Shown here one piece after another: positions 1-64,000 of a stretch of DNA of 64,000 nucleotides (positions within the stretch are counted from its first letter, which is position 1; each line of letters starts with the position of its first letter). The notes below the pieces were generated by a model. That model was not told the DNA's origin and did no database searches. It saw only the letters and a program-made list of their open reading frames with translations. A program made the translations under genes and the position numbers. The DNA is from Psilocybe cubensis (taxonomy: Eukaryota), in contig CM039006.1 in the NCBI GenBank assembly GCA_017499595.2, positions 1,674,001-1,738,000 of the forward strand. Direction: 5' to 3'.

Positions 1-676
1 CGATTTTAAGGTCATATGCAGTGATATTCACGCATCTACCTGATCGAAAAAGCTGCCAGCGACCCTTGGACGGTGACCAGACATCATGTGGACGATGCAA
101 GAACCAGGGACCGTACATTTGCAAAGATATCTGATCCCCCAATAAAGTTCTTTTATATTTTGGAAGCTGGATTTTTGAACACTCTACCGCATTAAACACC
201 CTTCTGCTACAAATTCCATGTGCTGTAAGTTGCCCCTGCACATCCTAATGTTTCTTGCCTTACCTTTGAAACAAGTATGAATACCAATAAAGACGATGCA
301 ACCCAAATCAACAAACGAAAATCATTTACGTTCTGACATTGATAGCATACAGGCACCGCTGAACCACCAAATCCATCTGCGCTATGCATCCTAGCCTCTT
401 CGCCTCCTTTCTGTGGGTTTTTATGTACCTTGCATTCCCATGCCTTCCCATGCCTGTCCTACATGTCCGGTCCGCGCTCCATTGCTCCTTCACTTGCGTC
501 ATGATGGACAGCGTCAAGGCGCACATTTTTTCAAAGGTCTGCCATCTTCACGGACCGCGAAGAAGCCAACCGCTCCTCTATAAAGTCCTCCATTCGTACC
601 CGTGAACCTCGTCTCCAAGCTTGTGTAGCAGTCCCAACTTCGACCGAAAGCAACCTCGCTTAATTTTTTTTCAAAA

Positions 677-3600
677 ATGATCAAAGCACGCACTCTTCTA
701 TTGGCTCTGAGTCTCGCTTTGGTGGGGCTTGTAGATGTCGCGTCGGGGCAGACCACAGTGACAGTCAGCGCTACAGCGAGCCACCCTATCCCTAGCACGA
801 TGTGTAAGTCCATTTGCACGCATCATTGAACAGCTTCTCTAATCAATTTTCTCAATTGGCACACAAGGGGGACAAATGTTTGAGGTATGGACTTCCACTA
901 TTCATTCTTTTGACTTTGGATTGATTACAGCATCCAGGACATAAGCGTACGTGTTACGAGCAGCAATTCTCGACATGAACTAAAATATAATTTTCGCTCC
1001 ACTTGTCCATATAGAATGTGAGAGGAATTCTGGCTTGGAGTTACGTCTATCGAACTAACCCTACAAAAGAGTGGAGATGGAGGTTTATACGCAGAATGTA
1101 CGATTGTTTCTTTTCAGAATCTTTTTCACGTTCTTGATGAACATCAAATACAGTACTTCAGAATAGGGCTTTCCAGATGGTCACACCCGGTATGAATGTA
1201 CCAATACTTGCGAAACAAAGGGGCATACTGACGACTATTTCATCAAATTATTAACGAGAAGGAACAACCGCCGCACTTGCTGGCTGGAAATCCCTCAACG
1301 GAAACATCACTGTGGTCGCTGATTCAAATCCCGTATCTGCTGCTTTGCCAAACTCCCTTCAACTTACTGTCCCTGCTGGTAACACTAATAACATTGGGTT
1401 TGCAAATGTTGGTTTCAATGCGGGTGTGTCCATTTTGTCAGAATGACTGGAAACCTGTTTACAAAATCTTGCGTTTCTCTCCAGGGCTCAATGTTATTCC
1501 ACATGCAACATACAAGGCCTCATTCTACTACCGATTCCAAAAAGCTTCCAAATTCCGTGGTAGCTTCGTCATAAGTCTTCAGGACGGTTCTGGAACCACC
1601 CTTACCTCGCAAAAAGTTTCAATCACCGGCTCGCAGACGTCGTGGAAGCAGGTCAAAGTATCCCTGAATACAAACATTGCACCTGGATCGACAAGCAACA
1701 TGTTCGCTATCACATTAAATGGAGATTCGGCTGCAGGGGAGGTCATTAATTTTGCGATGCTTTCATTGTTCCCACCCACGTTCAAAAATAGAGAAAATGG
1801 GATGCGGCAAGATATAGCTCAGGTAATTCATGGTTCGGTGTCAGCGTATTTGTATCACCTTTAACGTCTATATAGGCGCTTGCAGATATGAAACCTTCTT
1901 TCTTCCGCCTTCCTGGAGGGAATAATTTGGAGGGACAGACTGTGAATACTCGTTGGCAATGGAATAATACCGTAAGTCCCAAACAAACTTTACCTCAAAT
2001 GTGTTGCCTAGGTTTTAAAACATCTTTTTGCTTAGCTTGGAGAGCTTGTTGACAGGCCAGGTAAACGATTAGTGCCTTAAAGTTTGATTTTGTCCCCTCT
2101 CAATACCGTTACAAGGTCGTTTCGGTGACTGGGGCTACGTCAATACCGAGTAAGGGCCTTTTGGGAGTAGACTTTCACTGGTATTGAACCGTTATACAGT
2201 GGTTTAGGACTTATGGAATATCTGCACTGGTGCGAGGACTTGGGAATGCAGGCAATTATGGCCGTCTGGGATGGTAAGATACACCTTCATTAAGCCACGC
2301 GTTTCACTAGCATTCTGAGCTTGCATGTGAACAGGGTATACCTTATCTGGAGCAAGCCTGGCTGAAAACCAACTTGCGCCTTATATCCAACAAGCTATTG
2401 ATCAGGTGAGCGTACTTTGGTTAAGTCATTGAAGGGTTACCGTGTTATTTATTCTCACTACTAGATAAATTTCGTAATTGGAGACCCTAAAAAGAGCGAG
2501 GCCGGTGAGTTATTTTCGAATTGAATGGTGGAGTGAATTATGATACTCAAGTGTCCGCCACTGCCCAGCTGCACTAAGAGCTTCCTTGGGTCATCCCGAC
2601 CCGTTCCCTCTCAAATACGTGGAAGTCGGAAATGAAGACTTCTTTGCGTCCGACACGTACGTATCATGGGCGAATACTAAGAAGGGTTTTAGCTCAATAT
2701 CATTTGGTTTTGTTGTCTTTGCAGGTACGTTTATAGATGGCGTGACTTCGTCACTGCATTGCAGGCAGAGTTCCCCGACATCCGTAAGTTCCATTCACTT
2801 CTGCAATATTTTCGCCAATTAAATATTTTCATCAGACTTTATTGCGACTTCTAACGCCTTCAATCCTATTCTTTCACCTAACCCAACTGAATACGATGTT
2901 CATGTATATCAGACACCTAGTACGTACCCAGCGGGCTCAGTCGCAATTTCATGTCAGTACGAACTAATTTCGTCCAGCGTGGTTTGCCCAGAACTCCTTC
3001 TATTATGACGGCTTTGAGGTTTGTTCTGCTTATCATTGTCTTGAAAAACTCTCACTTTGTGCTTTCCCATTTTAGCGAAACGGCACCAAATATTTTGAGG
3101 TCATTCAATTTTCCGTGGTCATTGAACATGCTTGTATTAATAGCCCGGCACTTAGGGAGAATACGCGGCTATCTCAACTAACCCTGATAACATATTTGGA
3201 TCTACTTCACAGGGTCGTCTGACCTTCCCAACCATGCAAAGTATGTTTTCGAAGTCACCAACATTGACAAGCCTCGCTGACTAAGAAGTACCTTGGTAGG
3301 TTCGGCAGGCGAAGCTGCCTTCATGACTGGATTGGAGCGCAACAGCGATATTGTGTATGTATCTCATTTATTCATCCATTTTCTCGTGGCTGATCTTGAT
3401 TTAGATTTGCTGCCTCATATGCCCCACTTCTAGGAGTGAGTCGCAAAAATTCCCCGAGCGACTGACAGGCGCTAACTAAAATAATAGCACGTTACACACA
3501 ATCAATGGGTAAGTCCCGTAAGATCCCCAGCCCGACTTCCTTATTGATATTCACTTCATATGGGATTCACAGACTCCGAATCTTCTTGCTTTTGAGTAAT

Positions 3601-4146
3601 GCAATCCGCAGTAAAAACGATTGAGAAGATGCTCACTATCAACGTTCTCTAGCGCTGGATCGGTCTATCGCTCCACAAGCTATTACGTCCAACAAGTAAG
3701 AAGCGCGTTAACCCACTTGGAATGTGCTAACATCTATTGCTCAGCTTTTCAGCTTGAACAGAGGTGATGAATACCTCCCGAGTACGCTACCGGAGCAGCT
3801 TGGGACGGTATTTTGGAGTGTAGTAAGGAACACATCGACAAAAGAAATTATCATCAAGGTGGGATCTCAGTGAAAACTCTTTGTATGGCAACATTCATTA
3901 TAGACACGTCCTTCTTAGATATCCAACACAGCGAGCACTCCTTCCGCTCTCACATTTGTCCTCCCGTTCAAAAACGTTGCCTCCAAAGGATCTTTGCAAC
4001 TTTTGACCGGCCCTGCAACGTCAAGCAACACCCCCACCAATCCCAACCTCTTCGCTCCAGTTACCAGCACAATTATAACTGGTGAAACTTTCAACTACAC
4101 GGCTCCCGCAGTCAGTGTCAACGTCATTACTATCAAAGCCTCCTAA
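677..4146 (+). CDS. Secreted GH51 alpha-L-arabinofuranosidase, very many short exons
   Basis: Signal peptide MIKARTLLLALSLALVG. Spliced motifs FEDISNSGDGGLYAELLQNRAFQ, FFRLPGGNNLEG, GLGLMEYLHWCED, YVEVGNEDFF, EAAFMTGLERNSD. Stop TAA at 4144-4146. Confidence 0.93.
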
Positions 4147-4785
4147 TTTTCGAACAAATGAGTTGATTGGAGGAAAGTATAACTACCCCTCTCTTGTACG
4201 AATTATATCGCTAGAACTCTATCCTTGAATCAATAGTGCTGTCAGTCAAGATATCAAAATAACTATCTATGTAGGTGTGTCCTAAAATACTTGTGCCTTG
4301 TGTCGCCAAGAAAATACAATTGGTGAACCTAAGCGCCTGCAGACCACATGTACTTCTACCGTCTACGCTGATGTGTAGCCTGTTTTCACGTGGAATTCAC
4401 ACGTTACAGTGTGTGCGAGACGTCAGATGTGTCGTTCAGCAACGGGATAGAGGATTGAAAGTGAAAATCTCAATTCATGTGTTGCTATTTTAGCATATCA
4501 ACTGGTTTGGGCGTCTAACCCGGCGCGATCGCAATGTCCGTGGCACCTGACTTGACATTCCCTTGAGCCTTATTATAAGACGCTGACGGCTTATATTCAC
4601 CCATACTTAACCACTTTCCCACTTTATCTCTTGATTATCGCCTCCAGCATCATTTCAGATACTAGTAACGCTTTACTCGTCCAGGAAGATTAGCCTATAC
4701 GTCAGGAAAGGTACGTCAATGACGTCCGTATCTCAAATCATCTGGCGTACTAGTTATTTATGTATTCTGTAGGTAGTCTAACGCG

Positions 4786-7135
4786 ATGGCTGAGAGAACG
4801 GACTATAGTGGCTCTCTCTCTGGGAGTGCTATTGTGTACGTTGTTTTACTACCACATCGGATCTGACTCTCACTTTCAAATGACGTAGCATGTCCGAGCC
4901 CCAAACAGACGACAACTCTGCTACTCAGTGGCAGTAAGTACACTTCCATCACTTTATTTTCCACAGTGAACCTTATCACCCATTAGCCATGGCCCGATCA
5001 CCTCGAGACTATTCGCTTTGATTATCGGCATTAATACATACGATGATTCCAAGTACTTTTTTAATCTGCGAGGCGCCCGGGCAGATGCGCTTCGTCTCAA
5101 GGCGTACTTGGAGGAAAGCCTCCTGGTTCCAGAAACTCACATAAAACTTCTACTGGACAAGCAAGCCAGTCGACAGAAAATCCTGGAAACCTTAGAGGAA
5201 CTGGCCAACGATAAACGCATCGTCAGAGATGATCCGCTACTCATATTTTTTGCTGGTCATGGGACAGAGATCGAAGATGTGGTGGACGGGGAGAAAAGCA
5301 AGATACAAATGATTGTCCCAGCTGATTACATTGCCATCCCCGATTTCATTATTGGCAGGCTACTTGACTACATTGCTGATAACAAAGGCAACAACATCGT
5401 ATGTGCCAAAAGACACCACGTCACATGGCCTTTATGTTGACTTCCTGCTATCCCCCAGACTGTAATTTTTGATTGCTGCAATTCTGCATCGGGCACACGC
5501 GGCTCGATTGTCACCAGCAACCCATCCGCTCCCTTGACTCGCGCTATTGATCCAAGCCATGTCAAATATAAGAAAGACCTCGACCAGGTGTTGCTACGGA
5601 GAATTCGACGAGCGACACAGGATGGACTTAGAAAGTTGGGAGTACAATCGCACATGCTACTAGCAGCCTGCCAATCCTCCGAAGAAGCCAGAGAAAAAAA
5701 CGGCTTCGGTGTTTTCAGTTCTGCATTGCTAAATCTCTTTAAAGCCAAACCACCGACCATCCTCCGATACTGCGATATTCTTGACCAGATGGATGTTATA
5801 TTAGGGTGAGTCGATCCGTAGCTCTATGTATAACGTGAAAAAGTAAGAAATGGCATGCTTACCCATTTCTTCTGCCACAGGCAAAATCCTCAATGCCAAG
5901 GCCCCTTCCAGGACAGGATGTTATTCGACGGAAAATGCAAAACTCGCTCCATCAAAAGCAAATTCAAGGTTCAAACTGGGCCCTTCCGAGATCCAATGTC
6001 AAATATGACCATCCACGCAGGTAGCGCCCACGGAGTCACTAATGGTGCCGTGTTCGAGGTTTATGACTCTGTGGATGCCTCATTCACACGGCCCCTGGCA
6101 AGGGCCACCGTTCAACCAGTGATCAGGGCATTTTGTTCCCCTGCAATCTTGGATCCAGGACACTCCCTACACAAATATGATTCCAAAACGCTTGTCGCCA
6201 TCCAAGTCAGATCCGGAGAGAAGGAAGCCCTTCGTCTATACGTACCTCCTGGTGATCCTTTCCGCAAAATCTATTCCGACGCGATTTAAAGTCAACCCGG
6301 TCGCGACAATGGGTTATCCTGCATTGTACTTACCGATCACAAGGACGAGACCACCAAGTTACAGGCTACGATGAACGCTGCTAATGATGTCGTATTCGAG
6401 TTGTGCGACGAAGCGGTAACAAAATATGGGGTTTCGAGGCGTTTCCCTCCAGTACCTACTGATGATGGCCACACGCTCCCCTGGGTCTTGAATAGGGTTG
6501 CGCACTACTTCTCGGAATTGAACCGCCGAAACGTCAATTCCCAACTGGCTGAGAAGGTCACAGTAGAATTCTATAAATTACAGGAACTCGATGATGACAC
6601 CGACGAGTTGGAAAAGGTTGAACCAAACCTTTGCAAGGGCAACATTATCGATTTTGTGGTTGAAGATGGTTCTCCATATGGAATCAAGCTAAGAAATAAG
6701 AGCGATCATGACCTCTATCCATATGTGTTCCAGTTCGGAAGTGATCTGTCTATCTGTATGTCTCTTTCACAACACGGGAATATGGATTGATCTGACACAG
6801 TCGAAGATGAATATTTCCAAAGTTCAAAACCAGGGATCACGTATAAGGTTGAACCGACCTTGAAAAAGCACGACGAGATCACCCTTGGATTTGGCCCCAA
6901 CAACTATGCAGAGCCATGTTCATGTGTGCTCGAGGACAGTCAGAACACCGACGTCACTTTTCTGAAAATATTCTTGTCAACCACAGCTCTAGATCTTAAT
7001 CACATCAAGCAAGAAACTCCCTTCGAAACTACCCGTGCCCTGAAGACATGCACAAAGCCACGTAAGGATAAATGGGATGCCCTTACGATACCAATAATCC
7101 AACGCAGGGCAGGTACTTCTTCTACCTATAGCTGA
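4786..7135 (+). pseudogene. Metacaspase (peptidase C14) domain protein with long C-terminal extension; in-frame TAA at 6287-6289 (pseudogene, truncated allele, or stop removed by an intron)
   Basis: LFALIIGINTY...LRGARADA, IFFAGHG (catalytic His) and VIFDCCNS (catalytic Cys). ORFs 5855..6289 and 6371..6790 are in the same frame, separated by a single TAA. Confidence 0.75.
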
Positions 7136-7617
7136 ATGGCGGGTTCCGCCCCCGCTGAAGGATATATAATCGATCGTGCGATGGATTGTAAAATAACCAA
7201 ATCAGACAAGCTTGAAGTAGGTTCCTGTCGGAGGGATAAACTCACTGACACCATGATTATGTTTACGATAAAAATGTATGTTTCGAAACCTGCCCAATGT
7301 TTACTGTCATCTCAACATTGATCCCCATCGAGCGCACCACCAGTCATGAATACCATCTCGTGCCTTTTAATCACCGCACTGTCGGCCTCCGAAACCTGCC
7401 CAATGCTTCTTTGTCGTCTACACCATCGTCACACTCGCCGGCCTGCAGAATTCTCTGGCTAGTGCCATCGGGGGCACAAATGCTTTACAATCTCGCGTTC
7501 CGTGGATCGAGGGACTGACTTGGAAAGATATACAACATCTTTGAATACGAATTCCGACGACTTTGAAGTTTGATGGAAAGCAGAAAGCTTGTTCCATTGC
7601 ATAATCTATACTTTTCA

Positions 7618-8025
7618 TTACAATGGCTCTGCAGCCGAGATATACAGTACTATGAAGAACAAGAGTTAGAATGAAAATAATTAAAGAGTTTAATGGCTAT
7701 ACCATTGTTTCCTCGAACAAAAGTGTCTCCATATCGGTTCGTGATCACCCCATTGACATGTTCTTCTGTCTGCTCGAGAGCGATGTTCATGAACCCATCC
7801 AAGCAGGATAAAACACCTTGAAACAGGTTCAAATATCATCTATCAACGCGATAGAATTGACAACGTACCTCTGTAATCCACACCAGAAGTCAACCGAACG
7901 ACAACCCGCTTTCCGACAACACCCTTCAAAAAATCGGTAGGCGACCCTGTATGTGACTGAGGCGGAGGTGGAGGAGGAGATTGGGATTGACGAGACGGCG
8001 ATGGTGGCCTCGGGCTCTCGTCCAT
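7618..8025 (-). CDS. LSM6: U6 snRNA-associated Sm-like protein LSm6
   Basis: SPTDFLKGVVGKRVVVRLTSGVDYRG|VLSCLDGFMNIALEQTEEHVNG...YGDTFVRGNN|VLYISA; two introns. Confidence 0.95.
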
Positions 8026-8906
8026 GGCGTTGAATCAAAACTGCGTCGTAGGTTGTGAAGAATGTGGTGGTCGATGTCGAAGATTTGCTGCAAGACACCA
8101 TTGTTGAAATTTGGGCCAATATTTACACAAAATCTGTGTCCGTAAGAGGTAAGTTGTGATATTTTCACAAACCTTCCAGAACTGGTTTGAAATTCTCCCA
8201 AATAAGGACAAAATAAGGGCCAAACTCTTGTTTGATTTCTATTCAACCTGCAATTCATTCTGACACCTTGATCTGGTATTTCATGTATAAGACAACTTCA
8301 AGGTTCATATTTTATTCAAAATGTAGGAGAAATTTCTACGTTGAATTCCATTTAGACTATCTGAGCAAGATATGAGTCTTTCGTAGAAGTCAGTCTTGTA
8401 TTCGGAGAATCCCGACGTGTTATACCCTCAAAACGAGTCTTACATGTAATTACACTCGATATATAAGTACACGGGCTAATAATTTATTTGTCTCATGGGT
8501 CGTAGTCTGATACTGAGAATAGTAGTGGCATGTAGTTAGAAGTATAGATGACAAGGGTGACGTCCAGCAGATAGCACCAATCTATGAGTATACCGAAGTA
8601 CTAGGTTGAATGTTTGTTGAATGCTGCCTAATATTCATTGACATCTTGATGCCGTCCTACGGTAGCAATATCACAGAAAGTAACACTCGAAAATTACTCT
8701 GGAATCGATTTTTTTTTTAAAAAAATTACTCTGGAATACTTACCAATGTAATATATTGTGGTACCTTGCCGTTACATTGTCACAAGTGCTATCTTAATCT
8801 ACCAGGAGCTCCCCGATTCCTTGATGGTTGCGCCCATCAATCACCTCAACTGGACAGCCATGGCCAGCGACGGGTGTGAATACATCCTCTTCCGCTTTCC
8901 CTCATA

Positions 8907-10342
8907 ATGAACCTCTTTAGCAGGAAGAAAATTCCACAAAAAGACACAAACCAGGAGGAAAATGAAGGCCAGAAGCGCCCTGCTAGTACGTAGTTGTCCA
9001 AGAGTCGTTCACCCCATAATCTAAATTGCAACTACAGATACTGCTTTTAAGCAACAGAGGCTCAAAGCATGGCAGCCCATCCTGGCTCCAAAGACGGTTC
9101 TGCCCCTAGTGTTGCTTCTTGGTCTTTTATTCGTGCCCATCGCTGTCTTACTCATCTGGGGTTCGTCCCTCGTGACGGAGATTGCGATTGACTACACGGA
9201 ATGCGAAAACCAGTCGGCGTCGTCGTCAAACAGCTCCCTCAATTTCGTCAATATCCCATCGAACAAATATTCCTACAAACTTCGTTCTAAAGATGCAAAA
9301 GAATCCCACGAAATTTCCACACCTCGTTATGCATTTCTTGACAATACCAACAATGCCACCGTAACGGATGTTTCTGACAAGAAACAATGTGCTATTCAAT
9401 TCCAAATTCCTGCAGACCTTGAGCCATCCGTTCTTCTCTACTACAAACTTACAAACTTTTACCAAAATCATCGTCGCTACGTAAAGAGTTTGAATTCCAA
9501 ACAACTAAAAGGCAAATTTGTCAGTGCTACAGATCTTGACAAAAGCGACTGCAAGCCTCTCTCTTCCATAGACGGCAAGGCTATATATCCATGTGGTCTT
9601 ATCGCGAATTCTGTATTCAACGGTTTGTTGACCATGGTCGTATTTTCAAACGCTTAAATCTGACAAAACTACATCAGACACATTTTCCAACCCAGTGTTG
9701 CTCAACCCATCCGGGTCCTCGCAATCGTCTCAGACCTACGAGCTCTCTTCAAGAAATATTGCATGGCCCGGAGAGGCAAATAAATATGTTTCATCACCTA
9801 TTATCCCTGGTGGCTATTCTAGCTTTGATGAGATTGTCCCCCCTCCTAACTGGCACAACCGCTTTCCAAATAATTATACCAAGGAAAATCCCCCTCCCGA
9901 CCTCCACAATGACGAGCGCTTCCAGAACTGGATGCGAACTGCGGGGCTTCCTACCTTTACAAAACTCTATGGCAGAAATGACAACGACACGATGCAAAAG
10001 GGTACATACCAAATAATTGTTGGACTAAGTGCGTAAAGTTGATCCCCAAAATACTGCATGATTATGACCTTGCTTGTAGATTTCCCCGTCCTTTCATACA
10101 AAGGAACTAAATCGATTGTTATATCCACTGTCTCATGGTCTGGTGGAAAGGGCAATTTCTTGGGATGGTCGTACATTGCTGCAGCAGTAGTTTATCTTTT
10201 GCTCGCAGTTTTCGGCGCCGCCCGTCAGCTCATTAAACCAAGGTCAGATTTTTGCATATTGCCAGAAGAATTCACTTAACATGATGACAGGCGTATTGGA
10301 GATATATCTCATCTGTCATGGAATCAACAAAAGATCCTATGA
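8907..10342 (+). CDS. CDC50: CDC50/LEM3 family flippase beta subunit
   Basis: KRPANTAFKQQRLKAWQP, YYKLTNFYQNHRRYVKS, IYPCGLIANSVFND, FQNWMRTAGLPTFTKLYG, GGKGNFLG. Confidence 0.95.
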
Positions 10343-10764
10343 TGTTCCTGTAACGCACGCCCCTAATTGTTGTTTACACACACTTGATATTGGTCTGGCC
10401 GATGATCGATGATGACTTACTAGTACGAAGTTTTCACCGATTGTAACATGAGATCTTAGTTTTGTACTCGTAGACGACCAATATACGATTGGTGCTGGTT
10501 TACATTGTGAGAAACGCGTGTTTCATGTTTTTCTGAAACTTTATTCTTCTTCCCTCTTTTTTCTCTTTTTTTCTTCATTTTCCTCTTTCGACACCCACAC
10601 CTATGAACGGAAAACCTGTAAGGTCTCTTGTAAAGCGTTGTTTTTTACATGTTGGTTCTCATCTTCACAATAAACCATCTTATCTTATCTATAGATTGCA
10701 TAATGTAATCGCTAACCCCGTCGGGTTTAACTTGGTTTTTATTTCGCACTAACGCACTCCAATC

Positions 10765-12015
10765 ATGGACGTCGATCTCCCATACAAAGTTCAATCCATC
10801 GCTGAATTGCCAGGCTAGTTTCTCCCTTATTTTTCACAAAAATCCTTTTGTTAAGCCCCAATGGAATACAGGTCACGAAGACCGTGCCTGGCACGTAGCT
10901 TGGAACCCGGCAAAACCATTGCTTGCATCTTGTTCAGCTGACAAAACCGTCCGACTCTATTCCTATGCCTCCAGCTCAAATGAAGCAACCCCGGGACTCG
11001 AATTTCAATTGATAACTAGCATACCAACAGGGCATGCGAAGACAGTGCGCTCCGTCGCGTGGGCGCCTGCAGGCCAGACACTTGCGACCGCATCGTTCGA
11101 TTCCAACATCGGGATATGGGAAAAGGAAGCGGATGAGTGGGAGTGTATAAGCACACTAGAAGGACATGAAACGGAATGCAAGTGTATCGCATACTCCGCT
11201 TCCGGGACGCTATTGGCGAGCTGCAGCAGGGATAAGACCGTCTGGATCTGGGAAGGTATGTCTATCATATCCCCCTGTTACTGTTAATATCGTTCAACTT
11301 TGACCACCCATAGTACACCCTGACGGCGATTTCGAAACCATTTCTGTTCTTATGGAACACACTCAAGACGTAAAATTTGTCAGCTGGCATCCGATAGAGG
11401 AGATTCTTGCCTCTGCTTCTTACGACGACACAATCAAGCTTTACATCGAAGATCCCTCTGACGACTGGTATTGCTTTTCTACGCTATCTGGGCACACTTC
11501 AACAGTGTGGTCTCTAGCATGGTCCCCGGGGACCAGCAGCTACCTCGCATCGTCAAGCGACGATAAGACCGTGCGAGTCTGGAGGCGAGTCGCTGAGCAT
11601 AAATGGGAGTGCGTGCTGGTGCTCGGAGGCCATGATAGGAGCGTGTACAGCGTCAGCTGGAATAAGGCCCCCAAATCCGTCCGAAAATCTACCCCTGGTT
11701 GTCTTGGTTGGTTGGCGAGTGCAGGTGGGGACGGGAAGGTTCTTATATGGGAGCTCTCGGTACGTGGATATTCTACTCTACCCCAATGATCTATTCTCAT
11801 CTCGCACACAGGAACCCATCTTGGAGGATAACACAAGCGGAAATGTCAGTCTTCTTCCACCTCGGCATAAACTGATTGCATCAATACCGTCAGCGCACGG
11901 TGTACACGATGTTAACTCGGTTGTTTGGTGTCCTCGAGAAGGATATGAAGACCTGCTAGCTACCACCGGCGACGATGGCTACACACGCGTGTGGAAAATT
12001 GTCCCTACGACATGA
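10765..12015 (+). CDS. CIA1: Cytosolic Fe-S assembly WD40 protein Cia1
   Basis: [61 protein letters not shown]. The first intron appears to use a GC donor (10814). Confidence 0.95.
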
Positions 12016-12661
12016 CGTAGCCGTACACAAAAAATGAATAGATGTTATCTAGAGGTCAAGCTATGCTGCCGAACGACGTCGGGATGCTTCCCAGGATAGA
12101 GCAGTTGCCCAATGCCCTCAACAGAACTGTTGGGACCTTTATTACTTGCAGGGATTTATGGTGAAGAGGCTTCGTAGAGTAGCATGACGCAGTATAAATA
12201 GACGGCAATTAATAAGCGCCCTACCACCGCAGAACTTTATGGCGCCTGCGACAGATACTCCCAACCGTTACGACATATATATATACCAACCAAGAAACTT
12301 GCCACATATTTGTACTTCATCTGAACCGTGAGGCTTGACTTGGCGTCGGCCTCCAATAAACGTTTTTTTAAGGTGGTGACTGGGATAGATGTAGATCGAG
12401 TTTGATCAAGAAACAATCAGCTTACCTGGATTCCTCAGCAAGGCTCAGATAAAGCCACGGTCCTCCTGGTTACAGCAAAGGGGCACAATACCAAAAGGCG
12501 ACTCTAACAATGTCGCATAAATCCGCACAAGACCAGTATCACACTCCTACGGCATCGCCTGCGTATTTTACGTGACATGCAATTCAGTTTGACCGTGTTC
12601 GACGGGAGTGCTGCTCCGCCATGGTGTATTATCAATTAGGCGAAGGGATAGTGAGCTCTGG

Positions 12662-13540
12662 CTAAAAATAGTTGAACATGATCCCAACACCCAATACCCC
12701 AAGCAAAGAAGTGAAGGTGTTCGTTCCGATTGTTGTCGCTGCGCTAGTCGGAGAGGGTGACGCTCCTGTGGAAGTCTTCGAGGATTGGGTACCAGCGGAA
12801 TTGGATGTTTGAGCGTCATCTGGGACAGTGTAGCTATGCATCACCACATCATCAGTTCCTTCGTAACGGGAAAGTATAGCACGGCATACATAAAATTAGC
12901 CATAGCGAAGGTAAGGAACTTGCCATCTGGATCCACGGTCATATTGCGATTCGGAGAGGGACCTTTGATGCTAAGGCGTATAGTGTGTTCGACATTTGGG
13001 TCGAGATTCGTGGCAGAGAAAAGAGGTGCACAGGTGAATGGAAGTGAGTCTACAACACCATCGACATCTTTGGAGGTCCCGTCCAGATCGACGGTGTAAA
13101 CGGGCGAAAGAGAGTTAAGAACACCCGTGATATAAATCCCAGAACCTATGATCCACGAATCCAGGTCAAGCTATAGAACTCTTTATGCACGAATGCAAAA
13201 AATACCTTTAAACTTATAGGATGCAGATGAATCCGCGCTCTGGCCTGCTGCAATGCTATCTGAACAGTTTGATGGCAAATTGTAGCAACCTGCTTGTCCA
13301 GCTACAACATTTCCATTTGAATCGATCCTACAGATGTTGGCGTCACCGGTCCCAGGACCATACTAATCAACAGATATAAAGGTTCTTTAGCTTCAGTTCA
13401 TGATATTAAATGGAGAAAAGGGGGTATGCCTGAATGGTAGGATCGGTGACGGGTACGGTGATGTTCTTTTGTGCTGTAACGACAGCCGCCAACGAAAGAA
13501 AGGCAGCAAAGATGACTGGCTTTACATTAAATGTGTACAT
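12662..13540 (-). CDS. Secreted, probably GPI-anchored cell-surface protein with Ser/Thr-rich stalk
   Basis: Signal peptide MYTFNVKPVIFAAFLSLAAVVTAQ, Cys-containing beta-rich core (GSGIYITG...YTVDLDG), S/T-rich linker and hydrophobic C-terminus LLGVLGVGIMFNYF; four exons. Confidence 0.8.
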
Positions 13541-14453
13541 GTTTGAAGAGAAGATAAAAAGAATGTGATTGAGAGAGTGGATGGAGCGCAAAAGAGAACC
13601 TGGTCGTTAACAGACGAAACGTATGATGGTGGTATGAAACTGAAAGGGACTCGACAACGATTTGCAATGAAATTCACCAAGTTTACATGTGATCCAATAC
13701 AATTGATGGCATCACAGACTTGGCCGCTTTACGGCAAACAGAGGCCTCGTTGAATAGTCAAAAGGCGGCCCTGTTGGCTGAGGGATTTGAAGTGGGCGTT
13801 GGCAGAACTGCATATTGCGGTACTCATCACCCGCGCGGATATCCAGTCCGAGGAAGGAGTGGTGAGGCTAGCGGTGAGAGTGAAGGAATCATCCGCGAAA
13901 TTTCTCCATAACGACTCGATTGAAAACTGCCCCAGGGTACTTCTCCTCCAGAAGCGTGTTCCTCCACACAAGGTATCGTCTTTGGGAGAAGTTGCGAAAT
14001 TTCGTTCGTACCTGCATCATGATCTCGTTCGAGTCTCATCCAACAGAAAGGCCGGCATTAACAATAGATCTGGCTCTTGAGCGCCAGATGAGCGCTCATT
14101 ACATTTACACTGATAAACTTCTGGAAGACTTCGCTATATCAGGCACAAAACACATAAACGGAAATCAGTAAAAATCTACAAATTATGCTGCATCTTGCCT
14201 GTAGGTCTTCCAGGTTCCTCCAGGTAGTAGGGTGTCGTGTGTAACTTACGGCATGCTGACCCAACTTTAAGTCCTCCGAATCATGTTCAGAACTTGACTA
14301 CAACCGGTGGAGACGGTCAAGGTGCTACATATAAACCAGTGCAAACAGCCTCGCAAGTGCGCATGCATTTAATGCCGATATCAATTGTACAATCATTTGT
14401 TTGAAGTCCACTACTGGCAAAGTCATCCCAGTTCACCTTTACTGTCAAATCCA

Positions 14454-15488
14454 ATGGCTTCGACAGAGGCTTATCCTGTTGTGAAGCGACTCTTAAGCCC
14501 TACAGGTAGGCTCTAGACGAGTACAAGACCGGATGCCTCCACAAACACCCTTCTAAAATGCGCAGAGCCCGAAATAGAGCAGCTTGTTAAAGTTCTCTTG
14601 GATGCATTTACAGGCGAGTGTTCTTCTTTATTGCATTCTATGCTATGCGCTTAGTAAGTTCGTCCTTGTTGTTCATTTGCACACTCAGAGGCTGGCTTTG
14701 GAAAGGTTCTCCTGGGCGGTAGTCTGGAGATGGCCCCACAGAACATGCGCGCTAATGTAAATGCGGCAATCATCGATGGGGAGATCCATGTTCTTTGCAT
14801 TGGACCTGAAGTTTCTGATATTGTGGGGACGTCGATCTGGTTTCCACCGGGAACAGGACCCTTCTCGAGGTATGGCATATGCCTTTGTCACTTCAAGTTG
14901 TCTTACTAACACCCTGGGCATACCTTTCACAGCGAGGAACAACGCGCAGCTGGACTCAATCAAGTTATAGCGGATATGCCAGGGTTGTTGAGGGGGTGGT
15001 GGATAAATTATGTGAGTACTCAAAGACAAATGCAATAATATACATCAATTTACATGACGAACTATCGTGGAAGTTCCTTCCAACTGTAGGAAATTTGGTT
15101 AAAAAGACGTATAGAAAGGACTACGAGCTAGAAGCCTGGCACTTGCATTATCTAGGCGTCATGAAATCTCATCACGGGAAAGGGTTTGGAAGGGATTTGC
15201 TCAAACTCGCGTCAATTGAAGTGAGTAAACAATTGTATCTTATGATGGTAATTTTTTTACGCCGGTGAACTGCAGGCAAAGAAGGCGAATGTACCTATTG
15301 TGTTGCACACAGTAAAAGAAAAAAATGTATATATCCTTTCTTATAAAATTTCTATAACGGACATCACACAATCTTATTTTTAGGTTGTGATTTACAGCAA
15401 ACTTGGACTACATGTTCGTGCGGACACTCCCATATCGAGCCCTTTTGGAGAAGGTCGCATATGGCTTATGTCCAGTGAAACATATTAG
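14454..15488 (+). CDS. GNAT-family N-acetyltransferase (tandem copy 1)
   Basis: Spliced IVGTSIWFPPG, WHLHYLGVMKSHHGKGFGRDLL (acetyl-CoA binding loop) and NVVIYSKLGL. Confidence 0.85.
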
Positions 15489-15714
15489 ATAACCTTGAAA
15501 CCCTTTTCGTAAATAATTAGATTTCTGTGTCGTCCCTGGTAGACCTTTTTTAAAGAACTTAAATTGGAGACGTGTGATCTGACATATTTTCTCCGGTCCA
15601 GTTGTCTTCTCCGGATATTTTAAGGATTCGAGAGATTTGTAATATTCAAATAATTAAGCAGTTAGTATCGTCGTTTGATCATATCCTGAACTCATTCGCC
15701 TAACTGTAATAGCA

Positions 15715-16719
15715 ATGTCTTTGTTGCACGCTGAAACATCATACCCTCTTGTGAAGCGTCTTGTGGACCCCTCAGGTATGTTGTGTAGCTTTGAATACTG
15801 CCAATTTCGCTCTAATGGTGCTATCTTTCAAAAGAGGCAGAGGTAGAGCAAGCCACCAAGGTCCTGGTTGATGCTTTTAAAGGTTATCAAGAAATCTCTA
15901 TGAAACGTTATGGAAAGCTCACTAGAGCTCTATCAGGCGATCCCTTTACGAACATTCTCGTGGGTGGAAACATGGACTTGGAACCCCTTCAATTGGGTGC
16001 CAATATAAGAGCAGCCCTCATTGGCGGTCAGGTCCACGTCATAACGCTGGGACCACAACCAGAAGATATTGTCGGCGTGGCGTTATGGTATCCGCCCGGA
16101 TCAAGCTCTTTCTCTAGGCGAGTTTGTGCATATTGAGGGTCCATGGATTAAATGACTTATATGCCGCATTAGCGAAGAAGAGCGCGCGGCGGGCTGGAAT
16201 CAGTTTCTAGAGGCCGCACCGGATGACTTGAGAAAGTGGTGGACAGATTATGTATTTTCTGGTTAATCTCAGGATGTCCCGCAATCGCTTATTCTCATTG
16301 TCGGTAGTTCATTCCTTCCATGACTCGGTTGAATGCTGACACTCTTGGGTCGGGTTACACGCATAACTCCTGGCACCTGCACATATTCGGGGTAATGAGA
16401 GCACGTCATCGTAAAGGTTACGGCAAAGCTCTATACCGTCTAGTCGAAAAACAGGCGAGTAGTTGCTGTGTATCTTAGATCAAAGCTTGCTTGACTTGTC
16501 CCATATCTCAGGCAAAGGAAACCCACTCATCTATCGTGTTGGAAACCACAACAGTACTAGATGTGCGCCCACGACTATTCCATAAATTTTCACGTAGTAC
16601 TAACCTGTATTGTTCAGGTTCAGATATACCAGAGGCTTGGACTTGGAGTAAGAGGAGAGATTGATATCGAGAGTAACTATGGGAAAGCCCACATATGGCT
16701 CATGTCTAAAGAGAATTAG
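15715..16719 (+). CDS. GNAT-family N-acetyltransferase (tandem copy 2)
   Basis: IVGVALWYPPG, WHLHIFGVMRARHRKGYGKALY and VQIYQRLGL; same intron positions as copy 1. Confidence 0.85.
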
Positions 16720-17343
16720 ATTGACGCCGTGACCCGTCGTGGCGTAGTAGAAGCACAAGAGAGGAAAATTTGGTTTAGACAAGATTCATCAAACTCTATT
16801 TTCCGACAAAGAAGTGCCCGCCCATGAGTTTTGACAAGGCGTGGGGTATCGCAGCCCTGAGCTTTATTCGTCTATCTTGGCGCCCGAATCAGACCCTTCA
16901 AATCCAAACATCCCATCGCTCTAGGTGTAGCCTTTTCATACCAACAAGGATGCAGGTACGAGGGGTAGTACGGCACACACTTTTCCACGAAACCATTTTC
17001 AACGCACCGTTGAGCCTGAAGCACTGGTGCCCGCACCATTGAATGTATTGAATTTGACAATAACGATGTAAAATGGAGGAAATGGTAGATGTATTGTAGA
17101 TTCTTGAGCAAGTGGCAAAAAACTACGGTGCGCTAGGAGTGCCATCCAGGAATTTAATCAAGTTACTCTGATGTTGCCTATTCTTGTGGGACTTGCGGGA
17201 CTTGGTGTCTACCAGAGCCACCGCCTTGTGGTATTCCTCTATTTATAGTCTTGTAGAGGTACTTTTTCTATACACTCTATATGTTCTTCTATGGTTTTGG
17301 GGGTTTTCTAATGTCACATATTGAGAAAACGAGCTCTTGTATT

Positions 17344-17566
17344 CTTTTTTTTGTGTGTGTGTGTGTGTGTTAACGCCTCTAAGGGGAGGGCCCCTCCTTT
17401 GGCTTTGTACAGACTAATCTACCTACCAGCTCCCTGAGCTGCCAGAATGCCATCTTCAGACTATCCTTGCGTCCTGAGGGGCCCTCACGTCCCCTCACTG
17501 ACCCTCTTTCTTTAGGCCTGTGATTTCTCCCTTTGCTCTTTTCCTCCCTTGCTCATCCCTACTGTG
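17344..17566 (-). mobile_element. 5'-truncated non-LTR retrotransposon (LINE/SINE-like) 3' end
   Basis: Flanked by the exact 13-bp direct repeat GAGCTCTTGTATT (17331-17343 and 17567-17579). The minus strand ends in (AC)9 A8. Confidence 0.75.
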
Positions 17567-18935
17567 GAGCTCTTGTATTATAAATTTACCTTCAAGACTT
17601 GAAAAAACCTCTCGTAGTTACGACCATTGCTGCTAGGGACATGGGCTAATTTGTGTTGTAGATGAAATTTTACGTCCTCCCTCCTGGCATCGTTCTTCTT
17701 GCGTTCTTGGTTACATTTTGTGAGACGTTTAATAAAAGTAGTTTACAAGCTCCAACACTGCGCATCAACCAGAAAATTGAGTGTCTTTCGAAAACAATCG
17801 ACCATCAATGACATTGACATTGCTATCAAGCCGAGGAAGGCGGCATATCGGCCCATTGCGCTTCATGCGGAATCAACAAGCCGCATTCAAGTTGTGTGTT
17901 CAAAACAGTTACACATTGCGGGCGATGAGCATCAAAGTCGTCTTTGCATTGCAACAACAGGACCCCGTTTGATGCAAACATCCCGTAGAAATGACTTCAA
18001 GCTATACCATCCAAATCCTCAACCACTCTTCGATGATCTATATCTTTTAATTCATTCGTTTCCTTCTATTTTTATTGGCTTACACAATTTAAAATACTGT
18101 AATCACAATGTAGAGTCATTCTGAGTTTTAGAAAACATATGTAATTCACATTAACGGGAACTAATCCCTATGACATAGACTGTGCGAACCCGAGAATGGT
18201 CCCTGGATTCAAAATACAGCGTACGGATGGACGGACAAGTCCCAATAATCCCGTGCGAAAGCGGGTGTCCATGCAACTTCGATTAATGGCGCACCGTAAA
18301 AAAACAGATCATGATGCTTCAAACGGCCTCTACCAGCCTTGCTTACTATTGCCTGCAAGAAAAATGGAGAGATAAACTAGGTAATATGACTGATGCCATC
18401 ATGTCTATGTTTAGATCGACACTTGCACTGGCAGTCGTTCCTTCCCAGGAAACATGACTCCGAAAACAGCTTCATGATTCTAAAGACGTCTGCAGTTGGA
18501 CGGAAATGTTGGCATCAGAATCACTGTTCTTTGCTTCGATAAGCATGTCAGTGGTTGGCTAGCAGCATTCCAGTCTGTTTTCCCACCAACCTTTACGGCC
18601 TCTTACCTAGTCGACATCGCTTGGTCAACCGCAGAGGGCTTGTAAACATCGCACAAGCCACGAGGCGTTCAGACATTAAGGCAAATTACTGATTTGTCTT
18701 CAGATTCGACCCTGGTTTGACCCCGCTATAAAGGCACCAACCCGCCTTTTTGTTCCCTTTTTGTCGCAGTGGCCACCCTCAGCCAAATCCGGCTCAGATG
18801 CAGACCTCAGGACACTCTTCTTCTCTGCAGGACCCCAATTCAGCTCCTTCACAAGTCAAAGCCGGGGAATCACTCACCAGGAAGTCTTTAACACTGTCAC
18901 CGAATCGTCGCACAGAAACTGGCTGGAGCAGTAGT

Positions 18936-21791
18936 ATGGGAGACAAAGTGGAGGAACCTATACCAAAATTAGGCTACGAAGTGGTACGAATGCTGCCTTG
19001 TCTCTTTTCTTGAAACATTGGATGCTGATTCTTACTCTGAACTTGATGAGGCGTCGAAAACTGCTCTCATCTCCCAAGAGAAGCTCGATTCGGAGGCGAA
19101 AGGCGAGGAAAATCACGTTCAATTTGCTACTTACAGACCCGACAAATTTCGACAAGGTATGTCACATAAGACTATCTGACAAACCATGTCCGTTTATTTG
19201 TATTCCTTCAGTCAACCCACCCAGCCCACAAGATCCAAATCGCAAATTCTTCGTGCCTTTGCCGCTAAGAGTTTACTTCTGGATCCCGCTCGTCGTGTTT
19301 CTGGTATTAGGTGCAATTGGACTAGAGGTAGCATTGCACTTCAGCAACAAAAATCAAGGTGACGTTTCTCGATTGTCCTAATCAATTTGTAAGTTATGTT
19401 AATATCTACCTTAGGATGGCCTTCCAAGGAATCTGATAATGCGGCCAACGCAATGCATTATGTCTACGTATGATGGTTCGCTTTCATCTTCGTCAAACTC
19501 CGTTAACTCTGTTCTGTTACAGACCTTGCCTCCCGTCATTGTCGCTGCCATTGTAATGAGTATTTCTTCAACGTGTTATCGTACGAGGTGCTTATTGATA
19601 CATAGGTTGTAGCTATGTGGGCGTGGACGGATATTGAAATTAAGAAAATTCAGGTCAGTCTGCTCAAAGTTATAAATATCTTATGCTTACCATCTTAATT
19701 TCCCGGTAGCCCTACGTTGATCTAGTCCACGGCAATTCGCCCCCTCACCGAAGTCTTTTGTTGGATTATACTAGGCAAAAGTAAATCTTCCCGTTGATTA
19801 ATCGACTTTGTTTCATTGATGTAAATTCGTCAGCAACTTTTTGGTATGGACACAGGCGGCTTCCAATCATCATTATCTAGTGGCGCTCGCTACTTTGATG
19901 GTCCTAATGACTTTAAGCTTCCAACCACTTGCTTCTGCTTTGCTCGTAGTCAAAGATACGTGGACAGAATTACCGAGTCAGTCGCACATTGCCGACCCAT
20001 AGAACAAAAATTAACCCATCTAATGGCAGATATTGGCACAAAAAATCTGCAGGCCATATCACTAAATCAAAACCTGCAGTTTAACGACCTTTCCTGTGCG
20101 TTTATGGCATGAACCTTCATTCAATGTGTTGTTGATCGATCATAATTCGTTTATAGCTTTTCTTGCTGCTGCGGGTTATGCAGGCGCGTCTGTTTTATAT
20201 AATTTAGACCCACCGCCATTCGTTCGTCTTCCATATACAGTTGCGAACTTTGAGGTGAGTGCTCTTTTCGAATGTGGCGTGTTAAACTTCAGCTCATGGG
20301 TCACCCACTTGAATAATAGCTTCCAACGGTAGTCTCAAATGGGTCTGCATTTGCGAATACCAATGCAATCAAGAGCAACACTAACTGTCAGCCGGCTCAG
20401 GTATGCAACGTAATCAGTAGTAAAAGTCACGAAAATTGGCATCTAAAATATTTCATAGGTCCAAATGACACAAGTGGGTCCGGGAAGGTGGACCAATACC
20501 GCGGTGGTTGGCGACTGCTCAATAACCTTCAGTGTATCCAACTCTACTACTGATACACTATTTGGTAAAGTTCAAATATTTTCCAAATTATAGCTTATCC
20601 TGTTAACATATATATGCTGGCACAGGCACTGACACGCCGAGCTGCACAACATCTACTGTTCCTGATCAATTCAATCAAGTCGTTTTCTGGTTCTTCTCGT
20701 GCGTTAGTTTCTCCCAGATACAAGGTACCTTGAACTCAAACCTTTTTCCAAGTTACGTCCCCTCCGCCCAAGCCTCGGTCACATTTTGTTCACCGACAAT
20801 TGAACTATGGGAAGTCAACGTCGGGATCGATGTGGGCACCGGTAACGTCACTCAACTGACAGAGACACGCCCATTTTCTTCAAGTTCCAATTTCTCCTCC
20901 CTGTCGGCTAATGTTACTGGGCCTCCTTTGAATGGACGTGCTTATAACGGCATCAAATTCCAGCTCAGCACTGAGGATCAATTTATCTTGGCGAGAGAAA
21001 ATGCAACCCAGCTTCAACTGCCAGCTAGCATCTATCAGGCGGCTGTGAAGAGCCCTCAGGGATATGTCGGAAGCTTCGAGGCAGGATCATTTCATGTTCT
21101 TTCTGATCAGGTCTATGTAAGCGGGACTGCATTTTTGAAGGTTTATTTATGAGGATGCTGACAGTCGCTCCTTATGATAGAGTATATATCTTGCGCTCAT
21201 TGCGCGCCAAGTTTATTTCCTGCCTGACAATGAAGATTTCAGCGTAAACGTCAAGACATTTAGAAAGCACGTTTGGATAAGGTCAGCGCCATCGACATCC
21301 TTGCAATATTTTATCTAATTCTGCGTAGCGATGTTGCCGCCCACCTTCTTGCCGTGGCCATGTTGATTCTCGCACTCTTCGGCACAATCGTCCACCTCTT
21401 CCATCGCGAAGACCGTCGCAATCTCCGCCTGAAGCACGAACCCGGAACTATCGCATCAGCAGTTTCGATCGGAGCCTCGACCGGAGTCGGAAACGTCCTT
21501 GCGAACCGCCACGGTGAGGAAGAGATGAAAGAAGCACTCAAGGACTTCAAGTTCCGCATCGACACCAACACGATGAAGATCGTCATGGAAGGCGAGCCGG
21601 GATACGAAACAGCGGAGACAATCACTACTCCGATGACAAGGAGGAAGTCGATCTTTGAGGTTCTGCAGAGGGGCAGACCGCTCAGGACGTTTTCGGGTAA
21701 CGATGCTAGCATTTCTCCGGCGGCGCTTAGCCCTAAGAGCCCCAAAAGTCCGAAGAGCCCAAAGATGCCTCAGGAAACCCATATGGCATAA
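18936..21791 (+). CDS. Multi-pass membrane protein, DUF3433-like
   Basis: FFVPLPLRVYFWIPLVVFLVLGAIGLEVAL, WAWTDIEIKKIQPYVDLVHG...SLLLDY, EPGTIASAVS; many introns. Confidence 0.75.
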
Positions 21792-22520
21792 TTTCAGCCC
21801 CGGAATAATGATATTTACGAGCGTCTAATGTAGTTTCTCCTTATGTCTTTTTACTTCGCAATTTTCAATCCCCCGCCCTGGACATAAATACACTCTTGTT
21901 TCTCTACTCCACCTAGTAATAAATTATCACCTCGCCATCTACGATTTTTGGCGATCCATACTCTTTATCATCATCTTTGTTTCAATTGATGCTCAGGGAC
22001 TGGAAAATAGCGTTTCAGTACACCAAGAATTCGCTGAGCATCTCAAGAAAACAAAACCAATTCACCTGACAGCTGAAACATCGACCTTGTGAATCATGAA
22101 TGCGAACAAAAAAACCTACATCACTGCAATCAGATTAGAGATATAAAGCCTCAAAATTTCAGGACCATTATAACCTGTGAAGTGACAGGGAACCAAAAAA
22201 TTTGTATAGTAGTTAGAGGGTACAATGTCATGTCATAAGAGGTGAGCGATGTGTAAAATCCAGGAATAGGCGTTGTAGGAAGACAATACAAATGCAAGAT
22301 AAATTACACGAAAGAAAAGCTGTGTGTGTGGATTGGAGAATGCAGATAAAGATGGACGAGAAGCTAGAGGGAGTGCTTGAAGTTCGAGAGATGGTGATGA
22401 TGATGATGATGAAATACAAAGAGAAAGAATCGGTGCACGGAACGCTATGTGAAGAGGGTGCGAGATGATCAGCGAGATAAGAAAGGGAGAATACGTGTTG
22501 GTTGTGGCGGACGATCAGCT

Positions 22521-25500
22521 TCATACAATCTGCCTACTCCTCCGCTGTTTGCTGATGGTCCCTGAACGTTCAACGGCCATTTTGAGGTTCTTGATATTTT
22601 GAACAATCTCAGCTTGAGAGACAAAAGCAATTCACGTCAATGTGTTGTATATTTTTATACGAAATGGATTTGTACCTGCAAGTCTGGGGTTCTCCGCCTC
22701 AAAATCATATCGTTTGTTGCCTGCTCCGCGATTGAGAATAATCTTGAAGATCGATGATGTCTTGGTCGACTGTTGGCAGTCTGCGATACTCTTGATGTGG
22801 AACGATGATGTCTTTCCGCTATCGAATACCGCTCTCGCTTTATTAGTGGATGGCATGATCTACCATTGTCAGGAGTATGAGATCTAAATATCATAAGGAG
22901 ATGTCAAAAATAATGCGCACATGGATATAAACTCCATCGATGGCCAGTGTCCGTTCTTGGCGCGTAACAAGCATGGGTACCTTTCGGTAGATGGTGTATT
23001 TCTGAATTGTTTGGTGAGGAAATATTCAAACTGAAAATCCGTGTCATATTTACCTTGTACGAGGTCGTGAAATCCAGTGCCGCCGAAACTTGCTGCTCCG
23101 TAGTTTCGTTGGGCTTGAAGATAGAGGCTGAATTGGATTACGTGAGTAACAACCCTCGTAACGGCAATGCAAGTAACAAGACGCACCGTTCGGATCTGTT
23201 GTCCTTCCAACGCCCCTGAGAGGGACAGCCGACATATATGGCAGCATGTTCCGCTTTACGAGCAACAGCTCCGTCTTACCCTGCAAGCTCGCTACTGTTC
23301 TATCCAATGGAATAATGATACTCTTATCTGCGAGTAAAAGAGCATATTCGCTAGGATTTTCGATCCGCCTTTTACGACAGACCAACTCCAAGGCTTCTTG
23401 CAAATACATTCCAGCAGACCTAGGGTAGCGATTAACAATCAAGATCAAGTGATGGGATCCAGGCCACCATAACTGAGAAACTTACACCTCGATGGTAGTT
23501 GAAATGTGCACAACATCTGCGTGGTCTGCCACCCGAATACGCAAGAAAATTTGGGGACCATGACTTTGAGACGGCCCCATAGAGGTTGATAAAACCGATC
23601 CAAGGGAAGACCCATAGGCTGTACTCGCAGGGGCGGTCGAAGGCGCGTTGGGCACAGCAAGTTTTTCCGGTTTCCGTGCTGCAGATGTCCGTGAAGGACG
23701 ACGCTGAATTTTGCTCTCCAAGATCTGATTTTGTTGAACTGGAAAAGATATAATCAATAGTTGCACTCGAGCACCAAGTTTTGTAATGATCACTTTGAGT
23801 TGGAGTTGCTTCCAAAACAGCATAAGCATCCGCGTTGAACTTGACGACCTTGCCCATCCGGTCGGGTGCTATTAGCATTAAAAAATTAGCATCCAAGTCA
23901 GAACATCAGAAAACTTAAAAAAAGAAACTGACGTGGAAAATCATCATCGACTTCCCCATCATCTTCTGCTATTCTCAATATCCACCCTACGGCTGACAGC
24001 CTTGTTGACGCTTTCGGGTCGTTCTCTGAGAGACCTTCATCCAGTTTGGGTTGCCACCCTTCTTCCCAGTAGGACCATAGAGCGAAACCAATTACTTCTT
24101 CCACCGTTGCATCGCGCTTTACATTGAGGTCCATTGCCTTGCCACGAGGCTGCTTTGCATGCGGGAAGTAGACTTGCACATTCGTCGACGCGGACTCTCC
24201 TCGTCCTGAAATAGCAGCGTACATCTCGGCAAATGGATTAGACGAGCTGCCCGACGACGCGAGCATGGCTGTCAGACTCGATTTCAGGGGCTTGAAAGGC
24301 GTGACCTTCTTGCGAGTAAACAGGTTGTCAAAGGTGGATAATTGGGCGGATGGAGACGATGTGTGAATAGATGTGGTGCTGTCTCCCCGGGTCCTCGATG
24401 TTGTTACCCCACCCTCGGGACGCCTGTGTCGCTGTGGATTGCGTCCTGTGGTTTCTGATACTGGGCTCAAGCGCGGCCGAATGCGGTTGTTTGTTTGCGA
24501 GGATGATATAGGAACCGAAGTGCTCGGATTCGAATTTACGCCAGATGAAAACATTGAATTGTCATCCGAAGCGGTGTCTGAGGTAGGAGGCACACGCGAC
24601 GCAGCAAAGACTCTAAACAAAAAGTGAAAAAAGAGCATGGGCTACAAGTAAGATCACTTACGGGTCAAATTCGTCGCCTTCATCCATGCTCTCCGCTGCT
24701 TTCCCTCCAACCTCTTCAAACTCATCCGACGATGATTCGTCGCTTATCACTGGTTCTCCTGCTTCTTCCTCCGATGATGTATCAAAGCTGAGATTTTGAG
24801 GTTGAGGTTGTCTCGTCATAGCACCACCGGGCCCTCTGCGTGCAGCCATGCGTATACGTCTACGAGCCTCCATTTCTGCAGCTCCTTTGAATTTGGGAAT
24901 AAATTGCACAACCTTCGTCACTGGGGCCTCTTCAGGAGCGGTCGCCTGATGGATGTGTACAGTCGGCTCTGGTGAATTTTCATCGTCCGATTCCTCAATC
25001 TTTATCCAACTCTCGCCTCCGGGGTCCGATCGTGCCAGCGTTTTGGCTATTGGGACTGTTTCACTTAGCGCTTCTTGTACTGGTGCGTTTCCTGACACAA
25101 AGTTCTTCATGTCGAGTTGCTGAGGCGTAACAGACATGCGTTTAGATGTCGAGGCCCGTTTGGCGTTGATGCGCATTCCCAGTCCTCCTGTGCGACCTCC
25201 CATTATGGTTTGGGTGTGCTTCAACCGTGCACCAGGCAAGCCCAGAGGTCTTTCCTGTTCATCTTCGCTCAAGTTGGGACTGGCTGGTAGAGCCAGCTCT
25301 GGCCAACGCTCAACATCTGCCAAAGAGGCTGCAAGAATGTATGGATTTGACTGGTATGCGGGGTCAAGAGTGATGATGCGCGGTCCATATGGGTCCTCGA
25401 CGTCCCGCAGATATGACAGCCTCACACTGTGAATTAGAAAGCTAGAGGAGTTCATATTGGTGTGAGTAAGATGTATTGTTAGCTAAACGGACAAAGAAAA

Positions 25501-25532
25501 GACACCGACTCTGTATCACTGATCAAGGACAT
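22521..25532 (-). CDS. SIN1: TORC2 subunit Sin1/Avo1
   Basis: MSLISD|FLIHSVRLSYLR N-terminus; CRIM-like ATVEEVIGFALWSY...WILRIAEDDGEVDDDFP; PH-like C-terminus KTSSFHIKSI...KRYDFEAE. Confidence 0.92.
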
Positions 25533-25874
25533 GGTGCATCTCGAATACGTACCACGTCTTGTCAGTTGTCTGCCGAGAACTCGCCTCCGGAGCCACAATG
25601 CCAACATGGGAAATAATTGCCAAATTAGGAAGTCGCACAGCAATTGGACTTGACCCATTTCGCTTTCACTTTGCTACCATCCAACAGATGGGAACAGTAC
25701 CGTCTTGTCAAAATATGATCGCCAGTACGTCTGAGCTGATCTAGACATGAGAGTCCCTGTTACCTTCTGTCCAAAAGAGTATCGTCCTTGGGGAAAGGAG
25801 GTATAGATATACACCGTGATGCCTCTCAGTTATCTCCCACCACCCTCCTCTGTCTGTCCTTCGCAAGTATCACT

Positions 25875-27235
25875 ATGATTTCTGAGAAATCATTCAACAT
25901 GAAGACCGTTGTGGTTGTTGGAGGAGGCGTGGCGGGCGCCGAAGGTCAATACTTCTATCATCTTTCAGCCGTCTCATACTGAAGATCCGACAGTTGTCCG
26001 TGGTCTGTCCTCCAGGTTGAACCCGGAGAAACACAGGCTTATTTTAATCACCTCTCGCCCCAGATTTACATTTCTGCCTGCTTCTCTCAGGCTTTTGGCT
26101 AGCCAGGACACAGCAATAGGCTCGGTGTTTATGCCTTACGATGCAGTCTTTGGCAAGTTTCCAGGTGAACTCAAGGTCGGCACCGTCACGTCCATCGAAG
26201 AAAACAAAGACCCGACATTCAAACGAGGCGGCTTTGTTGTCATGGAAGGGGACGAAAAAATTCTTTATGATGTTCTCGTGGTTGCAACAGGCTCTAATTG
26301 GTATGGACATCTCGCCTTTCCGAACGATGAGGAAGGTTTCAAGGACCACGTTAAATCGTGGCAAAAGAAAATTCACGATGCTAAACACATCGTTATCGCT
26401 GGAGGAGGTGCCGTAGGAATAGGTGAGTGTTAATATAATTAATAGAGCGAAATCTGATTTGAGGATCCAGAAATGTCGGGAGAAATAAAAGATGCATATC
26501 CTGTATGTCTACCTTGTTTTGCTGCAATCACAAATATACTAATTATTTACTCTAGAATAAACACGTTACAATTGTGCATGCCAATCGTCTTTTACTGGGA
26601 GACATTTACCCAGATAAATTTCGCGAAAATATCGAATCACGAATCCGCCTGCGTGGTGTCAACATTTTGTTCAACGACACCATCGAAGGTACGCCAAACC
26701 CACACGCACCACTTAAGACGGGAAACGGGGTTCCTCTACCCTGCGACCTTCTCCTCTTCGCCCGCGGCGGGCGACCCAACACATCACTTCTAAAATTTCT
26801 TCGCCCCAATGTCCTCTCGGATAGAGGCTATGTTCGAGTAAAACCGACACTTCAAATTGATCAACATCCAAACATGTTTGCCCTGGGAGATATCATCGAC
26901 TGGCCGGAAGCGAAGCAGCTGATGAAAATCTCAATGGGCCACACCGCGGTAGTCATTGCCAATGTAATAAGCTACCTTGAAGGAAAGGTGCCCAAGAAGA
27001 CATACAACAAAAGCCCAGAACTCCTATGGATAAGTAATGGAAGGGTGAGTTGCATGTATATATATTGACTTGTTGGCTCATTTATTCGTAGGCTGGAGGT
27101 GCCTCTTACTTGGGCCTGCGAGGTCACGGTCTTACCTTTGGAAACTGCTTCACGAAACTCGTCAAGTCAAACGACCTCATGGTTGCATATGTGCGCAAGT
27201 CGTTGGGGCTTGGTCCGAATTATGAGAAGGATTGA
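25875..27235 (+). CDS. AIF/AMID-like FAD-dependent pyridine nucleotide-disulfide oxidoreductase
   Basis: VVVVGGGVAG, YDVLVVATGS, IVIAGGGAVGIE and VKPTLQ...MFALGDI. Confidence 0.9.
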
Positions 27236-27448
27236 AATATCATATTATCCTCGTTATCTTACGCGCCACTGTGGACGCTTGTTTATGATATGATTCGGAC
27301 ATCTGCCTATCGACAGACTCGGGACGTTTTTTTTTCTTTCTTAGTAGCCATTGCATATAGTGTGTATTATCTAAAATAAAGTAATTTCTCTCGTGCTGCT
27401 CTCCACAATTAGATCTGTCAGAATGCAACTACGATCTAAATTTGCATC

Positions 27449-28412
27449 TCATTTAATCCACAAGTTTCTGTTATCCTGGAAGAATTGCAACAAAGTTCTT
27501 TTCCCCACAAACTTCTTGTTATCAGCTTCCTCCAAAAACTTCTCTTCCGATCCCGCGGCAATCTTATGCTCGATGTCAGCAAGGTATGCCGCATATTCGA
27601 GCGATAAGAAATGACTGAGAATTTGAGTCTTTTCTTCGACTGATATATGCCTGTGAGTTATTGTCCTTCCCAGGACAGTAGAAAGAATGTGGGCAGCCTG
27701 AAGACACATGGTTTTGAGTGGAGCTTTTCGTGAGATTGGAAAGGTCATACCTCGTCATACGAGTGTAGCTCAGGTCCTAGAATTAAAAATTCTTCTTGAA
27801 GGGTTTTATCCGCGGTCAAAGCTTTAAAAGCAGCTTCTGCTATGTCTTGAGCAGCAATGAAAGGAACCTTGCCATTTCCTGACGTTGTAACTATCTCATT
27901 GTTCTCCCTGATACTGGTGTAGAACATGGTAGCGAAATTATCTGTCGAATATGCGGTGTGAGTGTACTGAATAGTGTCGGGCAACAAAATAATAACTGTG
28001 CAGACATACCAATGAACCAGGTAGGCTTAAGTACTGTAAATTCAACGTTAAGGTCCAACAGAACTTGGTGGATGACTCCCGTTGGTCGATCCCCAGGCTG
28101 AGATTGAGTAGATGTCAAGGCGACAAATCTCTTTACTCCCTTTGACACAGCCAACTCCAGGAATGGCCTCACATACGGCAGTTGTTCAAAGACGTTGTCG
28201 GGACCGACAATGTATATTTTGTCGATATTCGGATCGGCCTGGAAAGGATTTTCGTATGTCGTTGGATCGAGCCAATTAAATGTGACGGCTTTGAAAGGTT
28301 CAGGCGCCTTCCCAGAACGCGACGCAATGAGGAATGGCACATTAGCGCTGTGGAGGAGTTTGCAAAGTATGGAACCTGTTTTCCCGTTGCCGCCTGTGAC
28401 GAGGATGGTCAT
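27449..28412 (-). CDS. NmrA-like NAD(P)-binding protein, EasG (agroclavine dehydrogenase)-like, copy 1
   Basis: MTILVTGGNGKTG, LKPTWFI|DNF, GKVPFIAAQDIA, GPELHSYDE. Confidence 0.88.
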
Positions 28413-28951
28413 TTTGATACTGTGGATGACCATGGCTTTCTCCAACCCAGATTAAATGTAAGTCCAACTCGGAGGTATCATTCTATTACCTCCCAAATTT
28501 AGCCCGCACGCGACGTGTAGCCACCTCATGTCCGCAAATGTAGCTGTGTTGAATTATGTTTGTTGTAGCATCACCGAACTGCTTGCCAGTCAATCTTATT
28601 CATCATGAATCCTACGCGAAATTACAGAAATTTGCTTAGTGTAACGTTCTGTCATAGCCGCCCGGACTCCGTCTAACGTGCACAGTTTTATTACGAATAA
28701 GATCGGAGGTAACAAACAACTTAGCGACACGATCGATATACTTTCATTATTGCAGACACTTGGCATTAGAGTGGCTGACAAAACTTATCATAAATCTTCT
28801 AATTCATAAATCGATCGATTGGTCATCGGACACGGTTTTGAGGATTTCAATGTGACGGCGATAATGAATGTATACTCCATATGTTGTCATCCCTAAGTTT
28901 CTCTACTTCATCAGAACAAATTATCGATCTATCGTCGAAAGCTCAACCCAC

Positions 28952-29897
28952 CTATTTGATCCATATATTTCTGTTTGCTTCGAAATACTCCTTCAACGTG
29001 TGTTTGCCCACGTACTTGCGATCCTCACTCTCATCTAATATTTTTTCCTCTGCTCCCGATGCGATCAAGTGTTCGACATGTGCCAGGTGTCTGGCATACT
29101 CAGGCGCCAAAAAATATCCGAAGATTTGGGTTTGTTGCTCGACTGTGTGTCGTTTGTGAACGATCTCTCTCCCTAGGACAGAAGAAAGGAGCTTGGCTGC
29201 CTGTTATAAATACGTGAGTTATAGAAGACCATATTCTAAGCGTGAATTACCTCGTCATATGAGTATAGCTCTGGCCCAACCAAGAAGTAATCTTTGTTAG
29301 GGGACCTTTCAGCAGTAAAGGCATCAAAAGCGGCTTGGGCTATATCTTCTGCTGATACAAAAGGTACGCGCCCATCTTCTGCACAAGAAAATATTTCATT
29401 CTTCTCTCTGATGCTCATATAGAACGTGGTAGAGAAATTTTCTAAGATCTCTCGTTATTGAATTTGCAGAACGCTTAGGAGGGTTTGTGCCACTTACCGA
29501 TAAACCAAGTCGGTCTGAGAATCGTATAGTCGACTTTCAAGTTCAACAGACATTGATGTATTGTGCCCAATGGAATATCCCCAGGTTCAGATTGTGTGCT
29601 TGTGATAGCTACAAATCGTTTAACCCCCTGAGACACAGCGAGTTCTAGGAATGGTTCTACATGGCGAATGGCATCGTAGGCCGACGGTGCGACAATAAAG
29701 AGTTTATCGATGGTGGTACCGGTCTGGAAAGCGTTTTTGAAAGTTGCGGGATTGAACCAATCAAACTCAACAGCTTGGAATGGTTCTGGTGCTTTCCCCG
29801 AGCGAGAAGCAACAAGGACTGGTTGCCCCGCTTGGTGGAGTAGTTTGGCAAGGGCGAGCCCAGTTTTCCCGGTTCCACCAGTAATGAATGTTGCCAT
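28952..29897 (-). CDS. NmrA-like/EasG-like protein, copy 2
   Basis: MATFITGGTGKTG, LRPTWFI|ENF, GRVPFVSAEDIA, GPELYSYDE; same two introns as copy 1. Confidence 0.88.
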
Positions 29898-31602
29898 TTC
29901 GACAATCCTTTCGATGGATAGATTCAGTGTGATTTATAGTTACCTGTGTACGACAGTGTACGGAGAATATTCGAAGAATTTGCAATAACTCATCGACGTA
30001 GGATTACGAGTCTTTACGTAAGTAAAGATGAGTTCTTTTATCCCCACAACCCAGCGAGCAAAAATGTCCTCGCCAATTGTCCCCATCAAAATATTATTGA
30101 TGCGATCAATGTCGTTACCGCTATCGGTATTTTCCTTAAGCGGTCACCGGACCCCCTAAGCAACCCCTTTCCAATTCATTCTGAGACTTCTTTTTACCAT
30201 TGGTTACTTTAAAGGTTGTTTTTGATTTGTTTTGATCGCAATGTGAATGTGCGTTTCCATAAAATTAATTATACCCAACAACAATAGTCCTACTCAATTC
30301 ACTTTTTTGCGTTGTTGTTTAATTTTTAAAACCATGTGGAACCATCTAGCCAACGTGCTTATATATTGTACTAATACTTAGAGATGGAACAAATGCACTC
30401 TTTGAACTATGGGTCTGAAAGGTTGGAAATAGAACTGTGCAGGCACACACGTTCCTTAATATCGGTAGCTTCATCAATCAGAGTTCAAATAGAAATAATT
30501 ACGCGTTCTTGGGTTCTGGGCGTTCTGTACTATTTGAATTTGATTTTCTGATTCATGATCGTTTCTCACGCATACCAATTTGTTCTTCCCCTATGTCGGG
30601 CGTCTATCGGCTTACGGTTAATATATTTATTGACGTAGTATAGACAATGCACTTTTCTCCGCACTGTTTTACCCATGGCTTCCGCGTTATCCCCCCGTTT
30701 CCAACAGTATGTTCACTGTTTTATCTCATTTGGTTATTACTTATTTTTTAGAGTCTTTCCGCCTCCCATGGACGATATGTACATGGATCAGATGGATCTG
30801 AAAACCCTCTACCATTTCTCTTGAACTTGCAAGAAGCTAAACGACCGCGTTTTGGGCTATATGTGCCGCGCCTTCCGTCCCAAAAATTTATTTGCTCCTA
30901 TCTTCAAACCCAATGAACATTTGCTGTTTTGTCTTCTCCAGTTCAAGACTGGCCTGGTTATTTCAGGTTCCACCGTTTTGCATTTTACTTGTTTTAGTGG
31001 TCCAACGCAAAGCGTGGCATGACAAGACTTTACATCTCACAATTGTATAAAATATTTTTTAATCTAGATTTATATAACATAGTTAATATATATTAATATG
31101 TTCTGAATGCACAGCTAGATACTGGGCAAGGTTATGATTAATTACTATGACTTAGGTCTACTACAAGCTTAGTTGTGTCAGACACAAAAAATAGCTGCAC
31201 AGGTTATAAGGCCTAATTGTAAGGAAGAACTTGTCTATTATAATTTTCATACCTGCTAAATATTGAAGAATTCCAGATCTGCTGGGAGAATCCCGTATGG
31301 AAAACTGATGGAAGAATGCTCATGTGTATGGCTGCCCAAGTGGGGACATATTTCCCATAAATATAATTTTCTTATTTTTGAAAAGTGCATCAAGAGTGAA
31401 ACAATATTGTGTGCAAAAACATTTGTTTGGTGCGCATATTTCTTTTTGGCATAGTTTGATGTTGCTGTGAACACAATTGGCTGTGTGGAAACATATTTCA
31501 AGCATAATTTGCAAGTGTTAGTGCATTATTTCTTCCCCAAAATACATTCAATGCATGGAAAACATTATTCAAAATGACCATCTCTTGACCAAAGTGGCCA
31601 GT

Positions 31603-32054
31603 GCTCAATGCAAATTGAGTGTAGTGACCGTGGGAATATCCTGCGTACAGTGTGCGCAGGATATTCCCACGACCTGCTTATTAATTCACGGCCAGTACAA
31701 ACACCACAGCAAGTAAAATATAATAAGATCATCTAAACTAGGACTGAAAATAATTATTATTGCCAAAAATACTTGTATTTTACCTAAAGTATATGCAATG
31801 CATCTCAGTAATATATCAGGAATTACCAGAGAAGTTCAAGTTGCTCAATGCAAAGTGCGGCAACCGTGAGAATAACTTGCATACACTATATGCAAGTTAT
31901 TTCCACAGTCTGCTTATTAATTCATGGCCAGTATGAACAGCACAACAAGTTTAATATGACAAGTTATTTGAAGTGGCATTAAAGATAATAGCTAGATACA
32001 TAATGTTTATTATTCTTTATTCTATGCCACCACAGTCTGCTAGTCATTCATGCT
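31603..32054. repeat. Degenerate ~237-bp tandem duplication, each unit containing a 43-bp palindrome
   Basis: TGCTCAATGCAAA...palindrome...CTGCTTATTAATTCA(C/T)GGCCAGTA at ~31603 and ~31842; partial third copy near 32030. Confidence 0.75.
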
Positions 32055-32519
32055 AAATTTTTTTTGATAACAATAAAGCATTCTATTTACCTCTACTTGC
32101 CGTTAGAGGTGTATAAAGCATGCAAAACAGTTGGTATGTAATTGATTGTGACTAATTAATGGCCTTAAATCAGTTGAATGAGGTCATTATTATAAAATTT
32201 TTGGTTATGAGCGATAATTATCTGCGTCAAAATGTTTAACTTGCAATTAAAAAGTCATAATGTAATGGTATCTAATTTTGTTTTCTACCATATGGCAGCT
32301 AACCTATCTACCTAGCTAATATCTAGTATTTTAATTTCCATATTCCCTTGGTAGGAACAAAAACTAACAGAAATTCTATGATAGTAACCGATTATTAAGT
32401 CAAGCATACCGGTTAAGTAAAAAACCGGTATTAATCACGCAATTTTGATGGCATCAATGATTTACTGATGGGGACAATTGACAAGGACATATTTTTGTAC
32501 AGTGGGTTGTGGGGATAAA

Positions 32520-33185
32520 CACTGCGGGTGCCGACTGCTGTAAGTTAAACATACAGCAATAAACTTACATGTCTTATGTAAGTTTAGGTGTATGTTCAAC
32601 TTACAGCACATGTGTCGGGGAAACAAACCTTTAACAAAGACATGTTGTATTTGGTGGCTGTATGCCGGCCAAACACAATTGCTGTAAGTAGACTGTAAAT
32701 AGAATAAACACCTATATTACACAAATTCTGTTTGTCCGGTGTTAGTAAAACATACACATTTTCTTTAAGTAATAGAAACAGCACTTACTGTAAATAAAAA
32801 TTACACACAAAGAACACTATTTGTGTATGTCAGACTTACACCATTAAATGAATTGAAAAACTTGTGTAAGTATAACATACACAAATTGTGTTCTTTGTGT
32901 GTAATTTTTACTTACAGTAAGTGCTGTTTCTATTACTTAAAGAAAATGTGTATGTTTTACTAACACCGGACAAACAGAATTTGTGTAATATAGGTGTTTA
33001 TTCTATTTACAGTCTACTTACAGCAATTGTGTTTGGCCGGCATACAGCCACCAAATACAACATGTCTTTGTTAAAGGTTTGTTTTTCATACACATGTGCT
33101 GTATGTTGAACTTACAGCGAAACTTACATAAGACATGTAAGTTTTCTGCTGTATGTTTAACTTACAGCGGTCGGTGCCCGCAGTG
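32520..33185. mobile_element. Foldback MITE with CACTG termini (CMC/EnSpm-like), 3-bp AAA TSD
   Basis: CACTGCGGG...CCCGCAGTG ends; arms of ~320 bp around a ~22-bp spacer. The uninterrupted homologous site at ~30030 has a 4-base T run versus 3+4 A here, which gives a 3-bp TSD. Confidence 0.88.
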
Positions 33186-34395
33186 AAAAGAACTTGCTTT
33201 ACTTACATAAAGTTTCGTAATCAATCGTGCTAATATATGGATTCCGGGTGACATGGACATGTATGTCGAGCACAGATATGCTCTTTCCGTTCTTTCCTGG
33301 ATGATGTCCATTGGATTTACTATCATGCCGCATCCCAAATATCCGGACAACACCACAGCGGAAAAAATTTTGAAAATGGAAAAAATCGTCCTTCAGAAAC
33401 ATCCTCTTCATCGACATTACAATACCACTGGAGTGGTCGTTAACCTATGGTGCCAAGGTTCTTTTGTCCAACTGATTACGACTTGTCAATCGGTGGTAGA
33501 GTGCATTTTGGGGTATCATAGCAGTATGTCCCCAATGTCATGTGTCAAAACAATGTTAACTTCAATTTTGTTCTACTGCAGCCGGCGTCATGAATTTTGT
33601 TACCTTTGAGAAGGTGTACAGCTTGTATCCAAATGCTACCTTTGGATATCAAGTCTCTCTGTTGCAACCTTCTGCCGACCTCAAGCGCACGCAAAAATTT
33701 CTTGCAAAATATCATTCCCGTGGCTTGAAATTTGTTCTTTCCATTCCATCGCAAACTTTGAAAATGAACCGCCATATCCAAAGCAGGATACAGTCTATCA
33801 GGGACAACGTAAATGTTGGGTATAGTTCATCTCGTGGTCATGTTCTTGTTGTGCTGGATTACGATCCTTATCTAGAGTTGTTCTCTCCTGGGATTAGACG
33901 GGTTGGCGACAGGCATTGTTGGGTTTATTCTTTGCCTCTTTTACCCAAAGCAAATCAGACTTCCTTTGTTGAAGCCAATTCATGGGCATTGTTGCTCAAT
34001 GAATTTGATTGTTTGCATTTTGGTGTCCGTCGCATCAGCGGTATCGCATTAGATTTTCACTACACAGCGGCAGATGTTTACCAATTACACAAGCGTGTCA
34101 AAAAAGCTATCAAATCCTGGGAAAGGGGTATAAGGTGTGTGCTCTTTAGTTTTAGTATTTGTCAATTTAATTCCTGTAATGTAGGCAAAAAGATGACTGT
34201 GTACATGCAACTGTTTTGTATTTGCTATCCAGAAAGGCAGATATTTTTTGGTTGCATCGCCCTCAACCACAAAGCCTCTTGTGGAATGGATATTTGTAAT
34301 TTCTTCTATCCTTAGTCAAATTTTTGTTCGAAATAAACTTGTGTTCTCGTCCTCATTCTTTTTGTCTTAATTTGTAAGTTTGACTTGCGGATGAG

Positions 34396-34577
34396 CGTGG
34401 GAATATCCTGCGTGCAGTGTACGCAGAATATTCCCACGGTCAACCTCTCCCGATATTCAGCCGAGTGTGGGAATATTCTGCGTACAGTGTACGTAGAATT
34501 CTCCCACGGACTTCCTCGCCGATATTCAGCCGAGTGTGGGAATATTCTGCGTACAGTGTACGCAGGATTCTCCCATG
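34396..34577. repeat. Three tandem 43-bp palindromes, period 69-70 bp
   Basis: GTGGGAATAT(C/T)CTGCGT(A/G)CAGTGTACG(C/T)AG..T..CCCA(C/T)G three times, with near-identical linkers ending CCGATATTCAGCCGAG. Confidence 0.9.
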
Positions 34578-34721
34578 GGGTGCCAACTAACACCTTCAGA
34601 TAATTTCTGTCATGAAAATGACTTGACAAATTATTCCTTGTTATTTACAATGTTCACACAAATGGATTGATTATTTGTTCAGCACATTTATGATATCCTT
34701 GTCTTTCTATGTACATATGTA

Positions 34722-35696
34722 TTAATCTTGGGACATAGTATTGCTATTGTGGACTGTGTCCTCATTTAAGCGCATATGTGCCATCCTCTGTTGCGTGTCT
34801 TCAATGTCAATCTGACCTTTGTACAGCTGCCTCTTTGTCCTACACAAAACAGCAACCTGTCTTTTCGCTGGAGTATAGCGTGACCGCATTCTGAGAATAT
34901 CAGCTTTCTGTTGGAAGTTATGAATGGCTATGAGACTGTTCAATGTAACATTGCTTACCTCTCTTGCCTCCTGGTCCAAGACAAGTATTCCGCAAAGAGC
35001 GACAACAAATTTGTACTTGTTTCCTTGGGCAGGAAATGCGACAAAGGCAACACTGATCTCGACAATGTCTCCAATTCGTATGGAGGCAGGATTATAAGAA
35101 TAATATCTGTTGCAACATGATATTAGTTTGGTTGTGATGTGTTGTTGGTATTTTCTAAACATACCTGGCTGTTCCGTCAGGAAGTATCTCCCGACAAAGA
35201 AACTGTACCTTGTTATCGATTGCGTGGATGAAACTGTCCCCTACCATGGATGCCAACACGTTATCAGGGTCGACCAGGGGATGAAAACCTATGTTGTCAG
35301 ATTTGTCTTGATATGCGGATACCTTCGTGAAATATTGGCTATGCGCATGGAAAACATTGAAACCCGTGTCTTTGTAAAGAACTGGGTCATAGCCGCTGAC
35401 GCTGTCCGCGGGAAAATTGTTTGCAAAACGGAGGAAAACTTCTTCTAGCTTTTCCATCACCTTATTGAACACAATGTCTCCGAGTCCCGTGATAGCAATG
35501 GTGGTACGTAAATATGGTTGTTGCTTGACCGTTCTGTCGCGGCTGTAACAGTCCTCATTTGTAATTAATTCACCTCAATGGAGTGGACGTACGAAGCAGG
35601 CTTTGCCATTGGTGGTAGCATCTTGTCGCTAACTATGCCTTGGAGTCTGAATATCACTTCGTCCATTGCACCAATATCCACGTCAAAGTTGGACAT
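34722..35696 (-). CDS. Element-borne hypothetical protein (second cargo gene; may be 5'-truncated)
   Basis: Four exons splice in frame: MSNFDVDIGAMDEVIFRLQGIVSDKMLPP...VDPDNVL...HAIDNKVQF...PASIRIGDIVEISVAFV. Confidence 0.7.
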
Positions 35697-36202
35697 ATTT
35701 ATATTATATTATATATATATTATATTATTACAAAGCGTGACGCTGAATCGTAAAGACTCGTCATGCCACGCTCCGCGGTGGCCCACTAAAACAAGTGTAC
35801 GATTTAAATAGGGGGAGCCATCCGGATGTTGATATGCGGACAAGCCTACCGCGCCTTGCTCTCATTGGTTGAAAGCGATTTGTCAGCAGCATTTTCGTAA
35901 TAAGCCAACCCAAAACCGCACAGCGCAACGGCAAACATCCATAACATCCATTAACTCTCGTCAAGAACACCGGTTCAATGTGTACGGTGAGTATGGAGCT
36001 CATGAATATCGCTTTATGTCAGCATCCTAAGTGGAGGATGACGCTGGATGACTTTGGGAAAGTGCTCGATTGCTATGATACTCGACATTGACATATAAAT
36101 ATACCAGAAGAAACGAATTACTGGGAGTGAATACCGATGGGTCACAAAGTCCAAACACGAGATTGTAAAATGGAATGATATCTTCGGGATAGAGAAAAAG
36201 AA

Positions 36203-37691
36203 TCACGCTACATGGGCAACCTGGGCATGTTTTGCAATCTCGGCGTAGCTGTGTTCGTCGCGGTGCTCATGGTGGGCAATGCCTTCAGCATGGAGGCTTC
36301 CGTGAGATTCATGGTGAGCAGCGTGGAGACTTCCATGAGATTCGTGGTGAGCAGCATGGCCGTTTGAACCCGCTCTATATGAATATCCGTTACCAACGGT
36401 AGCAGAGCTGAATTGACCACGACCGTATAGGTGGAGAGACTCAGCCGCTGTAATTGACGCGCTTGCGCTTGCGTGACCAACAACACCAGACACCAGTGCT
36501 TCCATCTGGGCAGAGACGTGCTTCATAGCGGAGGCAGTAATGGCCGTTATGGCTGTCTCCATTGCGATGGTGAGCATCTTGTGCATTTCGACGGTGACGT
36601 GTTCGACAGTGGATTCGGCAATGCTAACAAGGGTCTCTCGCATGACGGGGTGACTGGCGAAGACGCTGAGATCAGGCTCGGCGATGACCTTAAACTTCAT
36701 CCAAGGGACTTCGCTGAGCATGACCGAAAGCTTTTTGTTGAGTTCGACGACGGTGAGAACACCATTGGCGTTTCGGAGTCGGGTGCGAAGGTCCAGGCGA
36801 GCAATCCTGTATTGGTCGCCTTTGTGGACTTTGTATTTGACGACCAAAAAGAATCCGTCGATGGCGTAATCGAAGCAGTGGGAACTGAATCCTTGGGCAT
36901 CCCACTGGAGATGTCCATCAGAGAATCCGATAACTGTATCGAGGTCGATACTGGAGTGGACAACCGTGCCATCGATACGATGACACTCGGCATGAAGGAA
37001 AGTACCCTTTAGCTCGAACTTGGCACAAGTTTCCTCAATTAACAAAATTTGGCTCTCGCTAAGGAAAAACATGAGAAAGATACTTCAACCCCTTTTTAAT
37101 AGTGGGCGCTTACCTTCGGAATTTTGTAGATGAGAATGTACTGTAAGAAGAAGAAGACTTCGTCTCTTTAACAGACGTGGTGGAGACTGTAGTCGAGGTC
37201 GAAGTAGCAGAAGCGGCAGAGAACATGCTACTGCCACTCGCAGCGCTGGCGACACTAGAAACGCTGGCTTCAGATATACCTCGAGATAATTCCGGCGGCG
37301 CCAGATGTTTTCCGGCGCTAACATGCTCGAAGGTTAGTCTGTTACGTAGAATTTATGCAAAATATACTCACGGATCAAGTGCATGAGATTTAGGGATGAC
37401 AGCCAAGATACCGTCTTGATTTTGAATGTAAAGATTGAGATCAAGCTTGCTTTCTACCATTTTCCCGCCGAACTTCAGTTTAGCTGAGAGGACGCCATTA
37501 TCAATGTGGACGTCTTCAGCATGGTGGCTGAAGCCTCGGCCTCCCCATGTGAGTTTGCCTTCGGTGTTTCCAATGTAGTCATTGAGTGAGATTGAAGAAT
37601 GGATGGTGGTCTTCTTGTCGGCCTTTTTGCAATCAGCAGAAAGAACACCTTTGGTGATGGTGATTTTCTCGCATGTCTCGGAAAATATCAT
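36203..37691 (-). CDS. Tandem cyanovirin-N homolog (CVNH) lectin-domain protein with helical region and His-rich tail
   Basis: FSETCEKI...LSADC...SSISLNDYIGNTEGKLTWGGRGFS...LDLNLYIQNQDG and a second copy SSIDLDTVIGFSDGHLQWDAQGFS...LDLRTRLRNANG; no signal peptide. Confidence 0.88.
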
Positions 37692-39267
37692 TGTGCCTGA
37701 AAAATTGAATGGATAATCTGAAAGTTGAGAAAGATATAAACTACGTACCTGGAACGTAGTAGGATAAGAGTATAGAATAAAGATTTTTCAAAGGGCGGAC
37801 GCGGAAAGGAAAGCTAAAACGTGTTACCTTGTTAGTTAGGAAAAGATGGAGTTTATATACTTACTACCGTGCCGAAATCTAAGATCCAAGGGTCGTCTTG
37901 AGAACAAAACACGGAGGTTCAGAGGCCGGAGAGGACAGTTTGCTAGGTTCACTAATACTCACTATGGTCACTTAAACAGGACTTGCGACTGAATGGATAG
38001 TTATCAGTCGTTCAAACCTTAAACAAAGAACAAAAATAGCCAGAGCTCGACACGACGGCGCGCCATTATAGGGTTCCGTGATTTAATTAATTCCTATGTT
38101 TCCATATTGAGGACAGGCCCCAAACAACACCGGATACAAAGCAAGAAGCCAAGATAGCGTGTGAGTCACTGGTCCAGAAAATATCCTCATATCAAGCTTT
38201 CGACGTACTGAATTTGAGACGCAAAATCTCCCCTAAAGTTAAAGCTCGTTGTACTTCATGACTGCACTGTACATTGCCCGAGATCAGGATTGCAACCTAG
38301 ACTAGGTAATGTCTTGGGAATGCGCCAGTTAGGTCTGAACTACTGAAGATCTGAAGGCCTACAGGTACCATGTCGGAGACGATCAGGCTATCATCATGGA
38401 AAAATACGCGTCGGTCAGGAATGTTGTCCGGTGTAAGTTGTCTGATTGAATTTGTGTATACGTCTAGTCAGATGGAAGAATAGCACAGAAGACGAGTAAC
38501 AACAAAAGGTCAAGATACAGGAGATATTATAGGCCCGCAAGGCATATATTTGTTTGTCCGAGGCTTTTTACACGATGCCTATTATTAATATACCCTTCTC
38601 ACTGGCGCTGTCTTAATTGACAGATCTCCCTTCACCCGCAGAGTGAATATACCGGAGACAATCCTCGACAAACACAGATTGAACAACAATCACTGTGCGT
38701 CTCCAGATTCAAAGTTATCTATTGGCCCAATTGTAGTGCCCCCTGGGCCCATTTCGTAAATTTCCACTCAAACTTTGCGCTCTTAATTATATAGGCGCCC
38801 TTCAAAACTTCTCTGGGACAACATCCAAGATGGTACGGATGGCTGTAATACCGTCAGAGAGTTTCAACTTTGGAACGAGTCTATGTGACTTCTTGCTATT
38901 CTTATATCTCAAAGCAACTTTGTTATATCTGGAACAGCTTTGCACAAAAGTCTTTTGTGCTTGACAATGGCTATGTAATTTATGCGAGCAAGTGAATCAA
39001 ACTAGCGCCGGTTGGTAACTTTTACATTGTTTTTATTCGGTGTAGATTTAGTAGGTCCTTATAAGTCATAAATAATGCTCAGCACGGGCCTGAAATATTT
39101 CCCACTTGCGCAAATATTTCAGGACAGTGAACACTCCAAATATGGTTAGTGGAAATGGTTATCGGAAGCTGTCGCATCAGATAGGCAACGGTGTGTGCCC
39201 TTCCTGCATAGATTACATTCACAAGAATGGGACATAGGGAATATGAAATGTGCAACAAACGCTCATG

Positions 39268-41008
39268 TCATCCCAGTCGGTGTTGCAATGCTATTAGTAC
39301 ATCGTCGAATCTGGTGTGAATTGATGATATGTATTCGGCTGTGTTATGGTCGGTCATGTTTCCTGCAGGAATATCAAGCTTGAGAAATTGGTATCAGCGC
39401 ATAGCGCATCAGGAAGGTACCTGTCAATAGTCGGATCATAAGACGAATGAGAGCTCAGAGACTCACAGTAAAAGAGGGACCGTATAAAGGGAATCCCGTG
39501 TGATCTGGGATTTGGGCTTCCAAATCCAGTGGGTTTCCGATCTAGGGCATAATTTGTACGTACGCATGAGTAGATGTCGGAAAAAGTCGGTGACTGGTGG
39601 TAGCTTACAGCTATGGAAGTGAGATAGGCCCATGCCCTGGCGGCATTAGGGGAGTTGTATCCACCTTGAATCAAGTCAAAACAAATTTGGAAGTTAAAAT
39701 ATAGGGAATTCAGCTGCCAACACCCACCTCCTCCAAGCAACAATTTCTTCCCCGCCCATTGTGTCAGTATCTTCTTAATACACCATCCCATAGAACCTTC
39801 GGATCTGCCAAGGGACCAGTTAAATGTCGAGCATGGATCTCCTGCTAACCCGTCGACACCGCATTGTACAACGATGTAGTCAGGGCGAAATGTATCCTTT
39901 ACGCGTTCCACAAGAGGCCATATTTTGGCATAGGTCGCGTCCGACGCTCCTTGACGTAGTGGTATGGAAAGCGTAAAAGGGTCAAAATCAGGACTGAGGA
40001 CGTCGGGAAGCTTGCTACGCTCTGAGATAGGGAAGAATCCGGGAGAGGTGTGGTGTATACTGAGCGTCTGGACAAGCCAAGTCAACTTTTCGTAGTTGAC
40101 TTTGGAGCAGCTTAGGATAATACCAGTATTTGGGGTGTCAATGAGGATACAGTCGACGAATAGAAGGCTTCCGAGACAGCATCTGAAAAATGCAAGTCAA
40201 GATCCAAGTACATCACCCGCGTTCGTTTGAGATGAGTTATGTTGGATTGCTGAATATCAGAAGACTGGCACGGAGATTGATTTGTCACTGGAGTCGCCTG
40301 CATGCGTTTAAACGCCATTATGGCAAGTATACAGTCTGCTACATAACAGAAGCCAGATGCGTGAGACTTTCGTGCGTGGTGTCTGAATGATAAATGATCG
40401 TTGTTGATACATGATGGGCTCTAAGATTGGAGCCACGCCTACCGTCCTCCGTCCCAGCATAGGGCAATATCTGCGAAGTCTTCTTGTAAAGCTGACACCG
40501 CAGTGAGTGTCGCGCCAGCAACAAGGCGAATGTAATCAGCCAATCCGGGGAACATAGGACAATCCTAGACAGCAAAAGGTGTAAGAATGCCATCGTTCTG
40601 CGATATTAGATCCAAGTTTGAGTAAATGTCATTCACGTCTGAGAGCCCAAATTCCGTGTCGATAGATAGACTACGCGATTCCCAGGTGTTGTCGGAGTGC
40701 AGCTTGTTCTCGAGAACGACTTCCAGATAGTCCCGGGTGTGGTACAACGCCAAATCTTTGTAGGTCGCTTTTCGTGGCGTAACCACTTTCAGACGCTTAT
40801 GAGGGGTATGGGGGTTATTTGAGTTTAAAAGCCCCAGTGAGCTGATCAAGGAGTGCACAATCATCGACCGGTTCCTGTTCGAGGGAAGCAATGAGGATAC
40901 CTGTTCATCACATTATGAGACTGTCGCAATAAAAGGCAATATGAAACTGACCTTGGCTAGCTCCTGAGAGCCAATGTACGCAACGAATTTCGCAGGTTCT
41001 GTAGTCAT
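39268..41008 (-). CDS. Class I histone deacetylase (Hos1/HDAC8-like)
   Basis: WDGGRHHARKSHASGFCYV, YLDLDLHFSDAV, QCGVDGLAGDP, LLLGGGGY. Confidence 0.92.
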
Positions 41009-41291
41009 CGGATACAGGCTAAGATGGATGAATATAAGATGAATGTTCGGATGATCATGTCATCTTGAAAGCCGTTGGAAGAAAAAAAAAAGGTTGTGCG
41101 TCACCGTCTTTCACTGTCAGATGATTTGTCAATCGGAAATTCCCGAAGAGTTGAAAAAATTGGTATTGGCCAGCATTTGTGGAATACTTGTCAAGGATAG
41201 TTGTTCAGCAGTGTAAAACGACTCAAAGCAAGGTATTTCTACTCAAAACCGGTCAGAGATACTAATAATTTAAATAAAATATAGCAAAAAA

Positions 41292-41379
41292 TGGACGCAT
41301 TGGGAATTGAACCCAACACCTCTCGCATGCAATAGGATAAATGCTAAGCGAGCGTGATAACCAACTACACCATGTGCCC
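41292..41379 (-). tRNA. tRNA-Ala(AGC) with 14-nt intron (41328-41341)
   Basis: GGGCACATGGTGTAGTTGG...CTCGC-TTAGCA[intron]T-GCGAG...GGTTCAATTCC...TCCA. G3:U70 Ala determinant; T6 Pol III terminator follows. Confidence 0.93.
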
Positions 41380-41475
41380 GTTAATGAAGTGACAAAATTA
41401 TGTAATGAGATATTGCCCACAAGTTGTGGCGCAGGACAAAGTCTTCAGAGTTCTTCATCTTCAGCTTCCACCTAG

Positions 41476-41807
41476 CACTGCGGGCGCCGACTGCTGTAAG
41501 CTGAACATACAGCAGTAAACTTACATGTCTTATGTAAGTTTAGGTGTATGTTCAACTTACATGTGTCAGGAAAATAAAGATTTGACAAAGACATATTGTG
41601 TTTAGTGGCTAGATGCCAACCAAACACAATTACTGTAAGTAACCTGTAAGTAGAATAAGCACCTAAATTATGCATATTGTCTTTGTCCGGTGTTAGTAAA
41701 ACATACACATTTTCTGTAAGTCATACAAACAGCACTTTCTGTAAGTAAAAATTACACACAAAGAACACAATTTGTGTATGTTATACTTACACAAGTTTTT
41801 CAATTCA
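41476..41807. mobile_element. Solo arm of the CACTG foldback MITE
   Basis: Begins CACTGCGGGCGCCGACTGCTGTAAG and follows the reverse complement of ~32849-33185 into the spacer; the second arm is absent. Confidence 0.88.
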
Positions 41808-42031
41808 GGTGGTACTCTCTTGCACCCGTGCGTCTTAGCACTTTTTGTTTGCTTGTTGCACGATAATAAACAGATTCAAAAAAGAAAAAAAAAGTCATAG
41901 ACTTACACTCTTTTCGTTCTTCTCATGGCTGTCAGTGTCACATGGCCCCTGACAAGGTAAACAACAGTGATAAACCATCTACATCTGCGTCAAGCCTCAG
42001 GGAGCATCTTTCACATAATCACAGAAAGATC

Positions 42032-42999
42032 ATGACAATCCTCATAACAGGTGGAACAGGAAAAACCGGTCTCGCTTTGGCAGGACTCCTCCATGACTCG
42101 GGCTATTCTTTCCTCATCACTTCTCGCAAGGGCACAGCGCCAGCGCCCTACAAGGCAATAAAATTTGACTGGTTTAAGCCGGAAACCTTCGAAGCACCCT
42201 TCCAATCCGATTCCAATATCGATAAAGTGTTCCTTATCGACCCACCAGCATTCGACATCTTTCCACGCGTAAAACCCTTCATTGATATCGCTTTATCGAG
42301 AGGGGTCAAAAGGTTTGTTGGGCTTACGACAACACAAACCAACCCCAAAGATGTACCACTTGGAAAGGTGCATCAGTACCTACTAGATCTTGGAGTTGAC
42401 TATGCTATTCTTAGGCCAACGTGGTTCATTGGTAAGCGGGAATTATGGTATTGCAGAGGACCCAATGGGCAGTTGGCTGATACAAGGTCTGTCCAGAGAA
42501 CTTTGGAACGGATCTACAGCCAAGTATCAGAGACGACGACGAGATAGCATCATCAGGAGAAGACGGAAAAGTACCCTTTGTCTCGGTCAAAGATATTGCT
42601 GCTGCTGCTTTTATAGCACTAACAGCTGAGGAAAGCCTCAATAAGGATATTTTTGTTATTGGACCAAATCTTTATTCATATGACGAGGCATGTATAAGCC
42701 TTCTTGATGATACCCTGGGTCGACTGACGTGGAGAAATTCTTTGTGTTAGGTTGCCTCAATGATTTCTTCCGCCGTTGGCCGTAAAATCACTCACAAAAG
42801 GCGAACGGTTGAGGAGCAGACAGAGATGTTCCAACAGTTTCTCAGTCCAGAGTACGCCGCCCATCTCGCTCGCGTGGAACACTTGATTGCAGACGGAGGA
42901 GAAGAGAAATTCTTCTACGAGAGTGAAGATCGGAAGTATGTGGGGAAGCATACTTTAGCGGAATACATTGAGAGTAATCGTGCGCTATGGATGAAGTGA
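42032..42999 (+). CDS. NmrA-like/EasG-like protein, copy 3
   Basis: MTILITGGTGKTG, LRPTWFI|ENF, GKVPFVSVKDIA, GPNLYSYDE; second intron has a GC donor at 42688. Confidence 0.88.
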
Positions 43000-43637
43000 C
43001 AGGTGTACACCGCCTACAAGTCAATGACCTTGACTGTTCCAGCATTTTGTTTCCAGCTTTGTAAATCGAATCGCAACTTTTTAAGAACTTTTGGATGGAA
43101 TTCTGTGAATACTAATGGCTTCAACCCCCCCATAGTCCATTCAAAGTCCTGTTTAATGGGATGTTCTACTCACCATTTCTCCTGCATCCGTTCATGAGCT
43201 CGAAAATACATGGAAAGCTTGGTAGACAGCGTCGCGACATCTCTGGCGTCGTTAATCAATGTTTGAATGGAGGAAGAGGTATTTATGTGAACAGTACGTC
43301 GGACTTAGGACCCGTGTGTGTGATAAATGTCTGCTTTCAAAGCATTGTCTCCCACGAAGTCGGATATAAAATACCCTTCGTCGATGAATAAGCATTTGAG
43401 AAGCTATGGTTATGGTATCTGTTCAAAGCACGCAAGAAAGACAGTAAATGAAACTATCGAATCCCGCTGCGATCAATTAGGATAGCTCCAAAGCATTACA
43501 AAAGGACAACGACTGACTAATGTTCTGAATAATATATAATTCGCCAGTGATTTTCAAGGTATAAAAAGCATTCATCATAAACGCCATCTACCAACATACA
43601 TCATCCATAAGCATCCAAGTTCGAGTCAAGTTTACAA

Positions 43638-44595
43638 ATGCCGGGACTTACATCGCCAACTACTGTGACCACGACCCTATCCTACTTCAGCCCTCCCGTA
43701 GATGGAGAAAAACCCTATCAAAAGGTCATCACCGACCCTGAGACTGGCGACCGTAGCTTCAAGAGAAACTGGAGTGGTGATGAAAGGTCCAATATTGTTA
43801 TCGAGAATCTGCGCGGGAAAGAAGAGACAGTGTCGCTCGATAAAACCGGTTTCCAGTTCTTCCAGCATACTTCAAACCACACCTCATTCGTAAACGACGA
43901 AGAGATAAAGGCAGAATACTACCCCGAGAGCGTCGAGCTTATCAAAAAGTTGACAGGGGCCACTCGGGTGGAGATCTTTGATCACAGTAAGTTTTTTCAA
44001 GCTTCTTCCAGAATCAAATTCTCATTTGAATACTGCAAGCCATCCGCAAGCATCTCCCCGAGCTCCAGCAAAAGTCAGTGAACGGGCCTGTTCCCCAAGT
44101 GCACATCGACCAATCAGCTCCTGCTTCTATCGCACGCGTGCATCGACACATGCCAGTTGACGAAGTCCCCAAACTGCTCGAGCAGCGCTTCCAAATTATA
44201 AATCTCTGGCGACCCATCCATCACGCCGCTTACGACTGGCCCCTCGCCCTCTGCGACTACAGAAGCGTCGATCCAGTTGACGTTGTGCCCGTGGCTCTCA
44301 TATTCCCTGACCGTGAGGGAGAGACCTTGGGAGTCAAGTATAATCCCAATCACAAGTGGAAATACCTTCGTGGCATGACACCGGATGAAATTGTGCTGAT
44401 TAAATGGTGAGTGGCACCTCGAGCGCGGTCCCCTTGTCTTAGGAGGATTAACCGATAGTTTATAGTTTCGATTCGATCCAAGACGGGAGCGTTGCCGTGT
44501 ACACACCGCACACCGGATTCAAGGATCCCTCTACACCTGAGGAAGCAATCCCAAGAGAATCAATCGAACTGAGAGCTTTGGTCTTTTATGATTAG
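43638..44595 (+). CDS. CmcJ/AsaB (GA4-desaturase-like) family oxidase
   Basis: SLDKTGFQF, YYPESVELIKKLTGA, VHIDQS, FQIINLWRPI...DWPLALCD, TPHTGF, RESIELRALVFY. Confidence 0.85.
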
Positions 44596-44803
44596 GTTGG
44601 CCTTCCTCCACCCCATTGCCGTCGTTTGATGATGCATGTTAAATCGTTTGCTATCGAAAAACGTAGTCAGCCAGAAATTAAAACATTCGTACCTTCACGC
44701 TTTCAAGGTAAACCTTATAACAAACAACTTGGTGTCGAGGTCTGATGTCAGTATATAGATAGAGGGTTTTAGGTGATAAACAGAGCATGTAGATCGTACT
44801 TTA

Positions 44804-46626
44804 TTATATATCCATGTCAACATCGACAACATTTCCATTAGAAACCATAGACGCCCCGCCTCCTGGAGTGTTTACCGCCAATACTCCAAAAGGAGAGGAT
44901 TGCTGGCACGTCATTCCAGTAGAAAGTTGCATGGTCAGTCGTCTTCGCACCAGCCTCAAAAACAAGTTCAAAATGAGGACTTGAACGAAGTACAAAAAGG
45001 ACGACCACGCACCTCTGGAACAGATCGAGGGGTCCTTCGGGTATTTCCCTGTGACTGGCGCAAATTTGTGCATCCTGAGATACGCTTTCTCGATGAACGT
45101 TTTCTTCACCGTCAATGTCATATCCCCGAATCGGAATCCAGCTACTCAAAGGACTTGTCCCAGGTTCGTAGCTCGCTTCAGCTACGTAAAGAAGCATTCC
45201 GTCTGGTTTGATAGCAGTCTCCGTCGATGTTAGCGCTATATGCGGTTGAAAGGGAATGTGTGCATTTAAGGAGCCCGAAGGCTCAATCTCCATGCCTCCT
45301 TCACCGAGACCATTCCAATTTGATGAAGTTGGAACAGATATACTGACCTGGCGCCAACTTCTCGCTGCCGGAATGATGATGTTGTCGAGAGCGGACAGTG
45401 TGGTGGTGGCATGATAGGGTACAGGAATGAAGGTTGTTGGATAGGGGAAGAGATATTTTTGAAAACACTCAGCAGATGTTGATGAGGAGGCTTTTTGATT
45501 CAGAAGAAAGTTTATGGAAGACGGAGGCGATGACTGCGCCAATTCAGCGAGGCGCGTATCACGCCACCAAAATCTTTTACATGTATGTAAAGAACAGTGA
45601 CAACAAATATGATGAGAACTCACCGAAAGCCTGCCTCACAATCTGCTACGTCCTGGCCTTTCCACTTCACCACATCGAGAACATGCAGAATCCCGTTTTC
45701 GCGCCATTTATCATCTAAAATACAGTCTAAAACAGTGAGAGGTGGTAGATTCGAGGGGAATCGAGGGAGGAGAGTTTTTCCGAGTAACCGTGAGCGTAAA
45801 GTGGTATTTGGCACTGAGAACATTTCAGCATTGCATGGATTCAAAAGGCGTGAAAGAGTACATACCCACACCTGCAACACCTGCTGATTGTTGAGTTACT
45901 GCCAGACACCTTTTTCCAACTGGAACGGGCGCAACCGCAACCCAAGCACTCTCTAAGTCACTCGGTAATCCATCATTGAATGCGTTGGCATTGCTCTGGT
46001 CGGATGAGACCCAAGGATCGTCAGCACTCATTTCGAGAAGTTCAGCATACATGCATCGATCAGCCCATTTGCTAGCTTTTTTCGCCCGTCGCTTTTGCCT
46101 ATTAGGACCGCCTCTTGACTTTTTCTTGCCTGTGGACTTCGACGTCTCAGTTTCAATTGGCGTGTCGGTGTTGAGTGGCACTGGAACACGTGTATCGATG
46201 GTCGCTGTCGACGGGGATGCACTGATAGCATCTTCAGGTTCAACCTTGAGCATAGCTGCATAATGTGCAATTGAACCAGGATCAGGCCTGATTTCCGGTT
46301 CTTGAGTGTCCTCCTCGTCAATCTTGGCGTCTTCATCGTCCGAGGGTCCCAAATTGAGATCAGCGAAAAGATCAAGTTGGCGTGCGGAATCGATTTTGTT
46401 CGCTCTACGCTATTCATAAGTCAAAATATCACTCTCAGAACTAGACAGCGATAACGAGAAAAGAACGAACACGTCTTTGTTCCTCAAGTGCCTACTTTGC
46501 AATAGAGCATCAAAATCAAGTCCATGTCGAGATAAAAAAGCATACCTTGTTTCTCCTGATTTCTTGCGAAACAAGCTTGTCTCTAATCGTCGTGGGTGGT
46601 AGTTTGTAGGATGTCTTTCTATCCAT
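44804..46626 (-). CDS. Snurportin-1-like m3G-cap binding protein
   Basis: N-terminal SQEIRRNK|ALEEQRR, WVAVAPVPVGKRCLAV, TVLDCI, VLDVVKWKGQDVADCEAGFR|FWW, DGMLLYVAEASYEPGTSPL. Confidence 0.8.
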
Positions 46627-46796
46627 CTTGAACCTTGATGGGTGTAGGTCGAGCGACGAGGCTCGAGCGCTGTTATCGGCCGACGAACGTGTGAATTGAT
46701 GGAATCTTATCTTATCTACAACTTTTAATTTTATGACTCGTCTCGAGACTCTCATCTACTAATTCTTATTTTCTCTTTCTTCTGACAACGAGCCCA

Positions 46797-48182
46797 ATGC
46801 CTATCCTTGGTCTAAAGCCCACTAAAAAATCCGTATACCCTGCTCACTTTGACATTGAAAAGGTTATAAGACCGAACATTCTCTCATTACAACCCTATCG
46901 ATGTGCTCGCGATGATTACAGCACCGGAATTCTAGTCGACGCCAACGAAAATTCTCTAGGACACTCTATCGAAGGAGAAATTGAAGGAGCACAAGACACC
47001 CTGAGTCTCAATCTGAATCGATATCCTGATCCTTCTCACCCTTTGATCAAGTCGCGGATCGCGGCTCTTCGAGGGCTGGGTTCATCCTCACCTTCATCGA
47101 CGTCGGATGAGGACACAGGCGCGGACCACATATTCCTTGGTGTAGGCTCCGATGAAGTCATCGACCTTCTTATGCGTGTCTGTGTTGTGCCCGGAAGAAC
47201 GGAGAAAATTCTAACAACACCACCCACCTATGGGATGTACGGGGTATGCGCTCAAGTAAATGACATCGGTGTTGTACGCGTGCCACTCGAGCTTTCAGGA
47301 GATCAGGGAGAGGGGGGAGAACGAGGAAGATTTAGCGCTCAGGTTGATCAGGTACGCGTTTTTCTTGGATTTGTTCGATTGTTACCCCTCTTATGCTTGC
47401 ATACAGATCAAAAAGACCGTCGCGGCTGACCCTTCCATCAAACTCATCTTCTTGTGCTCTCCAGGCAATCCTACTGGCACATTAATTCCAATTTCTTCCA
47501 TTCGCTCCCTGCTAGAATTCTCCGATTTCAAGGGAATAGTCGTTGTGGACGAAGCTTACATCGACTTCACAGAGGATCCCCTGAAGCAAAGTGCCGTCAG
47601 CCTCGTCAAAGAGTATGCTAACGTGTGTGTGCTGCAGACTTTGAGCAAGGGTTTTGGGCTAGCTGCTATCCGGTGAGCCTTCATCGCATATTGCCCTTGA
47701 ATTTCCATTTATTTTCATACAGCCTTGGAATTGCTCTAGCACAGCCGCCTCTCATTCAAGTACTGACAAATACTAAAGCTCCATACAACATTTCCACTCC
47801 TACCGCCCATCTCGCACTTTCTGCCCTCTCACCACAATCTATTGCTAGCATGCGTGCCAAGGCACAGACCATTGTAGCCAGTCGTGCAAAAATGCTCGCT
47901 GCGCTGTCTGAACCTAGATTTACCGATCTCGGCGTTGGAAAAAGCATCGGTGGCAACGACGCAAATTTTGTTTTGATCCCTATTCTCGAAAATCGTCAAG
48001 GGGAACCTTCCAGTGAACGTGCCAACAAGATATATCGCTCACTAGCGGAGGAGAATGGTGTTGTTGTCAGGTATCGTGGAAATGAACCAGGGTGTGCTGG
48101 GTGCCTCCGCATCACAATTGGCTCGGAAGAGGAAAACAAAATTATCCTTCAAAAACTAGAGCAAGTTCTCAGGATTTTATAG
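46797..48182 (+). CDS. HIS5: Histidinol-phosphate aminotransferase
   Basis: PYRCARDDY...DANEN, LNRYPDP, GVGSDEVID, CSPGNPTG, VVVDEAYIDF, QTLSKGFGLAAIR (PLP lysine). Confidence 0.96.
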
Positions 48183-48381
48183 AAATCTACTGTGTATATA
48201 CCACAAAATTTCCATAAGGGAGTTTTACAAAGAAACAGTTTCAATTTTGAGATTAGTCAGCTGTAGTCTACCATGGCAAAAATCAAACAGAAATCGATGA
48301 AACCACCACCACTTGCCTTCCTTTACAATCTTTGCGCGGCTGTAGGATATATAGTCTTTCTCCTTTCATAGGTGGATAAGT

Positions 48382-50600
48382 TCAGTTATCTTTCTTATCT
48401 GATCCCACCTGAACTATATTTTGCATATAGCCCACAATTCCTTCTGACACCTCCTTCTCAATGGCGCTAAAGGTAAGGCGATTATCCAGTTCCTGAAATG
48501 CACCCTTCAAGCGTACATCTGTTGGATCAGACTCCAAGTCCGAGAAAATAGACATAAAAAATGCCACATTGACCAAAAGCATCGGCCAGTTTAGATGTTT
48601 CTGAAAATCTGCCATATCGTTTCTGTCCTCCGATATCGTCCACCAGTTCATCATCGAGTTGATGGAAAAAATGTAGACGTTTCCTAGGGGCATACCCCTC
48701 GATTTCATCTCCTCATGCTCTACCATCCACCTTGGCTGTCTCATGAGCGCACGAGCGAGAAGAGGTGTTGGAGCTCCAAGGTCCAGCGGAGCACAGCGGA
48801 ATGCAATCGTCATCCTGTTATCTGGATATGCCAATCCCTCTTCCACAAGAACGCCACCTCTGAAAGACACAAAAACCACCAGATTATTGTACGACTTCGG
48901 ATCGTCCACCACTTGAACGAACAGTCCGGTCAGCTGGTGAATCTGCAATCGAAAGGCTCTGTTTTTAACGTGCTCTCTGGCGATGTACCACGCGATTCGT
49001 TCCCCGTCTATAGGTGTCTGGATGCTGACGAAATGCTGATCGTATGCGCGCACGTCTATACTGTTGGGTCTTCGTAAACTTGGCTGTATTCTTTCCGAGT
49101 CCTGGACACGGATCACCCCGGTAGAAAAACAACGTCTGTCCATCTTCACACCCTCCACTGTCTTAAACTGCGCTTGTGCGTCCTTCAGAACGGACCTCAC
49201 AAACGCAGATAGGAGGCAGATCAACAGTTCTCCACTGCTCACCCACCAAGGTAGTGCTCTGAGACCCAGGTAATGGCATACATAGGACACTACCAGGAAG
49301 AATGCCATCGCCGAGGCAATTTGACTTGTCCGAAGCGTGACCTCTTTCCGCCATACAGCTTCGAATCTCTGGGGTCGATGCGTTGTGGTGGACCACAGTG
49401 GATTCCCCGACGTGTCCATCGATTCCGGCGCAAGCGTTGAGGCAATGATACCATCGACCCAATTCGCGGTGCTACATGAACTCATGGTGTTTAGTGTTAT
49501 GTGTTCGCAGGACGACTGAATCATCAGGGACCCTCCAATTACACCAAGAACTATTCCCAGGTAGCCAAGAAACGTTAATATCCATCCAGAAGAGGGGATC
49601 CAGTTTTCCTGCCATAGTGTGAGGAATTGCATTGCGAGGATTGTTGCCATCGAGGCTAAACCTTGAACCGCAGTGGCGACATTGGAAGGAGATGCCGTCG
49701 TAGAGAACTCGGAAACGGCGTCGAATGACAAAACATATGTCAGCTTCATGGCTGCGTCGTCAAAAGATATGGTACTGTGAGGAGGGGAAAAATCAATATT
49801 CAATGTTTCCGGTTTGAACGGCATATCTCTTGTGGGTTTCCTTGATGCTTTTCTATCTGGAAGGAGTCAGTTGACTCAGAAATCTGAGCGCATTAATATT
49901 GCGTACATGGTTGTCTAAGCCGGGTGCGAAACCTTTGCAGTTTTGGACACGTCGAATCTATTCCGTGAATTGATGTAAGCATGTCAACAATTTTGTCCAC
50001 AGTATCTGCAGTAGTGTTGGGGTCTACAATTTGGGTACACCAGTGAATCTGTGCGCAATCATCCGGTATTCCTTTCCTCCGTTTTCTTGCTTGGTACGAA
50101 TCGCATTCCATCACCTGTTTCACTACCTCTTGATTATGGGTGTCAAAATTTCCTTCAAGCATCGAGATCTCGATAGCGACTCCTGCCGGATTCCCATTCG
50201 TATTCCTTTTCAAGTATCCATCCACCAACTCAGCGTACACCCCTCCGCAATTAACTCTTGTCATCTCCACCGCGGCCACGGTCCTTGCTTCAAGATCATG
50301 TCCAATAAAAGCTCTTAATTTCTCAAGTCCGCACAGCCTGATCAAGCTTGTGACGATGGACAAGAGACCCAGCGGGGCCGTAGCAAGGGAGAATGCGTTC
50401 GCCAAACCTGTGACGGTACAAAGCAGCTGCTTTGTTGATTGTTCGCCCACGAGCAAGATGAGGGGACCGATGCCAGCGATTGTCTCTGACCAGGCGTCGG
50501 ATGAGGGGTCGATACCACGGCGGTGTAGAATTGGCAGAGGATGTGCTGAGGCGCTAAGGGCTCCCATGACACACGCATATATTGCCTTCACGGAAGCCAT
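48382..50600 (-). CDS. Hypothetical multi-pass membrane protein, ~722 aa, single intron (49857-49906)
   Basis: ORFs of 235 and 480 aa join in frame across a GTACGC...CTGAC...CAG intron; signal-like N-terminus and several hydrophobic segments. Confidence 0.85.
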
Positions 50601-53600
50601 GAGAAGTGGGGTGCGATGGGCTGAAGACGAACGATGATTGGCAAGTCATTGAAGTGACTTGAATATTTTATACGAACGACAGTTTATATTGAAGCACTGC
50701 ATCAGTTTATAGAAAGCAACTAGGGACGTATAAATTGATCCATTCTCTCCGGCGTACCTGCAGAGATTATTTAAAGACCAAGTCAATTAATGTATACCAA
50801 AATGTTCCTGGTATTATGCCTCAACGAGAATTGGTTGAATTCCAGGCCCAGCTGCTGCATGAGCATCTAGATAGTATCCAATGGTTGGAGAATATATTTT
50901 ATTTAATACTCTTACAAGAAATTGAAGACGAAAGGCATTCAAGCTGAAAAATTATTCCCACATTGATGGGCGTCAAATATTCACGTCTCCTCGACAAATA
51001 AGCATTCTTGTATGCAGCCTTTATAGGCTCATTGTGCCTAGCCATTGGCCGCAATCCATGCAGACCCCGTTAGTTGACGCACAAGTACCTGAGAATTTCT
51101 ATTTTAAGCGCCGGAAGTCGAGAACAGCCTGGACATATTAAAGGCAGGGTTTTATTCAATCTGTGCTTTCTGTGTTACATAAAAGCGTTTTTTAGACTAT
51201 TGGAGCATTGTTATGGTAGTAGGTGAATCGAGAATATCCTGTAGAGGCCGCACAGTCGTTCCCTTCAAACCATTTCTTTCTCGCCCACGAGCCAAATATA
51301 CCCCGCTAATGTTATCGCGGAGTTAGCATTATATTGACATGGAATCTCCCATCCGACATGGCTGTGATGAATTGCCGCAATGGACTCTAAACTCACTCAT
51401 ATGGTCTTGGATGCAATTGAAAAAGAGTTTCTTGTATTAGAATGAAGTAGCCGTATTTGTAGGACATAAAATTAAGCAACTAGGTCGCGGAGACGTACCT
51501 CAACATGGAGTACTTGGACGCTACGGACTCTAACCTGAGCTATTATTCTGTAAGGATTAATGATAGACTCATTTCGGGACTGTCAGAAGCAATACGTAGT
51601 AAACATCAAGATGTTCAAATCATCGAACTCAAACTATTCATTGACTATTCACGCAATTCTTGTCAAATTATACAGTAGCCTATGTCCATAACGGGGTCCA
51701 ACTAAACTTTAACTAAGTAGTTGGCATGAACCGGTGGAGGAATTCATCATGTGGATCATCTTGAAAGCAGCCCCTGTTTGTCCTGCAAGTTTGCCTTAGG
51801 GGCGACCTGCTTCCGCGTGCCGGTCGGGATACGTCGGAGATTGAATAAGTATGACTAAGCTATAGGCAAGCAATAACAAACGACTACGACTGGTTTTTCG
51901 TTTTGCTAATTTCCTTTGACTCACCGACTTTTCTCCGATCTCGAAAGCTTCAACGTATCTTTCAGTGTCAGGAACGATACCATAAACCACTTTCAAGTCA
52001 CAGAGTTACTTTTGGAAAACAGCTGAAGGAGGTTATCTGCTAATCTTGGTACCCATCTCGCAACTTAATCGATATTCGCCGAAAGTCAACCATTTTCCCC
52101 CACTTCCTTTGGATTACTCAGGTTGGGATGGCAGACGACGGAATATCTTTCGTCGCCGTAGAGCTTGAATGGACCATGTTCAATACCCACGCAATTGAAT
52201 TGGCTTTCAACCTTGGGTAGGCTCGAGAACATTGACAAAATAACCATGCTGATTGCGTAGGACGTTTCGTATCATTGATGGACAAATGTCTAAAAAATCC
52301 CAAGATCTCTCAATCGCAATACGCACACATACAGGGGGCTCATTTCATGGACCTTGCTTGAAACATTGATATATCTCTACTCTACTTTATCTGCGCAGCG
52401 GGCACCTGAGCTGCTGCCGATATTGAGCTATTCTTCCCGCGTATCTACGACACTGGTTCTCTTTCTATCTTCTCTCAGGCATTCATACACAACTCTTCTG
52501 GATTGTTTCTAGTGAGTACAGTTTATGTTATAGATCATCTCCCTCTAAACGAGGTTATGTTTTTCTTAGCTATCTTTGGCGCTCCATGCAAAAAGTCTAT
52601 CTAAAGAAAGGTCATCAGCACATTAATGAAGCCACGAGGGCCTGTCCGAGACTGCGGCAAAGTCTCACTTAAAAGCTATTCACATCCAATCGGCGCTACG
52701 TCAATCAACGAACCAACAGGAGTACAAAATCTGCCTTCGATATGTATCTCTGCACTTGCGAGTGGTTTGCTGGAGGGAAAACTTTCTGCCACTTGGCTTT
52801 TACCTGCTCACGTCAGTAGAAGACGGCAGCAAACGTCTCGAGTGCTTGACAGATACACTGACATGTGTCTCATCACACGAAATGCAGATTGAACTTCATT
52901 GAGAGGACAACGTGGTAATCAACTTGTCTATGGTGCGAAGTGTTTCCGAATGGCATATGGATCCATGTCTTGCCTGATAGGTGCCCGAAAGAACATTTCA
53001 TCCGGAGGAGCTTTGAAGAAATACGAACGTAATATGCAGTGTCATTTCAGTCCAGGTTTCTGCGAACCTAACAAGCGTAGTTCCAGGACAATATCTTGGT
53101 CTAGGAGAGGCTCAAAGGCACTCATGGCATGATTCACGATGCTGACAAAATGTGGGGATGTCGAAGACTCTATTCAGACATGATAGTTGGTACTCACAAG
53201 ATTTCTCTCAAGGGACCAGACATCAGGTGCCATATACTTGGTCAATGTTCCCAATGGCGTGCTTCTAATGCCGTGTACCTGACAGGCATTCGGCCTATAT
53301 ATCGCATAGTGCCATCAATAGTCGGCATCTTCGGTCATTCGGATGGTCGAGAATTTGCGTTGAACCGAATTTTAAGATACTCGGAGACTGCATACTATAG
53401 CTGGTTAGTGGAGTCAAAACATAAAAAATCAGTATCCACATTTGACCAGTTAGGACCGCTCGAAGCGGACAATATCAATCGATACATTGGATAGGGATAG
53501 CGAGAAGCCCTTCGATTCTTCGAAAGAAATGACCGTCACAGCGAGTAAATTTGGATTGTGAGTTGATACGACGGCCCTCCTTTCATAAAACAAGGATTGA

Positions 53601-53650
53601 AGGCCTGAGACTCTTTCGCTCGGGCTTGCCACTTGATCACATCTTGCTCC

Positions 53651-55354
53651 ATGTCCTCGCACTCTGCTCTCCCTAAGCTCGACAACACCTTTGGTGCGCT
53701 GCTTATCGGAGTGATATTAGCCGCCGCGTAACTTTTAAGAAACCTTCAATGTCTTTGCGTAAGCTAGACTCACCGGACCGTGATCTGTGATACAGGCTTT
53801 GGGGAATAGCAACGGCTCAGGTCTATTGGTGATCGTCTTGCGCATTACTCACGATTCACATATCTAATGGCTATCAGGTACCATATCTCTTACCCCAAAG
53901 ACAGAGTTGGATTGAAGGCACTGGTGAGTTCACCTGCGCCGTTTTGGATAACATAGAGAATTTACGTCATTTTTATTTAGGTCGCTGCTGTATGGTTTGT
54001 ACTACTACTAGCCAATTAAATGACATTGAATGTATGACTCTTCTGGTCTTCGAATGCAGGGTATTAGACACCGTCCACCAGATCGTCATTTGCCAGTCAA
54101 GTGGGGGACCTATCCACCTTTTTCTATATCCAACATGCTAAAATTGGCTTTTTAGTATATTACTTCCTCATCCAGGTAGCTTTGACATGACATGGTCTTT
54201 GTATTTCCTCTCAATCAAGCTTTCAGAATTACTTTAATCCCGCTGCCCTCGATCACCACATATGGAGCTTAGTGGTAATATGTTGTCAGCTGTGCATCTC
54301 CTAATACTTTAATTAACACCGAGTTGAAATAGGTCCAGGCTTTTTTGGAGGTGGAGCTGCTCAGCAAATCTTTATTCCTCGTACTGATCGGATTCAATCT
54401 AGGGTATGGTTTGTCTCGGAGTTCAAGGATTTTTCGTCTTCCGTATCGCAAAACGCGAGTCCATTCCTTATATGATTCTCTCAGTGCAACAACTTACCGA
54501 TGCCCTTTAGTCAGCCGTGGAAATATCACTCTAGTATCCATTCCTAGCGTCTTTGTCCTGGCAAAATTCGGTTCGTGCAATTCTGGTGATGTTATTGCAA
54601 TAATTGCTTAGTCCATTTATAGCTGTAACGTGTGGTGAGCCGACACTTCCTGGCATTGAAAAAATATTTAACGGCAACAGCATATACTAGCAGAGGCTTT
54701 CAGATTCACAGCATCACTGAAGTTCTTCATAAAATCCACAAACTCTCAATCTCAATAAATGGGACAGCAGCAGCGGCAGATGTGATCATCGCAGCAACTA
54801 TGACGTATTTGTTGTATTCCCAAAGAACAGGATGGGCGAATACAGATGGAATCGTCAATCGACTAGTAGTAAGTTTCGTAAACACCAATCTAAACAATGC
54901 ACAGAATTGATCCGATGGTGCAGATTTTCACAGTTAATACCGGTATCGTGACCTCCATGGCGGCACTGATTACTTTAATTGTTGCAGTCACCTTGCCAAA
55001 TAGCCCTATGTATGCAGCGTTTTATTTCATTACCGGGAAATTGTAGGTCGTCCACTCCTGTACACAAAATCTGATCCATAACTCTTATTAAATTAGGTAC
55101 CTGAATACTATGCTGGCGTCATTGAATGCAAGGAAAGGGATATCAACCCTTAAATCCACTTCCGCGTTCCAATTGGAAAGCAACTCTCCGCCTCTCTTTG
55201 TTTCGAAGTTCGATGGACAACTAGACGCCACAAATAGTGCTCAGGGTATTGGCGATAATGCAAGTACAATCTAAGTCTTATCATCAATCTTTATTCTGAC
55301 ACCATGATAAAGTTGCAATTGAAGACCGGCACTTTCACCGGCACAGAGTTTTGA
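53651..55354 (+). CDS. DUF6534-type multi-pass membrane protein (last exon phase uncertain)
   Basis: PKLDNTFGALLIGV, YPKDRVGLKAL, VLDTVHQ, AAADVIIAATMTYLLYSQRTG, TVNTG, YLNTMLASLNARK; many micro-exons. Confidence 0.82.
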
Positions 55355-56457
55355 CGTTGCATACCGACTTCGCTCATCAATTGTAGTATTACGTAATATT
55401 AATAATTACCCACTGACTTTTACTTTTTTTATTTAAAGCAGCGACCCCCTTCTGCATGTCCGCATTTGGCTATATGTACTTATGGAGCTGGCTTCCACAA
55501 TTCCACTTGGAAAACGGTTCCGAAGTACAGTGTACCAGTGACCATGCTGGTATCAACAGATAACAGAGGTCAAAATCGGCTCAAGGCACACTATGATATA
55601 GATATAGATGTTGCAGATAATAGCATTGCAGGCGCAAGAGCGTAGGCTAGGAATTGAAATTTTTAGTTCTTTTTTGAAAAACTAGACCCAATTTTTACCA
55701 TTACATTCCAGTGTGGACTAGGCATGTAGAGCATGCAGACCACTTTCCAGAAAGTGAGTACATAAAGCTCGGAGAAGAGTATCGCTTCGATGTGTGCTTA
55801 CTGCTTAGGCTCTTATCACCGGTGTGCTTACATGATTCTTCTATTGCCCATATGTTCATTTGTTTGTCGTTAAGATCAGGGCCCGGTTAACTTTCGCAGT
55901 GGACTTCTTTGATCTCACGTCATCGATCCGTGTCTGATGGCTCCCCTTCGTTTTAGCCTTAATCTTCATTTTTGACCTCCAAACATCAGATATCTATTTA
56001 TCATCCTTCTTCCAACCTGACATCATTATTATGAAGAATAGAATACGAGAGTATGGTCTGTGCAGCGTAGAAGGTGATGACCGTTGAAGGTGCTGTATAG
56101 AATCTATATATATTTATGTCAGTTTGCAACGATCATCGATACATATCCGACTGGTTATTGAGTCGGTATTTGCCATTCCGCCGCCGTCTCGCTAGCCCAC
56201 CAGTATTGCTCCAGGTTGTTTCCCCTTGGAACAAATATGAGATATACATTGACCTAAATGTGCCTGCAGGGCCAAGTTTCTATCTCGAAAATATAGTCCT
56301 TTATTATACAACACACACACTTCAGTGTTACACGCATTCACCGCCTGCTCAAATACTAATCAAATTACGACCGTAAATACTTCGCATATGGGCATTCTGT
56401 AGAGACTTGGAGAGTTAACGTTTGATGCACCGCACTGATGCAAAAATGCATTGGAGT

Positions 56458-57727
56458 CTACGTCGAGAATCCTTCATCTAGCCAGTTGACGAGGAATGGC
56501 GCCAATTTGCCCAAATCTCTGTCGCCTACGAGAAATTTCATGAGGAGATCGTCATGAATTCCGTGTTCCTCGACGAATAACTTCGCATCTTTGTGATGCT
56601 TTTCCAACTTCTTGAAGTACTGGATAATTGCGTCTCGAAGAACTTCACCCTCACCAGCACTGATCAACACTCGCTTGACCAAGTCGTTACATCCATCTAG
56701 CCAGTCGTCTGGTGCAGAAAGGGGGTTCACATAGGGAGTAGCTGATTCTGGAAGCCCTTCTAGGACTTTGCTTCCCCAATACAGTCCGGTACGCACGCCG
56801 AGGATATCGTCTCTGCCCTCATTCGTATGGGCAACGGGCTCATCCGTGAGCAGGGTCCAAGGGGACATTATGTATGCGCCACCAAGGGGAGACGAGAACG
56901 TCAGTGTAGGGACACCATCCACTGGATGAAGAATGTGCGATAACAATTGATGGAAGATTATCCCTCCAGCCGAATCCCCCACAAGTTGTATATTTTGAGG
57001 GTGTACTCCAGAGTTAACGAGATGTTGTACAGCAGCGATAACCTGTTTTAACTGAGTTGGAAATGTCGCATCTGGGACAAGGGCTTGGACATTTTAAGCT
57101 ATATCTTTGAAAATTCAAGATCATGTGAGAGTACCACTTACTGTAGTTCAAAATAGCTACGCCTGTGGGCTTTTTCTTCTTCTCGAGTTCCTCTTGAAGG
57201 TAGATCAGAAATTTTGGGGTCGAAGCCATCATTCCCCAGAGGAATGCACCGCCTAATAGTGGGACAAAGTATCTCTATCATTAATGTCAGGTCCACAGCC
57301 CATTGAACTGACCATGAAGATATAAAATAATACGGTCTGTTCTTTTAGGTCCAATCCATAATAATTTTGCATTTTCACCGATCTCTTCGGTTATCGGGGT
57401 TGCTTTTTCAGCTTTGATAAAAGCGGCGTAGGTGTCTTGAGTTTCTCCAAAGAAGGCCCGAATCTGTCGTCTGTTCATATTGTAAAGTGCTCGGAGGGAG
57501 ACTCGGTCAATGGCAACCCGCTTCCAGCTTTTGGCTTTTCCGTCCTCTGTGAACTGAGATTTTATAAGGGCCCAAGTAATCAAGGCAGCTGACGAGAGAT
57601 AAACATTCAGCAAAGAACTTAGGGATTCATGCTGTTACTGACGGGCAGGCAAAAGAATAACTAGCATTTTTGCTTTGTCTAGAGCCGACAGCCTGTTCCT
57701 TGGGAGTACAGACGAAGTTTTGGACAT
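56458..57727 (-). CDS. Alpha/beta hydrolase (HSL/Say1-like esterase)
   Basis: ILYLHGGAF oxyanion motif, GDSAGG nucleophile elbow, SPW, GEGEVLRD, HGIHDD. Confidence 0.9.
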
Positions 57728-58647
57728 TTTAGCGATGTTCTAATGAATGAGGAGCGACGAAGCTAGATTTTCATGCAACAAAACACGTCGTAATAAGTCA
57801 TCGAGCTCAAGTCCATTGCTGACTTGAATTCATGATTATTCACACGCTTGTCCATCTCCTGATCAGAAAAGAGGGCATCCAGGATTCAACCACTGCTCAT
57901 AACGCTTCATGTCAGGTATCACACAGGACGACATCAATTACTGCCAACCAAAATGTTGGCAAGTACAATTGTGAGAGCCGAAGTGGGCCGAAGAAGATTA
58001 AGCGTTTGCTAGACAGTTATCGCCTGACGAAGCCACGAAGTACTCTGTTACCAAACCTTCGGACTCTTGAGTAAGTTGAGTGTCATGTTCGGGAAAGGTG
58101 CAAATATAGGTGCCTCCAATGGCATAGCGATTGTGAGGAAAACAGTGGTGAAAATGACATGCTGATCGTTTTCAGTGATCCATGCCACTAGTTGACAGAC
58201 GGAGTCCCACAGATTGATCACGTACTTGAGTGTCCATCAGATGGGTTACCATCCGAACTTTCCATGGTTGATGATCTGATGGCGGTGGGTTTACATAGTT
58301 CCGGTGACTGAGCGAAGAAAGGGGGCTAAAATCATCGTGATCCTTTCTCTCGCGACTCGCGAGCAACTCGCGGGTCGCTATTGCATTAGCCTACAAGTAC
58401 TCCACCTTCTGGATCTCCGTACAACATTTGTACCCATTTGGTATCATTGCACACCAGTTTGTCAAATTTTCAGTATTCTGTATCTAGTGGAAGATTTACT
58501 GGACGGAACGCCTGGGACCTTGAGAAATTTACACGCCCACAAGTGGTATTAACAACCAGTAATAACAACATCGTAACGTTAAATACAATGGTAATATAGT
58601 ACATAAAATTGAACATCATAACTCTACTACTACAATATAACTAAAAG

Positions 58648-60794
58648 CTACAGATGGGCTGACACACGGCTGAAGTCTGAAACTTGTGCAGAGCGTCCAT
58701 GGCTAAAGTGATCGAGAGTTTCCAAGGAGTCCACAAACTGGTTCCAGCTTTCGTCGGAGACAATGGGTGCAGTGATGTATTCCTTGGTGTCGAGAGCTTC
58801 AATAAAGTCTTCCAGACGAGGCAGGAGGCGTTCCGCTGCATCAGCCTCCATCTTGTTCTGTTGATCACGAGTAATTCCAGCATTCTCGCTGTACCAAGCT
58901 TGGTCAAGTTTGATAACGCTAGCAAGGAATAATTCCAGAATGTCCTTGTCTATCCCTTCCTTCACAGCGATTTCATACGCCATTCGATGACCAATGGCTT
59001 CCAGCAGAGGTTGACAAGCCGGTAACAGCCTTCCAGCGATTTTGGGATCTCGGGAGCTAGAGACAGTAGACAGCAAGTTGTCCTGGAGGTTCTTGATGAG
59101 CGATATCTCATGTCTTGACAGAAGGCTGTTAGCATCGTCATGCTTCGGAGGAGTTCTGGTCCCTAGAAGGACTTCGATTGCAAATCCTAGATTCGTGGGC
59201 GCTAAGCGACAGAAATAATCAAATGACATACAAACATCCTACTCACGGATTGATATGGCAAGAACATCACCCTCAGCGATTACAGCGCCTCGAATATCAG
59301 ACTGGAAACTGTGAGTTTCGTCTTGCCACGATATAAATTACAGGACTTACATGTAGTACAGACAGCTGATTGGCTTCATACAAACCTTGGACACCACATC
59401 TTTCTGACAAAATCAGTGGGATAGACTGGGCGAATCGACTTATGGTTGTTTTGAAGACAGCCGCAATGAAGTGCTTCTCGTATAACTCAGTCTTGGCGGT
59501 AAAAAGCCCATGACAGTGCTTGGCCATCTTTTCCATCACAAATGTTTGTGATAACGCGGTAAGCACAGGCTGGGACTGTGTGCTAAAAGCGATGATCGGA
59601 CGAGGAAGTCCGGTGACGGGGTCAATTACTGTTCTTCGCAAGCTGTACTTCCCTCCAATATAGGAAGACATACGCATGACTGAAAGACACAGAGCACCCA
59701 TAGAAAGTGCACCGACAACAATTCGATAGATGGTTGTGAAGAATGCCGCGCGCACGTCGGTTGGTTTGTCGAGGTTTCCCAGCAGTGCAGCGGCAGGTAG
59801 TCGAACATGGTTGAAATACGTCAAGGCGTGCTTGATAGGTCTGGATCCACCTTTCGTATCGCATTAGTCAAGAGCGTCATGGTGATAGAGAAAAAGATCT
59901 ACCTCTTGGAGGAAGAATTTTACAAGATATTCCTGGGTTCATCCGGACTCCATCACTGAGATACACGATAAATGGTTTAATTCCATGATCCTCGTCGTTT
60001 ACAATTAAGCGGGCGAAAACAACAGAGACGACAGGTGTCCCGCAAGGCGCAGTAGGAGGCATGTATCTGCAAATTCGCTCTCATCAGAAATACAGCTCGC
60101 GACCATTGGAAGAGGAAGACTGACTTGGCAGCTGCTGGGGTGGGCGTGTGAAGGTCGAACTCGCCACTTGGCAGGAGAGTAGCAGTGGTCTCCATGTTCC
60201 TGACATCGATCCCATGCCCGAGCTCAGTTAGGCAATATTGACCTCTGTAAAGATTTATTGAGCTGAATTGAACTGTTGAGATAGGATTCAACAACTTACG
60301 ACAGCTCGAACGACAAAAGCTTCTCTAAGATCTGCGCCACGTCCTCTCTGTCTCCGGCATACATAGAAAGTGTCCCGCCACAAAGATTGTAATGAATAGT
60401 GACTAGCGTCCCGGCAGAACAGTCCTACACATATATCGTCAGTATTTATTGAAGTTTTGTAAGACGCGACCGACCATCATCATTATGGGATCAGAACTGT
60501 GGGCATGTATAATCAGCGTCCAGTATTGCAACTTTGATTTGAATGTTAATCACGCACTGGAATTCCCAGTATCTTGGTGACACAGTAGCAAGGTCATGCC
60601 TAGTGAGGCCTGTAAGCCACGGTAAGTCCCTTGATGTTTTGTGCTGGGGATTACAGACAGGAATAGGACTTACGATAAGTTTTCACGATCGACTTTACTC
60701 GCGCATAAGTTAGCGCTATCCGTTGGTCGAAGTTCAGAGTGTCGGGGGAGATTCTCCATAGAGGGCTTTGAGCTAGCTGAGTGGACGTCCTCAT
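58648..60794 (-). CDS. Acyl-CoA oxidase/dehydrogenase-like flavoprotein
   Basis: TIHYNLCGGT, GQYCLTELGHGIDV, LHTPTPAAAKYMPPT, ERCGVQGL, IAEGDVL. Confidence 0.88.
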
Positions 60795-62884
60795 GGTTCA
60801 AGAGGTAGATTCGATAGATGTGGGGTGACTGGAGTAAAACTTAAGGCAGATTTTACCGAGCCATGAGAATATAAGGAAGCCCTAGAACCTCTGTAACAGC
60901 GCATAGTCGGAACAGTCGATCTGTTCAGGACTGTTCTCTGCCGGTTGTTTTCTGGACATAATTCCAGGTCGCTATTCCCAAGCGAATACCAACTTCTTTG
61001 CGGAACGTCAACATTTTCAAATACTAGGCTTAGTTTAGATCACTGCCATTATTGACGTATGTGAGCCACATATCGTGGGAAATAGGAAAAGGGGGTCTCT
61101 GTTCAGTGTTATATATATCTCATTATTTGTTCCCCAACTGCCAAACATCAATTGATGGCATCAAATGGCACTCCAAACGGCATTCTAATTCGTTAAACAT
61201 TGTCCATCCATACTTGATCCATGTTTATGCCGCTCCATGTATTGAAAGCCCCCATGGCGTTATCATTGTAGATTCCCCTAGGACTATCCGGCTTCAGAAA
61301 ACCACCCTTGATCCTTTACATTCAATTTTGACTTCCATGTTACATCGGCCTGCCAGAGCATTAGTACCGTTCGGAATTTGTCAATTAAGTCAATGAAGCA
61401 AGCCCAACACAAGCTACGAGGAGGTAAAGAAGTACCGGGATCACCGAATACAATTTGCGATGATAAGAAAGTCTGCAAGGAAGCTGAGAGAACTGTCGCC
61501 CAACGCGTGGCATAGTGCTACACCGCCGCAAGATATCTAGCTAACGATGAGAAGGGAAAGCCTAATGCTGCTTCAACTCGAATGATTCCATCCTACAATA
61601 CTATAGCTAAAATTAGTGTACCCCAGATAAATGATATGGACACACGAGTCTTAGAATCCAGATTAGACATCTTCACTATTCATGGCTTCACTGATTGTCG
61701 GGAGCCGATCATAGGTACCTCTTTCGCAAAAGGATGCATCGGTGAGAAATTTCAAGCAGAAATATCTTCTAACAGTCTCGCACTACGTCTCCGTCATACA
61801 AAGAAAGTATAACGGGAATTCGGGAGGAAACAACATAAGTAAATTTGTGGTCAAGTACTTTGAAAGCCTTTTCAGAACGAATCAGTTCAAGTCAAAACGC
61901 TTTCCTACTGATACTAAAGTTTAAATTATCGGTTAGTGTGTAAATAATTCATACCCATTTCCGAAATCACGGTTCACAGGATAGGTATGTCGTACAAACT
62001 ACCATACGGGTAGTGTGTTTTATCATCTCACTCTCAGAAGACACCGTATGAATATATAGGGTTTGCGCAGTGGGAGTCTATGGTACGTTTTTAGTGGAGA
62101 GAGCCGTGTTAATAGCGGTCATGCTTGCCGCAAGACAGGTTTCTTTGCTTAAACCGTCCCTCTGTTGTGTATACTGACTTTGAGAGATACCAAATCCCCG
62201 AACTCCCCTTCACTAATCTTGATCAAGCGTAGGCTTTAGTTTCAAGGTCCCAGTGAGGCGCTCCGACACGACACTCACGAGTTTTCCTCCTTTGATCGGA
62301 GAAGTAGTGATGGTCGGCCGGACAGTACGTTCCTCTCTATTAAAAGACGTGGTTTACATGTGGAAACCACTTCTCCCGAAGGCTGGACAAATTTTATCTC
62401 TCACTTTAGAGTTAAAAACCCAGGTTAGATGTGAAACATCTTCACAAGGGTACTTTATCCGGATGGTCGTGATTGCAAGGACAAAGCGCTCCAACTGGTA
62501 ACGATAGGTTTCACCTCTCCCTTCAATAGTGCCGACGAGAAGAACACGATGACACTGAAAGTTGGGGGAATATATAGCCAGTCTCTAAAATCTCATGCCG
62601 CAGATGTCAAGAAGATAGATGGTTTTCACAAGGATCTGGATTGGCGACTGAACCCCACAGCCATGATGCTTTCAAGATGTCGACGATCCGGATGACACCT
62701 TCTCAACGTTCGGGCGGAGTTACAATTTGTGATTGATGGTGACAATGGAACCCTGTCCGGACTCGAAGCAGACTGGCCTTTTTTGGCTCCATACCAATGT
62801 AAAGCCCCATCTGTTAGTATAAAACTACAAGACCTCAGGTAGAATGGGTACCGAATCTTTCCTCTCCGGTTTTCCTGTTCAGCG

Positions 62885-64000
62885 ATGTCTGCCGCTGCGC
62901 CCCCTGCCCTTCCAAAGCTCGACAACACTTTTGGCGCTTTGCTGATAGGGGTGATACTAGCCGCCGCGTAAGTTGTACCCCCATCAATGCGGTAGTGTTG
63001 GCTCAATGTGTTCCGAACATCTAGTCTATGGGGAATCGGAACTGCTCAGTGCTACTGGTATTTCTCAAATTCTTGTCTGTAATCTCATCTGTTCTGCCTC
63101 TCATATCCATCCGTAGGTATTATATCACATACCCTAAGGATAGGATCGGGATTAAAGCGCTGGTAAGTCGTGGCTTCAGATGACTGGCTGGTATTGACGT
63201 TTATCATGATAGGTCGCTGCTATTTGGTCCGTTTTACCGTCAATTAACACCGGTTCTCCCTTAATACTCTTCAATCTACAATAGGATATTAGATTCTGTC
63301 CATCAAGCGGTCATCGTACAGTCAAGTAAGTCGTATCATCTTTACCCGCCTGGGCAACATGTTAGATGTTGATCCGTTTTCAGTATATTATTTTCTCATC
63401 CAGGTACCTCTTCGCTTCCAGACCATGATCGACGTTCGCATCATTAATTTCATCGATGGTAGAACTATTTTAATCCAGCGGCGCTTGATAACCATATATG
63501 GAGCTTGGTGGTACGCCCAAATTTGCAGTTGACACCTGAGATGATAACTCACCTCACCAAAACCTTCATCAGATACAAGCTTTACTAGAGGTAGACCATA
63601 CAGCACCTTTCTCTTAGTTAAATCATAACTCAATCCGCGTGTAGGGTCTCGTCTGCCTTGGTGTTCAGGGTTTCTTTGTGTATCGTATTTGGAAATGTGA
63701 GCTCGATTCAATTATCCTGTGAGCTTCATTAACACGTATTAAATAATAGTAAGTCGAAAAAACTACATCCTCGTCGCTATACCCAGTGTTTTCGTCATAG
63801 CAAAATTTGGTGCGTCGCGCATTGCGATTGGCCTTTTTTTCTATACACTGATTTGCTCCCCCGTTTAGCTGTAACATGCGGTAAGCCATCAAGGGATCTG
63901 ACTAGCTATGACTAACCTCGTATCTTCTACCCACAGCCTATACCCACCGAGCATTTCAAATCCATAGCATTACAGAAGTTCTTCACGAAATACACCATTT
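62885..64000 (+). CDS. DUF6534-type membrane protein, paralog of 53651-55354, runs off the window end
   Basis: MSAAAPPALPKLDNTFGALLIGVILAAA; same micro-exon pattern as the paralog. Confidence 0.82.

Follow-up and report, generated by a model that had tools for sequence, protein, structure and literature searches.

Does the segment at positions 30,004 to 35,795 of this window (the whole 64,000-nt stretch of DNA that was analysed) belong to an undescribed transposon system, as a preliminary description proposed, or to a known class of mobile element? We read the region as two non-autonomous elements, one nested in the other, from a rolling-circle family of Helitron2 (HLE2) type in a Psilocybe-like agaric genome, where the outer element appears to have kept an accessory gene for a single-stranded DNA (ssDNA)-binding protein (probability about 0.85). 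The Helitron-like, rolling-circle character proposed earlier was borne out, while an asymmetric terminal inverted repeat and a 5' hairpin had been overlooked. With these features the architecture of the ends is that published for Helitron2/HLE2 (available parts of PMC3627910, PMC5148889, and PMC11417382). It is a known architecture and not a new class of mobile element, so the claim of an undescribed system was not upheld.

Extent and termini of the nested elements

Two members of one repeat family occupy the region, one inside the other.

30004..35795, + strand: outer element, 5792 bp, 5'-TTACGAG...AACAAG-3', without RepHel
30988..33220, − strand: inner element, 2233 bp, same family as the outer element, geneless, located within the latter's gene 1
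30004..30160, + strand: left terminal sequence (LTS), also present in the inner copy by pairwise alignment

Pairwise alignment of the two window copies showed that the sequence from 30004 onward matches the reverse complement of that from 33220 downward. As previously described, this match runs to ~32407 (about 150 nt) when the palindromic insert at 32520-33185 is taken out. The 3' match, also described before, was 85% over 54 nt between 35742-35795 and the reverse complement of 30988-31041. The termini of the inner copy are thus homologous by alignment to those of the outer copy, with shared 5' and 3' stretches of ~150 and ~54 nt, respectively. The sequence TTACGAGTCTTTACGTAAGTAAAG showed two matches in the window against zero expected with at most three mismatches allowed, and the 3' tail CCACTAAAACAAG has the same letters in both copies. 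TTACGA was unchanged in 12 of 12 aligned 5' termini, and the flanks of these differed. P0008, the protein of a paralogous copy, reads ...STVLHF-I-NRAN... through the inner insertion point without an indel. Together with the exact empty-site joints given below, the homology at both ends confirms the two intervals as nested members of one family. The outer element lies upstream of an NmrA-like gene, ~70-110 nt away from it.

The following terminal features were identified in the outer element.

30006..30018, + strand: 5' arm, ACGAGTCTTTACG, of the asymmetric terminal inverted repeat, lying 2 nt inside the 5' end
30011..30028, + strand: small 5' hairpin TCTTTAC-GTAA-GTAAAGA, overlapping the 5' repeat arm (DNA fold −4.7 kcal/mol, z −1.95)
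30117..30144, + strand: second LTS hairpin ACCGCT...AGCGGT, from alignment and folds
35695..35728, no strand: AT-rich simple repeat that directly precedes the 3' terminal sequence, where reads appear cut
35749..35761, + strand: 3' subterminal repeat arm, CGTAAAGACTCGT, immediately ahead of the GC hairpin and 34 nt short of the 3' end
35765..35782, + strand: GC-rich 3' hairpin GCCACGC-TCC-GC-G-GTGGC, ending 13 nt from the 3' end, from DNA folding
35783..35795, + strand: 3' tail CCACTAAAACAAG, ending ...CAAG

A repeat search of the window showed that the two arms form a perfect 13-nt complement. In the inner copy this pairing is kept with wobble pairs and one double compensatory change (T-A to A-T). 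Both hairpins are also kept there, and at the position of the second LTS hairpin the inner copy reads ACCGGT...ACCGGT, a compensatory change with a fold z of −4.06. The window copies have only a weak 5' hairpin (6-7 bp stem, z −1.95 and −0.06); its homologue in the relatives, which begins at element nt 3, is strong (z −5.1 to −6.1, 0 of 200 shuffles as good).

The GC-rich hairpin near the 3' end had been noted already. In the two window copies it folds no better than shuffled sequence (z −1.14 and +0.41). Over five sequences 93.5% of cells are paired at the same position, compared with at most 52% when the position is slid. Covariation among these five sequences amounts to a single compensatory pair (C-G to T-A) and was not significant, as 83 of 500 shuffles equalled the score. 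The geneless inner element, in which an AT-rich simple repeat precedes the 3' repeat arm and its stem-loop, resembles the DINE-1/HINE elements in layout.

Insertion site, mobility, and internal repeats

Precise presence/absence polymorphism was observed between strains. One contig from run X5 and 30 raw reads from run X13 carry the outer empty-site joint (30003 to 35796, exactly 5792 nt skipped). The inner joint (30986 to 33220, exactly 2233 nt skipped) was found in 39 raw X13 reads, which represent outer copies without the inner element. The filled site was present in X1 contigs, and the empty site in the X5 contig and X13 reads; the empty site GACGTAGGA|TGTACGATT, predicted earlier, was thus recovered from public reads, and the boundaries were sharp.

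The empty sites read ...GGA|TGTACG and ...TTGA|TAAAAT, each with a single T. There is no target duplication, and the joints skipping 5792 and 2233 nt show a 1-nt overlap. Each joint is ambiguous by this T, so the site can be written as A|T with a TT...CAAG element or as T|N with a TACGAG...CAAGT element. The proposed insertion between A and T without duplication agrees with the exact joints and the P0008 read-through, subject to this 1-nt ambiguity. Among 12 aligned 5' flanks, the base preceding the element was A in eight, G in three, and T in one; the CAAG end was followed by T in every copy seen.

Read depth rose from ~36 in the flanks to ~700 inside the outer element, with a step at both ends. 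Just after 35796, 593 X13 reads go loose with an agreement of only 0.36 and many different continuations, which indicates many different flanks. Public reads gave a copy number of ~20 for this dispersed family, which is recently mobile. Depth was nearly uniform over the whole 5.8-kb composite, nested insert included. The P0007 cluster (20 member proteins) begins at the inner-element junction, indicating that the composite itself was amplified.

Three sets of internal repeats were observed.

32520..33185, no strand: palindromic MITE, 666 bp, 322-nt arms, 95% complementary, CACTG... ends
31629-31671 and 31863-31909, no strand: two ~43-nt palindrome units within the inner element (31629..31909)
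34397..34575, no strand: array of three 40-nt palindromes repeating every ~70 nt, in the interval that separates the 3' ends of the two genes

The MITE interrupts the inner element's LTS, with a 3-bp duplication (AAA) on its flanks. A joint without it (32516 to 33186, 669 nt skipped) was seen in 500 X13 reads, and it has loose read ends of its own at 32520 (760 reads) and 33185 (406 reads). It is not a member of the Helitron family. The number of array units differs among copies (joints 34575 to 34393 and 34446 to 34533 in X1/X5 contigs).

Genes and metagenomic relatives

The two genes and the palindrome array reported earlier were both present, the role of gene 2 having been undersold, as its relatives are linked to RepHel.

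30675..34296, + strand: gene 1, broken; exons ~30675-30986 / 33221-33525, 33582-34135, and 34183-34296, from tblastn of P0008/P0007
34722..35696, − strand: gene 2, apparently intact; exons 35696-35586, 35532-35161, and 35108-34725, stop codon 34722-34724

Gene 1 is interrupted by the inner element and has an in-frame TGA at 30822-30824, where the paralogue P0008 has W. Its N-terminus is F-box-like, and the motif ISGS..x13..PGDMDMYV is putatively nucleotidyltransferase-like. The AF2 model of gene 1 was too poor for use (pLDDT 45.7).

The gene 2 product is predicted to be an ssDNA-binding protein of the T7 gp2.5 fold, as the model showed an OB fold with a gp2.5-type helical insert over most of the protein. 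Searches by sequence gave no Pfam family at E ≤ 0.1 except a chance-level match to CDC48_N, and a sequence profile search of the PDB gave no match at E ≤ 1. The relatives of gene 2 form a large Agaricales-wide family with 605 matches at E ≤ 0.001.

RepHel was absent from the window, as had been stated, both by Pfam on 74 ORFs of at least 110 aa and by tblastn with two RepHel proteins (no match at E ≤ 1). The transposase is described here from relatives, namely 64 soil-metagenome loci that encode gene 2 homologues, on contigs of unnamed taxa. These homologues are only ~25-45% identical to the gene 2 product of the window. The sequence TTACGAGTCC with its hairpin, the 5' end of the family, lies within a few kb of the gene in 12 of the 64 loci, and the 3' signature GGACTCGTA.ATGCC..hairpin..CAAG|T was present in three. 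RepHel was detected by tblastn in 10 loci; the other 54 showed none within the available DNA, which is weak evidence of absence because many of the loci are short contigs.

A scan of 23 long ORFs from these loci gave seven with matches to Pfam DUF6570, Helitron_like_N, and/or PIF1, and the HUH motif (HLH/HMH) was kept in four of four Rep domains. No endonuclease domain was found in the RepHel ORFs of the relatives by Pfam scan. L014 is a full-length 13.6-kb element with its 5' end at 75, an SSB-like gene at 3166-3903, RepHel at 5580-13634, the 3' end at 13677, and the repeat arms TACGAGTCC / GGACTCGTA. GACTCGT is kept in the 3' ends of L012, L014, and L062, and these three combine homologous ends with a RepHel bearing the HLE2 marker DUF6570. 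The homology of L062 to three uninterrupted relatives (L016/L015/L007) ends exactly at CAAG, without target duplication. Judged by their sequences, the transposase of metagenomic elements with homologous TTACGAGTC...CAAG ends combines DUF6570, Helitron_like_N, and PIF1 and keeps the HUH motif, so the member encoding an HUH Rep and Pif1 helicase that was to be looked for exists among relatives with the same ends. This strongly supports the Helitron2/HLE2 assignment.

Gene 2 homologues lie inside the complete element L014 and directly adjoin RepHel in L011/L012, L017/L018, L036, and L060; gene 2 is probably not random cargo. From the predicted fold and this linkage, the outer element may be 'semi-autonomous', a derivative in which an accessory factor for binding ssDNA is still provided.

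Classification, rival readings, and significance

According to the available text of Bao & Jurka 2013 (PMC3627910), Helitron2 elements start with T, have a 5' arm 0-2 bp from the end that is involved in a 5' hairpin, and have a 3' arm ~20-30 bp from the other end, upstream of a hairpin. FoHeli of Fusarium oxysporum is described with a 3' repeat ~20-40 bp from the end (PMC5148889, in part). The window elements resemble these systems, and HLE2 as described in PMC11417382, in the short asymmetric repeat with its 5' arm 2 nt from the end and its 3' arm subterminal. They also share the 5' hairpin involving the 5' arm (weak in the window copies), the 5' T, the absence of target duplication, non-autonomous copies that match autonomous ones in their ends only, and, in the relatives, transposases with DUF6570, Helitron_like_N, and PIF1. 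DUF6570 is the HLE2 marker of the HELIANO survey (PMC11417382, in part), and Helitron2 is on record in Agaricales (PMC12730594, in part).

Some features differ. The single-T site (R|T = T|N) contrasts with T|T, with TTTT|T/C in Chlamydomonas, and with TNAT|A in FoHeli; T|T is the usual but not universal HLE2 site, as Helitron2 families deviate from it (PMC3627910 and PMC5148889, in part). The TTACGAGTC...CAAG ends themselves were not found in the portions of PMC3627910, PMC5148889, and PMC11417382 that describe such elements. Unlike other HLEs as far as these accounts cover them, the accessory gene has a gp2.5-type predicted fold instead of Pfam-detectable RPA or Ssb-like_OB domains.

A canonical Helitron1 variant with merely unusual end dinucleotides, TT and CAAG, as the preliminary description implied, is improbable. 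The site can be written as A|T in eight of the 12 aligned 5' flanks and for both window copies, target duplication is absent, and the hairpin spacing of 13 nt was counted as agreeing with the ~10-12 nt of Helitron1. Helitrons that end in CTTG and insert at AT have also been reported from mushrooms (PMC4289320, in part). The window copies and their relatives, however, have neither the 5' TC nor the 3' CTRR of Helitron1. They have the terminal/subterminal inverted repeat and 5' hairpin, both of which Helitron1 lacks in the available accounts (PMC3627910, PMC11417382), and the DUF6570 of transposases with the same ends is HLE2-specific according to part of PMC11417382. A segmentally duplicated block whose common ends are recombination or assembly artefacts, with no transposon family at all, is hardly credible. 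Nearly uniform depth over the composite would be expected there too, but this reading is contradicted by the divergent flanks of the 593 reads leaving the 3' end, by base-exact presence/absence polymorphism in independent runs, and by the same ends on unrelated metagenomic contigs bearing RepHel genes.

A more serious alternative, which we nevertheless consider unlikely, accepts a Helitron2-type family and supposes that neither gene serves transposition, both being ordinary host genes that were captured. Helitrons commonly capture genes (PMC4289320, in part), gene 1 is broken in ~19 of ~20 copies and yet the composite amplified, and gene 2 relatives are Agaricales-wide, with most loci lacking RepHel in the available DNA. 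That last point loses weight with the short contigs, whereas the RepHel linkage of gene 2 homologues and their proximity to the 5' end of the family speak for a role. An ssDNA-binding fold would also suit single-strand transposition, in parallel with the RPA-like genes that plant Helitrons carry (available parts of PMC4683698 and PMC11417382).

Each member begins with TT at its 5' end; next comes a repeat arm overlapping a small 5' hairpin, and the 3' side holds in order the complementary subterminal arm, the GC hairpin, and 13 nt of tail that close with CAAG. Under the Helitron2 reading, a RepHel made elsewhere in the genome would nick the 5' end and unwind 5' to 3'. Termination would occur at the 3' hairpin/CAAG signal, where pairing of the two repeat arms may help to define the end. 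The single-stranded copy, probably circular, would integrate ahead of a T without target duplication, the preceding base being mostly A and sometimes G. The short inner element probably landed first in gene 1 of the outer one, the nested composite was presumably amplified afterwards, and the CACTA-like MITE and point mutations would have struck this copy later.

Among described systems, the Mothra 'mother' element of rice likewise lost RepHel and kept a gene for a single-strand-binding protein (putative here), with a presumed autonomous sister family of homologous termini and polymorphism between close relatives. Mothra is a plant element with an RPA-like SSB, unlike the present fungal family with Helitron2-type ends and a putative gp2.5-fold SSB (PMC4683698, in part). 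HELPO1/HELPO2 of Pleurotus ostreatus share the Agaricales host, AT-type insertion, absence of target duplication, a subterminal 3' hairpin, one family with a non-CTRR end (CTTG), and cargo genes of unknown function from few species. By description only, HELPO ends are T[C/G]...CT[A/T]G, and the available part of PMC4289320 mentions no terminal inverted repeat. The DINE-1/HINE non-autonomous Helentrons of Drosophila are likewise short non-autonomous HLE2 derivatives, but their partners encode an endonuclease domain, not found in the RepHel ORFs of the present relatives, and insert at T|T (PMC4067079, in part).

The analysis provides a base-exact description of a recently mobile agaric Helitron2 family with ~20 copies, polymorphic between sequenced strains, one insertion of which lies in the promoter region of a gene. 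Finders that seek TC...CTRR ends would miss it; the conserved TTACGAGTC / GACTCGT..hairpin..CAAG signature could serve in searches of fungal genomes for relatives. The analysis also ties a large and unannotated protein family of the Agaricales to Helitrons and to a predicted ssDNA-binding fold, which suggests a testable accessory function parallel to that of the RPA-like genes in plants. More tentatively, and with some doubt on our part, the fungal Helitron2 lineage with these ends may carry a dedicated accessory module invisible to domain-based surveys. This would comprise a phage/virus-type SSB of the T7 gp2.5 fold and, in some members, an adjacent or fused nucleotidyltransferase-like partner, with RepHel-less elements keeping the SSB gene to aid their own single-stranded intermediates. 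If so, RepHel-less elements would be 'semi-autonomous' parasites of autonomous ones, and the gp2.5 fold would suggest that viruses and Helitrons exchanged genes long ago.

Termini and architecture of the two copies

The family at 30004–35795 is a Helitron2/HLE2-type rolling-circle transposon. It is represented by an outer member, which has no Helitron Rep-helicase transposase (RepHel) and keeps an SSB-like accessory gene, and by a short gene-less member nested inside it. The features concerned are the following:

30004–35795 (+): outer element, 5792 bp
30988–33220 (−): inner element, 2233 bp, nested in gene 1
32520–33185: MITE, a palindromic insert inside the left terminal sequence (LTS) of the inner element
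30675–34296 (+): gene 1, broken
34722–35696 (−): gene 2, predicted T7 gp2.5-fold SSB
30006–30018: 5' repeat arm of the outer element, ACGAGTCTTTACG
30011–30028: small hairpin overlapping the 5' arm
35749–35761: 3' repeat arm, perfect reverse complement of ACGAGTCTTTACG
35765–35782: GC hairpin

The preliminary description had placed the ends of both copies correctly. A search for the 24-nt 5' end with at most 3 mismatches gave two sites in the window, 30004 (+) and 33220 (−), against 0 expected, and the shared 3' end CCACTAAAACAAG was exact at 35783–35795 (+) and 30988–31000 (−). Once the 666-bp insert was taken out, about 150 nt of the 5' regions of the two elements could be aligned; about 54 nt of the 3' regions aligned with 85% identity, and palindrome units of 40–43 nt were common to both. 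The terminal/subterminal inverted repeat and the 5' hairpin had been overlooked in that description. The outer element has the 5' arm in its first 15 nt; the 3' arm immediately precedes the GC hairpin, at a distance of 34 nt from the 3' end. In the inner element the layout was the same, with the pairing of the arms maintained by wobble pairs and a single double (compensatory) change. Another left-end hairpin, about 115 nt in, also showed a compensatory change (ACCGCT/AGCGGT in the outer and ACCGGT/ACCGGT in the inner element). An Rfam search of 29500–36300 returned no family at gathering score.

These arms and hairpins reproduce the architecture that defines Helitron2 in PMC3627910, namely short asymmetric terminal inverted repeats with a 5' T, a 5' arm 0–2 bp from the end that forms the 5' hairpin, and a subterminal 3' arm just upstream of the 3' hairpin. 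In Fusarium Helitron2 elements the 3' repeat is ~20–40 bp from the end (PMC5148889, excerpt), and HELIANO groups such elements as HLE2 (PMC11417382, excerpt).

Complementarity of the host flank 29997–30003 to the 3' hairpin, by which the repeat pair extends into the flank, was rejected as meaningful because the flank of the inner copy has none. As a separate observation, the host flank at 29940–29975, ~30 nt upstream of where the element is inserted, contains the central part of one element palindrome unit (ACAGTGTACGGAGAATATTC, 18/20 match). The empty-site contig described below has this sequence as well.

Insertion polymorphism, copy number and neighbourhood

Mobility was tested by aligning three public contig sets (X1, X5 and X7) and one raw-read run (X13) to 29000–36800. 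An empty site had been predicted beforehand, and it was observed: an X5 contig, covering 358 nt left of the joint and 896 nt right of it, joined 30003 to 35796 with exactly 5792 nt skipped, and 30 X13 reads carried the same joint. Both filled junctions of the outer element were present in X1 contigs. These junctions show that the insertion is polymorphic and exact to the base, with no target duplication. A one-T ambiguity at the joint allows two readings, TT...CAAG between A and T or TACGAG...CAAGT after T. Insertion between two T residues was excluded because the empty sites hold a single T. Of 12 termini, eight had A immediately before the element, three had G and one had T; an X7 contig had G there. 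The following base was T in all five cases compared, and likewise in the X7 contig and most X13 loose-end reads.

The inner insertion was as precise as the outer one, since 39 X13 reads skipped exactly its 2233 nt and P0008, a gene-1 paralogue protein, was continuous over the insertion point (...STVLHF-I-NRAN...). X13 depth rose from a flank value of ~36, summed over both directions, to ~700 inside, with steps in the bins holding 30004 and 35795, giving a copy number of roughly 20. The copies are dispersed, as 593 X13 reads ran beyond 35796 and their continuations differed widely (agreement 0.36). Reads without the inner element amounted to only about one copy's worth, and the cluster of the gene-1 paralogue P0007 (20 members) starts at the inner-element junction; the nested composite itself was therefore amplified. 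Around 31327–31361, 642 reads were loose before 31327 and 714 after 31361, the latter mutually agreeing (0.94). Most inner-element copies therefore differ there from the window copy, or another repeat abuts.

The MITE is a near-perfect, foldback-type palindrome with 322-nt arms that are 95% complementary. Its ends (CACTGCGGG...) and 3-bp duplication (AAA) follow a pattern typical of CACTA/EnSpm-like elements. It belongs to a separate high-copy family, with 760 and 406 reads loose at its two ends. About 500 X13 reads skipped the MITE plus 3 nt, so it was a later hit, confined to this copy or shared by a few others at most.

Among the best-supported 40 of 409 sites, 17 outside the MITE (30344–34673) differed from the window in >80% of X13 reads. 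The window had A or T and the family majority G or C at all 17, and the inferred C-to-T changes (either strand) fell in CpG (7), CpA (7) and CpC (3). Such a bias resembles the outcome of methylated-repeat deamination or of an RIP-like process on this copy.

The window appears fungal: its introns are short, and its genes encode CDC50, Sin1, CVNH-domain proteins and tandem NmrA-like proteins. The tandem NmrA-like/NAD(P)-binding paralogues lie at 27745–28451 and 29236–29933 (−), and the Helitron sits upstream of the second, ~70–110 nt from its start. It is absent there in X5 and X13, so strains differ in the promoter region of this gene. Two neighbouring CVNH (cyanovirin-N homology) genes lie just downstream of the insertion (36206–37084 and 37371–37787, −).

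Metagenome relatives with a transposase

With four relatives of gene 2 as queries, 64 soil-metagenome loci (L numbers) were retrieved. By tblastn, RepHel was detected in 10 of these, ~7 of them independent, and in the window there was none. Giant ORFs of 2651 aa (L012) and 2685 aa (L014) adjoined the gene-2-like gene and contained DUF6570, Helitron_like_N and PIF1; partial RepHel ORFs were observed in L011, L017, L018, L036 and L060. The HUH motif was conserved in 4/4 Rep domains, and the DUF6570 marker would place the relatives' RepHel in HLE2.

A metagenome scan for the exact window 3' end, with N at positions varying between copies, gave 0 matches, and the window termini had only short, chance-level blastn matches in the loci. 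Homologous ends were located by reading the DNA past the RepHel stop codon, followed by short motif searches. The 168 nt past the L012 stop codon include GGACTCGTACATGCCATGCAAAGCAATGGCCCACTCCCCACAAG followed by TT, which by its sequence is clearly homologous to the window 3' end. L062 and L014 share this type of end. L014 is a complete element that starts with TTACGAGTCCTCTAGGTACTAGAGGCTCGTTC after ...gttag at 75, ends with GGCAAG before TA at 13677, and has both the gene-2-like gene and RepHel between its ends. The 5' signature TTACGAGTCC with a hairpin was found in 12/64 loci, and the end signature of the family is TTACGAGTC... at the 5' and ...GACTCGT-hairpin-CAAG at the 3' end. In the 12-terminus alignment TTACGA was invariant and the preceding flanks were unrelated; both window copies depart from the 5' consensus further in. 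L011 showed no LTS upstream of its SSB gene (no TACGAG in 7.8 kb).

L043 and L045 hold the same element at two different sites. The similarity of L062 to three uninterrupted relatives ends exactly at CAAG, and the uninterrupted site joins TTTG to TAAT. The 5' hairpins of the relatives were strong and began at nt 3 (z −5.1 to −6.1), their inner stems varying in sequence with pairing kept. Pairing of the 3' hairpin was kept in five sequences (93.5% of cells versus at most 52% when slid); it includes one C–G to T–A exchange, which is statistically not strong with five sequences.

The DNA before the 5' end resembles the 3' end of another element in L014 (1–75, ...TTGGCCCACTTGTTAG followed by TTACGAG) and in L043 (9134–9150, −, ...CATGACAAG followed by TTACGAG). 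These may be head-to-tail neighbours or a read-through product. In L042/L045 a ~718-nt palindrome (11241–11958) separates the gene-2-like gene from the 5' end of the element; the palindrome array beside gene 2 in the window occupies the corresponding place.

Carried genes and affiliation

Gene 1 is broken twice, by a TGG-to-TGA change at 30822–30824 and by the inner element. It has an F-box-like N-terminus and the motif ISGS, 13 residues, PGDMDMYV, which we tentatively take to resemble a nucleotidyltransferase signature. Pfam gave no usable match on ORFs of gene 1, gene 2 and 11 relatives, and PDB sequence-profile searches with both families gave 0 matches. A language-model search with gene 1 returned only unnamed fungal clusters, one of them having F-box on 11% of its members, and a feature score of 0.91 to a Gad2-family cluster. 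Its AF2 model from a 9-sequence alignment was unusable (pLDDT 45.7). Near-identical paralogues of both genes are annotated in Psilocybe cubensis as hypothetical proteins. L050, L051 and L054, which are one element (identity 99.8–99.9%), have a gene-1-like ORF immediately downstream of the gene-2-like gene. In P0014 (Candolleomyces), P0025 (Coprinopsis) and P0046 the N-terminal half is gene-2-like and the C-terminal half gene-1-like; either real fusion or the merging of gene models may account for this.

Gene 2 has three exons and no stops. HMMER detected 605 relatives at E ≤ 0.001 among 1.84 billion representatives, and the six looked up were unannotated proteins of Agrocybe, Pholiota, Coprinopsis, Candolleomyces and Coprinellus. 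The model from a 46-sequence alignment was confident (pLDDT 86.1, pTM 0.75), and its top 11 Foldseek PDB matches were all T7 gp2.5-type ssDNA-binding proteins; matches included T7 gp2.5 (E 4.9e-6), DUF2815 phage proteins, Enc34 SSB and ASFV CP312R. The predicted fold thus suggests that gene 2 binds ssDNA.

Domains stably carried by HLEs include RPA and Ssb-like_OB, as listed in PMC11417382. The closest parallel in the literature is the rice Mothra 'mother' element, which, like the outer element, has no RepHel; its retained SSB gene is RPA-like (PMC4683698). Within the literature library that was searched, no paper gives an earlier description of Psilocybe Helitrons and none combines Helitron and gp2.5. 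Helitron2 is already known in Agaricales (PMC12730594, excerpt), so the window elements probably represent a new family within a known type. Novelty may lie in the accessory protein, with its predicted gp2.5-type fold and its connection to a large agaric family of unannotated proteins.

Follow-up and report, generated by a model that had tools for sequence, protein, structure and literature searches.

A pseudogene for a predicted F-box and nucleotidyltransferase-like protein carried by a Helitron2-type element of Psilocybe cubensis

The window, a 64,000-nucleotide stretch of the Psilocybe cubensis genome, contains an interrupted gene in which an earlier, sequence-only reading noticed a nucleotidyltransferase (NTase)-like motif. 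The locus raises the question of whether this gene belongs to a family of NTases and why a mobile element would carry it. Helitron cargo is usually seen as captured host fragments or a few recurring domains, whereas the gene described here represents a large unnamed enzyme family that recurs on several lineages of HLE2 (Helitron2-type) elements, rolling-circle transposons of mushroom-forming fungi, and that is in addition fixed in some hosts. The copy in the window is a mere dead passenger. Should intact members prove active, they would be template-independent nucleotidyltransferases of a new kind, with D versus Q as a natural pair at the third catalytic site, and would offer a testable candidate for the means by which fungal transposons counteract silencing.

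The gene lies on the forward strand, and its exon limits were predicted from GT..AG boundaries and agreement with the public protein model of an intact relative (P0001). Exon 1 (30675..30706), whose boundaries match P0001, is followed by a predicted GT..AG intron (30707-30751). The 5′ part of exon 2 (30752..30987) contains the F-box-like region, which is interrupted by a premature TGA (30822-30824), followed by the ISGS motif (GS at 30966-30971). Its 3′ part (33221..33523) contains DMD (the DxD motif, 33250-33258), the Q at the third-carboxylate site (33469-33471), and YHS. These are followed by a 58-nt GT..AG intron (33524-33581), exon 3 (33582..34134) with T-GVMN, LYP, KYHSRG, and the C-terminal region, another intron (34135-34184), and exon 4 through the stop codon (34185..34299), as in P0001. 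The upstream frame from 30675 reads ...LKTLYHFS*TCKKLNDRV...TGLVISGSTVLHF, and the downstream frame from 33221 reads INRANIWIPGDMDMYVE...FVQLITT...ILGYHS and, after the 58-nt intron, GVMNFVT...KYHSRG. The frames thus read as had been claimed for the rejoined protein, with a stop and a split between GS and DxD, and unsplit copies confirm the join. Three loci of the same genome (L016, L017, and L018) lack the insertion and read HF-IN uninterrupted; therefore, the rejoined frame is real. The split is not an assembly artefact because two public contig sets from a single study (X1 and X2) also contain its junction, in the form of a loose end. Two runs presumed to be RNA gave no contigs over the stretch, which speaks neither for nor against expression. 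The position of the stop is occupied by W in 13 of the 15 split copies and in all three unsplit copies; the ancestral codon was therefore not a stop. The copy in the window is a pseudogene, which cannot itself be active.

The fold was predicted for P0001, whose AlphaFold model has a pLDDT of 81.9. In the PDB, Foldseek matched it best to CCA- or A-adding enzymes of class II (E 1e-4). Structural alignment with class II tRNA nucleotidyltransferases gave a Z of 10.6 and an rmsd of 3.8 over 176 aligned residues, and the Foldseek TM-scores over the whole query were only ~0.3. Pol X and Pol beta ranked below the class II enzymes (Z 5.5 and 5.2). This model confirms the NTase fold proposed earlier. 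The F-box-like N-terminus was likewise recovered: residues 1–52 of P0001 align with Skp1-bound F-boxes (Z 4.5–5.5), and Pfam at E ≤ 0.01 matched PF12937 (F-box-like) in 15/104 and PF00646 in 14/104 homologues, with no match in P0001 itself. Modelling shows the intact protein as a predicted N-terminal F-box joined to the head and neck of a class II CCA/poly(A)-polymerase-like NTase. Pfam assigned no family to the three exon pieces of the window or to P0001, and a sequence search of the PDB yielded nothing beyond weak matches to F-boxes and a single chance match, with none for the sister clade.

The putative active site is well conserved. GS, DxD, H189, N195, K233, Y234, and R237 are each at least 90% conserved among 104 divergent sequences. 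The pattern hSGS-x~14-DhD is genuine, as had been read from the window: G83 is retained in 104, S84 in 100, D100 in 97, and D102 in 102 of the 104 homologues. The spacer from GS to DxD (15 residues in P0001, ~14 in most homologues) is slightly longer than that in the NTase signature hG[GS]x(9,13)Dh[DE]h quoted in PMC11646218; G, S, D, and D otherwise fit the signature. According to the same review, the third carboxylate is conserved in the NTase fold. We placed this site by strand order in the model and by profile alignment, and found Q in 95/104 homologues of the F-box clade and D in 13/17 sister-clade loci. The Q, which had been taken to make activity uncertain, is indeed present in the window copy; however, it is the family norm and not decay of this copy. 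Neither the stop nor the Q can be regarded as family-wide decay. The family resembles class II tRNA nucleotidyltransferases and bacterial poly(A) polymerase (4wby, 3wfo, 1miv, 3aql, 3h37, and 1ou5) in the head and neck fold (~176 residues), the G-S motif, and DxD. It differs from these enzymes in its low identity (10–13%), the N-terminal F-box, and the Q site of the F-box clade, and their tRNA-binding body and tail are left unmatched. Moreover, the RRD (motif B) and the amino-acid template motif EDxxR (motif D) of CCA enzymes (PMC7947759) are absent among the 104 homologues, which have FHSTCVMN and KYxxRG instead.

The gene had been read as mobile-element cargo, and its carrier could be identified. 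It is a non-autonomous HLE2 element on the forward strand (30004..35795), with identical boundaries in the copies examined, that starts with TT and ends with CTAAAACAAG, followed by T. In the left terminus (30004..30028), a short hairpin (30011-30028) overlaps a 12-bp sub-terminal inverted repeat (30006-30017), and the right terminus (35750..35795) has the matching repeat (35750-35761), a GC-rich hairpin (35765-35782), and the terminal CTAAAACAAG. The element corresponds to the first ~3.42 kb and last ~100 bp of a 26.4-kb RepHel element elsewhere in the genome (G000:C3:3668727-3695135), of which it is a deletion derivative. The larger element has the same termini and an open RepHel frame of 2781 codons with an HUH motif and Walker A; DUF6570, Helitron_like_N, and also PIF1 scored above the cut-off. 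Exo_endo_phos (AP-endonuclease, Helentron) gave no match in the 2180 N-terminal residues scanned of this frame. The ends TT and CAAG differ from the 5′ TC and 3′ CTRR of HLE1 (canonical Helitron). The asymmetric terminal inverted repeats with stem-loops, the lack of a duplication, and the partner RepHel with DUF6570, an HLE2 marker (PMC11417382), identify the carrier as HLE2. The absence of a target-site duplication was established by comparing the empty site of unsplit copies with the nested insertion described below; the flanks of the outer element are unrelated. A 47-bp inverted repeat (30987/35796) might be taken to mark a cut-and-paste element that contains the gene's 3′ half; this was rejected, as the repeat consists of the right ends of two opposed Helitrons.

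These features agree with those given for HLE2/Helitron2 elements (FoHeli of Fusarium, PMC5148889; the HELIANO survey, PMC11417382): sub-terminal inverted repeats that are asymmetric, a hairpin at each end, the lack of a duplication, and a DUF6570 RepHel. As in some FoHeli/Helentron families, the RepHel is oriented opposite to the hairpin end. However, the elements here are large (18 to >41 kb) and carry many genes, and their target is N followed by T rather than T followed by T. Right ends were followed by T in 18/18 cases, the base before the 5′ TT was A in 9, G in 7, and T in 2, and the sole empty site has a single T. Insertion between two T residues is a tendency and not a rule because PMC5148889 reports other HLE2 target preferences. 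The carrier also holds a second, convergent cargo gene on the reverse strand (34722..35696) with no Pfam match. In other fungi, homologues of this partner gene adjoin either RepHel or the NTase gene.

The family extends well beyond this carrier and comprises 1022 clusters when grouped at 50% identity (E ≤ 0.001). NTase genes occur on five of the seven related RepHel lineages of the genome. Two lineages lack one, including an intact 7-copy lineage; therefore, the gene is dispensable for transposition. A sister clade aligns with the F-box family at a probability of 99.9. In metagenomes, RepHel or the partner gene adjoins 10/17 sister-clade loci, and 9/9 of those of at least 6 kb. RepHel was found at 0/11 F-box-clade loci of at least 6 kb, and 8/11 lie amid housekeeping genes; the F-box form is thus frequently immobile. 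The genome itself has a host-resident copy at C6:334902, with a TPR-CHAT neighbour in common with two metagenome loci, and in some mushrooms a copy has become fixed as an ordinary gene of the chromosome. The idea that the gene is confined to these termini was consequently rejected. In a FastTree phylogeny (midpoint root), element-linked members occur on either side of the deepest split, and host-resident members lie within one nested clade (support 0.92). The tree includes about a quarter of the A1 proteins; loci with fewer than 120 profile columns, including L110 and L112 (both without RepHel and partner gene), and one duplicate row were removed.

Purifying selection, looked for because a check of dN/dS among copies had been suggested at the outset, was not detected among recent copies. 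The pN/pS of recent copies (0.56–0.76, and 0.76 for the three unsplit copies) is not below the neutral expectation of 0.53, and purifying selection among them was rejected. Judging from these sequences, recent element copies evolve neutrally, the unsplit ones included. In one unsplit copy the G and the first of the two D residues are lost, another carries a stop late in its frame, and in the third C replaces an R that is present in 90/104 homologues.

The best structural matches overall were giant-virus proteins in BFVD (E 8e-8 to 1e-5), namely Klosneuvirus A0A1V0SK13, Orpheovirus A0A2I2L471, Cedratvirus A0A2R8FG48, and Pithovirus A0A481Z1J9. Several are named F-box domain-containing, and the alignments span 265–300 columns, which suggests that these F-box/tRNA-nucleotidyltransferase-like proteins may have the same architecture as the family. 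However, the identity is 12–16%, and the viral proteins are themselves uncharacterised predictions. The search for viral homologues proposed earlier thus succeeded at the level of structure but not of sequence: two scans of viral contigs gave 37 and 32 pattern matches, with none confirmed. Gad2 is an anti-Gabija protein of phages and is predicted to contain a nucleotidyltransferase domain (bioRxiv 10.1101/2023.05.01.538930). A precomputed match to its family, PF26128, is present on 9/92 sister-clade proteins, and the language-model neighbours include viral clusters labelled Gad2 (0.91 and 0.86). Our Pfam scans gave no match to Gad2, in a copy of the database that may lack this model. However, Gad2 opposes a bacterial system, and the 21 proteins tested had no match in PHROGs. 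In fungi, TET/JBP dioxygenases provide a precedent for a transposon-borne anti-silencing enzyme, Helitron2 included (PMC12730594). They are enzyme cargo common to several mushroom transposon lineages and are proposed to counter silencing; however, their fold and chemistry are different, and the comparison is an analogy only. The HELIANO survey names no nucleotidyltransferase among captured domains in its section 22 or, by term search, in its supplement, and the literature outside subscription journals yielded no paper on a Helitron-borne F-box nucleotidyltransferase family.

On balance, we favour, with slightly more confidence than doubt, the reading that the window holds a pseudogene of an HLE2 accessory gene whose intact members are putative F-box NTases. 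Intact members would use GS and DxD to bind metal-NTP and would carry out template-free nucleotide addition, most likely at RNA 3′ ends and less likely on protein, and the F-box would dock them on the host Skp1-cullin ligase. More tentatively, the elements might keep the gene as a conflict effector against host silencing and not for transposition chemistry. A wider version is doubtful. It holds that the family is an ancient HLE2 accessory enzyme that has a common origin with Gad2 of phages and the F-box nucleotidyltransferases of giant viruses, that it acts as a eukaryotic counter-defence effector by nucleotidylating RNAs or proteins of silencing and couples this to SCF ubiquitination, and that one branch has been domesticated as a chromosomal gene in mushroom-forming fungi. 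The gain of the F-box accompanies the change from D to Q at the third-carboxylate site, the CCA motifs are missing, and DxD is kept in only three of the nine element-borne paralogues of this genome and lost in six, most of them with open frames. These points would fit a non-catalytic NTase fold in the F-box clade that binds nucleotide, RNA, or protein and acts as an SCF substrate-recognition domain, sending a host factor to ubiquitination. We consider this unlikely, as the conservation of GS, DxD, and the five other residues appears to exceed that usual in a dead pocket.

The host-resident copy with its TPR-CHAT neighbour, the neutrality of recent element copies, and the known capture of genes by Helitrons (PMC4289320 and PMC11417382) are instead what is expected if an Agaricomycetes host F-box NTase was picked up with no benefit to the element. 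Such passive capture is distinctly unlikely in view of the tree, where the element-linked members straddle the deepest split. Furthermore, the sister clade yielded no host-resident locus, and the gene is present on several element lineages whose RepHels share only 24–30% identity, including one with five copies of it. The pair of NTase and partner genes is kept beside RepHel in unrelated contigs, which could point to an enzyme that heals or tails the ends of the single-stranded or circular DNA of the element, the partner possibly binding ssDNA. However, this role needs no F-box, the best structural matches are RNA-specific, with Pol X and Pol beta ranking lower, and the partner gene occurs without an NTase in the intact 7-copy lineage; a function in transposition is therefore very improbable.

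The insertion that had been reported to split GS from DxD does so; however, it consists of two nested elements. A non-coding HLE2 of a sister subfamily (30988..33220, reverse strand) lies inverted in the gene, and within it is a palindromic CACTG...CAGTG MITE (32520..33185) with 322-nt arms, 95% complementary, and an AAA duplication. The nested HLE2 has the same terminus type and is 80–92% like a decayed element (G000:C7:3335822-3343760). It has 20 full-length copies of at least 99% in the genome, the window counted, and was amplified jointly with the outer element. The MITE occurs in the window copy only. The history can be read from these copies: the 26.4-kb RepHel element lost its interior to give the non-autonomous carrier, and the sister element inserted into the NTase gene. 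The dead composite was copied ~20 times in trans and subsequently drifted under CpG-biased C-to-T mutation, and the window copy additionally acquired the MITE and the stop. Three palindromes of ~40 bp lie between the convergent genes (34396..34578), and similar palindromes occur within the nested element (31625-31671 and 31854-31963).

The window gene (30675-34299, + strand) is a dead copy from a real, unstudied, enzyme-like family carried by fungal HLE2 (Helitron2-type rolling-circle) elements. The window (G000:C9:1674001-1738000) belongs to a 46.6-Mb, 21-contig fungal assembly, and its nearest named protein matches carry an agaric-mushroom label. Re-reading the frames at 30675 and 33221 showed that the translation in the sequence-only reading was correct. 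A TGA at 30822 interrupts the F-box-like stretch of the frame from 30675, which ends in TGLVISGSTVLHF. The frame from 33221 reads INRANIWIPGDMDMYVE up to ILGYHS and is followed by a 58-nt intron and then by GVMNFVT and KYHSRG. These predicted exon boundaries match those of P0001, a public 384-residue protein model of an intact relative, which is 96% identical to one copy without the insertion described next. The window copy is a pseudogene.

The history of the window insertions was established by comparison with 18 fetched copies and two divergent loci. The outer element (30004-35795) begins with TT and finishes with CTAAAACAAG. Either end has a hairpin and one arm of a 12-bp sub-terminal inverted repeat, and the element is not flanked by a target duplication. 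T follows all 18 right ends examined, and the left end is preceded by A in nine, G in seven and T in two of 18. The gene is interrupted by an inverted element with ends of the same type (30988-33220), which is 80-92% like a decayed element on contig C7. Fourteen other fetched copies have it at that position and three lack it (L016-L018, "unsplit"); the junction was also recovered in two public contig sets, both from one study. Because the insertion is common to most copies, and at least 20 full-length copies at ≥99% occur in the genome, the amplified unit is the broken composite and not the intact gene. A palindromic CACTG MITE (32520-33185) with an AAA duplication is present in the window copy only. 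One arm of a second CACTG MITE, 85-95% identical, lies 9 kb away at 41476-41807. Palindromes of about 40 bp recur in the element family (34396-34578, 31625-31671 and 31854-31963), and at C14:211452-215131 the left half of the composite occurs twice, in a head-to-head palindrome.

A search of 1.84 billion representatives gave 1022 clusters at E ≤ 0.001; ten that were looked up were hypothetical proteins of mushroom-forming fungi, and an Ascomycota cluster is also present in a language-model atlas. The proposed nucleotidyltransferase (NTase) motif is conserved. When 104 sequences from the best 150 matches were aligned, G83 is present in 104, S84 in 100, D100 in 97 and D102 in 102 (P0001 numbering), and FHSTxVMN, LYPxAT and KYxxRG are strongly conserved. 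The glutamine noticed at the putative third-carboxylate site is also typical of these F-box-family homologues (Q173, 95/104). For the AlphaFold model of P0001 (pLDDT 81.9, pTM 0.83), the closest structures are CCA- and A-adding enzymes of class II (Foldseek E 1e-4 to 1e-3; Z 10.6, rmsd 3.8, 176 aligned), followed by FAM46/TENT5, MenT1 and antibiotic adenylyltransferases, with Pol X and Pol beta lower. Conserved motif and predicted fold agree with the suggested NTase assignment. The CCA-specific motifs RRD and EDxxR (PMC7947759) are not present in the family alignment; therefore, the predicted protein has a class II architecture but is not a CCA-adding enzyme. Pfam F-box-like matches occur in 15 of the 104 homologues, and residues 1-52 resemble F-boxes in complex with Skp1 (Z 4.5-5.5), which supports the proposed F-box-like N-terminus. 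The suggested search for viral homologues returned giant-virus proteins as the top predicted structures (E 8e-8 to 1e-5, 10-16% identity), several of them annotated as F-box domain-containing or as tRNA nucleotidyltransferase/poly(A) polymerase.

A metagenome scan provided 62 loci. In a midpoint-rooted FastTree tree of 85 domain sequences, an F-box clade, whose third-carboxylate residue is Q, separates from a sister clade (support 0.95). The sister clade is apparently intron-less, none of its five scanned proteins has a Pfam F-box match, and the third-carboxylate site in its metagenome loci is D in 13 of 17 and N in four. The two clade profiles align with a probability of 99.9, Q facing D. Nine of 92 sister-clade proteins have a precomputed match to PF26128 (Gad2). 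Gad2 is encoded by phages, counters Gabija and is predicted to contain a nucleotidyltransferase domain (bioRxiv 10.1101/2023.05.01.538930).

Both termini of the window element are present in a 26,409-bp element at C3:3668727-3695135, and the window element corresponds to the first ~3.42 kb of that element joined to the last ~100 bp. The gene is thus the cargo of a mobile element, as first supposed, with an autonomous partner on C3. Besides an unsplit NTase copy and the convergent partner gene, this larger element carries a further, more divergent NTase gene (P0003). On its opposite strand lies an open Rep-helicase (RepHel) frame of 2781 codons with an HUH motif, Walker A and Pfam matches to DUF6570, Helitron_like_N and PIF1. 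Short terminal inverted repeats and DUF6570 mark HLE2 (PMC11417382), and such ends, as well as a reversed RepHel orientation, are on record for Fusarium (PMC5148889). The window element belongs to this already known class. Nucleotidyltransferase is not among the captured domains in one section of PMC11417382 and, by term, in its supplement. Several ~40-bp palindromes also occur in the 26.4-kb element, and its further long ORFs (L036:1231-2583, 4489-5460 and 6492-7526; L017:8264-8773) are without Pfam match; metagenome locus L092 contains homologues of two of them.

The linkage to HLE2 is recurrent. The genome has 22 listed Rep matches, and five of the seven lineages whose RepHel or termini tie them to the C3 element bear the NTase family. 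Besides C3 with two genes, these are a decayed one-gene lineage at C5:1.78 Mb; a pair of 18.6-kb, 99.9% identical elements (C4:329370-347973 and C9:2735450-2754054) with five NTase genes each (L035, L040, L042-L044); a decayed lineage at C3:1.10 Mb; and a lineage more than 41 kb long, with an NTase gene 26-27 kb from Rep in three of five copies, two of these truncated. The frames in the 18.6-kb pair are mostly open, DxD is lost in four of the five genes, and one DxD-less gene of the C9 copy is frameshifted. A RepHel element at least 41 kb long (C2:518844-559854 or further), parts of which recur almost unchanged on C7 and C12, contains a basal F-box-clade NTase with intact DxD. No NTase was found in the decayed C7 element. 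A decayed relic at C8:2429190-2432647 has a partner gene, one NTase gene per clade and a diverged left terminus. The window partner gene (34722-35696, - strand) has 30 genome matches, and its homologues adjoin RepHel or an NTase gene in six metagenome loci.

Ten of 17 sister-clade metagenome loci adjoin RepHel (five) or the partner gene, including 9/9 of those ≥6 kb; the seven without are under 5 kb. By contrast, RepHel was found at 0/11 F-box-clade loci ≥6 kb, eight of which lie among housekeeping genes, in a sample biased by search patterns derived from host-like sequences. A host-resident copy is present in this genome too, at C6:334902, and its TPR-CHAT neighbour is also found at loci L073 and L106. 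The suggested check of whether the gene always lies within these termini came out negative, given such host-resident members. Host-resident members form a single nested clade (0.92), and element-linked members fall on either side of the deepest split, which suggests, on a midpoint root, an element-borne origin followed by domestication.

On balance, we favour intact members being template-independent NTases. They would add nucleotides most likely at RNA 3' ends, the F-box would tether them to SCF, and the elements may retain the gene as a dispensable effector that opposes control by the host. Fungal TET/JBP cargo gives a precedent for the effector role (PMC12730594, in whose relevant part nucleotidyltransferases go unmentioned). 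A catalytically dead SCF substrate receptor is rather unlikely; the prevalent Q173 and the retention of DxD in only three of nine element-borne paralogues of this genome would suit it, to be weighed against the conserved G, S, D and D. A role as transposition accessory is very improbable. It would fit the pairing of NTase and partner genes beside RepHel in unrelated contigs, to be set beside an intact seven-copy lineage (C5:2907706-2928133; partner gene present, 2808-codon RepHel frame), which is very recent given its 99.98% identity and in which three copies, examined over 30-60 kb, showed no NTase.

That a host gene was passively captured is unlikely; recurrence in five lineages is to be weighed against the selection data.

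Over 361 codons, pN/pS was 0.61 within 15 split copies, 0.76 within the three unsplit ones and 0.56 when the two sets were compared with each other, near or above the neutral 0.53 under the observed mutation spectrum; recent copies are therefore unselected, and the proposed dN/dS check disclosed no purifying selection. Among 168 split-copy differences, 152 are C-to-T or G-to-A, 96 of them at CpG (94/474 of C-containing sites), and recent copies appear methylation-mutated. Each unsplit copy has some blemish. The cargo family is unnamed, and no paper on it was found in the literature searched; functionally uncharacterised Pleurotus Helitron cargo is described in PMC4289320, with no mention of this fold in the part concerned.

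Three NAD(P)-binding epimerase/NmrA-like genes lie at 27891-28445, 29475-29897 and 41942-42547; the element inserted upstream of the one ending at 29897, at a distance of about 100 bp. Two related intron-rich genes (53658-54181 and 62898-63409) lie about 9.2 kb apart and are 79-88% alike in short blocks.
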